A stretch of 60,160 nucleotides of DNA, the filler included, from Dimargaris cristalligena (lineage: Eukaryota), in the NCBI GenBank assembly GCA_003614675.1. It is 3 parts of 3 records of this genome, joined end to end, with 100 filler letters (N's around TTAATTAATTAA, not from the genome) between each part and the next. Parts side by side here need not be neighbours in the genome. Positions count along the whole stretch, not along the records: positions 1 to 20,050 come from ML002710.1; 2 more parts are not named here. One strand, 5' to 3'. Each line of letters opens with the position of its first letter. Position 1 is the first letter of the stretch. The position numbers and the translations under genes were made by a program. A model generated the notes under the pieces. The model searched no databases. It worked only from the letters and a program-made list of their open reading frames with translations, and had not been told where the DNA came from. This document shows, piece by piece, positions 1 to 60,160 of the stretch.

Positions 1-426
1 GTTTCCCAATCCCCCCATATACTTTACCACTAACCCCCCCCCCCCCAAACTCAGAAGATATCGCCGTTGAGTGCCTCGTGATTTTGTTAGCCTAATCATT
101 CCGCAAAATATCCGCCATACCATACCATGCCATACCATTTCCGTTCCTCTTGTTTAACTACAACGAACAGCCCCTTGCGTGCTCCCATTTATCCACAGTT
201 ATCTATTTTCTAAATGACGTGCTAATCCCAAGATCCTCTCTCACTCCCGCTACTACTTCAGATACCAATTACAGTAGTCCTGAGCGGCAGAGAGGTATGC
301 CCTAATTAAATAGTTTATTATATATATATACGTAATTCATTCTAGAAAACCGTAGTGAGGATGCTATTACTTATAGCGATGGCTCAACAACCACCCTCAT
401 AAAACCACCCCACCCGCCCTGCATGC

Positions 427-3400
427 TTATTTATCGGCCCTGAAGGATTTCCACACTTGCGGCTGCTTCGGCTCTGGGGCTTGGTTCTGAGTCTCGCGCT
501 GGTGGCGACTGCAGATACGGCGCAGGTAGTCCATGAACGCATCCCCGCTGGACTCCCGGGCGGCCCCTCCCTCCCCTGTACTACTGGCCTCCCCCGTAGT
601 GATACTGGCCCCCTTGAGATCCTCAAAGTACAAAATCTGGTTTTGCCGGAAACTCCGGTACTTCTCGGCGATTCGGGCCTGGGAGTCCTGGTCTTCTTGC
701 ATCCTAAATTCCGTAGGGGGTTGTGAATTAGAGCTCTGAGCAGTCGGGCCCGAAGTTGCGGTGTCAGCGGAGGGTTCTCCGTCGGTGCCTTGGTCATCTC
801 CGCCAAGGGCCGCCTCCAGCACAAACCGACTCACCTGAATATCATCAGGGAGGGTGATTTTCCGGCTTCCATCAATGGTTATGGCGCTCTCCGTCTGGTC
901 GTTGGGAATGGCTTCCACGTATACCACCAGCCTGTTTAGGTTCCGGATACACTCAAAGGACACCACCAGTGTCTGAGAATGACGTGGCCGGTTGGTACAA
1001 TAACAAATCATTGCAGTATAGGTGGATGTGGTTAAAGTCTACTCTAGAAATACGAAAAGGCGCGCATCGCCGGAGTTGGCTCTGGGTCCATGACGCTGTC
1101 CTTCCCGAATAACCCCCCAGTCCACCATATATCACCTCATCATAATACCCCTACCCATTGGGGGAAAAACAACACTATATTCATAATCTTACCTGAGCGG
1201 GGTACTTGGCAGTAACGGTATCGAACACCTTTTCCAGCAATTGTAGGGTCAAGAAGAAGTACTTGTCCCCGCGCCGGGTCGATCCAAATAGTACCTTATC
1301 CATCTCCTCGCGAGGGATGTACTGGAACCCAAACAGCGATTTGGTATTATGGAAGGCCACGAATACCCCATCCATATTTCCGATGCGGGCCTGGAAGTTA
1401 TACTTGAGGAATGCTGATCGCATCATGTCAAAGTATTCCCGCTCGAAGGATTCAATCAGCCCCGATGGGTATTTGATTCGGTATTCGGTGGCCGACTGGT
1501 GTTTCAAGGGAAGTTGGTATAATCGCGGGTTTGATAATTATGAAAACCCCATCAAGGTCAAAAATAAATTAATCGCAATCCCTTGCGCTAATATTCATGA
1601 TACCAGATAAAGACAATGATTTTACTATACTGAGCACATAGTCGGAATCCCAAATAAATACTGGTGGCTTACATCAAACTCATCACGGAGCAGCCGAATG
1701 GCGATGGTGGCCCGTGATTTAAGATCAAATGATTTGAGTGGCAGGCGCTTGTCGTAACAATCTAACTGGGACCGCAGCAAGAAACGATTGTACTAGATAC
1801 ATCCAAGGGATTACCGCCGGCAGTCGCATTAAAACAAGCCCCACAACTGCCATATGGTTAGTCTCGATGGAAATCAACGAATAGTATTTGGCCCTGAAAT
1901 GAAAGTGTACCTGGGGTGCTACAGCCTCACCTGGATATCGCCTCTTAAGGCAGGGGACCGCTTCATACACCGACGAAATGGGTTCGATAATTATACAGTG
2001 GGTAACCTACCGATGCGTAGCTGTACTGCTCCTCAGCCATATTGACTTTACTACTGTCCTTACTCTTCTTCAGAAGACGCTCGAAATGTGGCTGCCGGAG
2101 GGTCAGGAACCGTTCCATCGATTTACCCTATTTAAACATATACAACAACCCCCGCGCCCCCATGTATCCATGTTACACCATAAGTTCAAACCATCAACAT
2201 CGTAATACGGATTAGAATGGGCGAATAGGCCCCGTGTTCCCCTATCCTGTTTTTTCCTGCAAAACACAACAACTAAAACGGGGGTTTGGGGATTTTCGAA
2301 TGATATCCATAGGTTATCCAAATCAAATGTCAACGGGGTCCAAAGAATAAACTGGCGTAGGCCAGAGTAGGCAACTTACCAGAATCATCAGGATACTATC
2401 CTCCACATCGAAGCTTTTATCAGCGTCAATCGCATAGACGCCCTTATTATATCGTAAGTAAACCGATGCAGGTACCCGCATTCCGCGAGTGTGACTGTCA
2501 GGCTATTCCCGTATATAAGCAAAGCGTGGCCAGCCAATTAATGGGGGGAGGCAGATGATGGCCATAAAGAAATTGGGTTAATGACATGGTTTATCAAGCC
2601 CCTGCATGTACACCCCACAGACAGTCTACCGGTGTCCTATTATATGCCCTATAGCAATCGCAAGTATCAGTTAACGACAGCCCACAAGGGCAGATTGTAC
2701 TAAAAATATATACGGGGTCTACGTATATAATGGCCACTTACCAGTTTCATGAACCTTTGGGAGAGTGGGGTTATATCCAAAGGACGCCACATGGACACTA
2801 GGAAAAAAATGTGTGACAGAATGTGGGTCATGGATGAGGTTGAACCCACGTATTTACTATTGTTCTTCTTAGCCTTCGAATGAAGGGTCTATACAGGAAG
2901 TGCGATCAATTAGTTCATAGCGGGATAAGCATATATATCATCCATGGGCAGTTAGGAATCCGGCGCTTATCCAGTATAAGCAAAATTGGGCCAAACCATT
3001 CGTGCCCCATAACCAACACAATAGTATCCGTATAAACCACCTAAGCTTACCTTGTCTTTGGAAGGCTTGATAAAGGGCTGTAGCTTGTCGAAGTCAAACG
3101 CGTCGTTAGGTGGAACCTTTTGAAGCCATGGATCGAAGTTGAACACCTTCGAGCGCGAATCCTGTAGATAATGGACCCCTGGACTAAAAAGTACGCGGTC
3201 GAGATCGTGGGCTAACCGGGGCAGTTTACGGAAGTCCGGTTTCTCGAACTGCATGGTCATTGCCATCGGGTCAAGCTGAAACGTCACCGGTTCACCCAGG
3301 TTGCCGCCGCTTCGCTTTTGGATCTGCGCACCCAGATCATCTTCAAGCTCTTCGATGGCTGATAATCGAAACCAGTACAAATTACATTTCATAGTAGTTA

Positions 3401-3763
3401 ACAATACAAATGCCATATTCTAAGTTAGTATCATTCTAAACCGTCAGGTGGGGAAGAGGGGTTAACAACCCTAGCACTGTAGGGAGGCCATCAATTCGAT
3501 TACCCACTAAAGTAACCCCCCTGTTAGCGACCCGACAGGCCCTATTATCCGTACAACTTACCGGTGGTCTCGTTGGCGAATTTGAATTCGACCTCATTCC
3601 CAATGGGCTCGATCGGGCTCTCAAACTCCACGGTTTTAGCCTTGTCTGAACTCCAGCGAAGGGAGCATGCGAGGTTGTAACCAATGGGGATCCGCCGACC
3701 GGCCAGACGTGGTGTGGTGCCAAAGTAAAAGCGAGTGGACCGACCGCTGAGTAGTGCCGCCAT
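427..3763 (-). CDS. PET127: Pet127 mitochondrial RNA 5'-3' exonuclease, multi-exon
   Basis: GT-AG spliced exons read by hand include MAALLSGRSTRF (Arg/Ser-rich presequence, ATG at 3763), LPRLAHDLDRVLFSPGVHYLQDSRSKVFNFDPWL, VYAIDADKSF, GKSMERFLT, FLLRSQLDCYD..FDLKSRATIAIR and ESFEREYFDMMRSAFLKYNFQARIGNMDGVFVAFHNT. These are all Pet127 family motifs. Some exon edges and the 3' end are approximate. Confidence 0.93.
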
Positions 3764-4683
3764 GGTAGAGAGGTGGGGAATGACACAGGTTCCCTCGATC
3801 GGGGTAAGAAATGTGAAAGGGAATGGGTAATGGACTAGCAAGCAATCCACGATTTCCAAAAATAAGGTTCGAATTTTATGGAGGCACTGCCGGAGGTGAT
3901 CAATGCATGCACAATAGCCAGGTTCTAGTATTTTTTTTAAAAAAAAGTTACCCAATCGGAATTTGCTGTTTAGGTAGATCGGGTGAACTTGCTACATATT
4001 GGTGTCGCTTAAAGCCTAAAAAATGGGTATATTGGCTAGCCGACCATGCGGGTAAACCCGGAAGACTTATGAGTGTACTTAATAGGTTTTGATCAGTGAT
4101 AGACAAGCTAGTTCCGATCGTGTGGAATAGGTGTCTGTGCTAAATGCAACCGCTTAATTGAAGAGTCGGACTGATAGCAAAATTAGTTGGGTGCCCATCC
4201 CCATATCGAGTTGTACCCCACGGACCAAGCAGCAAGGTCCCAATATCCTGTTGAATACCCAACCTTTTCAACACTCCAGCCTTCCTTGTCCCTTTGTAAT
4301 TATCTATAAGCCCTTTCAATCATATAATTTTTAGTAAGGTCATTAGATATAGTATCTCACTGGTGTATAAATCGAAATCATAAATCAGTTGGACTGGATA
4401 ACGTTGACCTCGAAATTTCCCATTACCTAATTAATTGCCCGCTAACACTAGCTCGTCAATATTGGCAAACCAAACCCTTTATTCTATTACAGCCATTTCT
4501 GATACTCTTATATTAAAGTGTGGGGATACCCTTGTATTTGGAAACCTTTGAATGGGATACTCTTAGGTGGCATATAGATCGAACCGCTACCTTAAATTTC
4601 ATAGAATAAAATAGATAAATTAAGTAGAGGTGCACTTATATTTAAACTGATGGGTTGGAGTCATAGGAGTTATGCAAAGTGCC

Positions 4684-7600
4684 TTAAGATGGAGGTTGTT
4701 CTAAAAACCCGGAGCTAACCATGTAACTCAAATAACGATTCATCAAATGAGACATTGGCAGTCGATGTAGCCCATTGGGCCGACAGAGAACCTGAGTATG
4801 GCTTGCATTGATGGTGGGGAAATTCATCATCTCAGGTAAGTTATCCAAGACAAACATTAGTAATGAATACAGGGCGTTATCATCTGGCTTCTGAGCAGCG
4901 GCCTTTAAGTGTTTACACCAAATGGGGTAGTCAATGATTTCAAGGGTAAACCCATATACACGGAGCTGGTCAAAAACATCATTGTAGCTGAAAGGGGCCG
5001 GTGCATTCACATGAAAGGTACCAGTTGTAAGGGCCTTTGGTTCAGATACAATCCTGACTAGTATTTCAGCCACATAGTCCACCGGACACATGTTTACTGT
5101 ACAATCCATAATGGGGGCCTTGCCTAGCTGGATAGAGCCCTTGACGAGGCGCCATAGGAAATCATCAGTGTTGACTACTCCAGACTCACTAGCCCCCACA
5201 ATGAATCCAGGCCGAATAATAGTGCAGGGATATCCTCGGATATGGGCTTCTTGTATGAGTTTATCAGCCACCCATTTACTTTGATCATACCCAGCGGAAA
5301 TATTGAACCGACTTCTTTCTAGATCATCTGACTCCGGGATTCCAGTATCCAATATGGATTGGGTTAGGTTGTCCTTGGTAAATACAGATAGAGTTGATAT
5401 ATAATGTAATGACTTAATATGATGGGTAGTGGCAAGTTCAAGGGCTGCTAAGGTTCCCAAGACGTTGGGCCCCCGGAATTTCTCATAAGGGTACATCCAG
5501 TGGACTAAGGCCCCATTATGGATGATCACATCTACTACTCGGGTTAGGGACACCCATTCCGCCTCTGCAATGCCTAAATGGGGTTGAGCTAAGTCACCCA
5601 CAATAGCTCGGACTTGCTGGCTACCATAGCCAATAGCCTGGTTTCGATTAGGTTCAGTATTGATGCTATCAGTGGTCTCAGATTCTATAATGTCCCACTT
5701 GCTTTGCCAAACTAGGCGGCCCATACAACTTGTCTTGATCCTCTCAAATGCCTGCTTCGAGGACTGGGCCCTAACTAGACAATGTACAGTGGCTGATGGG
5801 TAGTGGCTTAACAAAGTTGCCAGAATAAAGGTCCCTAGGAAGCCGGTAGCCCCAGTCAGAAAGAATACAGGAGCATCTCCTGGCCATGCTTCATCAGGGA
5901 ATATGGTTAACCAATTATCTGAGTGGTCCTTTAGCAAAGGTGGGAGCTGATGAACAAGGTCATCAAAATCCATTGAGTATGTAGTTGGGTGATTATCAAA
6001 GTTCAAGTCAAGGGTACTACTGGTATTAGGGCTATTCTGGAACGACTCTTGTGCAATAGCTAATTGCTCTGGCATCACCAGAGTAGGGGTACTTGGAATA
6101 GTTTGCATGTTTGTTTGGATTAACTGGTCGATTTCCAAGGCCATACCATAGATTGTTGGTTGGCGGAAAACCAGATTATGGGGGATACTGGCCCCAAAAA
6201 TATTTTGAACTTGAATGGTCATTCGTGTGGCTAGAATGGAATGACCACCTAGGTTGAAGAAATTGCTATGTAGTGGGATCACTGAGTCTTCACCCAGTAC
6301 CTGTTGCCAAATTTTGCAAAGGGAGGCCTGGGTAGGACTGTAGTTTGCTATAAGATTAGGCTCATCAGTGGCAGTGCCATTATCTCCAGTAACTAAGCCA
6401 TCAGGTCCAAGTTTTTTAGTAATTAGAACTTCTTGATGCCACGGGAGGGCCGACTTATCCACTTTTTGATTAGAGTTCATTGGTAGGTGGGTCAGAAGGA
6501 TGAAAATACTGGGGACACTGTATCTAGGCAGTACTTGCTTCAGATGTTCTTTGATTTTGGATCCAAGTCCAACGAAATCACCTCCAAGACACATGTCATC
6601 ACTTATGATTACAGGTATACCAGAGACCATATTGCCTGGAACCTGGAATGGACCAATAAACTCTGGTACAATATATGATACTAAAATATCATCACTACTG
6701 TTATTTTTCTGTAGTACTGTTACACAGGCCCGAATCTGGGGATAGTGTAAGATATTACTATCAATTTCATCCAGTTCAACCCGGAACCCTCGGATTTTGA
6801 TTTGGTTGTCTATACGGCCCAGGCAATCAACTTGGCCAGTAGGTAGCCACCGACCAAGATCACCTGTATAGTATAGCTTGCCCTGGCCGGTAAAGGGGTT
6901 ATCAAAAAACTTTTCAGCATTGAGATTTGGTTGGGTAATGTAGCCCCGACTGACACCAATACCACCAATGTAGATCTTACCAACTGCCCCAATTGGTACT
7001 AGGTGGAGGTGGCTATCCAAAATATAGCATTCATAATTAGCAATTGGGCGGCCAATAGTAACTGGACCAGTGGAAGGTACCAGAGAACAGAGACTGATAA
7101 TGGTAGTCTCAGTAGGTCCATAGACATTATAGAGTGAAACAAAGGGGGTCCACTTTGCTGCAAGTTCTGAGGAAAGGCGCTCAGCACCACACACTATTGC
7201 TTTTAGCCGAGGACAGTGATGGGGTTCAATAAGTGAAAGGGTAGATGCAGTAAAGACAGCACACTCGACTACTGGTAAGACTGATAAAAACGTATCCTCA
7301 TAAAAAACCAGTATTGCACCGTTGACAATAGTAGAAAGTGCAGCAAAGAAATAGGCATCAAACCCAGAAGGCACACCACTTAAAACTCTTTGACCTGGCT
7401 TCCAAAGTTCTTTAAAAGAATTGTTGCTAATGTTATTGGCCAAGCTATTGTGCTGGACCATAACTCCCTTTGGCAAACCCGTGGTCCCAGATGTGAAAAT
7501 AATATAGGCTAAGTCAATTGGTTGAATAGGATATACTGAACTATAGTTGATAGGTTGGTGAGTGCCAATAGCAGAGTCAGTTAGAGATATTGCACTTGGC

Positions 7601-10600
7601 CATTCTGTAGTAGATTTCGTTGCATTCACAATATGTGAGCATTGGGCAGTTTCCATAATGTATTTCTGTCGACTATAGGGGAGTTTACTGTCTACTGGGA
7701 CATAAGTAGCCCCAACTGACCAAATAGCTAGCATAGCCAGGATTGTATGTGGGTGGTCAGCCACAATGACTGCCACTCGATCTCCCGGATTTATAGGAAG
7801 CTGTTGTAGGTAACTAGCTAATCCCTGGATATTGTGGGCTATTTCTGTGTAAGTCTGTGTTTGGCCAGCAAACTCTGTTGCAATATGGTTGGGATATTGC
7901 TGAACAGCATTGAAAAACATGTCTACAACATTCAAATTAGGGTTTTTTAGGATTGTAGAGTTGACTGGGCCACGTGAGAATTCCTTTAGGATGAATTGGG
8001 CCTCAGCTGGACACACTAGTGGTGCAGTCAGGATTGACTGCCCTAAAGCTAATACTGACTTTATGTAAGAGTAGAAATTATGTAGTAGACGTTCAGCAGT
8101 TTGGTATTTGAAAATATCAGGATTATACCAGAGTTGTAGTTGGGCTACGGGATATTGGTAATTAATAACTAGCTGTAAATCATATGGGAAAAGAGTTTGG
8201 GGTTGTTTGGGATGAACAGCCTGGACACCAGGGGGATAGGAATAGGAAATTGAGGATATTAATAGCACTCCAACTCGGGCTATACTGGTAAATCTAGAAA
8301 GAGGGCGAAGTCCTAATTTAGCACCCAGAACGCCATTAGCTGGGGTAATATGAGTTGCTGATACCTGACATTGTTGGAAAAGAACATTGACTAACTCTAA
8401 AATATTATCTGGTAAGTTACCAGTAAATCGGACTGGGTATGAGGTATTTGTCAAATTGGTAGATGAGGTTAGTGACTTATTAAGGTCATCTATGTGAGCT
8501 TCAAAATTGACTACAAGGTCCTCTTGGCCTGTAAGACGGAGAAGGAAAGCCACAAAAGTAGATAACCAAATAATGCTTTTACAAACTGATTTATGAGTAG
8601 CTAAATCAGATACCATCATATCCAGTTTACTTTCAAGCTTGGTTTCCACCACAGAGCATTGGAAAGCAGTAGTATTTGGTTGGGAATCATCTGTTGGAAG
8701 AGCTAACTTAGTTGTGGCATTGCATAAAAGTGAGCACCAATAATTGGTATCAGTCTTAGAGGGTAGATTCTTGTGGATATAAGGTTTGACTGGCAGTGGG
8801 TCAACAGTATCTAATTTATGGCCTTGAATACCCTGTAAGAATAGTTGAGTAAGATACTTGAAAAACCCACTATCTCCTGCAATTTCATGGACACAGAAAT
8901 TGATAGCTGACTTAATTTCCCCTTCAGATGTTTGAGATACCTGGTAGAGGGTAACTTGAAGAAGGATACCTTGTTGTAGGTTAAGGTGGATTTGCTCTGA
9001 GTTGAAATCCAAGTCAATATTCTCCAGAGGCCCAGGGATTACTTGTTCAATAACTTTGAGTTGCACTTCAGGGAGAATGTGGCAGGCAAGGATACCATTG
9101 TGGGAAGTATAAGAGCAATGCAGTGCCTCAAATTGGGATACTAGTTGATCAACAGCCATTTGGACCTTTGAAATGGAAATTGGTTCTACTAATGTGAGTG
9201 TACAGTGGTGATAGAAGTCTCTTTCAGCATCTGTGAATCTGCTGAGAGACCATATATATTGCTGATAGTTGGTTACAGGAGGGCTTGAAATGTGAGGTAA
9301 AAATGTATACTGGTTATTTATAATGATATGTTCCTGTATTTGGTTAATCTTGCTATTATCCACTAATTTAGTGATAACCAGAGCTAGGGTTTTAAGGTTG
9401 TTGTGGTTAACTAAATCACATATGGCTACCTCAATGCCATATTTCTGATATATACAAAACTTGAGCTTTTCAAACTGGCCTAGGGTGAGCCCTGAGATTG
9501 ACTCATGAATCTGGGTTATTGAAGGATTATTTAGATTTTGGGATAGGTACATCTCATTAACTAAGACAATTAACCACCATTCAGTTTCTGATAGTACCTT
9601 TGGGTATTGAAGGGAAAGGCAAGTGAGGTAGGCCTGGACAAATTTACAGATATTATATCCAGCCTGGTCAGAATAATTAGCCACATGAGGGAAACTCTTG
9701 GTAGATATAAGAGCATTTGGAATAAGCACTTGGGGAACAATGGGTGGAACTACTGTGGCCTGTAGCTTGGCTAATTCTTCCTTAGATGTATAGTCAACTA
9801 CTACTACTAATTTTTCATTGGATAATACCAGAGCCTGGGGATGGATAGCCCCAACTTGAAGGAGTACTTGTTCCAGTATGCCAAGATGCACTTGCTGGCC
9901 TTGGAAATTCACCCGCTGGGATTCAGAGCCCAAAATGTGAATCTGGTTGTCCGAATTATAGTATCCAAGTCCAAGGCCTCCAACCTTTTGAGGCAGACTA
10001 AAATTACAAGTATTGGTAAATACTAGGTATCCAAGAACCCCAGGAGGGCAGGGATGGCCCTGGTAATCTAAAACTACTAATGGAATTCCCCCTAAAGAAG
10101 AGTCTGCAGTAGGAAAAGTAAAAGTTGCTAGTTGACTACTAGTTACAGAGCAGAACCCATCAAATACAGATCCATTATAAACTAGGTAGAGGCAGGATGT
10201 ATTAATTTGAGGGCTGATACTAGATGTCAATAGTTTGGCTAAATTGACTAGTAATAGCTGGTCATTGTGTTGGGGTTCTTGTGTGAGCAAATTTGATGAT
10301 GTGGCATAGCAGTTTACTGGATTGGCATTAGGTAGAGTATACTCCCCTGCTGGCTTGATAGTCACATTATATAGTAGACATGAGAGAATAAGCCAGCTAA
10401 CCTCTGGGCTTCCAATGTCTAATAATGGATCAAAGGAACACTCATGTCTACTATTGAAATATGACTTGGCTTGAATAACAGCATGTGTGATTTGAGTACA
10501 GGTAATTGCAGTTATAGTTGGACCAGTTAAGCTCCAGTCAGAAATAAATTGTAGGCTGATATTAGGGTTGTTATACTGTGAATTGTAAGGTTGAATAGGT

Positions 10601-13600
10601 TCTAAATTAGTGCTAGGGCTATTGGTATTCCAGGATGGTATCTTAATTATATTGGTATTATGTGGGAGGTATGCCAAGTAAGTATTTGAAAAGAAAGCTG
10701 GGAGCCACACAGTCTGGGGTTCAATAGTCTCTAAAGATGTGTTAATTTGTTTCAGAGATCTAGTGTATGGGTGGATTGTTAACAGGACATCTAGTTTGAT
10801 GGCAGCTACTAAGCAGACAGAAAGCTGACTAATATCATTAACAAAGGCTAATATAGTAAGAGGGCAAGCTATTGTGGAATTAGCAGTGGAATACACAAGG
10901 GAATCAACTAGGTGGTTGAGTTGTCCAACTGATAGTACATGTTCATCAGACTGGAGGACAGGGTGGCCTGGATGCTTATTAGTAATACATTCCCAAATTT
11001 GATATAGTGGAAGAGAAGCCAAGGTAGATGTTGGATTGCAGATAGTTTGCCTGGGATTCATAGTTGGTGGATAAACTGCTGGGATAGTAAGTGTGAGCTG
11101 ATCAATAGTTGTTTGAGGATCACATATAAGTATTTGCTCAAGAATAACTTGGACCATATCCACTAGTTGGGCTATTGAGGTCTCTGAATATACAGCAGTA
11201 CTGTAAGATACCCTAACTTGGATAGATGAGGGCTGGTCTACAAAATTGATAGCCAGTGGATACTGTGTAAGCTCATGAATATATATATCTGATAGGGTTA
11301 AGTCAGAAAATTGGTTAGAAGTAAGGTCAGGAAAGTTTTCAAAGCCTAGGAGTGTATGGAATAGGGGTCCTGACTGGGCTAACCCATTCCATTGGATTAT
11401 ATCAGTGAGTTGAGAGTGCTCAAAAGGAATCATATTCACTTGGTCCTTATGAAGAGACTGTAGCCATATCCTAATATGTGATTTATCTAGGTGAACTTGG
11501 CATGGCACTGTATTGGTACAAGGTCCAATCACTTGGTCCATAGCTAGGATATTCAAATTACGACCTGATAGAATCACACCAAAAGTCACATCATCTTGGC
11601 TGAGTAGACGGCCTAAGACTAAGGCATAAGCAGCCCGGAATAGGGTTGCTATTGATATACCTAGGGTTTGAGTTGTTTGGAGTAGTTGGGCTTTGGAAAT
11701 ATTGAGTGGTGTTGAATATGATGCATGACCTGGTGAACCAATATAATCTGGGTACAGTAAGGGGGCTGGTGTAGCTTTAGCATTGTGTAGATAGTCAGTC
11801 CAAAATGCCTGAGCTAATGTGGGATCTGATTGGCATATATATCTAACAACTGCTGTAAAGCTGGTAGGGGGTGGGGATACAGCCAATTTGGGATTGTGGT
11901 AGGCTACCATCCACTGCTGGAGGAGTAGGGGCAATGACCAGCCATCCATTAATGAGTGGTGGATAGTAATAATAATATCATAAACCTGGCTATCAGCAGT
12001 GGGGAACACAAAATTGCGGACCATATGTTCTTGGAGGGTGAATCCCTGCTGTCGATTCTCAATAAAAAATGCTTCAAGGGAATCAAGAGGCTGAACAGCA
12101 ATAGTCCAGGAAGTGGGTAAAGAGGATAGCACCACTTGGAGGAACCCCTGGGATAGAGTACTGGGTGATTCAATGAATACTGTGCGCAGGGGAGAGTGCT
12201 GGTTGGCTACAGAAGCCCAGGCCTGAATCAGTTGATCACAGTCAAGTTGGCCAGTTAGCTTCATGGCCATTTGGACAAGGTACATTGATGGGTCTGAAGA
12301 TAAGTTCATGAGAAGGCCGCCCTGGACTGCAATACAGGGAAATATATCTTCAACCTGGGCGAGGGGAATGCCTCTTTGGTGTATTTGGGCCAAGACAGTC
12401 TGGAACCCAGTGTCAGAGAGAGATAAGTGTGGGAAGTCATACTTGGTAAGCAAAGGCTCAGAAATTATATTTCCAGACTGTACACCCAGGCTAGTAAGTT
12501 CACCCAAATTCTGGTGCCATCTGGCCATAATCCTAGAAATAATATCCTGGTGGTATACCCGGGGGTTATACTCTGTAATTAACCGGAGAGAGTCACCAAC
12601 TATTGCAGACATGGGGTTAAGATCAAAAATAATGTAATCCTGAGGTGAAAAATCATGCAGCCCAAAGGAATCAGACCATTCAATGGAAAGAGGATCACTA
12701 CCCTGGTGAGTACTCGAGTTACTAAACTGGCCAAAGTAGTTGAATTGGACATCCATTTTTGAAGATGTCTTGGCCATTAATTTATGTTTCTCATCAGCTT
12801 GGACACCTGGCATATATTTGATTATTGAGTAGGGAAAGCCTTTACCGGGGATTTTCTGCAAGGCCTCCTTAGTATATTGTAATAGTTCTAAGAATGATTG
12901 ACCTGATTGGATCTGGAGTACTAATGGATAGAGGGAAGTAAACCAACCTACAGTGCGTGTAATATTTTGATCAGCAGCCCAAGGTTCCCGTCCATGGCCC
13001 TCCATACAAAAGGATATCTGATCAATCCCAATGGTAGTAGAAAAGGCCTGGGCAAATGTGGCCAGTAGTAAATCTTGAGGGGTAACTCGCCATTGGGGAG
13101 CTAATTGGAAAAACAAAATACTGGTAGACTTTGAATCAAAATCCAAAGACACAGAGAGGCGGGCTACAGGGTAATCCTCAATACTGATCTCTGGTGGAGG
13201 TAGTAGAGAGTAGATATCGGGGATTGGGTGGTTGGGATCCATCTGTGTAGGCCAAATGTCTGCGGAGAGAGTACTAGAATAATCAGCCAGTTGGGTAGCC
13301 CAGGTTTGAAAAGACATTGTCTTTGGTGGAAGGGGTTTACCAAGCAATAGTGAATTTAAATCCTCAATGAGTATCCGCCAGGAAACCAAGTCCACCAGAA
13401 TATGGTGAATAGTGAAGAAGAGTTGGGTATTGAGTGGTTCAGCTGGGTTGTGGATAAGTGCCGTAGCGACGACTGGGCCAGTAGTAAGGTTGAGGCTTGA
13501 TTGGATCTGTAAAATAAAGGCTGAATAGTCATCAGGGTCCACAGTTTTCTCTAGTACCAGAAGGTCAGCACTTGTAGCCACCTCCGTAGGAATTGTTTGA

Positions 13601-16380
13601 GTCCAACTCTGCCCAGTTTCACTGAGTTGGAACCTTGCTCGTAGAATATCATGATGGTTAAGCAAGGCAACAAGAGCATCAGTGAGAGTGAAATGTGATA
13701 GTTGAAAGCGGTGGCTAACATTGAATAAAAATGACTGATTGAAGTGGCTAGGATTTTTAAAAGGAAGACCGGCAAACCAATGCTGAATGGGAGTGAGGCT
13801 CACATCCCCTTTGGCTTGGACTTGAGAATCTAAGCTATTATCAAGCATTGTGTTAGTTTCTTGCTGAAGGTACTGGGCTTGTTGACGTAGTCTAGGATAT
13901 TGGTAGACTAGAGGGACCGTAAACTGGTAGCCCAGCTGTTGGAACCTGGACACAAGTAGAATAGCTGAGATTGAATCACCGCCGATTTTGAAGAAATGGG
14001 CAGTAGCATTAATTTGACTTGCGTCCTTCTGCAAGACTTGGGCCCAGGCCTGCCGCAGGCCTCGCTCAATACCTGAGAGCGGTTGTTCCTCAAAATCTCT
14101 TGAGATCGGCTGGTTTAAAAGGTGGTCGATGGATGGGAGAGCCTTGCGGTCTAACTTGCCATTGGTAGTTAACTGAAATTCTGCCACTGGGATAATTATT
14201 TGAGGGACCATTTTCTTAGACAGGCGACTGGAAAAATGTTTTAAAAGAGCGGCTTGGTCTAGCTCCGCTGGACTGGTATATAGAACAAGGGTTTCCTGGA
14301 CTATCTTTGCCACAGAGTTGTTCAGTCCAGTGAAACTACCTGCCACATGCTCAATTTCCTCGAGCTCAATGCGATACCCATGCAACTTAACTTGATTGTC
14401 AATGCGACCTAGGAATTCAATTGTACCATTAGGAAGCCACCGAACACTATCACCGGACCGGTATATTTTTCCGGGGCCATAGGGATTGTCGATAAATTTG
14501 GCTTGCGTTAGTTTGGGTAGGTTTTGGTATCCACGGGCAAGCCCAATTCCCCCAATGAGCAACTCGCCCGGAACACCCACCGGCACCAACCGAAGCTTGT
14601 CGTTAACTACTAAATTGGTCACATTTGTAAGAGGGAGGCCGGTTGAAATATCGGCATCGGGGGTAATAACAGCCATGTTACTTGAGACAGTGGCTTCGGT
14701 TGGGCCATATCCATTGATTAGGGTACAATGCCTTGCCCATTGCGTACATAATTCGGCTGAGATGGGCTCTCCTGCAACCATTATAGTCTTCAGATTTAGA
14801 TAATCAGCAGGGTTCAGCCGAGACAGGAATGATGGGATTATTATTGCCGTATCAACACTCTGTAAGGACTCAACCAAATTTTCGGTGGGAACTACCACAG
14901 TGCCCCCAGTACAAAGGCCATGCAGCAGTTCCAGTACCAATCCATCAAATGCTACTGACATCATTAATAACGACCGGTGGCTGTTACGATACACTTCTTC
15001 AATCGTTGGATTCGTGATAAGGTTGGTTACGCTTTGTTGCTCAATCATTACACCCTTGGGGCGACCGGTGGTGCCGGAAGTGTAAACAATATAGGCAAGA
15101 TCGTGGTGGGCCGATGGGTGTGGTTGGAAATCAGATGGGTCCGAATCGGGTGGTGATAGAGTGAAAGGGTCTGTCACCAACACGGGAAAATGTGACTGGT
15201 GAGGTATATTACTACGGGTCGATTCAGTGGCAAGTAGTAATGACGCGCCACTATCGTCTAGGATGAACTGGATTCGGCCACTTGGATATTCCGGGTCTAT
15301 AGGTACATACGCTGCGCCGGATTTAAGTACCCCAAGTAAGGCTACGATGTAAGTGAATGACTTGGGAATGAATAGGGCAAACCGGGTCTCGGGCTGGGCA
15401 CCGTATTGCGTAACAAGGACTCGAGCAAGCTCGGAACTACAATTGTCCAGCTGGCGGTAGGTCCACTCATTGGGACCATGAGTGACGGCGATATTATGGG
15501 GCACTATTTTAGCCCGGCCACTGAAAATACAGTGCACAGGCTGATTCACGCACTGGATTGGGACATTCATGCGGGAAAAGGTCATTAGACGGCCTCGCTC
15601 CTGTTCGCTGACCCAGGGGACATCACGGATCAACATTGGCAGTCGACTGAGATCCTTCGTGGCCCACGCCCGAACCACCGCACTGAGAATCGTGTCAAAT
15701 TGGCTCGCAAACTCCTCTACGGCAGAGGCCCGATACGCACTGCGGGAATATGCAATATCCAGTTTAGCAAAGCCACCCACCACATTAAAGTCAATCAGCA
15801 GTCTAACCCCTACCGTGGTCAAAAGGGTAGGTAAAAACCACCCGGTGTTGTTGACGGTGGAATGGATAAAATTGCCAGGTACATTGCCAGATGACTCATT
15901 GGGTACAGTGGATTCATCACAGCGCAGAATTACCTCGGGAGGCGGCGGTGTTTCGGCGATGGTATCGGTAGGGTTAACACCAATTCCATTGAAGTCAATT
16001 GTTGGCCCGTAACACCCATCGCAGGAGCTAATCAACGAAGTGACCTGCACCTCAGGATCCACATTCAACACCGCCCAGGCCAACGGGGCATTAACGAGGG
16101 AAGTATCGCCGAGGGGTCCAGCGGTATAGCCAAATGCCACCTCCGATTGGTTGTAATACCGGCTTAGTAAAATGGCCAGAGTGGCCACGGCCAAATTGTT
16201 AAGGCCATATTCTGAACCAGGTTGAATTTCTTCCGATGAAAGCCGGTGACGATGGATTTCAATGCCCTGTTGGACTCGGTTGGGCTTGCCTAAAGGCAAC
16301 TTCACCTTGGGATAGCTCCCAGCGGGCACATAAGAGATTGGAGCCACGTCATTGGAGGTGAGGGTGGAATACGGTGCCAT
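4684..16380 (-). CDS. Intronless nonribosomal peptide synthetase, 3898 aa: partial C - A - T - E - C - degenerate (A-T-C) - A - T - thioester reductase (R)
   Basis: A1 has YTSGTTGRPKGV, NGYGPTE and NGKLDRK; T1 has FFKIGGDSI. E has TPIQHWF, HHILVDLVSW, EGHGRE, RTVGWFTSLYP and FNYFGQF; C has HHSLMDGWS. The last A has FTSGTTGLPKGV and NVYGPTE, then T FFNLGGHSIL. R has TGATGFLG, HNGALVHW and YDQSK. Confidence 0.95.
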   Translation of the reverse strand: MAPYSTLTSNDVAPISYVPAGSYPKVKLPLGKPNRVQQGIEIHRHRLSSEEIQPGSEYGLNNLAVATLAILLSRYYNQSEVAFGYTAGPLGDTSLVNAPLAWAVLNVDPEVQVTSLISSCDGCYGPTIDFNGIGVNPTDTIAETPPPPEVILRCDESTVPNESSGNVPGNFIHSTVNNTGWFLPTLLTTVGVRLLIDFNVVGGFAKLDIAYSRSAYRASAVEEFASQFDTILSAVVRAWATKDLSRLPMLIRDVPWVSEQERGRLMTFSRMNVPIQCVNQPVHCIFSGRAKIVPHNIAVTHGPNEWTYRQLDNCSSELARVLVTQYGAQPETRFALFIPKSFTYIVALLGVLKSGAAYVPIDPEYPSGRIQFILDDSGASLLLATESTRSNIPHQSHFPVLVTDPFTLSPPDSDPSDFQPHPSAHHDLAYIVYTSGTTGRPKGVMIEQQSVTNLITNPTIEEVYRNSHRSLLMMSVAFDGLVLELLHGLCTGGTVVVPTENLVESLQSVDTAIIIPSFLSRLNPADYLNLKTIMVAGEPISAELCTQWARHCTLINGYGPTEATVSSNMAVITPDADISTGLPLTNVTNLVVNDKLRLVPVGVPGELLIGGIGLARGYQNLPKLTQAKFIDNPYGPGKIYRSGDSVRWLPNGTIEFLGRIDNQVKLHGYRIELEEIEHVAGSFTGLNNSVAKIVQETLVLYTSPAELDQAALLKHFSSRLSKKMVPQIIIPVAEFQLTTNGKLDRKALPSIDHLLNQPISRDFEEQPLSGIERGLRQAWAQVLQKDASQINATAHFFKIGGDSISAILLVSRFQQLGYQFTVPLVYQYPRLRQQAQYLQQETNTMLDNSLDSQVQAKGDVSLTPIQHWFAGLPFKNPSHFNQSFLFNVSHRFQLSHFTLTDALVALLNHHDILRARFQLSETGQSWTQTIPTEVATSADLLVLEKTVDPDDYSAFILQIQSSLNLTTGPVVATALIHNPAEPLNTQLFFTIHHILVDLVSWRILIEDLNSLLLGKPLPPKTMSFQTWATQLADYSSTLSADIWPTQMDPNHPIPDIYSLLPPPEISIEDYPVARLSVSLDFDSKSTSILFFQLAPQWRVTPQDLLLATFAQAFSTTIGIDQISFCMEGHGREPWAADQNITRTVGWFTSLYPLVLQIQSGQSFLELLQYTKEALQKIPGKGFPYSIIKYMPGVQADEKHKLMAKTSSKMDVQFNYFGQFSNSSTHQGSDPLSIEWSDSFGLHDFSPQDYIIFDLNPMSAIVGDSLRLITEYNPRVYHQDIISRIMARWHQNLGELTSLGVQSGNIISEPLLTKYDFPHLSLSDTGFQTVLAQIHQRGIPLAQVEDIFPCIAVQGGLLMNLSSDPSMYLVQMAMKLTGQLDCDQLIQAWASVANQHSPLRTVFIESPSTLSQGFLQVVLSSLPTSWTIAVQPLDSLEAFFIENRQQGFTLQEHMVRNFVFPTADSQVYDIIITIHHSLMDGWSLPLLLQQWMVAYHNPKLAVSPPPTSFTAVVRYICQSDPTLAQAFWTDYLHNAKATPAPLLYPDYIGSPGHASYSTPLNISKAQLLQTTQTLGISIATLFRAAYALVLGRLLSQDDVTFGVILSGRNLNILAMDQVIGPCTNTVPCQVHLDKSHIRIWLQSLHKDQVNMIPFEHSQLTDIIQWNGLAQSGPLFHTLLGFENFPDLTSNQFSDLTLSDIYIHELTQYPLAINFVDQPSSIQVRVSYSTAVYSETSIAQLVDMVQVILEQILICDPQTTIDQLTLTIPAVYPPTMNPRQTICNPTSTLASLPLYQIWECITNKHPGHPVLQSDEHVLSVGQLNHLVDSLVYSTANSTIACPLTILAFVNDISQLSVCLVAAIKLDVLLTIHPYTRSLKQINTSLETIEPQTVWLPAFFSNTYLAYLPHNTNIIKIPSWNTNSPSTNLEPIQPYNSQYNNPNISLQFISDWSLTGPTITAITCTQITHAVIQAKSYFNSRHECSFDPLLDIGSPEVSWLILSCLLYNVTIKPAGEYTLPNANPVNCYATSSNLLTQEPQHNDQLLLVNLAKLLTSSISPQINTSCLYLVYNGSVFDGFCSVTSSQLATFTFPTADSSLGGIPLVVLDYQGHPCPPGVLGYLVFTNTCNFSLPQKVGGLGLGYYNSDNQIHILGSESQRVNFQGQQVHLGILEQVLLQVGAIHPQALVLSNEKLVVVVDYTSKEELAKLQATVVPPIVPQVLIPNALISTKSFPHVANYSDQAGYNICKFVQAYLTCLSLQYPKVLSETEWWLIVLVNEMYLSQNLNNPSITQIHESISGLTLGQFEKLKFCIYQKYGIEVAICDLVNHNNLKTLALVITKLVDNSKINQIQEHIIINNQYTFLPHISSPPVTNYQQYIWSLSRFTDAERDFYHHCTLTLVEPISISKVQMAVDQLVSQFEALHCSYTSHNGILACHILPEVQLKVIEQVIPGPLENIDLDFNSEQIHLNLQQGILLQVTLYQVSQTSEGEIKSAINFCVHEIAGDSGFFKYLTQLFLQGIQGHKLDTVDPLPVKPYIHKNLPSKTDTNYWCSLLCNATTKLALPTDDSQPNTTAFQCSVVETKLESKLDMMVSDLATHKSVCKSIIWLSTFVAFLLRLTGQEDLVVNFEAHIDDLNKSLTSSTNLTNTSYPVRFTGNLPDNILELVNVLFQQCQVSATHITPANGVLGAKLGLRPLSRFTSIARVGVLLISSISYSYPPGVQAVHPKQPQTLFPYDLQLVINYQYPVAQLQLWYNPDIFKYQTAERLLHNFYSYIKSVLALGQSILTAPLVCPAEAQFILKEFSRGPVNSTILKNPNLNVVDMFFNAVQQYPNHIATEFAGQTQTYTEIAHNIQGLASYLQQLPINPGDRVAVIVADHPHTILAMLAIWSVGATYVPVDSKLPYSRQKYIMETAQCSHIVNATKSTTEWPSAISLTDSAIGTHQPINYSSVYPIQPIDLAYIIFTSGTTGLPKGVMVQHNSLANNISNNSFKELWKPGQRVLSGVPSGFDAYFFAALSTIVNGAILVFYEDTFLSVLPVVECAVFTASTLSLIEPHHCPRLKAIVCGAERLSSELAAKWTPFVSLYNVYGPTETTIISLCSLVPSTGPVTIGRPIANYECYILDSHLHLVPIGAVGKIYIGGIGVSRGYITQPNLNAEKFFDNPFTGQGKLYYTGDLGRWLPTGQVDCLGRIDNQIKIRGFRVELDEIDSNILHYPQIRACVTVLQKNNSSDDILVSYIVPEFIGPFQVPGNMVSGIPVIISDDMCLGGDFVGLGSKIKEHLKQVLPRYSVPSIFILLTHLPMNSNQKVDKSALPWHQEVLITKKLGPDGLVTGDNGTATDEPNLIANYSPTQASLCKIWQQVLGEDSVIPLHSNFFNLGGHSILATRMTIQVQNIFGASIPHNLVFRQPTIYGMALEIDQLIQTNMQTIPSTPTLVMPEQLAIAQESFQNSPNTSSTLDLNFDNHPTTYSMDFDDLVHQLPPLLKDHSDNWLTIFPDEAWPGDAPVFFLTGATGFLGTFILATLLSHYPSATVHCLVRAQSSKQAFERIKTSCMGRLVWQSKWDIIESETTDSINTEPNRNQAIGYGSQQVRAIVGDLAQPHLGIAEAEWVSLTRVVDVIIHNGALVHWMYPYEKFRGPNVLGTLAALELATTHHIKSLHYISTLSVFTKDNLTQSILDTGIPESDDLERSRFNISAGYDQSKWVADKLIQEAHIRGYPCTIIRPGFIVGASESGVVNTDDFLWRLVKGSIQLGKAPIMDCTVNMCPVDYVAEILVRIVSEPKALTTGTFHVNAPAPFSYNDVFDQLRVYGFTLEIIDYPIWCKHLKAAAQKPDDNALYSLLMFVLDNLPEMMNFPTINASHTQVLCRPNGLHRLPMSHLMNRYLSYMVSSGFLEQPPS

Positions 16381-19300
16381 GGCTGATTAAGGGAATACGA
16401 TAAATCGGCTTTTTAATTGGTACTCGTACTGAGGTTGGACAGGGTGCGTATGGATTTAGCCGTTTTGGAATACTGGTAAAAATGAGGGGTTTGATTAGTT
16501 TGATTAACTATGCCCCGACGGTAGAAGATGTTCGTGGTTTTTATACTGAAGGTGCTAATTATTAGACCGTGGTGGTGATAAAAATGACATCTGATCAGAC
16601 CCATTAGTCAATAAAGGTCGCTTGAGTATTGTCTATAGGTTTCCATTGACGGATGTATATAACCGGTTTTTAAGGTATGCGGGCCAGGGAACCTGTTTTG
16701 TCCGGTTTTATTTGCATACGAGAAACAGGCGCGGTATTTTTTTTTTTCAACTATCAATCACGCTATTTCGCCCCATATCTAATAGAAACGCGTATTACAT
16801 CCAAGGCAATACGCAAATACTTACAACTATTAATATCATAGGCAGTTTATCCCCGAACCGACTCAATAAACCCCGCCTTACTTATAACCGGTCATTTCGT
16901 GTTTTTATCGCACACATGACAATTACGTATCAACTGGATCCGCCTCAATATCTATATTTTTCTCAGTGTTCAAAAGCATACCCCATATGGTCCACATGCA
17001 GCACTATATACCCGATTATGAACTCACCCAAATGAAACATTACGCTTTTGCCGAACGCCTTGGTATTTTATTTTTTTCATTTTTCATTATATAGCGGATT
17101 AATCTTCCGTGAAATAATGTGTATACTAAACTTACCTATTGACGAGGGGCTCTCGTAGAGATTGGCCATGTGGGCTCCATCTAGTAGTTAACCTACTATC
17201 TATTTGATATGATATGATCCGTAATATTACGATTTCCCTCGGATATTACTAAATCGATAATTACAAGGATATAAGTAAAGATTACCCAATCTAATTATCA
17301 TGATTAGACCATCAAGAACAGCGTCTTGGCACTAATCCTGCTTCTGTAGTGCCACATTATAATTTTTTTTCTCTGTTTCACATTGCTTTACGTATATTCA
17401 AGATTTTTGATGTGAGGGTATTTAGACAGGAAGTATTTTTGCTTTCTCAGTCGTGCGCATTATTGGATTTTTTAATACAAGGCTATCCATGCATATATTT
17501 TCTTCAATTGCCGATAGCAGTAATTTATGCACGCAGTGTAGAGAATATTCAGTAATGCCGCTGAAAAAGCCGATATAGCCTTCTGCATACGACCCGTTGG
17601 TAACGAATACCAAGCCGACCCTCACCACAACGTAATGCAATGTTAATCTGACTGTGTCGGCGGTCGTATGGTACACAACGTAATGTACTTCCTCTACGCA
17701 TGGGAAATAATCATGGGGCTTTCAGCACCCGTGTTGGTATCGAGATTGGGTTAAACCCTGCTTCCGCCGAATAGTGCTGCCTTGCCATAGCTACTTGAGG
17801 TCACAATGCCCCTACTCCACCAGATCCCCAAGTGCGCTCCAGATGGTGGATTCTTCTTTCGAAATACATATGCAGCTAATAGACGCCTCTTTTCCTATAC
17901 AATAGATGCCTAATTATTCAATTAGCCCGACTTATCACCGACCTATTTCACTAAGGGTTCCGTCCGGTCTTTCTGAGCAACAATAGCCGAGGGTTTCTAT
18001 CTGTCCACCTGGGCTGTATTCCTTTGAGGTCCTGGGCGGACATATCTTCTTTTCAGCCAGTTCAGCTTCGCCAGTTGCTTTGTCGATCAGTACTGGATGC
18101 CATCTATGCTTGTCAGCGTGGCCGCCTCTGGGATACTCTATTCTAATGGGAGCTACTTTAATAATATATCGGATCTGAAAGTTGGCTTTATAGTTCAAAT
18201 TATATCGAGGGGATTAGATCTCCTGAATATACAGCACTCTGATTTATATTTACCTGGAGTCGTCAATACATAGGTATCTAACACATAGATTTAAATCGGT
18301 AACAAGTGTTGAAAAACATGTCCCGACGGGGCTTTGATTCTATCCTGTTTCCACCAATTACGTTAGTTTATTTAGTCAATTTTTGACCACTCGTTTTAAC
18401 CACTTATATTTTGCCCTACTGATTATACTGTTCAATAAAACTAACCACCTAGAGGTACCCACATTGTCCTCTAACTGTTTTCTCCCTTTACTACCAGTTT
18501 TATTACTTCATCTTTGAATTCCAACAACCGGGTCTTAACAATACTACAGGGCATAAGTTATTTATGGTATATATAAGATAAAACTACTTCAATCAACGCC
18601 AACACGAAAAAAGCATGGTTTGGCTGGTTTTCGCTAAATTAGTCACCGCCAAGAAGTATCCACTGCTGGCATTCTTGATAAACTAGCTCATTATCCAAAG
18701 GATTTCTACCATTCGGTTGATTTATTCCATAGCAGAGCCTCAACACCACCTTTCGGTTCGTTGATTTTATTAAATATATATTGCTGGGCTTTATTTTATC
18801 GATATCAGTGTTATTTCACCAAGGGAACCTGCAATTAATTGTAACAAGCCCACTATTATATTGTAACGTTTATAAAAGCCTTATTAGTATACCAAATAAT
18901 ATGTATCGAATAGAACAGAAAGGGAATCTCCCAGATCCATGGAGGGGAGCGGGGGGCGAGGTATAAGTACCCCGCCAGCCCTAGGCCAAGTACTATAGTT
19001 ATACTCTGGGTTATTCCTATTGGCCGATATAGTGTATTCCCTATATGGAAGGGTCTGCCACTTGATAACCCAGTGCCTGCTGAGGATGGTCAACATGACC
19101 GTAATAATATAATGAATGATACCATAGATTCACACACCTACTGGTAGAACTTCTCTTCTGATGACATCTAGATTACTGCCAATATATCTTGGAATAATCA
19201 TATTCCTTGCTCCCTTTGCATTACTGGTTTTGACATTTTGGGGGGACTTACATATAAGGGATATCAAAAGGGAGAAAGGCGACTTTTATGGTTTTCTGAC

Positions 19301-20050
19301 CCAGAGGCTTACATGTGTCAGGTATAAATTAAGTTAGACATTGTGTTGGAATGATAAATTCAATGGTAAATGCAAGTACCTTTAGATACAGCTAAAATAA
19401 TTCAAAGAAGAGAGAAAGAACCACAAGAGGCAGAGCTAGATGTCTATGGTTGGTTTTATTAGGTTGGAAATAGCAGTAATCAATATTAGGATGAAGTCCC
19501 AAGTATAGGATAATATAATCATAGATATGATATAGTCCCAAGTTTAGGATGAGTTAATCAGAAAGATGGACTTGGTGGGATGGGGGAAATAAATTTCTAA
19601 CACATTAGTCATCAATAATTTGGTTGAGATGACCATATGGAGGTGTATGGTACCTAGCATGGTAGGCATCTTCCAAAGTCAATTTGGAAGAATCTGAATT
19701 ATGGGTATAAAGAGTAAATAGCTGTATAATTTAGCCATTATAAAGCTGGCTTCCAAAAAATAATAGCAGTATCAGACTATCTAATCCTCCTTAATCTGGA
19801 CAGCATAGTGTCCATCCCTATTAGGCCTTATAGTACCATATTAACCTTCCTATGGTCACCCCCAGTACTATAGGACCACCCCATATCATATAACCCTTCC
19901 CCTTCTGGACTCAGTCTCTTTGCACTAATCACTTAAGTGCTGATCTGAAGACTCTTCCAGTTACCATCTGTGGTGAACTTACCACATTTTTTACCTACTT
20001 TTATTTTTTATCTATTTTTCGCACTTATCGGAAGTATGCCCCTGACGAGT

Positions 20051-20150
20051 NNNNNNNNNNNNNNNNNNNNNNNNNNNNNNNNNNNNNNNNNNNNTTAATT
20101 AATTAANNNNNNNNNNNNNNNNNNNNNNNNNNNNNNNNNNNNNNNNNNNN
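20051..20150. other. Artificial contig linker (N44-TTAATTAATTAA-N44)
   Basis: N runs flank a six-frame stop linker. An identical linker lies at 40108-40207. Confidence 0.99.
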
Positions 20151-20282
20151 AAAACTTTATACTGTTGATTTTATTAATATTTTCATTTGAGTGACAAACC
20201 AGTTCGCCTGGAGAAGCCACCCTGCCCTTTTGATATATTTTTGTTGTTCATTTTAGTGGCCTGACACCACCACTCTGTGACA
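20151..20282. mobile_element. Probable LTR terminus of a second retroelement inserted into pol
   Basis: RT homology stops abruptly after ..AHLPWAA. The adjoining AT-richer sequence begins TGTCACAG on the minus strand (plus strand ..CTGTGACA ending at 20282), which is a typical LTR terminus. It is truncated by the contig end. Confidence 0.55.
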
Positions 20283-21826
20283 GCGGCCCAGGGAAGATGT
20301 GCAGAGATGGCGTTGACTCCACCAGTCAGTCGCTGTATTTCCTTTACAGTCCTAGGCATCGGTAACTGCTGGAGGTCTGCAATACGGTGGTCTGGAATGG
20401 TCCAGGTGTTCCCTTGTGTCCATCGGTAGCCAAGGATTTCCATGTTAGAGGTACCAGCAAATTCGCTCTTAGACATATTTATGGTAAGGCCCCAGGTGGC
20501 TAGCCCTCTTATAAGTATGCCAATATCTTGGATGTGGTTATTGATATTGCCGCTAGTACTCTTTAGGTAGATATTATCAATGTACCCTAGGAGGCGGCCA
20601 TGAAGACTGGGGATATCATTGAATACATGGAGGAGGAGGGCATGTGCAATAGCGGGGCTTTGGCTGTTACCCTGTACTAAGCGGGTTGCTCGTACTCGGC
20701 CATTGGGTCCTCCATCGAAAGTCCAAAAATCTCGAACTTCTGGGGCAAGCCTGATCTGGGTAAAGTAAGAAGCCAGGTCTATACTAGTGATAATCTTAGC
20801 ATCGTTGATAAATGCACGGACTTCATGGAGTCTAGGGAGCTGCATCCCAAGTGAGTGCATATTAATAGTGCTCCCTTGGCTATCATCAAGAATGACTTGC
20901 CGGGCATCCGTATTTGGCTTGGGTAAGCTGTATACTGGAAGGTTAGCATGGGCAAACCCTGGCTCATCAACTCCATATTGGAGGCGAGTTTTGATGTACT
21001 TCGCCATGAATTCCCGATCGGCCTGACTCCGGGGGGCCTGGGGTATGTACAGAAGTTTTGCATCATGCCGTAGTGGTGGTACCACTGGGGTGAGTAAGCA
21101 GGGTGGTGGACAACTTGGTGGGTATTCTCGGAGGGCTGATGCTCCAGCCATTAGTTCATCCAGTAGCCGTTTCTGAGTAATTTGGCATGTCAATTGTTCC
21201 ACTAGACGGGACTGTACACTTTGACGAGTAGGTAAAGGGTACTGGTCATTTGCCTTCCTGAACTCTTGGTCGGCTATAGGGTCAATCCGCCTGAAGGTTT
21301 CTGCCGGTAGGCCCCTTAGCTCCAGGGTTTCTCGCTGGGTGATTCTGGGCTGCTCTGGGTGGATCACTGGGGGGCAGGCTGGTGGAGCGGCCATTAGCTC
21401 AGGTGAGAGGCGAAGGTCAAGATCTAGGCTATCTAAGTCCTGGCGGCCAATCAGGGCATCAATTTCGGTGTTAGCCTCAATCACCGTAAATTTAATCCAT
21501 CGCTTTCTGGGGGACTCTGATGTGGCAAATCGTGCTCGGGTAGTGCCCAGGGTTGGGGCATAGTGAGGCCCTCCAAAGGCTCGCAAGTGGGGTCTGAGCT
21601 GCTGGTCAATCTTGAGATGTAAGCGGGTGGCAGTATCTCGGGTGATTACACTGGTGGCTGCTCCTTGATCGGCTGCTGCTTTAATCGGAACTCCACCTAA
21701 GGTGGCATTATGAAGTAATCTCCAGTGGGGGGTTATGTCTTCGGTGGTAGGGGGGTCAATACTAGGTTTATTGGAGGTGATAGCAGCTAGTATGAGGGGA
21801 GTCCTTACCACCTCTAGGCTTTTCCC
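20283..21826 (-). CDS. pol: Ty3/gypsy-type pol (aspartic protease + reverse transcriptase), -1 frame relative to gag, 3'-truncated
   Basis: Protease motifs AAADQGAATSVI and DALIGRQDL; RT motifs LPRLHEV, SIDLASYFTQI, RLVQGNSQSPA, YIDN, INMSKSEF, ILGY and PRTVKEIQRLTG. Protease directly followed by RT is the gypsy order. No RNase H or integrase is present. Confidence 0.88.
21759..21826 (-). promoter_or_regulatory. -1 programmed ribosomal frameshift signal (G GGA AAA + H-type pseudoknot)
   Basis: Minus strand reads ccG GGA AAA gcc TAG. Stem 1 is GAGGTGGTA/TATCACCTC and stem 2 is ATACTAG/CTAGTAT. Confidence 0.8.
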
Positions 21827-22722
21827 GGCTTATTGTTGACTAACTGCTGGAGGCGTCCAATTTCTGCCTTCAACTCAGCTGTCTCCTTAGCCTGGCGATC
21901 CTTTCGACGCCGAGTTTTACCACGATTGGTATTATTGGCAGTAGGCACTCCACCCTGGATAGCCGCGAGTACTGCAGCCACTAGGGACTCGGTGGATGGT
22001 AACCCAGTATCTCTGTTTCCCTTAGATAATTGATCGCGGAGTACCTGGGCAGACATACTATAACTGGATACAGTTTGAGTGGTGGCCTGGTTGGCTTGAC
22101 CATGGCCCGGGGCCGTTCGGAGGGCAGCTTGACGTGCCTGACTGGCCAATACTGCCTTAGCAATGGCCGTAAAACGTTTGGTCATATCACCAGCAGTATA
22201 ATTGGTAAATTCCCAGAGGTCATTAGGGGCCTGTACCAGGTGGGAATGAAACTCGGCTAATAGGGCCTTAGTAACCTGCGTACACCAATGACTAGTGCCT
22301 CCTAGTTGCCAGGCTGCGTCGGTAGCAATGGTGCAGGCCACATGGATGTTCTTCCCCTTGAAGAGGGTTCCTGCGTGGAGTGCGGCATCATAGTGTTCTG
22401 CCCATTGGGAGGCTGGGTAGGTGGTCACCATGAAAGGCTCAAAGTTCTCTTGGGTATCTTTGCCGGCCTTGATAATTAAATCGCGGATGTCATCATGGAG
22501 TAGGGCGATTGTCAGGCGGAATTGGGCACCTTCACTCATTTGAGGATAGTAGTCGTGAACGGTGGCAAGGAGAGACTGTTTCCAGGATTCCCAGGTAGGG
22601 CCGGGTGGTTTGCCAGTGAAGGGCTTGATATTCTTGAGGAGAGTATCAAGGGCGCCAGAGGGAAGACCATGTTGAGGGATAAGAGGGACGTCAGCTGGCT
22701 TGTTCTGGGAGGGCGGATCCAT
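21814..22722 (-). CDS. gag: Retrotransposon gag-like protein (302 aa)
   Basis: The ORF lies immediately upstream of pol, with IKPFTGK..WESW near the N-terminus and a basic C-terminus (KTRRRKDRQ). The call is mainly positional. Confidence 0.75.
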   Translation of the reverse strand: MDPPSQNKPADVPLIPQHGLPSGALDTLLKNIKPFTGKPPGPTWESWKQSLLATVHDYYPQMSEGAQFRLTIALLHDDIRDLIIKAGKDTQENFEPFMVTTYPASQWAEHYDAALHAGTLFKGKNIHVACTIATDAAWQLGGTSHWCTQVTKALLAEFHSHLVQAPNDLWEFTNYTAGDMTKRFTAIAKAVLASQARQAALRTAPGHGQANQATTQTVSSYSMSAQVLRDQLSKGNRDTGLPSTESLVAAVLAAIQGGVPTANNTNRGKTRRRKDRQAKETAELKAEIGRLQQLVNNKPGKA

Positions 22723-22741
22723 AGTTTAGAAAATATAATAG

Positions 22742-23100
22742 GTCTTTAAATAAAAATTTTGTAACCTAGTGCCGAGTAGGGCAGGATGAAGAGTGAAGAA
22801 GACGGCGCTGAGTGGAGCGGGGTAGATGCGAAATAACTGTAGGCGTATTAGTAAATAATAGTATTTTATTTAAAGACATAGAATCCTGGTCCGCTGGGCG
22901 GGTGGCTAGTTTTATCCCTCTGGGGCGGGGTGTAGTTCTTGTGTCGACGAGAGAGGGTCGTCCTCCTCCATTAGGGGGATAGATTGGACCCCCATGTACA
23001 TCGGTGGGTTATCCTCCTGAAGGGGGGTATGATTGGTTCGGTCGTCCTCCTGATTATTCAGGTCGGAGTTTCCCCTTGGTTGCAGTACGAAATGTAGAGG
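22742..23100 (-). mobile_element. 5' LTR (R-U5 end) and primer-binding region of the gag-pol element
   Basis: The minus strand ends ..GGTTACA at 22760, 38 nt upstream of the gag ATG. The adjacent PBS position is complementary to 22864-22877. Short GGAGGA(C/T) repeats lie in the putative U3. The outer LTR boundary was not found. Confidence 0.6.
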
Positions 23101-26100
23101 GGTTGCACCTTTTCCCCTCAAATATATTACCCGTTGTATATTGAGAATGAACCTCTCCCATATGTTATGTATAGAACTATAATTGTATGGATTGAAATAT
23201 ACTAACATTCCTTATTTTGGTTCTTTTATAATGGTTTAATATTTAGAAGGCTCTTTCAAAGACCCGAAGGCGGATAGGTAGGACATAGTAAATAAATAGG
23301 GAAATATACTCTCTATACAGAAGCAAACTGAGCCCCGCCTCGGGCTATGGTAAGACTGGAATTCAAATTCGAATGGGTGCCTTAGTGGGAGGCTGGTTTT
23401 GGGACTCGGACAAGTTAACCTCAACAAATGGGCTCTTGAATTAGCCACCCTTTACTGTTGTAAGGGTATATATATATCAATGTGGCCATGAACGGGCTCC
23501 TTCGCTGTGGGCCTGCAGTTTTAAGGCAAGTACTTCATCGACACTTTTTGGGATAATCTGGTACTGGTACAGATTTGCTAGATTCTGTTTTATAGTCACC
23601 CCCACCCTCCTCTGTATGGGCTTGTAGGATGCGCACCTAAATATATCCTTTTATCCGGCATATATTATATTCGCACTATAACAAGCCATTTTACCAATGC
23701 GGCGGCCTGTACAACAATCAGGCAAATGTAAGAATCTGCACCCGTCCGTGGTCATCAAAACCAACTGCTCCCGCCCCCACTCCCTAGTCCAGGCCGAAGG
23801 CACACCTTTCCTTTGTAATTGCTCTACCTATAAGCACATATACCGCGGTCCCGTAAACCCCCCAGTTTTCCCATAATAACACAATTCCTTTCGGTTATGT
23901 ACAGGCGAGCCTTACTAGAAGACAGTGACCAAGTTTCTGATAACCCCTCAAAAGAACAGTACCCCAACTAGGTCCAAATGGCCGGAAGAGGGAATATTAG
24001 TGACATACGTTAGTTCAAAGCAGAGGTTCGGTCAAGATAAACTATGCTACGGGATTAATTAGTTCAAAGCAAAAGACTAGGGTGTTGATATTTCGAAAAC
24101 GACACTTTATGTTGGGGTGTGAGGGAGGAGTAATATAAAGTGAAACCACTGCCATATAGCCACCGATCATTTTTGAATGTATGGGTTCGCAGGTTGAGCT
24201 GCTGGATACACCTATGGGTGAGGTGTAACGAAGAAGTTATGAGTGTCAGCGAAGTAGAGGGGAAGCCAGACCCAACTGTGGGCAACGGTGTTGCGTGTAA
24301 TACCAACAAAAAAAGGGGAGACGGATATATGTACTGCCGCTGGGTTCCGGCCTTACGGCGGCAGGTTTAGTGAAGCGACTGGGGACTGCAGGCTCCTTTT
24401 CAGGGCGACCTGGCGTCAGAGGGGGCAGCCCCTGTCCGACAGATAGGGTAATTGGATGGATTAAACGAAGTATGGTCAAGTTTGGACAGTAGCAATTAAA
24501 ATAATCAAAGAATTGAATAGACAAGGAGATAATTATATATTTTTACTAATAATATATGAGTGAAGTCCGGCCCAGCTGGATAATGGTTTAAATGATAAGC
24601 ATATGGGGAAAATTTTGGGAGATTTAGTTTTAACCAGTGATTTTTGCTTCATCCAACGGATTTCTCATTTTACAGTTCGGTTGAATCTCTCCCATATTCC
24701 GATGATTTACCCCCGACCTGCCAAATACCGATCAGGTCAGGAAATCGCACTGGACCATCGACACGGAACATTGAAGTCAATTGTACGCAACTGTACCAAT
24801 ACAATCAGCTCTAGTAACTCACTGCCGTTGTCCCATTTTCTGTAGTCCACTAACGGAGAATAATTACCAATACGGCATTGGTTTCTACCATATCTCCGCA
24901 TTCGTTGGCACCCCCCCTGTCACACCACTAGCTCCCCGCGCCCTTTGGTTACTTGGCTAGCCTTAATATGCATCCCCATCTATACGCTGGCATGATCCAC
25001 TCAGGGCACAGGCCGCCCGGAATATTGTGGGTTCTATTTGATAACCGAATTACGAATGTCCATATGAATTGCAGCTACGGAAAGTCATACTTCGATGCTA
25101 AAAGAGGTATAGCCAGTGTTTCGCCCTAATATTTGAAGCAAAGGGCACATTAATCTTCCTAGATTGCTGGTTCATCCTAATCGTTATTGCTGCTGGCAAA
25201 TCAGAAAGTTTGGAGGATGAGGGGCCACAGGCGTGGATGCCTTGAGTGATTAGATTGGAGATACACACCGGTGGTGAGGATAATACACCAAGGGGAGCAG
25301 CCAATCGGGATTGAGCCAATTGGCTAATAAATGTTGAAGTTGCTAGTCTTCGCATGGCCGTCCTGGGGGAGGTGGTGTTCGTGAGAAGCACAATTTATTA
25401 GAATCGAGATGGGTTGCAGTAGTCATTCACATAATATAAATACATATATGTAAACCCTACAGATGTAAAATGCGACCTTGTATACATTCCTCGGTGGAAT
25501 TTAGGGGAAACCCCCCGCGCTACATTGCTTAGTGAGCCATAATGTTCACGCAAATGTGTCGGCTGATCGAGGGAAAAGGAAATGCCGGTTCCCAAAATGG
25601 ACCATGCCTCTATTTCGCTCAACCGAGGATCCCTTCCCGACAATCAGAATAATTTGGCAGCTTGATTTGATTGCTGGTACTCTCGCCATGTACAGCTGCA
25701 TGGTTTATGGATAGTCCAACACACTAACGTGATAGAAGGACCGGCGATCAGATCTTTAGGGAATACAAGATTCCGCCATCCTTGTGTATAATAGTATCTG
25801 GCCAGTTCTACTTACATTTGCTACGGGCTATTTTACTATCTCTCCCCTCGCATTATGGCTGACATTTTATTCCACAACCCATGGACCAACAGTTGTCATT
25901 TCCCCACCATATTACGTTCCGGCTTCTGAGACAACCTTAGTTGGCCCTTTTCGGTCCAAACCCACACCCTGGACTCAATTAATGAGCAATCCACAGACTC
26001 CCCTTCGATGGAAGTGTAACTATGTATTAATAGTAATAAAAAATGACCATGGCTGGCTCTAGTCCTAATGAACTAGGTCGACTCCGTCTACAACCCCAAT

Positions 26101-27654
26101 AAATAATCACTGAGGTACATGCCCGTATATGGTTTAATTTCTGATGTGGCGGTCTGTACCAAAGTGAATAAGGTGAATAATGTATTATGTTTTTTAGAGA
26201 GCCTCAAATATCCGCTTCCACGTCCTGGTGGTAAATACAAGAACGCTAAACTTCTTTAGCTGGTAACTCTGTTGTAGCCTGGATGTTTTTGGATGAAAAA
26301 ACTATAAATCAGCCAATCGGGAATTCTTCATATATCTATTTTTTTTTAATTCCCAGCCGAAAGGCACTTTTGCATGGCCTATATGTCCAGCTGCAAATGC
26401 AGACAAGGGGTAAGTGACGCCGACCTGAAGGAGTAAGTGGAATTAATCCGGAAATATCGAGTATGCAGCACAGTTGTGTACATACGCCTCTGAGCCCTCA
26501 ATGGCCCAGTTGATCAAGCACAGCCGTGTACCCTGCCTGACCTTCCGAATCCGTATGGCGGTGGAATAATAAAAATAAACATCCGATAAATTCACTGACC
26601 ATTTTGGTGGACCCTATAACTCTGCAGAGCTCATGCTTAATGGAACAACACACGCCTACACAGTGTGTACGCCAACCGGATATAGCGTTTAATCGCTTAA
26701 ATCTGTCCCCGTCCCTCTCTCCAGCAATCCCTTGGCTTTAATTGCTGTATTTAAGAGTATGCAATGTTTGTGATTTCGCGAACTATAGATATATATATAT
26801 ATTCAATGCAGTAAATGCCAGAGTAGTACCCACTTAAATGCAAGCAGCGTATAGGGATGACTGGACCTGACTTTTGAGGTGGCTGCTTATGAAAAATAGG
26901 CATGTTTGGGAGTAATAGGATTGGACTGTACCACGCTGTTACTGCAACTTCCTACAAAGGGAGAGTAGTAGTATCATTTTTTATATATATAGTAACTAAA
27001 AAATAAACAAGCGGAATATTGACCTAAATTTAGGCGAATTTCACCGCTGGCGTATAGGATGTTCAACAAGGTGTATCCGAAAAAAATCTAAGGAAAAGTC
27101 CATTTCTGGTTAGTGAAACCCTGTTATACAGTAGGGCTGAACCTTTCCCATATAGAGTTACTGTGAGGACCAAGTGTTCAGTCGTAGATAGCTTCGCTTG
27201 TTGTGGAGAAGCGGACTAGTCTGGTGAGTAAAAATAAGCGGCAGGTAGTACAGGGGTGGATTAAGCAAGGGATAGCGGAAATAACGACCCAACGGAAGCT
27301 GTTACAGCCGGCGTACAAGAGTAACCTCATCCCTCCTCTGTAGGTAGGGGAGATTCTCCCTCCGGGTAGAAATTGTATGGCATCCCTTACCTCCACCTCT
27401 GTTTTTTCTATTATCACTCGATAATGCCATCCGTTTCCTGCATTAGGCTAGTATAGTATTACGGAGTTATGGACCCCCCTCGTTTACTCCCCCTGATCTA
27501 ATACCATACATCCCCCTATAACTATATAGTTAGACCCCTTCGCACAGACGATAAACTCACTACTGTTCTATTTTATTTTTGATATTCGATATTCCCCCGT
27601 CCCAGCCATTTGTTTTGCCGGCTGACTGCTTAGTGCGTTGACAACCATACCAAC

Positions 27655-29343
27655 ATGGCCTTCCACAGTCTAGTTACCGCTGGTTTTCTTGGACTCTACG
27701 CCTGTACTTTTCCCCAGAATGGGCAAGTAGAAGCAGCACTGCCGCACACCCATTATGGGGTGGCGCCGGAGGCCTTGGCGAGTGTGGCTAATAATTGGGA
27801 AGTTCCCGCCCGGCATTACCGACGGGGTCTCACATACAAGCACTATTTCGACGACAGCGATGACGAGACCTCATTTCCGGTAAGTTAGTTGGCAAGATAT
27901 GGTGGAACTTACTCGATTAGTTTTTATGAAGACGGCTGGGTGAAAAATAAAATTGCCCACTGGTGCGGGCCCTGCACTCGTTCTCCCTGGAGGGATGGCG
28001 TGACTACAGCTTTTGAGGGGGGATTAAAGAGGAGCCATTAACATTATAACAGGGCCAGACTCAGTTCACTGGGGAAACCCCACTAACCAATCATCACCAT
28101 TCCTCTATATCTTTACACTACTCTTTGCATTATAATTATAATTATAATTATTACGTTTCTACAGAGTTCTTCAGCAGCGCTTGCTCCCCCCATCCCTGCC
28201 GCAGTGGTAGTTTCCCATGAATGGGTTAGTGGCGGCCCATTCCCCACCACGGTATACCCCGACTACGATGAAGACTTCTACCATCTTTTCCGAATGCAAA
28301 CCCAGGCTATATTAACCAAAAACATCATCCGCCAGTTGGAAATGGCGCGAGGCATTAACTTGATTAGAGAGGTCGCAAATAACATCGCGGTTAGCCAGGA
28401 AGGGGAAGAGCGATTAATGGAGCAGCAGTTGAAGGAGTATGACGCTAAAAATTCGGTTAAGTTTTTGGTCTACCAACAGCTGGGACCTGAAGACCGTCGC
28501 CGGATTTTTCCAGCGTTGGACTTAATTGCCCGCGATTCCTGGAACGGTATCTTAACCGGCTGGTTGAATGATCTCATTGTTCACTCGGACGGCCTGCGAA
28601 CCTACACCAAGGCCGCGGTGGAGCGAGCCTATCCGGGCTACTTACTACCACCGTTGGTAGGATCTCCTGCCCCGGGCCTATCCGATGACATACAACCCCT
28701 GGTGGAGCCAAACTACCTGGTGGGTCCGCAATTTTCCCGGACTTGGCTTACTTCCGTCATCGCCGCCTTTATCGAAGAAGATAAAAGTCATGCCCTATAT
28801 GATTTCCTGAGTCACCTGAACCAGTTGTTCGCTATGTCAGCTGATCGGATGATTGCGGCTACCGAGCGTGGTAGTCCGTCCGTGGTTAGGGACGGGGGCC
28901 TAATCACTCATCTTACGTGGGTGGCCTGGGTGTTTATTGCTGAGCGATACTATGAGCCTGCATCAGCATCCGCATCATCAGCAGCATCTTCCACGCAATC
29001 GAACGGGGGGCTGCCCGTCGCGCATCAAGGGCCCATGGCCAACCTGTACCGTGACATGGTGGGCCATGAGGGGTTTATCCTGTCCGAACTGGCCATTTGT
29101 GTCGCGGATAAAGAAATGACCAACGCCGGTGCGTATATAAGCCACCTTCTCGACCAGCAGCCGAACCCCCCGGCCGGTAGGGGTAGAGTGAGGAGACATG
29201 CCGTACCATCTTGTCCGGAACTTTTCCAAATTAGCGCTGAAGTCGTCCTGAAACGCCCAATGGGGTCCTTGGCGATTATGGTGGACTCTCGGTTTGCCGA
29301 GTCTCTAGCTGAAGGGCAGTTGGTCTATACTACAGATGTCTAG
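27655..29343 (+). CDS. Predicted secreted protein of unknown function, about 467 aa, 2 exons (27655-27879, 28165-29343)
   Basis: Signal-peptide-like N-terminus MAFHSLVTAGFLGLYACTF..VEA. A phase-0 intron GTAAGT..CTACAG joins the two ORFs in frame. No known domain was recognised. Confidence 0.75.
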
Positions 29344-32177
29344 AGTCAACAATCAACTACCACCACCTATTCCGTTCTCTCTCTGTGGGCTAATGCCTCG
29401 CAGCTATGGCGACCGTGGATATTTAATTTCATCTTTATATTCTTGAGAAAGTAAAAATAAAAACCGACCCCTAATATATATCAGAACTTGGCATTCTTCA
29501 TAATGAATGGAACCAGGCCTCTATGTTCCAGTGGCTTATATTTGCACGATTGGCCAATGTGTGGAAATGGGGATACACGGATTGCTCGGATAGTTTTGCT
29601 CGTTAACCTCCTGAACTACATTGACACATTCCCAACTCGAGACCAAAATCTATTTTTCACAACATAGTACATATAGATTAGCATACTACTGGTTTTGGTT
29701 GGCACGCCCTCCATTTCTAGACTTAATATTGGATAATGCTAGTTGCTGAAGAGCGTAGAATAGGGCTTTATTGATAAAGGGACAATATTACGAATACCTA
29801 TGTTTAGCGGTTCCTAAACCGCTGGAGTCGGAGGAAAGTCACAGGAAAACTAAGGCCAGTAGCAAAAGCACTATGAACCTGTGAACAAGGTTGACACAAT
29901 CGGTCAAGCCACAGCTGAGATGGAAATATTACAGCATTCAATAGTCAAGACACGGGAAGAAAAGGAGGCAGAAGCCACGCCGGCTAATTTCTGGGAAAAT
30001 CCCCCTAAGTTGCATCGAGACAAACATAATACCCAAACCAGTGAAAGACAGGTGCAATATAGTTGAATAATATCTAGAATACTTACCTGAATAGACCAGT
30101 TGGCTGAGTAACTCACCTGTGCCCAGGCTGGACCTAGTAGTTACTCAACAGCCCCCGCCTGGGAGTGCTCGAAATCCACAATTTCCTACTCAGTCGGTAG
30201 TCATACGAGACACTACACCCAACTACTTTTCGCCCAACGCCGGGAACAGTCAATAAACCTGCCAATCCTTTAAATCATGCGGTTGAGGGTCTCGGTATTT
30301 GTATTCTATAGCAACCCTAGTTATATACCAAACAATACATACCAAAAGAAACGCTCATACAGAAGTTAGTCGTCAGTACAAATAAGCGAATAGAAGAGCG
30401 GAAACGGTAGCCAGGGTGAATGGCAATACAGATCCCAGCAAAGCCAGCGGGTAATTTCAGAATATCGGGATAATCAGGACGGCAATAACTGGTACAAGAC
30501 CCAATTACCATCCTAATATCCAGAAAATAACAGCAACCCCAAGCACAGTTGAAAGTCGGGGCGGCGCTATAGTGATATTGTTTCCAATCCCCCAGTAGCA
30601 CAGTGGTCGGCCATAACCACGGTTCCCGTTGTTGAGCTTATACGCATGTCGGTGTCACTTAAACAAGGCCCAGGAATGACCAAAAGCCTGTCTAAAACAA
30701 AATGTAGGTGCCTGCCTTTACCGCGCGGCACTTGCCCATAGTGCATCCGATAGAGAAGTAATCCAGAGTAGCCGACAATACAATCAAAGATGCAGGGATC
30801 CAAAGCAAAAAAGGCTCAGAATAATGGCACAATTACAGGTAGTAATCGCGCCCCTAGAGCACCTCAGCCCGAATCCCCTCCAGCTTGTTCTCGTATGTCA
30901 CCCAAGGATAAATCTCGCATCTGATTCCAGGCCCTTCTACAATTTACAATACAGTAAACGGAAGGACCTTGGGGATGGAACGCGTGATCTAGAATTTAAT
31001 AAGCCCTTTGGAGAGTAAACAAGAAATACCGCTACTGTGGGCTAACCAAGGGAAGGTAGAGAAGGCAATAACCATCGCCGCCGTCACCCTATAAGCCGCC
31101 TATGGTAGTGGTGCATTGCTTTAGTTCGTCCATTTAATGTTCCCCCACCCATCTTCCCATTTAAAAACAACCTATTGAGAAGCGTAGACCAGCAATAGTA
31201 CCGGCCCGCTTAAGGCTGCGGGATGCCTTTTAAAAGGGGGGGAGGGGACGTTGGGTCGGGGGCCGACGGGGCAGTCGGTGACGGAACAAATCCGCACCTC
31301 CTAACTGGTCTGCCCCTTTACCTTCATCCCACTTGCTATCCGTTATGCCTTACAGTTCACTTCGACGACAATGTGCGCAGCGGGGAGGAGGAGAGCTAAA
31401 GGTAACCTCTATCCCTTCCCACCCCATCTACATTTAATTGTGCGTCGCCACCAGATGAACACTTGCGATGTAGAAACCAAGATTAATAACGCATGGGGGA
31501 AGGGAGGGTCGTCTTCGGAAGGATTAAAACAGAAGCGGTAAGACACCCTTCCCCTCACTTTCGACCCGACATACGGCTCAGCGAAACGGAGGGCCGCGAT
31601 AAGTTAGGGACGGGGTACGCCCCCGCAACCATGGGAAGCGGGCTGGGTGATGGTCAACATCAATTATAGCGCCCACCACGCGACTTCAACGCCTGTGCTT
31701 GGAGAAGCATGTCCATCATCATAAGAATGGCCAGACAGTGGGAGGACAGAAAGCTATAGAATAAACTCACCTGAAAGCGCAGCTGGCCCTGCGGAAGGGG
31801 TTAAGTGTTCGAAAGGGCGGAAGGTGGGACGAAGGTGGCTAGATTCAAGAACGAAAGACATCAAAGAATGGACAGAGTAAGAGCAAGGAATGGCATGAAA
31901 TAGGGAGCAGCTCGGCATCATAGACTGAGCAACCACCGGATGTGCATATTCCTGCGGTTTTTCGGAGTGAGTTAAGAGGGGGAGGGAGCTGAATGTCTAA
32001 TAATATACGCCCCATATTGGTGTGTGCCTTTTCCAATGGCGGCTGTGTTGTAAACGCACTTTGTTTACGAGGAGGGGGGGGATCTGTTGAAAGCGACTTC
32101 GGCGCCTTTTAGTCCAATGCCTAAAACCTGGTCTGCTTCTTCCGCCTTTTAATACCTTTCAACTTCCTCGCTATCAT

Positions 32178-32180
<3 letters not shown>

Positions 32181-32208
<28 letters not shown>
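32181..32208. repeat. (AT)n microsatellite upstream of NOSIP
   Basis: Visible AT dinucleotide run. Confidence 0.9.
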
Positions 32209-32211
<3 letters not shown>

Positions 32212-32251
32212 AATTGCCATTTTACCTTCTATTATAACGACGATCACCACC

Positions 32252-33580
32252 ATGCCCCGTCATTCGAAAAACAACACGGCGCTAGGGTTCTTCACCTACG
32301 CCGAACGGCGCATGACCAACTACGGTACCAAAAAACAGCGTCTAGGCACGGAAGGTAAACGGGCCTTTGACGCCTGCTATCTTTGCCAGCGGCGGGCCCG
32401 GGACCCCCTCTGCTGTCCCGATGGCGGACATTTAGCCTGCAAGGAATGCTTTTATGAGCACATTTTGACCCAAAAGCAGGAGATCGCCCGGCAGCAGCGG
32501 CGGTATGACGCGCAGGTCGAGGCAAAGGCTCGGGTGGAGCGGGACCAGGCGGCTAAGGCGGAGGCCCAGCGGTTAGCCGAATTTGAGCAGGCGGAGACTC
32601 GGGTACTGCACTACCGTTCGCGTTCCAATCCACCCACCGCCACCACCACTACTACATCCGCTCTACCCACCCTCTCGTCGGTCAAGCGGATACGGGAAAC
32701 CGAGGAGGTGGAATCCCCGAAACCTTCGACCCTCAAAGAACGGCTGGCCGCCGCCAAGCAGCGTGGCCAGAACCAACAGCAAGTGGTCTCGACCCACCAC
32801 CCCAAGGATCAGGGCAGCTCTACACGTACAACAACAACAATGACAACGACGGCCTCGTCTAAACCCTCCCCCAAACAATTACCCAGCTTCTGGCTTCCGT
32901 CCCTCACACCCGAAACGAGCGAAGGTCCCTTAGTATCCCCGGTGAACCTACATCCAATGTGTACGGCCACGGATACCCCGCACCGGATTAGTCTGAAAAA
33001 ACTGGTACCGGTCCATTTCACCCGGCCCAAGACCTCGGCATCTACCACGGTGATGAATACGATAGAACCGGGAAGCCACCAGCCCCCCACGACGGAATTG
33101 GACTCGCCAGGACTCGATCAGAGTGGAAGCGACGGAGCTATTTGTCCGGCCTGTCTCAAGAGTATACACAACGGAACTCGGCTGGCCCTGGTCCAAAGAT
33201 GCGGGCATGTATTTTGCGAACCGTGCATGGATCAGTTCGTCAGGAAATCGGGGACGTGCTTCGTATGCACCCAGAAATGCAGCGACGCGAAGGATATTAT
33301 CGAGCTTCACTATGAAGGTAAAGTACACTATTTTTCTCTGTCTCTCTCTCTCTCTCTCTGGGATTTTCTTTGGCAATCCCCTGACTCGGAAGGTTCTCTG
33401 ATTCGCCTGGAATAGGCCCTTTATTATTATTAGTTTTATTATATCAACGCCGAAATGCCCCGGTTGCTCATGCCTTATTGTGATTCATTTTATTTGGGTA
33501 ATTGTCCTTCACCAGGTACGGGTTACGTCGGCTCGGGAGGCGTTGTCGAAGCCACTCGTTATGACGTGTCACTGGGTTAG
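32252..33580 (+). CDS. NOSIP: NOSIP-like RING/U-box protein (exons 32252-33317, 33516-33580)
   Basis: N-terminus MPRHSKNNTALGFFTYAER..YGT..RLG..FDACYLC..RDP; LPSFWLPSLTP; C-terminal RING CPAC..CGHVFC..C..CFVC. The spliced end reads YEGTGYVGSGG. Confidence 0.9.
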
Positions 33581-34501
33581 AAGAGCGAAGGTGAGCACAG
33601 ACCGATTTCCAACAGGGACTAGGTGATACCGAGCGGATCTCTAATGATGCCAGAGGGCCGGCATAGTAAGGATGAACAGCCCAAATTTTTAAATAAAAAG
33701 GGAAGGCATAGTCCACTGTGTGTTTTGTAGGATGGTAATGCTCGGGGGGCTTTTTGGTGAGGGGTGGTGGATGATTAGGAGGAGATCCAATCACACCATC
33801 GGATTGGAAGAATGAATAGTCGCCCTCCTGGGAGACCAAAAGAGAGAGAGTCAGGCGCACAGGTCTGTTGGCAACCCTATTTTTGCCCTGGGAAACTGAC
33901 TGAGGCTGGCAAATTATCCGGGTTGGAAGAGAAAGAGGTGGCACCGCTGTTGATTATCCTATCCAGCCCAGAAGAACGACGACCCACCTAAGGTAGTTTG
34001 GCCGTAATTAGAAGGAAGTCGCGCGCCTTGTAAACATGCGGTAATTTGAAGTACGGGAGATCGAGAGGGATTACTAGTCTTACTAGCGTAGTATGGTATA
34101 GTTTGGCTGGCGGAGTGTTTTGAAGGCCAAAAAGACAGCGAGGGGGAATTAGCGCCGCGTGACCCTTCGTTGCCTGGTGATGATGGACTCTCTGGCTCTG
34201 CGCTGAGCAACTTCACCGTGTTGTTCCCCTGTCCCCTTTTCCTCGGCTGGGTGATATTATTTATTACCCACCCTCTCTCTCTCCTCTCTCCATACAGCCT
34301 AATCCACCGAGCCTAGTTTCCCTCTAAGCCCTGCTTTATCTTTAACTAGCCCATGTTTGTCCTGCCAGCCTTAAACAACCTCTCTTTCCTTCGGCTTCAC
34401 TTTTTGAGACTTATTTACTTGATACTATTGTCGCGAGTCCCTTGGCTTTGATTCCGCGACCTCTTTCTTTCTTTGCTAGTTTGACTTTACTTTACTTCAC
34501 C

Positions 34502-35232
34502 ATGCCTAGTGATGAACAGCAGCTGCCTTCCGATCCCGTGGGCTCTTCCCCCACCAAAGTAGTGGACAGCCACCAGGAGGGGGATACGACTACCGCCCCT
34601 ACCTGCTCCCTTAAACGCCGCCGCGACCCACTCGATAAAGCCACTTCGTCGGCTGAACCCGCCTCGCCTTCGGCGTCGTCCGCCACCTCTTCTTCTTCGT
34701 CGGCCCACGACGACGAGGAGGAGGCTGCCGAACGCTCCCCTTCCCCTTCCTCCACTAGCCCTCTATCAGCGGATCAGGGTGAGGCCGATTCCGTACACAG
34801 CTCTCCATCCAAGAAGGTGAAATTACAAACCCCCGATACCCCAGGCAGTCCCACCCCGGCCGCCACTACCGACAAGGCCGCCGGTGACCTTCCGGCAGAG
34901 AGTGACCAGGAAGAAGAGGCATCTCCCGATGCACCCAGCCCCTGCTCTGCCTCCACTGCTCCTCCTGCTACCACTACTTCTACTAGCGATGCCCCTACCA
35001 CCGCCGACGCCCCTACGCCCGCCGCGGCCACTACCATTACCTCCGACCCAGCCGTCACAACCGAAGCGGTAAGTTACTCAGCCCCGGTTTAGTAAGATCG
35101 GTTACTCCACCCTAAATGCCACTGTGCCACGCCTCCGGTGGTGCGGGGTACGGTCCTTCTTTCATTATTTCTTAACTCGGACTGTATGCGTTGTATTCAA
35201 TCCCCGGTTCCTACTCTTATATTCACCCCTCT

Positions 35233-35279
<47 letters not shown>

Positions 35280-36838
35280 AATGCCCAGGGGCCTTCTTGT
35301 CCTTCCCCCAAACCCACTGAAATCCCCTTAACATCCACCGGTTGTCCACAGAGCACCTCCCTAGCGACCAAGGCCTCTACCCTCCACATTGATGAAACAA
35401 AGACTGAACCAGCAGCGGCGGCCATCCCCCTACCCACGGTATGCTTAAATGTTAAGGCCTTTTGCCCTGCCCTGTCCTGTCCTGTCCTGCCCTGACCTTT
35501 GATTAGCCACGGGAGAGGAGGGCATTATTTAGGCGGGTCGCCTAATTCTGGGCTTTATTACCAAAATCAGGCGACCCATACTGGTTAAATGCACGCTACC
35601 CTCATAGCTTTCCTACCCGTTTCCACATATGCATCATACACACCCACCCATCACTAATTACCCCAACGCCCCTGTGTATATGCATTGTCCCTCCTCCCCT
35701 CTCTCCCATCTGTAGGGTTTCGGTTCCAGTAAAATGAGCGCGTCCCCGTTCGCCGCGCTGGCCAGCCCGGGCAGCACTCCTGCATTCGGCAGTGCCGCGC
35801 CCCAGGCTACCTTCGGCTCGGCCTTTTCGGGCTCCACTTTTGCGTCATTCGCGACCCTCGCCAGCACTTCCTCCAGCGGCCCGAGCATTTTCGCGACCGC
35901 CCCCTCCATGTTCGGTAACCCGGACCGGAAAACCCTGGGCAAGGCCGCGGGGGCCACTAAGGCACGGCCCGAGGCGGATGACAGTGACCACACTGACGAG
36001 GAAGGTTCCGATGCGGACTCGGGGGCGGAAGGGAGCCCCAGTGACGGCAGTGACGACGAAAGCGGAGGGTTGTCCCTCGGAAAAGACACCACCGCGGGAC
36101 TCAAAGACCCGCGATTCACCCCGGTCGAGGTGGCCACCGGGGAGGAAGATGAAACCACCCTGTGCTCGGCCAAATGCAAACTGTACGCGATGGACGATGG
36201 CATGACCTGGCGGGAGCGGGGCACGGGCACTGTCAAAGTCAACCAGCGGAACGACGATCCCAAGTCGGTCCGGCTGGTCATGCGGACGGACGTGGTGTTC
36301 AAGGTGGTACTCAATGTGAAGGTGACCTCCCACATGTCCTGTGAACTGGCCCAGGACCGGTTCCTACGGATGTCGACGGTGGATCCTACGAGTGGGGTGC
36401 AAAACTATGCCCTGAGGGTAAGCAGAATTTGGGAGAAGTTCATTCAGGCTGTATAGTGAAGAATCCATTGGATGAGGCCAATATTACTGGTTAAAAGCCA
36501 CTCTCATATTTATTCACCCATACATGTATTATGTAAAACCTTAAACAGCTGGCTTGAATTTCACCCATTTGGTTGGTTGGTTATATCCCTCCGGGGTTGA
36601 TATCTATATATCTGGAATGAGGTGTCGTCAGCCCACTGTAACCAAATATAATGGATGTGATCAGACGTCCTCTCATCTTGCCCAGCCATGTTTTGATCAC
36701 CTTCTAACCTATTCCACAATGTATTTTAATATGGGTACCATTCCACCGTATTCACCGATCATTTATTTATAGGTCCTTTCCAAACCCTTGGCCCAAGACA
36801 TGTTCGACACGATCACCAAGGCCATCGCCTCTTCGTGA
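34502..36838 (+). CDS. Ran-binding domain protein, RanBP3/Yrb2-like (4 exons: 34502-35068, ~35289-35438, ~35717-36417, 36773-36838)
   Basis: NLS-like LKRRR and PSKKVK, FG/FS-rich segment, and RanBD motifs TGEEDE..KCKLY..WRERGTG..RLVMR..VVLN. GT-AG introns separate the exons. Confidence 0.85.
35236..35275. repeat. (CT)n microsatellite in intron polypyrimidine tract
   Basis: About 20 CT units just before an AG acceptor. Confidence 0.9.
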
Positions 36839-38039
36839 GGAATATGGAGCAGCTATTATTATCGACTATAACCCTTCCCTTCCCATTTTATTCGTCGTGC
36901 TCATATTTGTTTGTGTGTACTAAAATCGGTATTAATTTTAATTATCGTTCCTCCCGTCTCCCTTTTTTTTTGTAAAGACAACCTCTTCTACTCTATGCCA
37001 TGTCGTCTTCCCAACCGCCGGCCACTGTGTCCCTACTCCACTTCCACTGCCTTGAGCGCATTATATCCACCATTCTATTACTATTTCGTTTATTTCTGAC
37101 CCGACTAGCATCATCATCACCATCAATCACTATCATTTACCAATAGTTTGTGCTCTTCCCACTTTTAATCTACGGACTTTTCGGCGATATATTTATTGAT
37201 AAACTTTGCAAGAGCTGAGATTGGTTGGTAACCACAGACACCCCAGGCTGCTAGAGTGTGCTCCACTTTGGGGACTCCATAGGAATGCGGCATGTGTAGT
37301 ATTAGCTTGGGGCAATTCGGTGAATGGGATAGGACGGGTTAGGCTATATAATAATTAGGGCGTGCCACATTACATACCAGCAAGGGCTCCTTTTTCTTAG
37401 TAAAAATGCCCGCCCCTCTCTGGCTGATACGCACGTTCATGCTTTAACAGTTGCGCTGAAAGAGAGAGGGTTGGACGGGGGGCAACGTGACTGGGAAGAT
37501 GATTAGCTGGGAGAAGGGGAGAGGTAATCTATGGACCAGAGCCTGGATAGTGTGTGACTGGCAACGACTCCCCTTGCCACTTGGCTGCATTATCTCTGGT
37601 TGGTTAATTGGACCATTATTTCCCAAAGAAGGGAAGTCCCAAGATAACCACTATAACCTGAGCAAGTAACAGAAGAACTCAGAGTCCTCTTTACCCTACC
37701 GCCTTACATGTACCGCCGTCCCCTTCTACTCTCTTCGCCACCTTTCTCTTCCTGTCCAACTCCATTCTCCTCCGTTTCCTTTATATCCCCCGTCAGGTTA
37801 CCAAAAGCAACCTCCCACTTCGGCCTTCTACATTTAGACGCACCGCCCATCCCTCTCCTCACCTTCTCCAGCGACCCTCTTGGTCCACTATTATTACCCC
37901 TCTCCCGGTTATAACCCCGTACCCTTTCTCCCTCTAGTCCAGGCGCTTTCCGTTCACGGGGGAAAACCACTGTCACTCCACTCCACTCCACTGCTGCTCC
38001 GCTCCACTCCTCCCCCCACCGTTCAACTCACTCACCCCC

Positions 38040-40107
38040 ATGCAACGTTACCTGCTCAAGAGGGCGATTGACGCCCACCCCAAGCGCCCCGCTCGTCTGG
38101 CCCCGCTACTCCTTTCGGTAAGTGGGCCACCTCCTTTTACTCGCCCCCCCAACGGTAACTCGGCTTAATATAGCCGAACCGTCTATCTTACTCATATATC
38201 GGAGTCCTATATCTTCTCATTATGCATTAATGAATCCAATACATATACTCAACCTTACTTATATATATAATCATACCATACGATCACTATATGCCCACTA
38301 CTAGTCGCCTTGCCGCTACAGCTCCACGTCTAAGGAACTCCCATTGGCCTCCGAGTGGGAAGCCATGGCCCAGAAGGAGATCAAAGGCAAGGACCCCGCC
38401 GACACCCTGACCTGGCGAACCGCTGAGGTAGGTTTTTATTTCCGTATGCAATACATGCCCATACACTTGGTCGTCGATAACGCTCTCAGACGTATGCCGC
38501 CTTTGATGAGAATTACTAATATCCCTCCTAGTCAAGGCTATAGACCGACAAATACAATCTCACTCTAAATACTCTACCACGGCTATTTCCCCGCTAATCA
38601 AACATTATTGTATGCTCTATGCACAATCCTCCTCTTCTTTCGCCCACCTAAATTGTGCATCCTGTCCTGCGGACTTTCGTGTAGGGAATCAATGTCAAAC
38701 CCGTCTATTCCAAGCGCGATACCGCCCAGATTGAGGAAGAGTTTCCCGGCAAGTTTCCGTTCACCCGGGGTCCGTACGCTACCATGTACACCGCTCGCCC
38801 CTGGACTATTCGACAGGTAAGGGCTAGCTAAATTACTTACTGAAACTAAACTGAACCAACGGAGTCGTAAGAACTCAGTCGTAGTGGCATACACCCCACC
38901 CGATACTGCATGACCTTCCCATTTTTTTTAAAAGAAAAAACCCCCCCTGATGTACCTACTATTATTGTCACCCGTATCTATGAAACCTCCCGAATCCCCA
39001 GTACGCCGGGTTCAGTACGGTGGAGGAAAGCAATCGCTTTTACCGCAAGAATTTGGCCGCCGGACAACAGGGCTTGAGCGTGGCCTTTGATCTGGCCACG
39101 CACCGTGGTTATGACTCCGACCATCCACGCGTGGTGGGTGACGTGGGTATGGCTGGTGTGGCCATTGACAGTGTCGAAGACATGAAGATTCTTTTCGACG
39201 GCATCCCCCTCAAGAAAATGTCCGTCTCCATGACCATGAACGGTGCAGTACTCCCCGTCCTGGCCAACTACATCGTCGCCGGCGAGGAACAAGGCGCTAA
39301 ACTCGAGGAGCTGTCGGGTACCATCCAGAATGACATTCTCAAGGAATTTATGGTGCGTAACACCTTCATCTACCCGCCTAAACACTCCATGAAAATCATC
39401 GGTGATATCTTCTCCTTCACGGCCTCCCACATGCCCAAATACAACTCCATTTCGATCTCGGGCTATCACATGCAGGAAGCCGGCGCCGATAACGTGCTCG
39501 AAATGGCCTTCACACTGGCCGACGGTTTGGAGTATATCCGAACAGGCATCCGGGCGGGTATGACCGTGGACCAATTCGCCCCCCGACTCTCGTTCTTCTG
39601 GGCCATTGGTATGAATTTCTACATGGAAATTGCCAAGATGCGGGCCGCCCGCCGGCTCTGGGCCCATCTGGTCAAGGAGAAATTCCAGCCCAAGAACACC
39701 AAGTCCTTGCTGCTGCGCACCCACTGTCAAACGTCCGGCTGGTCACTCACCGAACAGGACCCCTACAACAACGTGATCCGTACTACCATTGAGGCCATGG
39801 CTGCCACCCTGGGCGGTACCCAGTCCTTGCACACCAACGCATTCGACGAGGCCATTGGTCTGCCTACTGAATTCAGCGCCCGTATTGCCCGCAACACTCA
39901 GCTTATCCTTCAGGAAGAGGCAATGATTCCCAAAGTGGCTGACCCGTGGGGCGGTTCCTATATGATGGAGTCGCTCACCAACCAAATGTACGACGCTGCA
40001 CGGGCCCTAGTGGAGGAAGTCGAGTCGATGGGTGGTATGGCCAAGGCGGTGGACTCGGGAATGCCCAAACTCAAGATTGAGAGAGTCTCATCCACCTTGC
40101 AAATCGG
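38040..40107 (+). CDS. MMUT: Mitochondrial methylmalonyl-CoA mutase (adenosylcobalamin-dependent), 3'-truncated by contig end
   Basis: Spliced exons give a presequence MQRYLLKRA.., then [47 protein letters not shown]. Further motifs: [46 protein letters not shown] and [14 protein letters not shown]. Confidence 0.97.
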
Positions 40108-40207
40108 NNNNNNNNNNNNNNNNNNNNNNNNNNNNNNNNNNNNNNNNNNNNTTAATTAATTAANNNNNNNNNNNNNNNNNNNNNNNNNNNNNNNNNNNNN
40201 NNNNNNN
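40108..40207. other. Artificial contig linker (N44-TTAATTAATTAA-N44)
   Basis: Same structure as 20051-20150. Confidence 0.99.
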
Positions 40208-41422
40208 GACGCTGCGGTTGGCGTCGGACTGACCCACGGTTTTCGCGAGTTGCGTGCACCAGTAGATGAGTTCCCGGTGCTGGGTAAGGGTTTTAACCAA
40301 ATCAAAATGATCGTAGTCGAAGAGTTCCATCAGTTGGTTTTCGCACTCACGGGCACTCAGGTTTTCGTTACTCAATAATTCAAAACACTGGGTGGTTTTC
40401 TCTTGCGTCTCGTGGGGGTCCGGATAATGGGAAGCGATTTGACGTTGGAGCCAAAAGGCATCAATGTCTCTGGGGGAGAGATTCGATTCCGAGCCACGGG
40501 GGCCACTCCGGCGGCCCCGGAGTCCTACTGTGATATGCTCGGGTTCCTCGGCGTCTGACATATCGTCTGGGCTGGATCCGTCCTCGCGGTTTTGACGATG
40601 GGAACCCTTTTCGAAATCGCGATCAAGATTATCTACCCGTACGGGTGCGTCCTCCCCATTCTCTTCCTCGCTGGCGTTAGCTCCCATGTCCTCATCCTCC
40701 TCGTCCTCGTCCTCTTCGTCTTCCTCTTCACCCTCGTTATCTTGATCAAAAACCACCGATACGCCAAGCTCCTCGCCCGGGGCCCCAGTTCCAGCGGATG
40801 CACCCGACCGATCCTTGTCCGCCGCTGCTGAGGCAGTACTTTCGTCGTAATCGGTAATCCGCTTACCCAACTGGACGAGCTGGGTGAAACTATCGAGCGT
40901 CAATTTAGCGTCCAGGATTCCTTCAATTTGCTTCTTACGTTCGGGATCCCGCAGGTGTTCGTCCTTGAGAATCTCCAAGGCGGCGTCGGCCGCGGATCGG
41001 ATCGTGTCCTGCGGTTGGTCGCCCAGATAGGGATGCACGAACGCCAAGATCATTTCCAAGACCCGGAGGGTATCTTGGGTCTGGGGCCGGTAGGTCAGGC
41101 CCTCCATATCACGGGCCACAGATAAAACGGTGGCATGGTGGTCCGCACGCGTCCGGTTTGCCTTACTACCACTAGGGGCGGCAGTCCCTTGGCTCGATTT
41201 GGACTTGGACTTGGTCTTGGCTGGTTTGGTCTTTGGCACGGGCGCGGCCTCCCGAGCCGCCTTGCTACCCATGTCCTTTAGGTCGATGCGGCCCCATAGC
41301 GTTTCGGGCTCTCCGGTGGCTTCCTTGTCCCGACGGGCCAGGCCAGACCGATCGGCCTGGAGCACCAGATTGGAATTGGCCGCGTACTGGTACTGGCTGT
41401 TCTTGGCGTATTCATCAGCCAT
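40208..41422 (-). CDS. BRR2: U5 snRNP helicase Brr2/SNRNP200, N-terminal part (plug and PWI regions), truncated by contig end
   Basis: MADEYAKNSQYQYAANSNLVLQADRS..EATGEPETLWGRI..MG, YRPQTQDT, LGDQPQD..SAAD, LGKRITDY, GVSVVFD, IDAFWLQRQI and ECENQLMELFDY. Confidence 0.95.
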
Positions 41423-43429
41423 GGTGAAGTGAAAATGGCAGTCGGAGGCGCCGAAGACCACACAATGTGAGTTGAGCGATACTAGATGGCCAACGGAGTA
41501 AATGGGATACTGGCTTAGGTTTGGGGAAGAGTTTTTAATGAAGAATGGTGCCTCGATCCAAGTACAGAATGTATCAAATAATAGAAAATAGACGATAGCT
41601 CAATGGTAATAATCAACTATAAAAGAAAAAGACCCATGGCAATAGGAATTCTGACTAGAGTTAACTTTGCGGATGCGCGGCAAACGGGAATATACTATAG
41701 TGTAAGCGTAGGCCAGTGTATAGCCCCCGCCGCCACGCGCTGTGAAAGATCCATAACAACACCTTTGGCAAAAGTCATCGCGAGCAAGACCCACCATTCT
41801 TTAGCACATTGGTTTTACGCATTCTTGGCTAAAGTCAGCCTAGGCGGACATGTAATACTGGTACTTTGCGGTGCTTTTCAATCGGCTATTCCCAGAGGCG
41901 AACGGTATTATGTTTGCCCAAGGTACTCCGCATTCGTACTATGGGTGCTATAGGGTACCTTGAACTACTCCGACAGAGTAACAGGCCACAGCCTATCAAT
42001 ATCCATACAATATCATTAATTACGCCTCCAGTGTACCCCTCCGATAGACGATGATATTATGCCATCGAAGTATTTACTATGGCATATCCGTTTAAGAAGT
42101 GAAACACCAGCCAGACGGGGTAGAAAATTAGCAGACAAGGTTTGTCAACCGAACCACATTAAATGCATTATAGCAGCCCCTTTGCAGCTCTATCTATACC
42201 GCTCAGACCAACTATGTGTATGTATATTTTTATGGTTATTAGCCAGCTTGACAAGTATCCTATTTTAAATGCCTACCCTATTGCTAAGTAAGGAAACAAT
42301 GGCGTGATAAATGTGCTCTATGTGGACGAGATACTTCTCAAGTGAATGGCAATGTTTCCAGAAGCTAGCATTACAATATATATATGGAGGTGATTCAATT
42401 TGGCTGTTTAACAACAAGTCCGTTTAATGGGACCGGTATTACGGGCGAAATTCGGCCCAGCCGTATAGCGTTTTAAATGATATGGGTTTGGGAAACCAGG
42501 TGGGAGTTTCATATTCAACCAGTAATATACACCTCATCCTACGGATGGTTTGTTTTATGCAGCCTAGTTAAACCTCCCCCACATTAGTAAGGTGATGTTT
42601 TTTCTTGAGTTCACTGTAAAGCCTGGATTCTAAAATAATAACCACATTTAAATTACACTAAGGTAGCGGTATTTAGCTAGGCCTTATCTCTTCCTTTGAT
42701 CAATTTCATATAGTGGTCCCCATATTTTTGGTCTCTTAATTAATTTCACAGTGTTCATTTTTAGCTAACGGTCCAAAAATATTTAAAATAGTAAGTAGTA
42801 TAAACTTAGGGGATACGGGTGGATCGGGGGCTTTGTCTACCCCGTAGGCCTAGTAGCCAAACCGCACGGCCTCCAGCAAACCAGCCCTAGTCGTAATATG
42901 ACCGCCATCATACATTCTATTATAAAACTTTTACCAAGAACCCCGTCGTGCGGACTACTAGCATTCGCTATTAACAACACTTCTGATATTCGAGGCAGTT
43001 CATCAATATTTTTTTACAATTTTTAAGGTGGCCAGTACTAAAGCCAAGGGTTCATTCTGTATATTAAAACGAGTGGAAAATGGTACGGGTCAAGAGCATC
43101 AATACCTGACAAAATAAAATAAAAAAGCGGCGAAGGCGGCTTAGGACTTGCTTATCAGTAATACAAGAAATAGGAAGGTGTATATCTATGAGTGATTGTA
43201 ATTTAAAAAATAATACCACAGTTATCGGGGAAACGCTGCTAGTCCCAATATACTATACTGTTAGCTTAGTGTATGTATAAAAAGTACGAGTATAACCAAA
43301 ATAGTCAACACACAAAGGTGTAGGAACTGGTCAATGTCTAAGCACTCGCATTGGTATTGGTATTGGTATTGATATTCTACTGTACTACAAAGCCGAGCAA
43401 CACACGGGAATTGCTCCGAAGGGGATTGC

Positions 43430-45161
43430 TTAAACCGGAGAGGTGCTAACCCCAGTACCGCCGATGGCCGAGCTGGTGACGCGCTCCTGGTGTTTAATGG
43501 CCGCAATCATGTAGAAGAAGGCCGAGAAGGTCAAGAAGATAGCACCCAACACCAGTACGCCACCGTTATTGGACAATGACGCCCACATAACCGCGGCAAA
43601 TCTAGATTTTGGGTCATTATTAGGTTACGTTGGATAAAAAAGAGCATTTTTTTAAAAAAAAACAACAACAAAAGTGCGTTAATAGGGTAGTTTAGGAAAA
43701 TCGGCATTAGGGCGGCCAAAAGTGTAAATTGAAAGCGACGTTTAGTCAATCGGTTTCAAGAAAATTTAATCTACTGAGTGTCGCTACTTACGCTAGATAA
43801 AGGCCAAAACGAAACCAGGAGTTATCAAAGATCTTGATAAAGTTGTCGCTGTTTGCGTAGGATACGAGTGGTATGTATATTGGTATAAAGGGTTAGATAA
43901 GAGGTATAATCCATAATAGCATTAAATCTATGGCGAGGCGGAGGGTACATCGTCGTATAGAATCAGTCTAAAACTGGTGTATTAAAGTGGACAAGCAGGT
44001 GACAATATATTTTAATAACATGCCTAAATGTGGTAAAACTTACAATTTAGGACTGGTCGGGCAGATCTTTAGGACAATAGGTTTGCCCCGCAGGGGTGAT
44101 GGACAATTGATTCCATTATAAGATGTGATAATTGGTATTAGTAAATATTCGTGGTGACAATGATAACAGAGAGAGTTCCGGGGAGTTCATATTCCTGTTT
44201 TATCACGTGAAAAAAAGGGAGGGTGCATTGTAGTGTGTACCGAGGGTTCGCCTACCTTCATACATAATGGAAGCTCCAACGGGATGATAAGCACGCCAAT
44301 GACACTATGAGATGGTATTAAGAGAGGGGATGGGGTATAGCAATAATACACGTTGACATTGTTAGGGTTAGGAGGAGTGCCAAGAAAAAGGGGGCCTGTC
44401 ACGGGCAACATTTACATCGGCGGATCCACAGGATACATAATCAAGGCGCGGTGACAAGGAGTATATAGACAGGTACTTACATGGAGAGGATGGAGAAAAT
44501 AACGTGCTGTATAATTGTGACTCCGCCAAGAACAATGAGCACTTTAAGAGACGTGCGAGAAATTAGAGAGGGGGATACGCGAGTATATTAGGATAGGCTA
44601 GGTAGACTGAGGTAGTGGGAGTTTAACTGACTGGGCAGGGGATTCCCCCCTACAGTCCCCTTTTCCCGAGGAATGAGCTTTTTGGGGGATGGCATGACCC
44701 AACCCAGATAAATAATTGGCCACCACGTGGACTAAACTAGGAAACTTACGGATCATTGCAATTAGAGCCGACCTATAAGTAAAGAGAAGGACACAACAAG
44801 GAACAGCGAAAATAGTGGATCGTGTTTAGTTAATGCCCGGGTGAGAGATACGGGGCGTAGTGCACCGATGACATCACTAGAGTATCAGGTAAATAACCGG
44901 GCTGTTTGGACCAACTCCTGGGCGGAGCTGAGTCGGGCCGCCCCTGACTTTAACTAGTTTAGCCGGGCTGACGAAAGGAAGGTTCTCGTAAGGAATGCCG
45001 GTGAGGACAGCCCAGACCCCCACCCGACTAGCCCGGTTGTCACAGGCGACGGGGAGAATGAGCTTCGGGATTCGATTACCTGTGAGGGTGAAATAGAAGC
45101 TAGCTTACCATTGGGCATATACGGTGCATTTACCGGACATAAATTCTTGTTTGAGACCCAT
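43430..45161 (-). CDS. TVP18: Golgi membrane protein Tvp18, many short exons (not captured by the ORF track)
   Basis: Exon pieces: MGLKQEFMSGKCTVYAQW; LIVLGGVTIIQHVIFSILS; LKICPTSPK; DNFIKIFDNSWFRFGLYL; FAAVMWASL..FYMIAAIKHQERVTSSAIGGTGVSTSPV. These match Tvp18 hallmarks (LKICP.S, KHQE, GG.GV). Internal exon edges are not all resolved. Confidence 0.85.
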
Positions 45162-46428
45162 CGTGGAGGAATGGAGGACGGGTCTTGGCGGTGAACAAGG
45201 AGATATAGCGGGAAAGTGCTCGGGAAGGGGTTGGCGTAAAAAGAGGGCGTGGAGCGGAAATGATATGAGGAGAGCCGGGCGGAGTGAGGTGGGTATCAAT
45301 AATATAGAGACACGGAAGGGGGAGTGTTCAGGGTAGCGGGCAATCGACTGAAAAAAACCCCATGTAATGCCAAAGCAGAGTGGATAGTGGTAGTGAAAAG
45401 TCTCGGCACTCCGGGGCAATGAGTACAGGTCGGATGCACGACGGGAGTGAATGCGCAGACGAAAGAGAGAGAGATATATATATAAGAGAAGTCTTAGGGA
45501 GAAGAACTAGGCCGTCTCGACCAGCATCGGGGCCGGGTGATTTATATATATTGAAGGGGGCCCATGGACTGAATCGAGCCACAATAATGCTGGGCCTAAC
45601 GGGGAGGGCTACGCTGTATGCGCCTCAGGAGTCTCGGCATGCAGGGTTGTGGCATGGATAACCCAGAGCGACACTGGCCTAATGAGGGGGGTGAGGCTTG
45701 ACTCCGAGGCCCAGTAGTTAAGCTGGCCCACAGTGGCACAGTCGTTGCCTTGTGCGACCGACGTGACGGGACAATTGGGCTTGGCCAAAGGCTTCCGCTA
45801 GGAATAATTCGCGGCGGAATAGCCAAATCCGCTCCGACGGTAGGTGAGTGGGACCCTGGGCTTAGGCTGCGCGCGGGAAGGTTGCCCAGTGGAGGGGAAG
45901 CTAAGCTGGTCTCGGGGCTTGGTGCGCCCATTCCTCTGTGGGGTGGTGGAGCAGCTTGTCGCCTAGGCTGTGTTCGAGAGAGACAGAGAGAGGGGGGGGG
46001 AAGTACAGAGCCTTCCACGAAGAACCAGCGAGCCAACCCATTCGTCGCTATTCGGAATTCCAAAAAGAGGGGAGGGGGACCAATGGGACCAGCGGGCAGC
46101 ACGTGGAGAGGGGCGAAATGAACGAACGACCTATGTTGTTCCCCCCATTTCTCTCTCGCCTGAATGCCGCCACTAACCAGCCGTTCGTTGTGGTCCACTG
46201 GCCTCGTTGGAACTGCCTGAAGTGAAAGTGACCCAGGGCTGGGACAGGCCGGATAATTGCATTTGGAAGAGAAGGCCTAGAGAGTCTCCGCCCAGTTCCT
46301 TCGACCTTTCCGGCCATTGCACTTCTTCTTCATCCTAAGCATAGGAGGGGGTTTCACATTGCCTCCCTGTTTAAGTTTATTTTGGTTTAGTATTAGTATT
46401 AGTATTAGTATTAGAATCCATTAGCAAG

Positions 46429-47723
46429 ATGCCGCCATCGCCACCGTCCGACTTGGGCCGTGGGGTTGTGCTCCAAATCCTGGCGTGCATCGGCGGCTGG
46501 TACCTGTTTTCGTCCCTCTTGAGCATCTCCAACAAGCGTCTCTTTGGCCAGGCCGGACTCCACTTCGACTTCCCGCTGCTCGTCACCGCCACGCATTCGG
46601 GCATCCAATGGCTGGTGTCCGCCTTCTTAGTCCGGGTGGCGGGCCGCCTATGGCTGTCGCCGGCCCAGCGGACCCACCTCCAGCGGACTATCACCTGGCG
46701 GGAGTGGCTGCTCAATATTGCTCCCTGCGGCTTTACGTCCAGCCTGGAGATCGCCATGGCCAATGCCGCCCTCATGTTCATCACCCTCAGCTTCTACACC
46801 ATGGTCAAGTCCTCGACTCCCATCTGGGTGCTCACTTTTGCCTTTCTGCTCCAACTGGAACGCATGACCGTCCCGCTCATACTTCAGATTGCGCTCATTT
46901 GTTTCGGGGTGGCCCTTACCGTGGTTGGCGAAACGCAATTCCACCTGGTCGGATTTCTGCTGGTGTTGGGGGCCTCCGTCGCCAGTGGCTTCCGGTGGTC
47001 CATCACCCAGATTTTGCTTAAGAAGGCTTCGCTGGGCCTCGACCACCCCATTCTAACCATGTACCGATTGGCCCCCGTGATGTTTATTACCATGTGTGTC
47101 TTTAGTACCGTGATCGAAAACCCCATCGGTCGCCTTCTGCTAGCACCTCCTACCACCACGGGCGAGTGGTCGGACGGGGAGCCAATAATACCCGCCGCAG
47201 ACGACGTGGGACGTACCACCGGTATCGTTGTTTACACCATAGTCGGCGGATTCCTGGCCTTGGCAATGATTATTTGCGAATTCCGCCTGATCCAGCTTAC
47301 CTCAACTGTCACCCTTTCCGTCTGTGGCATCGCGAAAGAGATCTTGATGATTGCCCTCTCGATGCTGGTTTTTGGGGACAAAATGACCCCACTCAACACG
47401 CTCGGGTAAGACGTATTTCCTATTATTTTTATAGGCCCATCCCATGCCTTCCCCTTTGCCCAAGCATGGCGGGGTTTACCCGACTAAACTGTCCCCTGAT
47501 TCCTGGCTAATCCCTTCGCTTCTTCCAAATATCCACCACTTCCACTGCATTCCTTTATCACGTACCTAGGTTGGTCATTTCCATTATTGGCATACTGTAT
47601 TATAATCTAGACCGGTGGCGCAGCCGCACCAACCCACCCCCCGAATCCGACTATTCTATTTTACCCCCCACGGAGCCGCCATCCCACCCGCTTACGGCCA
47701 TCCCCTCCCGGCCCAGTCAGTAG
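46429..47723 (+). CDS. Triose-phosphate-transporter family nucleotide-sugar transporter (SLC35C2-like); exons 46429-47405, 47570-47723
   Basis: WYLFSSLLSISNK, FDFPLLVT..H..IQ, ITLSFYTMVKSSTPIWVL.FAF, SGFRWSITQILL, EFRLIQLTS.VTLSVCGIAKE, with multiple hydrophobic helices. Confidence 0.9.
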
Positions 47724-49204
47724 GCCCAATTAGAGAATCCTGCCCACCGTTTCAAATCAAGGTCGACAGCCATTGGCATCACTCTCGTGGTTCCCTTATT
47801 TATCGATTAGACTAGGTGGTCCTTCCATCGCGCACAGTCTGAGCGCGTAGTTCTTATGTAGGGCTCATGCCAATGTATAAAGCTGCCCACTAACGACTAC
47901 GCGATTATACCCGCCCTTTCCTGAGAGTGAGGCGAGCCACAGCTGAGTGTGAAATTTGGTAGAGAGGGATAACTGACCGCGTACAGTGGCCCAAACTTGT
48001 AAGCTGAGTAGGGCCTCAGGGTCACACAAGCTGCTTGAACCACTCGATTACAGTGGTGAATATACCGGTTGTGAGACGACCCTAGAGTAACACCACCACC
48101 ATTGTTCTTGGCCACGGAGGTAACCGTACTCGGAATTATTATGATTTACTTTAGCCTAGGACTAGCAGTAGGGGCCGGAGGGAGTGAGAAAAACAGGGCA
48201 TGTGTACAAGGATGGCGGGGGTATTGTATCCGCTCACGCACCCATGGGGTATACAAGCTGCCTTGATTTAGCCATCCGGGGAATTTAGTTTATCGATGGA
48301 AAGATGATATGAGTCTGGGTAAAACAGGCATTGGCCATGAGTCAGCCGTATATTAAGGTTAGGGTATATAATTAATTATCCGTGGGTAGTAAACAGTATA
48401 GCAGCTGCTGCACCATGTCCGCAATGCAGTGCCCGGTGGTTGCCTACATAGGCTGATGAAAAATAAGGCTAGCTAATTCTAAAAGCGCACTGGTCCGAGG
48501 TTCTCCTCCTCCGCGGCCACCAAAATAGCCTATCCTGCATGCATCAGTCGGCCTGCAGTAGGCCGCGTCAAAGCCGGGGCGTTTATTTAATGATGGATTG
48601 GCAGTCCAGGGAAATATAGCCAAAATCGATTGGGCTGATCTCTTTTCCTTCTCCTATCAAGTTGGGTTAGGTAGGAGGTTCACTGCTGAACTAGCCTCAC
48701 CAATAAATAACTCTCGAGTGGGGGGTTCCTGAACCCCCCCCAAATAGCTAGCTCAGATGTGTCGTCGCCTTGGCCCAGATGGTTATTGGCTGGTGATAGA
48801 ATAATAGGTGGAAAAAAATCCAGTAACTAGGGCGATTCGTACATAAACCATAAGCCCAAAATCATCTGCTATTTATTCTATTCCATTATATTTTCCCTTT
48901 CTGTCGGGTCGCCGCGTTTCCCACCTTCTCCCGCCTGTTTCGACCTGAACGAACCTCGTCTTAAACTTCCCCCTCCCTCACTCATTACTCTTGCTTTCTA
49001 TTTGCCTTGCGCTTTCTGCTTCTGTTTCTAGTCCATCTCATTGGGCCTTTTTTTCTATCATTCTTCTTGCCTCCGTCGTTTGGCCTGGCCCATCCCGAAC
49101 TCGACTCTTTTGTCTACTTCAGATTCACTGAACAAAACCCCTGACTCCCTCTTTATTCATACTATATTCCCTCCAACCCCGAGCTACCAGTCCCCTCTAA
49201 GAAG

Positions 49205-51865
49205 ATGCATCCCTACCACAACCAAGGGGGCTACGGCTCTGACAATCCGTCTAATCAAGGAGGATACGGTCCTAATAATCCGCCCAATCAAGGGGGCTAC
49301 GGTTCCAATAATCCGCCTAGTCAGGGAGGCTATGGCTCCAATAATCCACCCAGTCAAGGAGGCTACGGCTCCAACAATCCCCCCAGTCAGGGAGGCTACG
49401 GCTCCAGCAATCCCCCCAGTCAGGGAGGCTACGGCTCCAGCAATCCCCCCAGTCAGGGAGGTTACGGCAACAACAATTCGTCCAGCCAAGGGGGCTACGG
49501 CAACAACAATCCGCCCAGTCAAATGAGCTACGGTTATGCTTACCACTACGGTTCCGGGTCCGGCTCTGCTAACCCGCATAGCTTCAACAACGACAATAGC
49601 CAGGGCAGCGGGGGCTACCCTCAGCCCCAGATGCCCCAGGGTCCGGGCTTTACCGGTGGCATCGATTATGGCGGTTACGGAGCCCCGTCCTTCCCCGCCC
49701 CCCCAAGCAGTTACGGAACTGCCACTGGTTTCCCAACCCCCTATGCCCCAGCGAGCCAGCACGGTCCCCCCGCCTTTTCGTCTCCCATGCCGGTAGTCTC
49801 TACGGGGAGTTTCTCCGCCCCCTCCAGTAATCTTCCCTCAGTCCCGTCGCCCTATGGTGCCTACCCACCGCCCCCTACGTCGCACCCACAGCCCCACCGT
49901 GTTTCGGGCGACTTTTCCTCCGGGTACGCCAATACCGGCTCGTCGGGGCCTTACCCCCCGCCCCGCCCCCCGCCGATCGCCACCGCCGCGACCGCCTACC
50001 CCGACTACAACCGCCCCTCAAGTAACTATCCCCCCGCCCCTCAATCCGCCACCACCGCCTACCCCTCCGGTAACCAGCCCAACAACCCCACTACTTACCC
50101 GCCCGTGGGGGGGATGGCCCAGAATACCCCGAACCCACCACCCACCTCCACCGGCTCCATGACCAACGTTATCCCTGTCTACAAACCGGGCCAGCCCCGC
50201 TTCCCCGTGGAGGGCGTCGACGGCTTCCACGGCCCCCTGCTTCGCTTTGGCGACATGAACTTCCACACCAAGGTGTTTTCGGGTAGCGTCATGGTTATTT
50301 CCACCTCCTCGTATATGCCCCAGCCCCCCACTCTCAATATTATGGACCAGGGCGTGTGCGTGGCCACCATTCCGGGTGAGCTCATTGATCGCCTGGATAA
50401 CAACGGCTTCTGGCGGTTCCCCTTCCGCCTGCAGCTGACTGAGAACGAGCGCCCCATTTTCTACAATATTAACCAGGGCCGGAAATACAAGTTCACCCTG
50501 CCCAGCGCGGACCTGCCCTGGCGCTGGATGTTCTACAGCTGCAACGGCTTTTCCGAATCCATCAAGGACCCCCAGGGTGAATTTAACGGCGCCAACCCCC
50601 TGTGGGACGACTTCTTGGCCAAGCATGAGCGGATGCCTTACCACGTGATGATCGGCGGCGGGGACCAACTCTACTGCGACTCCGTCTGGAAACTACCGGA
50701 ACTCAAGCCCTTCCTGGACACCAAGGACAAGAAGAAGCGCAAGGTCGTCAGCTTCACCCCCGAAATGAAGTACGCGGTGGAACGCTTCTACTTCAACCAC
50801 TACACGTATGTGTTCCTGTACGAGTCCAGTTTCCGCCACGCCGCCGGCAGTATTCCCTACGCCATGATGATCGATGACCACGATATTTTCGACGGCTACG
50901 GGTCGTACCCGGACTACCTCCAGCAGTCCCACGTGTTCCTGGGCATCGGCTCCATCGCCCTGCGCTTCTACCTGTTGTTCCAGCAGCACTCCACCCCGCA
51001 GCTGGCCGCCAGCCACCAGCTGTTCGGCTCCTCCAGCTTCTCCTGGCTTAAACACATGGGATCCTCTACCGCCATACTCGGTCTGGACGCCCGTTGGGAA
51101 CGGTCCCTAGAACAGGTCGTGTCCTCCGCCACCTACGAACTCGTCTTTAACAAACTCCGGGACCACCTCTCCAGCCAGTGTACCCACCTGGTGGTGGTAC
51201 TCGGCGTCCCCATCGCCTACCCCCGTATGGGCACCGCCGAAACCGCCCTGTCCGCCCTCTCCACCACCGCCGTGGGCTCCTTGCTCGTCAAAACCGGTGC
51301 CTTTTCGGCTCAGCTTAACGAATTCGGCGAGCCCGAACTCCTGGATGATCTCAACGACCACTGGACCGCCAAGATCCACGACGTGGAGCGCAATGATTTC
51401 GTCACCCGCCTGCAGGAATTCGCCCGCACCCGCTCCATTCGCGTTACGTTCCTTTCCGGGGACGTGCATTGCTGCGCCGTCGGCAAATTCTACAGCCGCG
51501 TGCGTAAGGGGGTCCAGATCCCGCATAAACAGGACCACCGCCTTATGTACCAGGTGGTGTCATCAGCTATTGTCAATGCCCCGCCTCCACTGGCCCTCCT
51601 CCGGACCCTCCACGTTACTTCGGGTCTGAACACGTTTGACAAATTCACCGAAGAAAAAATGCTCGAACTGTTCGAACGGGATGTGGATAACAAGGATTTG
51701 ATCAACCGTAAATTATTGGGTCGGCGTAACTACTGTACCGTGTCGGAGGACGGGTCGACGGGTGATTTGATCTTTGTTATTAATGCCGAAACCCTCGACC
51801 ACCGATCATCGGTCCCTTACCAACTCAACGTACCAACTCTGGTTGCGGGATCCAATTTTGCTTAA
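49205..51865 (+). CDS. PhoD-like (fungal PhoD_2-type) metallophosphatase with low-complexity N-terminus
   Basis: WMFYSCNGFS, PLWDD, HVMIGGGDQLYCD, DDHDIFDGYGSY, LDARWERS, ELLDDLNDHW, RVTFLSGDVH and QVVSSAIVN. Confidence 0.88.
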   Translation: MHPYHNQGGYGSDNPSNQGGYGPNNPPNQGGYGSNNPPSQGGYGSNNPPSQGGYGSNNPPSQGGYGSSNPPSQGGYGSSNPPSQGGYGNNNSSSQGGYGNNNPPSQMSYGYAYHYGSGSGSANPHSFNNDNSQGSGGYPQPQMPQGPGFTGGIDYGGYGAPSFPAPPSSYGTATGFPTPYAPASQHGPPAFSSPMPVVSTGSFSAPSSNLPSVPSPYGAYPPPPTSHPQPHRVSGDFSSGYANTGSSGPYPPPRPPPIATAATAYPDYNRPSSNYPPAPQSATTAYPSGNQPNNPTTYPPVGGMAQNTPNPPPTSTGSMTNVIPVYKPGQPRFPVEGVDGFHGPLLRFGDMNFHTKVFSGSVMVISTSSYMPQPPTLNIMDQGVCVATIPGELIDRLDNNGFWRFPFRLQLTENERPIFYNINQGRKYKFTLPSADLPWRWMFYSCNGFSESIKDPQGEFNGANPLWDDFLAKHERMPYHVMIGGGDQLYCDSVWKLPELKPFLDTKDKKKRKVVSFTPEMKYAVERFYFNHYTYVFLYESSFRHAAGSIPYAMMIDDHDIFDGYGSYPDYLQQSHVFLGIGSIALRFYLLFQQHSTPQLAASHQLFGSSSFSWLKHMGSSTAILGLDARWERSLEQVVSSATYELVFNKLRDHLSSQCTHLVVVLGVPIAYPRMGTAETALSALSTTAVGSLLVKTGAFSAQLNEFGEPELLDDLNDHWTAKIHDVERNDFVTRLQEFARTRSIRVTFLSGDVHCCAVGKFYSRVRKGVQIPHKQDHRLMYQVVSSAIVNAPPPLALLRTLHVTSGLNTFDKFTEEKMLELFERDVDNKDLINRKLLGRRNYCTVSEDGSTGDLIFVINAETLDHRSSVPYQLNVPTLVAGSNFA
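49222..49522 (+). repeat. 33-bp coding tandem repeat (about 9 x PPSQGGYGSNN)
   Basis: Repeated cagggaggctacggctcca(a/g)caatccccccagt units. Confidence 0.92.
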
Positions 51866-54442
51866 TAGATAAGGTCGCGAATTCCCACTTTCTCTACACT
51901 AATAATCTACTTATAACGACTATATATCCCCCTTTTTTATATTTTTGTGAATTGACCATTCAAGGGATAGTTGGGGGGGCCTCCTCGACCATAATATTTT
52001 TCTCACTCCCCTATCACCACCCCGTGTTTTTAGTATTTACACATCTGATTATATTCGTATAGGGGATATTTTTGCTTATACCGGTGGCGTTAATCATGCC
52101 TTCCCCATAACTCTACTTGTTATCCTGCTTCCTCGGGGTTGTCCAGTCGTCATTGAGTTAACCTACTGATGGTTGTACCTTTCTATCCGCCTAAACAACA
52201 GTATAAATACCCCATTCTAGCGAGATTGCCTCCATCTTGGTGTAAATTCATTGTAAATGATTAGGGGGACTTTTAAGGTCGCTGATGAGGAATCTGGCGT
52301 TCATCTACCGCGCTTTTCATAGGTATTTCGATTGATTTTTTTTCCACTTAAAGAGGGAGTGGGTCAGTTATCGGCCTGTTTATAACAATTAAGCAGGCGG
52401 GTTGTAGAAGCCACTTGATTACGTAAATGGCAAAAGAACTGACCTCCTTGACCTTGATCCGCCAGACGGAGTACGGCATATGCGGCACTATGCGAGTAGT
52501 TTATCTAGTCCTTCTTTATCGGTCAATCGTCCGGATTACCTCATTAAAATTATATATCGCCGGTTAATACGGTTCATGGACACTACTTGGTGCTAATGTA
52601 TAGGGGGGGAGATATAGACCAATAATGCTGTTGTTGCAAATGTGTGTTGGGCGAAAAAAACAGGGGCGGAGGGGTGGGGTCAGAGCCCTACTACTCGATG
52701 TTCAGCATTCGGAAGTCTTGACATAAAAACGTTACCATTTTCACCTACGACTTTGGGGTGTATTATACGCGCCACATCCGGGAAGCCGTGTGTCTTTTAG
52801 GGATGGGAATGGGTATATTAGCCCCTGTAGGTCCATATGGCATTGGTCAACGCTGGCCTGTAGTCATTGCATTCCAACGGTACGAAGAGGTAATTTAACG
52901 GCAACCATTATGGATTTATTTTAGTATTTTCTAGCTGGGTTCAATAGCTAACCCCCAATAAGCTACCCAAATCCACCTTAATTTTAAATGATTGGGCTTG
53001 GTAGGTTGTGTGTCTAAGGAGGTTACTATAGTTTTGTTTTGTGGATAAAATGTAGTTATGTATTGGTCCAAATATGGCCCGATCATTATCCAGTACAATT
53101 GCGTTAGTTCTGTTTTTCTTACAGAAAGGGATTCCCCTCCCCCCTCATCTAAATATGTGTTGTCAGTCACTCATTTTTGGCCGAATAGGAATTATATTAT
53201 TGGGGGATGGATTCATTGTGGGTGGTTTCCAGTTCTATAAGGTGTCTCGCACTCCCCTTACAGGGTCAGATGGTTGTCGCTATATCCCTACCGTTGCGTC
53301 GTTGTACAGGTGACGCGTTGAGTGAGTCGTTGGAAAGTTCCGTTCCAAACCCTCCATTGCAAACGCCACCGGTGTATTTAATGTGCGGAGGTACGCCATT
53401 TTAGGTATCCATGGGCAAAGCAGTTCCGCGGCAGTGTCTAGGGCGTTGGTCAACTACTGTACAGACCCTGGTCTTGTGAACACTGTTTTTCTTGGCTCTC
53501 ACTCCCAATACTTTTTTTGTACCACAATGTCGACCAACGAGGCTGGCTGGTTAATCATATACTAATGTGTGAATACTTACATTGCTGAAGCCTAGCAGGG
53601 TTGCACTAGACTGTCTGAGAGGTCTTTGTGTAGTATTTGCTTCCAGTTCGCAGAGTATAGTCTTATGGTCTAGACTGGTCTCGAAAATCGAGGCACTCAA
53701 CTGTAGTCTCATTGATAACCTGTATCTTCTCGTTGTGGTCAAAACCCATTCAACTTTATAACTTGGGCTTTGTAATACCAAGATTCCAGCTGACGTCGAA
53801 GATTGACTCAACCTAATATATGTTTTATAATCAGAGATAAGGCGAAAGAAATGAAGATATAGGGTGTGGCCGAGAATGGCCGTGATGTTGAAGGGGGGGT
53901 AGGAGCCTAACAGTTCACAATAATGCCAAATCTATTTAAAAGACGCTGTTTATTATGAACATGCCGAAGCTAGGTGATGCTCTGCCACTTTATGTTATAT
54001 CTAAGGAGATTCGGCTCCATTGGCTTTAACTACATAAGGGGAGGGAGGGAGACGCGGATATAATAGGCCACTGGTGTCTCCATAGTGTTACGGGTGCAAC
54101 TTACGGGCTAGTCCAGGGGTGAACTAAACCATATGAATTGGAGTATATTATTAACGTGGATGTGCAATGCTGGTGCATTAGTAGAAAAAGGCCGAGTCCC
54201 ACTCTGGTTTTCCAGGGCAATGGGCCCATTGCCTCCATGCCCCACCATCATCCAGACGCAGGTCGATGCCCCCGCGGATATATATATATATAAAGCCTTG
54301 TCCGGCCCACTTTTTCTAATCAACCACCATGCCATTTTCGCCAGTTGTCTTACCACCGGCACTTGCTCGAAAGTATTGTTTCAAATTTCTCGCCCATCAC
54401 TGTCGAACGCTGCGTTGTCCCGCTACCCTATCCCTCCGTACA

Positions 54443-55802
54443 ATGTGGATTTCTGCTCGCTTTGCTGCCTCCCTGACCTTGGCCGTAATCATGGGTTGCC
54501 CAGTCCATGGCGCCTCCCTACCGTCCGAGAACCCCTTAGCTGGTCTGCCCTCGGAAATGATCGCCACGATGTTTGATATTCTTCCCTACAGTGGCATTCG
54601 CAACTTTCAATTGACTAGCCGTGTAAGCAACAGGCTAGTGATGAACTTCGAGAGTGACCTGACGGATCCGGTAAGTGATATCCTGGCGCCCCATGTTTCG
54701 GTCGGGCAACTGGGATGGCGGGGTACCGCAGCTCGGTAAATATACCGATGATCTATTTACTACTTACAAGCCAGCGGGGCCCTCGTAACACCAATTTACT
54801 ACCTATCCTATTAGCTGTTAAAAGTTCACCCTTACCCTCTTGCTAACTGTTTCAGTGTTCTCCCCTTCCCCCCGCGTTGTCTCGATTGCACCAGATTCCC
54901 CTGGATAGAATTTCCTCATCCTCGAAAAATCGCTTCTCCTTCATGATGCTAACGGAAATGAGGTAGACCGTGATACTCGCCTAAATGACATGTTGTATCT
55001 AGTGGATAATGAAATTTGGCTGGCCATTGTCCACCGTATCTATACCCAACTATCGGCCCATGGCTATTCTACCAATATCACTGGTACCACCATCCCAGGG
55101 TGGGCGGCGGGAGGAGTGTTACACCCGTATTTGGAGGAGTTTAAACTTCTGCAAAAATCCCTGGTGGACGTCGAATATTTGCGTCTTAGTCGAACCCAGA
55201 AGGCCCAATTGTTTCCCCTCGCCATGTTGTGGCACCGCAAGGGAAATTACCCTCGCGCCAGCAGTTTTCTACGCAATTTGGCGGCCCAGACCGATGCGCG
55301 GGATTTTACCACCCTGAATATCAGTGTCCCGGGGGAAAAAATGGAGGCCTTGTTGACTACCCTTGGCACCTCCAATTATAATATTTGTAGACTAGTTCAG
55401 TATAAATACTGGAACCGGCTCGTCCGCCGTTTGATCATCCTAGCCATCGCGGATGGCTGTATTGACTTTGTGCAGGAACTGATGCACGATCTAGAGGAGC
55501 GGTATATGTTCGAGATGGACGATATGGCCACATTCATCATCGCCGTGATGGTGGAGATGGAGGTGCCGGCCGCGGTGTATACTCCGCTGACCCTGTATGC
55601 ATCCGTCCCGTCGAAATACAAGGACAGTAACCAAGCTGTGCTGACGGACCTGTTGCGCGCGGAACTGACCAAACAAGAAAGAATTTTGGATGTCCATTTC
55701 TTCCCCGGCCATAGAATGACTATCCAGGCGGATGTGTCAGAGCTGACGATGGAAGAGTTTACCGCCCTACCCAGATACCAACCTACGGAGCCCATCGCAT
55801 AG
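54443..55802 (+). CDS. Predicted secreted protein with F-box-like motif, about 373 aa, 2 exons (54443-54670, ~54909-55802)
   Basis: Signal peptide MWISARFAASLTLAVIMGCPVHG, then LAGLPSEMIATMFDILPYSGIRNFQLTSRVSNRLV. Donor GTAAGT at 54671; an in-frame acceptor TAG ends at 54908 (acceptor choice uncertain). Confidence 0.7.
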
Positions 55803-56523
55803 GGAGATGGTCTCTCCCTGGTGGTCGCTTGTTTTTACAGTTGAATCGAAACACTGTAAGCTGAGTGGGTCTTGCTTTATGCGTGCGTTCGATTTTCTAG
55901 TATTTAACATACATATTTAAATGACATGCACATATTACCATTGATTCTGTACTGACAGTTTATTTAGTTAACCGGTCTGTAGTAATTGATCGTCAGATAT
56001 GGGCGGCATGTTAGCTTGCACACCAGATCCACCTCCATTAACCAGTCTGCTAGGACCAACCCCCCTGACTACTTGTAGGGACCATATTGTAGATTTATCA
56101 ATAAAGAAAATGTGGAGAGAGCAAATGCATGTTAGTAAACACGGGCATAGATATATACTGCGATATTGGTATGTATTAGGTAGTGAAATGAAGGATATGT
56201 TAAGAAAAAGGCATAGATTTGTTAGATTAGAGGGGGCGGGCAGATGGTGGCATCGTGGCGAACACAGGTGGAACGGCAAATCCCATGCCGGGTAAAATGA
56301 GGCGTTAGGCAAGTTCTGGCCCCAACTGACATACACATTTCGTTAGGAGGGTAGGCCTATAGTCGTATTGTAATTAGATGATGGTTCAAGGGGAATACAA
56401 AGTAGGTACTGTGGAGTCAAAGGCAAAATAAGGGAGGGTGGGAGTAATAACCGGTCTGATCAGACCATCGAAAGTACAAAAATAACATAGGTGGGCGGTT
56501 GGGGTCATTTCAGAGCACCTGAT

Positions 56524-57711
56524 CTAGCGGTGGGGCGTCCGCGAAGGAATGCTACGTTCTATGAGAGTTAACCGGCGCTCAAAATCACTTGCGGCCAGCA
56601 ATGCCTCGTTAACGGGTGCAATGTGGTGGCCATTGGTAGGCTGTACCGGATCAGGAGTGGGCTGATCGAAAGGGTTCGGAGGAGTTGGTGAAATACCATC
56701 CCCTGCAAGCATGCAAGACCGCTGTTGAACCAACATCAATTGGAGTATATTGGCCTGCTGCTGTTGAATAAATCGGTTCTGTTGCAATAGGCTGTCCATT
56801 TCTTTTCGCAAGGCCCGCTGCTGCCGGAGAAACTTCTTTAGCCAGCGGGGACGTTTGACGGGCGGCGCTGACCAGATATCACCAGCGGGAGTGGCACAGT
56901 TGGAAGCAGTCGTGGTGGTGGAGGGGGAATCATCCGGCGTCGAGGGTGCTCGTCGCTTAGATGGCCGCGTGTTTAGATTGTTGGAGGAGGTGGTAGCGGC
57001 GGTAGTTGTGGTGGGTGGCTGGGTACCGGGCCGCTGGGTCGAAGGGGGAATAGATGATCGTGGCCGTGGGGCCGGGTTGTTGGACTTTACCGGTTTAGGG
57101 AGCGACGTGGGGACCGCCTTATCGAGAGTCGGGCTAGGTGTATTTTCCACTGTGGCATGTCTCACACTGTCCCCGGACACACTTCCCTCACTATCCTCAG
57201 GCTCATCCGCGGAGGTCTCGGCCTCATCCTCGGAGCTCGATTCGCCCGATTCGTTGATCTTGGCCTGGGCGGGAACTGGCGTGGGTCGGGCGGCTCCCGT
57301 AAGGGCAGGCGGGGGTGGGCTCCCGATAGGGGAGGTGGAGATCGCCCCCTGGGTTGCCAGTTTTTCGGGAGTAAATGGGTTACGGTGCTTGACGGAGTGG
57401 CCCCCGAAAATCGCGTGCATCTTGTCGTAGTAGGGCCAGGTGGGTCGGGTTCCGTCGCCGCTTTTAAGGAAATACCGGTTGTAGGCATTGACCAGCCGAT
57501 TGTACCGCTTACGGACTTCTTCTGGGGTCACTCGGAGTTGAAGATCGGCTATGGCATCGATGAAAAATGGGGTGCGGTTACTCTTGGGAAAACGACCAAG
57601 GTTTTTCTTGATGTATTCGAGGAGACCGAGTACCTCGTCTTGACTCAGTAGCTGCTCATCCTTACACGGCCGACCAAGCTTTTTGGGTGTGACTGACGAG
57701 GGCGTCGACAT
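56524..57711 (-). CDS. Myb/SANT-like (trihelix-type) DNA-binding protein with C-terminal coiled coil
   Basis: TPEEVRKRYNRLVNAYNR..WPYYDKMHAIFG, an AT-hook-like KKLGRPCK, a disordered Pro/Ser/Thr middle and a Gln-rich coiled coil. Confidence 0.65.
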   Translation of the reverse strand: MSTPSSVTPKKLGRPCKDEQLLSQDEVLGLLEYIKKNLGRFPKSNRTPFFIDAIADLQLRVTPEEVRKRYNRLVNAYNRYFLKSGDGTRPTWPYYDKMHAIFGGHSVKHRNPFTPEKLATQGAISTSPIGSPPPPALTGAARPTPVPAQAKINESGESSSEDEAETSADEPEDSEGSVSGDSVRHATVENTPSPTLDKAVPTSLPKPVKSNNPAPRPRSSIPPSTQRPGTQPPTTTTAATTSSNNLNTRPSKRRAPSTPDDSPSTTTTASNCATPAGDIWSAPPVKRPRWLKKFLRQQRALRKEMDSLLQQNRFIQQQQANILQLMLVQQRSCMLAGDGISPTPPNPFDQPTPDPVQPTNGHHIAPVNEALLAASDFERRLTLIERSIPSRTPHR

Positions 57712-59065
57712 GGTAGGCGAAAAAAAGAGAGATAATGAGCCGGCGACAGTTGCCAGGACAAGATTGGTTAAGGAGGAGGGAGCGATGAATTAAGTAAGTT
57801 AGTAGATGTTTAGTATTCAAAAGGAATAATAGGTTTCAAAAAAAATAAATAGGGAATCAATTCAATCAATATGGTACAGTCGCTGAAAATAATGCAAAAT
57901 TGCCGGTGAAGTAGGGTAATAAGAATGTCAGTGGGAAAGGTAAGTAAAATTACTGTTTAATGTATAAAAAAATACTAAGCCAGTTTAAGGCTGTGTGTAG
58001 TCACCAGGTTGGTATTGTGGTATTCCCGAAAAACAACCCTTCACTATTAGTCCTATCATCCAGTGGATGGTATGTTCGATGCCGAAGACCGGCTAATGTT
58101 GTTGATGGTAAAGAACACCTTGGTGGCTCAAACTAGAGGGTACAATATAAGCAAAGCGGCTCGACATTGATGTCTGAAACAGTCCAGGCCCCAACAACTA
58201 CGCTGCTTGAGTGGCATATTGGCTACTTTCTATAGGGAAGATAATCTAAGCATTGACGAACCTACACCCGTCAATTCCAGTTGAGGCCCTGCGTAAATCT
58301 ACAGTATATGGCCAGGGTTAAGTTGGGCTACAAAGCGGGGGATCCATTTGATGCGACTGCTATTCCTTGTTAAAATAGGTATCTCATCAGAAATACCAAT
58401 TGTATATAATATTCACAAATCGTATACAGTGGTGTTGGATCTTCCCAATATATACAAAGCCTGTCTGGAACCCCAAATAATCATTGATGGTTGTGTACTG
58501 CTGCATAGTGCAGGTTTAAGGAAAGCTTATTCCTATCAATTCCTTTATCGGGTCTACCAAAACCCAGATCATTACTATATATATCCCATTTAAACCGAAA
58601 CGAGCACTAACACTGAACTCACAGCCTAGAGCTAGCCACTATCTCTGAAACCATGAGAGAAGACGGTATTTTCTAAGCTATGAGATCATAAGGTGTTGAA
58701 GAAGAATGGTCGAAACGGGAGAAATCATTGTCAATGACCATTCAGCGCCTGTTACAATTATTATATCTTAGTCTTGCAATTCGGGTATAAAAACCCGCCT
58801 ATTTTACTCCCTAGTTCGAGGAGCAATCCGCTGAGAAAACGAACTAGTCATATATTACTGATTATACCGCACTTATTTCTAAATAAATATTCTTTTGTAA
58901 AAAACTTATCTATTAAACTAAATACTATTAATCTTATCACTTTAACAAGGCCGTCGAAGAGCGAATATAAAGTAGCCATGGTCCCCGAATTCGAAATATA
59001 TTCATTCCTTTAAAAACGAAACAATTTACCAAAGTTTTTTAAAGTTATTTTATTAATATAACACC

Positions 59066-60160
59066 ATGTTCCATTCCGAGCATCCGTTCACTGGGAGCCC
59101 AGGGGTATCTCCTCCGCCATCTCCATCCCGTCCCTGCTCACCACTTGAACGGTTGTTTCCGGCCTCCTCCTCCTCCTCCCGGTCTGGTGCCCTTCAACCC
59201 AACAGGGACACGCCAAACCCTCCTGGATCCCCGGGCTGTGGTACTACAGTTGTAACTTAAAGTCTATAGTGGTCAATCTTAGGTATGTTGCACTATCATG
59301 CCTAGGAAAAAATGTTGGTGATAAAAAGCCTACAGCAGCAGTTCCAGTCTAAAGCCTTAGTCCATTAGCCATTCTCAAATAATAGCCATGCTACTAACTA
59401 GCCAGGATTTTGGGTAAGGTGGCTACTTCCTCATAAGCATTTGCCAGTTAACAGATTTACTTATTGCTACCTATTTCTGAATTACTGAGTATCAGTAATG
59501 AGTATGGGTGAAATTCAGCCCAGCTATATAAGGGCTTACATTATATGTATATGGGAGAATATATGGGAATTTTATTTTTAACTAGTAATATTGGCCGAAT
59601 CTAATGGATTCTTTGTTATACAGCTTAGATGAACTTCTCCCGTATTCATAAGGGCAACTTACAGTTTAACAGTATAAGACTGTAAATAATTGTTGGACTG
59701 CATCTCCCCCTGAGTACCATTTACTGTATTGGGTATTTTGAGTAATCCTATTGGTCGAAACTACACCCAATAAATACCACTATGATAAGCTTAATTCTCA
59801 TCTTGTGGTTCTTTCTTACTTCTATCTATCTTAAAATAAACTTCATCTTTAGTCTATCTTGGATTATAACTAAGAGAATCTGTGGTTACTCTGATAATAA
59901 TATGTTCAGGGGGGTGGGGTGAGGTACTTAAAATGTATTAGAAATATCTTCTTAATTGAAAAGTTCTATAGTAAAGTAGCCCAATTAAGCCTCTCCTATT
60001 TCACATTTTTAAGCAGTACCCCAATAAAATAAGTCTAGAGTAACCCAATAGTAATTCCTTTCTGTTGGACTATATAATACTCCTTAATCCAGACACCTTA
60101 GTATCTGTAAAGAACTGAAATCAAATCCTTGAAAACTGAACTTTATTTGAAAAGATAGAT
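59066..60160 (+). pseudogene. CpG-depleted degenerate relic (pseudogene or transposon remnant)
   Basis: A Pro/Ser-rich ORF start is followed by stop-riddled, nearly CpG-free sequence. One frame reads CCTIMPRKKCW**KAYSSSSSLKP*SISH, which resembles a decayed zinc finger. Confidence 0.3.

Follow-up and report, generated by a model that had tools for sequence, protein, structure and literature searches.

The terminal module of a nonribosomal peptide synthetase (NRPS) gene of Dimargaris cristalligena, located in the window (the whole stretch of 60,160 nucleotides that was analysed, filler included), is very probably an evolutionary chimera, in which sequence comparisons point to an NRPS adenylation (A) core followed by the Asub, carrier (T) and reductase (R) domains of a Lys2 of the D. 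cristalligena lineage. The recipient would have been a bacterial-type, epimerisation (E) domain-containing NRPS of the Dimargaris lineage that retained its own adenylation core, and the donor a duplicated copy of the alpha-aminoadipate reductase (Lys2) native to that lineage, from which the Asub, the carrier and the NADPH-dependent thioester reductase would have been acquired, with the Lys2 part beginning inside the A8 hinge motif. The graft was probably a single event within Dimargaritales that later multiplied through duplication of the gene, since one junction is common to four D. cristalligena genes. A chimera with a Lys2 tail joined at the Acore/Asub hinge had been proposed in a preliminary description of this DNA, and the trees, approximately unbiased (AU) tests, residue switch and bridging contigs described below all support it.

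The gene has the layout (C remnant)-A1-T1-E-C2-(decayed A2-T2)-C3*-A3core, continued across the junction as Lys2-type Asub-T3-R, and its features are listed in Table 1. The motifs quoted in the preliminary description are all present in the 3898-aa ORF at the places given for them. NCBI has a public model of the gene, the partial protein P0002, which is identical to the ORF product at 673 of 675 residues and lacks 62 residues that were called as predicted introns. The N-terminus has just a remnant of a condensation (C) domain, and the motifs of A1, T1, E, C2, A3, T3 and R are all intact; the carrier Ser or HHxxxD motif is present in T1, T3, E and C2, and absent from T2 (LGQF) and C3 (HExxxD). 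The adenylation model TIGR01733 gives a total of 709 bits, and on A3 by itself it gives 335 bits (cut-off 317). The best solved relatives of the E domain are those of GrsA and TycA, and the A cores fall among bacterial NRPS A domains, in agreement with the earlier assignment of the NRPS body as bacterial in style. The R domain is matched by PF07993 (225-230 bits) and qualifies as an NRPS thioester reductase through a TIGR01746 score of 314 against a cut-off of 213, a Rossmann GxxGxxG motif (GATGFLG at aa 3510) and a catalytic Y-x-x-x-K (GYDQSKW at aa 3697).

Table 1. Features of the D. cristalligena NRPS gene, with positions counted along the window.
Feature	Nucleotides	Strand	Residues (aa)	Remarks
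Whole NRPS CDS	4684..16380	(-)		3898 codons plus stop, without interruption
A1 adenylation domain	14131..15513	(-)	290-750	SGTTG, YGPTE, GRIDNQVKLHG, NGKLDRKALP intact
T1 carrier domain	13867..14061	(-)	774-838	Carrier Ser in FFKIGGDSIS
E epimerisation domain	12490..13809	(-)	858-1297	Motif HHILVD
C2 condensation domain	11131..12351	(-)	1344-1750	HHSLMDGW intact
Decayed module-2 A-T	9346..11130	(-)	1751-2345	
C3* weak condensation domain	8041..9303	(-)	~2360-2780	21.8 and 39.7 bits
A3 core, NRPS-type	6820..8013	(-)	2790-3187	YGPTE, GGIGVSRGY, GDLGRWLP, CLGR present
Junction interval within A8 motif GRIDNQIKIRGFRVELDEI	6763..6819	(-)	3188-3206	L3187 last NRPS-type, D3207 first Lys2-type diagnostic residue
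Lys2-type Asub	6442..6762	(-)	3207-3313	A10 Lys present
Lys2-type Asub insertion, ~30 aa	6562-6651	(-)	about 3244-3273	
T3 carrier domain, Lys2-type	6139..6321	(-)	3354-3414	Carrier Ser in motif aa 3374-3387
R thioester reductase domain	4702..5862	(-)	3507-3893	GATGFLG (NAD(P)H site), Y-x-x-x-K in GYDQSKW
GRIDNQIKIRG	6787-6819	(-)	3188-3198	Motif in ORF
RVELDEIDSNILHY		(-)	3200-3213	Motif in ORF
Asub-region motifs of the preliminary description		(-)	3275-3291; 3302-3313	In ORF
Motif of the preliminary description, 14 letters		(-)	3374-3387	In ORF
Further motifs of the preliminary description		(-)	3619-3632; 3737-3748	In ORF
GYDQSKWVA		(-)	3697-3705	Motif in ORF
DNALYSLL		(-)	3834-3841	Motif in ORF

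Phylogenies built separately for Acore and Asub-T-R place the core with NRPSs and the tail inside the Lys2 proteins of Dimargaritales. The best matches of the A3 core are Dimargaris NRPSs with 51%, 42% and 36% aa identity, the first two being P0123 of D. cristalligena and P0122 of D. verticillata, and these are followed by bacterial NRPSs at 33-36%. Lys2 cores share 23-25% identity with it across near full length and occupy ranks 244-365 of 374 matches (65-101 bits); the three closest (P0006-P0008) have a local match of 32-34% over about 97 residues at the C-terminal end of the core. The resemblance to the A core of module 1 that was pointed out earlier is real (34% identity, 219 bits), but P0123 and P0122 are nearer relatives. 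Three insertions specific to Lys2 are missing from the A3 core in the alignment. In an A-core tree of 60 rows the 17 Lys2 cores form one clade (SH-aLRT 100, branch length 2.61) with the query outside it, and the query core is sister to P0123 (94); forcing the core together with Lys2 is rejected (-56.0 lnL, p-AU 0.0008). In this tree the terminal A core of a Calcarisporiella NRPS adjoins the clade of Dimargaris A cores, with weak support (87).

The tail has a Lys2 affinity that is far beyond chance (E 1e-146 to TIGR03443), as the preliminary description had supposed. The Asub, T and R domains each have D. cristalligena paralogues as their top matches, with Dimargaritales Lys2 next and other fungal Lys2 after these, and among the best 120 tail matches of 615-1959 aa every named entry is a fungal Lys2 or a D. 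cristalligena paralogue; none of these 120 is named as an ordinary NRPS, the remaining entries carrying no source name. In a careful tail tree of 37 rows the query family groups with D. cristalligena Lys2 (UFBoot/SH-aLRT 100/98), the two together are placed within Dimargaritales (100/99), and nine bacterial NRPS R tails are split from them at 100/100. Holding the tail family with the bacterial NRPS R tails is rejected (-26.8 lnL, p-AU 0.015), a moderately strong result for which the groups were fixed after the first tree had been seen, following a pre-stated criterion. Compared with the D. cristalligena Lys2 protein P0008, the R domain is 56% and the T domain 53% identical, and the tail overall 45-56%; T3 is 53-54% identical to the T domains of the Dispira simplex and D. 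cristalligena Lys2s and 50% to that of D. xerosporica. The Lys2 model TIGR03443 gives 597.4 bits on the A-T-R piece, over profile positions 677-1360 only and below its cut-off of 1030.1, and P0008 as a control gives 1672.7 bits over positions 1-1362. Judged as a member of the Lys2 equivalog, the module thus has an Asub with insertion, a T and an R domain by descent and lacks both the full-length score and a Lys2-type core; because the adenylation core is of another kind, activation and reduction of alpha-aminoadipate by A3-T3-R is unlikely.

The change from one affinity to the other is visible in the alignment, which is NRPS-type up to CLGR and Lys2-type from EID on, and the Lys2-type features past the junction include P.IRA.VT, LVSYIVP, an insertion of ~30 aa and LP.YS.PS. 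This insertion had been noted at the outset and is genuine, being common to Lys2 sequences and absent from NRPS-type Asub domains in the alignments. Diagnostic sites flip between aa 3187 and aa 3207, with NRPS-type residues to the former and Lys2-type from the latter, and the breakpoint predicted near nt 6800 is therefore found. This sharper placement is based on lineage-specific residues and the insertion; windowed log-odds from a broad consensus (32 Lys2 versus 26 NRPS sequences) hardly depart from zero over aa 3190-3239, and their formal best single breakpoint is a soft optimum at aa 3229-3245. Since the signal is weak in the first ~40 residues past A8, the exact crossover could be somewhat downstream of that motif. 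Across the junction the frame stays open, and contigs of the DNA runs X5, X2, X4 and X1, from two studies, bridge nt 6763-6819; the X5 contig has 7 base differences over 4400-11641 and so is not the same data. The D. cristalligena proteins P0003, P0004 and P0005, which are fragments with about 70 residues visible upstream of the junction, have the same junction as the query.

Reductase tails that come from the Lys2 of their own lineage are also present in NRPSs of Calcarisporiella and Mortierellaceae, and the junction differs in each. It lies inside A8 in Dimargaris, after the A10 of a complete Asub in Calcarisporiella, where two Asub domains consequently stand in a row, and in the A-T linker in Mortierellaceae. 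The Lys2-derived pieces of the Dimargaris and Calcarisporiella NRPSs begin within a few residues of one another in Lys2 terms, just after A8. The combination of own-lineage tails with different junctions indicates repeated independent capture, and we consider it likely that Lys2 has been a recurrent donor of chain-release units to bacterial-type NRPSs in early-diverging fungi, in three lineages and at three sites. To our knowledge, Lys2 is the single A-T-R enzyme carried by nearly every fungus. If repeated capture is true, these genes map out naturally occurring, permissive sites for the fusion of a reductive off-loading unit, and a gene of primary metabolism has fed innovation in secondary metabolism.

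Two features of the NRPS body lie outside the preliminary description, namely the decay of module 2 and the loss of the catalytic His from C3. A Pfam scan of aa 1751-2300 gives no family match, and all that remains of the module 2 A-T is a faint resemblance to the last part of an A domain plus a T domain; its A8 motif has decayed, and neither the A10 Lys nor the carrier Ser survives, with LGQF in place of GGDS near aa 2297. The C3 motif VHEIAGD has Glu where HHxxxD has its second, catalytic His. With module 2 dead and C3 so altered the usual assembly-line logic is broken. The decayed stretch of 595 codons is without any stop codon.

Several other explanations of the terminal module were weighed against a chimera. 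An artefact of assembly or gene modelling, in which an NRPS gene was wrongly joined to a LYS2 copy, deserves next to no credence; the public model P0002 is indeed partial and short of 62 residues, and short contigs carry the majority of the NRPS genes of D. cristalligena (Ahrendt et al. 2018, PMC6784888), but the contiguity that the preliminary description left to be confirmed is established by bridging contigs of four runs and two studies, which make the junction no assembly artefact, the frame is open across it, and three diverged paralogues have it too. The tail is moreover just 45-56% identical to real Lys2, and hence is not LYS2 itself. It is extremely improbable that the whole terminal A-T-R came from Lys2 and that its core merely diverged fast: in BLAST the match with D. 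cristalligena Lys2 does begin at aa 3130, about 58 residues ahead of A8, and the best TIGR03443 stretch in a whole-protein scan at aa 3128, but the overlap (aa 3130-3187) takes in the A6-A7 motifs, whose conservation is common to all A domains, and the 51% identity of the core to a D. cristalligena NRPS as against 23-25% to Lys2, the three absent insertions, the Lys2-core clade that leaves the query out and the AU test all argue for an NRPS core. An ordinary NRPS reductase tail, resembling Lys2 through the shared ancestry of Lys2 and NRPS R domains, is very improbable. The R domains of R-terminated NRPS proteins attain 31-40% identity, and in the representative search long NRPSs have total scores similar to those of Lys2 representatives, but multi-module scores in that search, which mixes single-domain and multi-stretch scores and served as a sequence source only, are inflated because they are summed over several stretches. 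The query tail also nests in the Lys2 of one order rather than beside Lys2 as a whole, has the Lys2-only Asub insertion, and is kept apart from bacterial R tails by the AU test.

Two further explanations accept the chimera and concern its history and fate. The chimera could be old and have been kept LYS2-like by repeated gene conversion, so that the position of the tail in the tree would reflect homogenisation and neither the date nor the number of captures. The placement of the Calcarisporiella core beside the Dimargaris clade is a hint of related NRPS bodies, and the branches of the query family are long (0.39 plus 0.3-0.36) yet sister to the Lys2 of one species; we nevertheless regard this history as quite unlikely, since one ancestral chimera does not predict three lineages with three junctions, and a tail-Lys2 identity of no more than 45-56% means that any gene conversion was not recent. 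That the gene is a decaying relic without a product is unlikely too, with a small but real chance of being correct. The state of module 2 and C3, the N-terminal C-domain remnant and the fact that eight of the 12 listed strain differences in the CDS are protein-changing and four synonymous would fit a relic; this small sample of 12, too few to interpret, gives no sign of strong purifying selection. However, an open frame of 11.7 kb at about 43% G+C cannot last without selection, the motifs of the other seven domains are intact, and the stop-free state of the decayed stretch suggests a need for A3-T3-R to be made as a single translation product together with what lies upstream.

For a chimeric module that is expressed, the domain content predicts NADPH-dependent, reductive release with an aldehyde product, a proposal that is much less certain than the chimeric origin. 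Peptide aldehydes or alcohols, or cyclised forms of these, had been suggested in the preliminary description and are likewise candidate products. The NRPS-type core would select and adenylate an amino acid, and the Lys2-type Asub would bring the Lys2-type T domain into place, so that the native Asub-T-R interfaces moved together; the R domain would then free the thioester reductively as an aldehyde, as in Lys2. Given the decay of the A-T of module 2 and the missing catalytic His of C3, the most likely line is one in which A1-T1-E-C2 would condense a D-aminoacyl donor onto T3, and our guess for the final product is a dipeptide aldehyde able to cyclise. Ten neighbouring ORFs, taken as long uninterrupted ORFs in an intron-bearing genome and scanned against Pfam, comprise no tailoring enzyme or transporter and include a retroelement fragment, a RING protein, a methylmalonyl-CoA mutase piece, a BRR2 N-terminus, a PhoD-like phosphatase and a Myb-like protein.

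The closest known system is fungal Lys2 (TIGR03443), the donor of the tail, which has the same Asub with insertion, T and R domains and presumably the same reduction of a thioester to an aldehyde with NADPH. The query differs in its non-Lys2 core, in the absence of the N-terminal Lys2 region and in that the unit ends a multimodular NRPS. The reductive chemistry of Lys2 is as cited in Bushley and Turgeon (2010). Terminal thioester reductases also free the chain in the aureusimine synthetase AusA (A-T-C-A-T-R) and in myxochelin MxcG, and the NCBIfam models of both are among the best partial matches of the query, well below their cut-offs (NF047350 for AusA, 847 against an equivalog cut-off of 2500; MxcG, 742 against 2300). 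By analogy, a line with two active modules ending in R would act like AusA, although the R tail of the query comes from Lys2 and not from the bacterial NRPS R clade, and the query, unlike AusA, has an E domain, a dead module and C3* between its two active A domains. Monomodular fungal A-T-R 'NRPS-like' reductases (classes of Kalb et al. 2014, according to Koczyk et al. 2021, PMC8070225, where domain swaps among adenylate-forming reductases are mentioned) share the A-T-R logic but stand alone, whereas here the recipient of the Lys2 tail is a multimodular NRPS that has C and E domains.

The site of the junction has a parallel in bacterial NRPSs, in which Asub is described as remaining with its T domain and T-E-C swaps as spanning A8 to the next A1 (Baunach et al. 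2021, PMC8097286). The query junction is likewise at A8 and keeps the donor Asub-T interface, but the donor is a primary-metabolism enzyme of a eukaryote and the cargo is a release unit, Asub-T-R. The gene belongs to a lineage-specific expansion of D. cristalligena NRPSs, which number 27 NRPS in one count and 21 NRPS plus 7 NRPS-like in another and among which paralogues with shared module order have been noted (Ahrendt et al. 2018, PMC6784888; Tabima et al. 2020, PMC7466969); Lys2-derived tails are not mentioned in the A-domain-only analyses of these two papers, whose supplements may show architectures. Reductase-terminated NRPSs and recombination at A-domain motifs are already known. An NRPS release unit derived from the same genome's own housekeeping enzyme of amino-acid biosynthesis seems to be new, in that the literature searched yielded no description of one.

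With the crossover at the hinge that separates the A subdomains, a working A domain would combine pieces of two enzymes that differ greatly. An active enzyme would be evidence from nature that the Acore/Asub hinge accepts very distant partners (cores 23-25% identical) provided that Asub, T and the downstream domain are transferred jointly, and this would have direct bearing on NRPS engineering. Independent captures of this kind in three lineages suggest that early-diverging fungi had a general means of turning acquired bacterial-type NRPSs into aldehyde-releasing lines, and they point to candidate peptide-aldehyde or pyrazinone-type products in a mycoparasite.

The preliminary description held the terminal module (A3-T3-R) of this NRPS to be a chimera with the fungal alpha-aminoadipate reductase Lys2, joined at the A8 hinge, and all of the motifs it quoted are present in the protein where it placed them. 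Separate comparisons of the A core and of the tail (the small A subdomain Asub, T and R) bear this out: they support the reading that this R-terminated NRPS acquired its release unit from the resident Lys2 at that hinge, and at the level of sequence they show the module to be of chimeric descent.

Searched alone against proteins of 615-1959 aa, the length class also used for the tail, the A core (residues 2780-3198) has its best 120 matches first to Dimargaris NRPSs and next to bacterial NRPSs, and Lys2 is absent from these 120. Local BLAST identities are 51% to the D. cristalligena NRPS P0123, 42% to the D. verticillata NRPS P0122, 33-36% to bacterial NRPSs and 34% to module 1 of the same protein. 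Lys2 cores are 23-25% identical to it along almost their entire length; for the three nearest Lys2s the match is only local (32-34% over ~97 residues at the end of the core), and Lys2 scores, at 65-101 bits in all, occupy ranks 244-365 of 374. In a tree of 60 rows and 462 columns the 17 Lys2 cores form one clade excluding the query (branch length 2.61, SH-aLRT 100); the query core is sister to P0123 (support 94), in a Dimargaris clade that also contains module 1 and lies amid bacterial-type A domains. Constraining the query core to group with Lys2 costs 56.0 log-likelihood units and is rejected (p-AU 0.0008).

The tail (residues 3199-3898) has a different set of relatives. Its top matches are P0002, a public model of the same gene, and three D. 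cristalligena paralogue fragments (P0003, P0004 and P0005; 50-54% identity), followed by Dimargaritales Lys2 proteins (Dispira, Tieghemiomyces, D. cristalligena P0008 and D. xerosporica; 42-46%) and then other fungal Lys2 (34-42%). No ordinary NRPS appears by name among the best 120 matches, where every entry with a source name is either a fungal Lys2 or a D. cristalligena paralogue, and in local BLAST Asub, T and R each match the paralogues best and Dimargaritales Lys2 second. Quick trees of 56 and 37 rows were supplemented by a careful tree of 37 rows (UFBoot/SH-aLRT), in which the four D. cristalligena tails cluster (100/100), the organism's own Lys2 is their sister (100/98), and all five are nested in the Dimargaritales Lys2 clade (100/99). 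Bacterial NRPS R tails, a grouping named beforehand as contrary to a chimera, are set apart from all of these (100/100), and constraining the D. cristalligena tail family to join these nine bacterial tails lowers the likelihood by 26.8 log units (p-AU 0.015). P0008 itself is a genuine Lys2, matching TIGR03443 along the full profile with 1672.7 bits (cut-off 1030.1); for the query A-T-R the score is 597.4 bits and the alignment begins only at profile position 677.

Alignments show that upstream of A8 the query and P0003-P0005 are without three Lys2-specific insertions and carry NRPS-type residues (YGPTE, GGIGVS.GY, GDLGRWLP and CLGR). After A8 they carry Lys2-type residues (EID, P.IRA.VT, LVSYIVP and LP.YS.PS) and a ~30-aa insertion absent from NRPS Asub domains, followed by Lys2-type T and R. 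Because diagnostic sites are NRPS-type up to L3187 and Lys2-type starting at D3207, the crossover is placed within GRIDNQIKIRGFRVELDEI (residues 3188-3206, nt 6763-6819), a motif common to both families, in agreement with the breakpoint predicted near 6800. Set against a broader consensus the breakpoint is less well defined: the signal is near zero at residues 3190-3239, the formal optimum falls at 3229-3245, and the crossover could therefore sit up to ~40 residues further downstream. An assembly artefact is contradicted by the reading frame, which stays open across the junction, by the three diverged paralogues that have the same junction, and by Logan contigs from four DNA runs in two studies that span it (see table); run X5 differs by 7 bases over its contig and thus represents independent data.

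There is evidence for the same kind of capture, occurring independently, in two other fungal lineages. Tail searches among long proteins and a representative search identified an NRPS of 4345 aa in Calcarisporiella thermophila (P0249) and six Mortierellaceae NRPSs of 2723-4618 aa (P0394-P0399), and in both groups identity to the resident Lys2, 8-34% upstream, climbs to 56-84% in T-R. In the tail trees Calcarisporiella's own Lys2 is sister of the P0249 tail (100/99), and the Mortierellaceae tails, represented by three of the six NRPSs, have Mortierella alpina Lys2 as their sister within the Mortierellaceae Lys2 clade (99/96 and 100/100). The terminal A core of P0249 sits amid NRPS cores. The Dimargaris junction lies inside A8 by alignment. 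P0249 has a complete NRPS-type A domain with its own Asub (residues 3191-3652) and, within ~20 residues, a Lys2-type Asub-T-R (3672-4341; 56% identity to the species' own Lys2, from its residue 762), giving two Asub in tandem, the second starting directly after A8. In the C-terminal ~700 aa of P0394-P0399, Asub is NRPS-type and near-identity to Lys2 begins at the A-T linker, the terminal T-R deriving from Mortierellaceae Lys2 (T-domain window identity up to 84%). Because three different junctions are combined with three lineage-specific donors, these comparisons indicate independent capture of Lys2 tails in three lineages, and we consider it unlikely that a single old chimera was instead kept LYS2-like by gene conversion.

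The amino acid adenylated by the NRPS-type A3 core would not be alpha-aminoadipate. Asub, T and R, all Lys2-type, would operate as a single co-adapted unit in which R, with NADPH, would reduce the thioester and release an aldehyde as in Lys2. In the simplest working line, C2 would couple the D-aminoacyl group on T1 with the aminoacyl group on T3, and reductive release would yield a dipeptide aldehyde able to cyclise, a line like that of AusA but here predicted from sequence; a second possibility is that A3-T3-R alone acts as an amino-acid reductase. Judging from Tabima et al., these fungi may have no resident source of a reductive release unit other than Lys2. According to Bushley and Turgeon (2010), Lys2 is an A-T-R enzyme that is conserved and present as a single copy. 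In bacterial NRPSs, Asub remains with its T domain and T-E-C swaps span A8 to A1 (Baunach et al. 2021, PMC8097286). Ahrendt et al. (2018, PMC6784888) report 27 D. cristalligena NRPS genes, which belong to two lineage-specific expansions and for the most part lie on short contigs. Full-text literature searches found no mention of Lys2-derived tails on multimodular NRPSs; an earlier description may exist.

The NRPS is a single open reading frame of 3898 codons (4684..16380, minus strand); long open reading frames are rare in the rest of the window, as expected for an intron-bearing eukaryote. P0002 (675 aa, a D. cristalligena protein annotated as partial) aligns to residues 3122-3858 (window 4807-7017) with 673/675 residues identical, which assigns the window to this species or to a strain almost identical to it; 62 residues gapped out in P0002 are in frame in the window, and its predicted introns are probably spurious. 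Domains were assigned by Pfam, NCBIfam and piecewise scans. Either the gene opens with a C domain that has been cut short or exons further upstream escaped notice; both are possible. Module 2 has a degenerate A8 motif, LGSESQRVNFQGQQVHL, no A10 Lys, and LGQF in place of the carrier GGDS. Because this dead stretch stays in frame over 595 codons with zero stop codons, A3-T3-R is probably required in cis with the upstream NRPS. The C3* motif VHEIAGD (residues 2497-2503, ~nt 8872-8892) has Glu replacing the second, catalytic His of HHxxxD.

Domains of the NRPS and Logan contigs bridging the terminal-module junction
Feature	Residues (aa)	Window	Strand	Remarks
N-terminus	1-270	15571-16380	-	C-domain end remnant only (last ~35 profile positions, 17 bits)
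A1	290-750		-	motifs intact
T1	774-838		-	motifs intact
E	858-1297		-	motifs intact; closest solved relatives GrsA and TycA E domains
C2	1344-1750		-	motif HHSLMDGW, intact
Decayed A-T (module 2)	1751-2345	9346-11130	-	no Pfam match in aa 1751-2300
C3*	~2360-2780	8041-9303	-	weak C domain (21.8 and 39.7 bits)
A3	from 2790		-	motifs intact
T3	3354-3414		-	motifs intact
R	3507-3893		-	motifs intact
X5 record 25		4400-11641		junction-bridging Logan contig
X2 record 9		4400-11641		junction-bridging Logan contig
X4 record 19		5380-11641		junction-bridging Logan contig
X1 record 3		5869-9142		junction-bridging Logan contig

The middle of the gene (window 8000-14000) is low in G+C (0.40-0.45) and strongly GC-skewed on the plus strand (0.19-0.27), the decayed module 2 being its most AT-rich part. 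Over 11300-15400 summed contig depth is several-fold above that of 4400-11300, Logan contigs break and variants are clustered, a pattern suggesting that the genome has further, near-identical paralogous copies of the A1/E/C2 region at other sites.

A scan of 10 long open reading frames in the window revealed no biosynthetic tailoring genes. A retroelement fragment (20183-22722, minus strand), consisting of a reading frame with reverse transcriptase and aspartyl protease domains and, directly after it, a 302-aa reading frame without a family, lies ~4 kb from the NRPS start. At 39020-41461 a piece of a methylmalonyl-CoA mutase reading frame (plus strand, 597 bits) adjoins a reading frame (minus strand) for the splicing helicase BRR2 that covers its N-terminal plug and PWI domains; both are ordinary housekeeping genes.

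What the first reader, a model, noticed from the sequence alone, without database searches (positions are those of the whole stretch)
54443..55802. Signal peptide followed directly by an F-box-like motif: candidate ubiquitin-ligase-hijacking effector
After the predicted cleavage site comes LAGLPSEMIATMFDILPYSGIRNFQLTSRVSNRLV. This fits the F-box pattern (L..LP.E....IF..L.....L...SR....L). F-boxes bind cytosolic Skp1, so a secreted one makes most sense if delivered into another cell. Such effectors are known from bacteria (Agrobacterium VirF, Legionella AnkB, Ralstonia GALA). Exon 1 encodes exactly signal + F-box and exon 2 a novel helical domain. The relative at 27655 has a different exon 1, suggesting exon shuffling. 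Inference: an effector of a parasitic fungus that targets host SCF.
Basis: partly seen in the sequence, partly recalled or inferred. Interest (0 to 1): 0.75.

Follow-up and report, generated by a model that had tools for sequence, protein, structure and literature searches.

The report
Secreted F-box family in mould parasite
This gene belongs to a large, apparently undescribed family in a fungus that parasitises other moulds: each member pairs an export signal with a module that plugs into the cell's protein-destruction machinery, so the parasite probably uses them to make its host destroy chosen host proteins.

Summary
It is a two-exon Dimargaris cristalligena gene: signal-peptide-like N-terminus plus F-box-like motif (exon 1), then a mostly helical 297-residue domain (exon 2). 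The motif misses Pfam, but matches a profile of paralogues built without it (0 of 5000 shuffles). Of 81 Pfam F-box-like places examined in the genome, 51 end at the same phase-0 intron; 39 of these 51 have a signal-peptide-like start, against 2 of the other 30. Exon 2 independently matches the paralogues' exon-2 profile. About 73 F-box-bearing loci were found. A model with a stand-in fungal Skp1 scored 0.62, best control 0.02, possibly from memory of solved pairs. Best reading: secreted effectors that engage host SCF ligases, like Hessian fly SSGP-71 but with a different C-terminal domain. Secretion, delivery, binding and splicing are untested; this copy has an upstream ATG and a competing out-of-frame acceptor. 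Exon shuffling is not supported: F-box-less members nest among F-box-bearing ones. The scan's earlier notes showed no such family.

The parts
54287..54293 (+). TATA-like box (TATATAA) in an (AT)n run; 156 nt before ATG 54443, 42 nt before ATG 54329
   Evidence: in 18 of 39 paralogues with a TATA match it lies 92-239 nt before the signal-peptide ATG (matches under 41 nt were not counted)
54329..54331 (+). Upstream in-frame ATG used by the deposited models; adds 38 residues that do not look like a signal peptide
   Evidence: heuristic score 0.03 against 2.26 for ATG 54443
54443..54511 (+). Signal-peptide-like segment (Arg6, 12-residue hydrophobic core, PVHG end); cleavage after residue 18 or 23 not resolved
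   Evidence: sequence; own hydropathy and cleavage heuristic, no SignalP available
54536..54640 (+). Divergent F-box-like motif (35 residues)
   Evidence: family profile and PSSM; the family profile hits solved F-box proteins; modelled on Skp1; no Pfam hit for this copy
54443..54670 (+). Exon 1 (76 codons), ending 45 codons after the F-box start
   Evidence: family donors lie 123-138 nt after the F-box start
54671..54908 (+). Phase-0 intron, GTAAGT...TAG, 238 nt
   Evidence: matches deposited model P0002; predicted family introns 73-379 nt; no RNA check
54843..54855 (+). CTAAC branch-like site with an out-of-frame CAG 10 nt after it (competing acceptor)
   Evidence: this arrangement occurs in 2 of 38 intact paralogues
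54949..54962 (+). Second CTAAC with an in-frame GAG: possible alternative acceptor giving 355 instead of 373 residues
54909..55802 (+). Exon 2: 297-residue, mostly helical family domain; putative substrate-binding part
   Evidence: exon-2 profile 24.2 bits, E 9.5e-7 in the window, 0 of 1000 shuffles; AlphaFold2 pLDDT 77.8, pTM 0.77
55176..55217 (+). Family hallmark motif Y-x2-L-x3-Q-x3-(L)FP; the Pro is invariant in 57 aligned exon-2 sequences
27655..29343 (+). Distant relative without an F-box: exon 1 27655-27879, intron 27880-28164, exon 2 28165-29343; on another contig

Best explanation
The gene is a divergent member of a large D. cristalligena family of secreted F-box effectors. SHOWN in sequence: a shared two-exon plan (signal-peptide-like start, variable linker, F-box, phase-0 intron, 300-400-residue helical domain) at about 73 loci, with broken and F-box-less copies among them. 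MODELLED: the F-box docks on the C-terminal half of a fungal Skp1. INFERRED: (1) translation starts at 54443 and the protein enters the secretory path; (2) it is released at the haustorium and reaches the host mould's cytoplasm, since Skp1 is cytosolic or nuclear and an F-box has no partner in the secretory path; (3) the F-box joins host Skp1-Cullin1; (4) the fast-diverging exon-2 domain picks a host protein, which is ubiquitinated and degraded, each paralogue aiming at a different target.
For: 51 of 81 Pfam F-box-like places examined have a phase-0 donor 123-138 nt after the F-box start; 39 of these 51 have a signal-peptide-like start, against 2 of the other 30 (Fisher p 3.5e-10; copies share ancestry, so p overstates independence). 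Reverse test: of 29 loci found by exon-2 similarity, 17 have an F-box-like motif upstream (one of the 17 was also on a Pfam list, two score under 10 bits, one shows no signal peptide in frame, and 3 of the 29 had under 200 nt upstream). 24 of 32 donor-bearing loci outside the training set have a downstream exon-2 profile match of 10 bits or more. Both exons of this gene match their profiles independently. The family profile hits FBXL3, Dia2, Cdc4, Fbw7 and Skp2 at E 7e-7 to 1e-3. Complex model with Gamsiella multidivaricata Skp1: 0.62, best of 3 controls 0.02; runs agree in at least 92% of contacts; partner pLDDT at least 79; contacts on Skp1 residues 93-153. That mark was reached by 51 of 78 solved complexes and 2 of 108 mismatched pairs; on eukaryotes by 39 of 65 pairs without a like older complex (71 of 105 in all) and 2 of 126 unrelated pairs. 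F-box-Skp1 complexes are solved, so the pass may come from memory. Dimargaritales feed through haustoria (PMC9866270, passages). Precedent: SSGP-71 and RipG7 (PMC4617103, passages).
Against: No Pfam F-box hit for this copy; only E 0.051 with the 51-member HMM. It has Ser where 29 of the 51 paralogues have Leu, Trp or Phe in the third helix. Both deposited models start at ATG 54329, which hides the signal peptide. An out-of-frame acceptor follows the best branch-like site. The second deposited copy differs by substitutions (one inside the F-box) and lacks 19 residues of exon 2. The signal-peptide call is my own heuristic. 5 of 20 exon-2 sequences fail leave-one-out, so not every exon 2 is shown to be homologous, and this gene is a long branch (best identity 18%). 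The Skp1 was a stand-in, not a host's; the alignments were not used; host-parasite pairs are untested for this score.
Confidence: 0.6

Rival explanations
1. The family is real, but this copy is decaying or mis-expressed: it splices to the out-of-frame acceptor at 54855 (a short product) or starts at 54329 (not secreted), or its F-box no longer binds Skp1.
For: Out-of-frame CAG 10 nt after CTAAC, seen in only 2 of 38 intact paralogues. Upstream ATG in good context. No Pfam hit. 13 of 51 donor-bearing loci lack an exon-2 frame of 240 codons or more (at least one is cut by the locus end). The second deposited copy has a 19-residue gap.
Against: Exon 2 is fully open for 297 codons and folds confidently. 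CTAAC lies 63 nt before the in-frame TAG, like the 44-79 nt spacing in many paralogues. TATA spacing fits ATG 54443, and 8 of 18 paralogues also have an ATG between TATA and start. The hallmark Pro at 103 fits the family range 77-133.
Confidence: 0.15
2. The proteins stay in the parasite. The N-terminal hydrophobic segment is an uncleaved membrane anchor that leaves the F-box in the parasite's own cytosol, making organelle-tethered SCF adaptors.
For: It needs no unexplained transfer into a host cell. The genome has two Skp1 genes. FFAT-like motifs in a few linkers would also work in the parasite's own cytosol.
Against: The hydrophobic cores are short, usually follow a Lys or Arg, and end in small-residue cleavage-like sites (listing). 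By general knowledge that favours cleavage and import into the ER lumen. Extreme divergence, broken copies and repeated F-box loss resemble effector families more than housekeeping adaptors (inference).
Confidence: 0.12
3. Secreted and delivered, but acting as decoys: the F-box occupies host Skp1 and blocks host SCF ligases, without recruiting a substrate for degradation.
For: The Skp1 model fits this equally well. No substrate or substrate-binding surface is known for exon 2.
Against: A decoy needs neither a conserved 300-residue folded domain nor dozens of divergent versions. F-box-less copies keep exon 2 open, suggesting exon 2 binds targets in its own right.
Confidence: 0.1
4. The motif is a chance amphipathic-helix pattern in an ordinary extracellular protein family unrelated to Skp1.
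For: No Pfam match for this copy; profiles were seeded from Pfam hits, which favours F-box-like patterns.
Against: Several paralogues pass Pfam gathering thresholds. The exon-2-first search recovers the motif without F-box seeding. Pro and Glu of LPxE are each kept in 49 of 51 while linkers and exon 2 diverge, though the seeding inflates that figure.
Confidence: 0.03

Closest known systems
Hessian fly (Mayetiola destructor) SSGP-71 effectors (seen through passages of reviews PMC4617103 and PMC11641797; the primary paper, Zhao et al. 2015, was not seen)
   Same: A eukaryotic parasite; a greatly expanded effector family; N-terminal F-box followed by a variable C-terminal domain; some members without an F-box; proposed to hijack host SCF (one member binds wheat SKP6 in two-hybrid tests).
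   Different: Fungus on fungus instead of insect on plant. The C-terminal domain is not leucine-rich repeats. No homology outside the F-box was shown or tested, so this is a parallel, not membership.
Bacterial F-box effectors: Ralstonia RipG/GALA (PMC4617103, passages), Legionella AnkB (PDB 5k35, hit by the family profile at E 0.007), Agrobacterium VirF (recalled)
   Same: An F-box delivered to another organism's Skp1, with a separate target-binding part.
   Different: Those are injected by type III or IV systems and use LRR or ankyrin repeats. Here there is an ER-type signal peptide, a spliceosomal intron and no known route into the host.
Ordinary cytosolic fungal F-box proteins (Cdc4, Dia2; the top Pfam hits in this genome)
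   Same: The F-box core pattern and the modelled site on Skp1.
   Different: The eight best Pfam hits in the genome lie in long frames and have neither the conserved intron nor a signal-peptide-like start at the 1.8 threshold.

Membership tests
F-box domain (Pfam PF00646 / PF12937) | This copy scores above the Pfam gathering threshold | tested here: not met
   No hit at E<=10 for exon 1, three sub-fragments or the deposited proteins; absent from the genome-wide lists
F-box domain (Pfam PF00646 / PF12937) | Homology to sequences that do pass Pfam, through a profile built without this copy | tested here: met
   weaker with the 51-member HMM (E 0.051). All 26 seed paralogues match both Pfam models at E<=0.1
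F-box domain (Pfam PF00646 / PF12937) | Core residue pattern L-x2-LP-x-E-h-x3-h-h-x2-L ... h-x2-V/T-S-K/R | tested here: met
   Present against the column counts of 51 paralogues, except Ser at the third-helix Leu/Trp/Phe position
F-box domain (Pfam PF00646 / PF12937) | Binds the C-terminal helices of Skp1 | tested here: inconclusive
   Model passes (0.62, best control 0.02; mark met by 51 of 78 solved and 2 of 108 mismatched pairs), but solved F-box-Skp1 complexes exist and the Skp1 is a stand-in. Real binding needs an experiment
Secreted F-box effector families (SSGP-71 type) | N-terminal signal peptide ahead of the F-box | tested here: met
   Own heuristic only: 2.26 for this copy; 39 of 51 against 2 of 30. 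It depends on the start at 54443
Secreted F-box effector families (SSGP-71 type) | Large expansion with members lacking the F-box | tested here: met
   About 73 F-box-bearing loci and 5 without
Secreted F-box effector families (SSGP-71 type) | C-terminal leucine-rich repeats | tested here: not met
   No LRR family in Pfam scans of 21 paralogue exon 2s or of this copy; the confident models show helices with three short strands and no strand-helix repeat
Secreted F-box effector families (SSGP-71 type) | Expression during infection, secretion and entry into host cells | not testable with these tools
   Needs RNA, proteomics and localisation
F-box-ankyrin proteins (AnkB, viral) | Ankyrin repeats in the target-binding part | tested here: inconclusive
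   The Atlas feature search lists ankyrin clusters at 0.88-0.90 with 159 or fewer of 256 shared features, a weak lead; no ankyrin family in Pfam scans

The most novel reading that the evidence does not exclude
A fungal parasite of fungi has evolved a family of at least 70 secreted F-box effectors that carry a substrate-binding domain of no described family into host hyphae and reprogramme host SCF ligases. This would be, as far as my searches reach, the first such family in fungi, parallel to the Hessian fly's. The unusually diverged Skp1 proteins of Dimargaritales could be a side effect that spares the parasite's own ligases (speculative).
Probability: 0.5. Interest if true: 0.86.

Novelty: new variant of a known kind. 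Interest (0 to 1): 0.74.

Why it matters
How haustorial mycoparasites control a living fungal host is barely known at the molecular level; the genome papers I read in passages discuss proteases, chitinases and peptide synthetases. A large F-box effector family gives a concrete, testable mechanism: binding to Skp1 is a simple assay, and the degraded host proteins would point to what a mould uses to resist invasion. It also implies protein transfer across a fungus-fungus haustorium, and shows that fungi, an insect and bacteria may have converged on the same ubiquitin-ligase strategy. The exon-2 domain, modelled at pLDDT 90 in one paralogue, is a candidate new target-binding scaffold. Gene catalogues hide the family: this copy is annotated from a start codon that buries its signal peptide, and many members fall below Pfam thresholds.

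Tried and rejected
RNA: no RNA holder was listed for 54300-55900; this says nothing about expression or splicing.

Relatives outside the species: exon 2 alone found 1 protein among 1652 candidates, from D. cristalligena. The exhaustive representative search found only that protein and an unrelated repeat translation (P0003, rejected). The exon-2 alignment found 2 D. cristalligena proteins among the 8000 candidates scored. These searches are insensitive at 15-20% identity, so presence in other Dimargaritales is untested, not excluded.

A three-exon model using the 54855 acceptor: by inspection of the sequence I found no GT donor in a fitting phase.

The idea that 27655's exon 1 is a decayed F-box: its best window sits 43 codons before the donor, as in the family, but scores no better than shuffles, so it is not supported.

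Family size: a blind 200 kb sample (20 stretches, 0.65% of the genome) held 1 new complete member and reversed sequences none. This shows my list is incomplete but is too small for an estimate.

Literature: no paper held 'secreted F-box' + 'fungal' or 'Dimargaritales' + 'F-box'. Listings showed no fungal secreted F-box family. The library lacks most subscription papers, and I read no supplements.

Full report
1. The gene. A 297-codon frame follows at 54909-55802. Exon 2 finds one database protein, from Dimargaris cristalligena. Its cluster holds a second protein, P0002, identical to exon 1 + exon 2 of this window. Both deposited models start 38 codons earlier, at 54329. Dimargaritales parasitise other fungi through an appressorium and a haustorium (PMC9866270, passages). 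The window is a join of contigs separated by N spacers, so the 27655 gene is not a true neighbour.

2. Is the motif an F-box? Pfam does not recognise this copy. Searching the genome with the two Pfam models gave 67 and 62 places, 83 when merged. I examined 81; I dropped a second exon of one cytosolic F-box gene and C1858, which was examined later. Many sit in short frames that begin with Met and a hydrophobic stretch and end at a donor. A profile of 26 such paralogues, without this gene, ranks it first among 1109 ORFs of the window (E 7e-4), and 0 of 5000 shuffles reach its score. A PSSM of 51 gives 25.1, inside the members' leave-one-out range, with 13 members lower. An HMM of the 51 is less favourable: 9.8 bits, E 0.051. 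The 26-member profile retrieves FBXL3, Dia2, Cdc4, Fbw7, Skp2 and AnkB from the PDB. This copy keeps the core pattern but has Ser at the third-helix hydrophobic position.

3. The family. 51 of the 81 places have a phase-0 donor 123-138 nt after the F-box start (26 at 138, 13 at 135); this gene's is at 135. With my own signal-peptide heuristic (threshold 1.8), 39 of the 51 score, against 2 of the other 30, and both of those are family members by exon 2 (33 of 51 against 1 of 30 at threshold 2.0). Exon 2 sequences have no Pfam family above cut-off (21 scanned) but share a motif ending in an invariant Pro. 15 of 20 pass leave-one-out at 10 bits or more; 5 do not. This gene's exon 2 scores 24.2 bits against that profile, with 0 of 1000 shuffles as high, so both exons point to the family independently. 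As a reverse test I took 29 loci found by exon-2 similarity (seven further contigs listed without loci were not examined): 17 have an F-box-like motif upstream. A blind 200 kb sample added one complete member. The tally is 51 + 3 + 17 + 1 + this gene = 73 loci with an F-box, plus 5 without; it is a lower bound. 38 of the 51 have an exon-2 frame of 240 codons or more; most of the rest look broken. UniRef auto-labels one paralogue 'F-box domain-containing protein'.

4. Exon shuffling. The 27655 gene is a distant relative by exon 2 with no F-box signal in exon 1. Four other F-box-less genes keep family-type signal peptides. On a tree of 61 exon-2 rows (the 59 exon-2 frames kept, of 76 profile hits, plus the two window genes), C49 is sister to F-box-bearing C620 (100/99) and C1496 lies in a starred clade of mostly F-box-bearing genes. 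C60 and C53 pair inside an unstarred F-box-bearing group. Repeated loss explains this more simply than exon swapping. The tree is midpoint-rooted, and this gene and 27655 are long branches of unsure place.

5. Start and splice. TATA lies 156 nt before ATG 54443 and 42 nt before ATG 54329. In 18 of 39 paralogues with a match the spacing is 92-239 nt, and 8 of those 18 also have an ATG in between. This favours 54443 without excluding 54329. The intron (238 nt) is typical in length. Many paralogues have a branch-like site 44-79 nt before the in-frame acceptor with no AG between. Here CTAAC is 63 nt before the in-frame TAG, but an out-of-frame CAG follows it by 10 nt, an arrangement seen in 2 of 38 intact paralogues. 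All acceptors are predictions. This is the main doubt about this particular copy.

6. Structure. With paralogue alignments, AlphaFold2 gives pLDDT 77.8 and pTM 0.77 for this exon 2, and 90.4 and 0.91 for paralogue L031. Both are mostly helical, with a short strand at the hallmark motif and a two-strand element near the C-terminus. The F-box segment with Gamsiella multidivaricata Skp1 scored 0.62, best of 3 controls 0.02; runs agreed in at least 92% of contacts, partner pLDDT was at least 79, and contacts fell on Skp1 residues 93-153. The mark was reached by 51 of 78 solved complexes and 2 of 108 mismatched pairs; on eukaryotes by 71 of 105 solved and 2 of 126 unrelated pairs. Because F-box-Skp1 complexes are solved, this shows likeness to them, not that this copy binds. 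The alignments were not used and the Skp1 is not a host's.

7. Mechanism. Skp1 is cytosolic or nuclear (general knowledge), so an F-box behind a cleavable signal has no partner unless it reaches another cell's cytoplasm. I therefore read the family as haustorial effectors that join host SCF and recruit host proteins through exon 2 (0.6). The rivals are a defective copy (0.15), membrane-anchored adaptors in the parasite (0.12), Skp1 decoys (0.1) and a chance pattern (0.03). Two side observations bear on this without proving it. An FFAT-like core (consensus recalled, pattern chosen after seeing the linkers) occurs in 4 of 69 linkers, against a shuffled mean of 0.03 and maximum of 2 in 2000 rounds; it implies a cytosolic partner, but not in whose cell, and this gene lacks it. 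Dimargaritales Skp1 C-terminal halves are 69-77% identical to Gamsiella's and 73-76% to each other, while the five Dikarya compared are 85-91% identical to Gamsiella's.

8. Known systems and novelty. It works like Hessian fly SSGP-71 and Ralstonia RipG7 (PMC4617103 and PMC11641797, passages) but is not a member of either: there are no leucine-rich repeats. PMC8146833 (passages) notes a lack of support for F-box roles in eukaryotic pathogenicity. The main texts of PMC9866270, PMC6784888, PMC9391592 and PMC13188720 have no F-box mention (term searches and passages). Their supplements were not read and could list F-box domains in secretomes. Other papers were seen as search listings only. The scan's own notes showed nothing on this family. 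Verdict: a new variant of a known kind; interest 0.74, resting on the family more than on this one copy.

Noticed in passing
L020, L029, L110, L180 (linkers between signal peptide and F-box): FFAT-like core preceded by acidic residues in 4 of 69 family linkers (7 with a looser pattern); FFAT motifs bind VAP/Scs2 on the cytosolic face of the ER (recalled). The copies are related and the pattern was chosen after the fact.
   Followed up: partly
L063 (G000:C77) and L064/L065 (G000:C314): Two Skp1 genes. Dimargaritales Skp1 proteins are unusually diverged, and the second gene has a long insertion or intron inside the dimerisation domain.
   Followed up: partly
   Followed up: partly
L017, L020, L111, L123, L130, L140: Broken family copies with stops or frameshifts, a birth-and-death pattern.
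   Followed up: partly
L207 (G000:C560:1-10000): A complete family member (signal peptide, F-box, donor at 126 nt, exon 2 at E 5e-7) missed by both Pfam searches.
   Followed up: partly
window 4684-16386 (-): Intronless 3900-codon non-ribosomal peptide synthetase with two adenylation domains, condensation domains and a terminal reductase domain.
   Followed up: no
window 20183-22725 (-): Retroelement-like pair of frames: an unnamed upstream frame, then aspartyl protease and reverse transcriptase, running to the contig end.
   Followed up: no
window 38984-40107 (+): Methylmalonyl-CoA mutase (vitamin B12-dependent, recalled), cut by the contig end.
   Followed up: no
window 56524-57789 (-): Myb/SANT-like (MADF-type) frame convergent with the F-box gene, below Pfam cut-off; such genes are often transposon-derived (recalled).
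   Followed up: no
window 20051-20150 and 40108-40207: N spacers join separate contigs; adjacency across them is not real.
   Followed up: yes
L032, L082, L105: Three related long-frame F-box-like genes with an altered start and no signal peptide: a separate, apparently cytosolic family.
   Followed up: no
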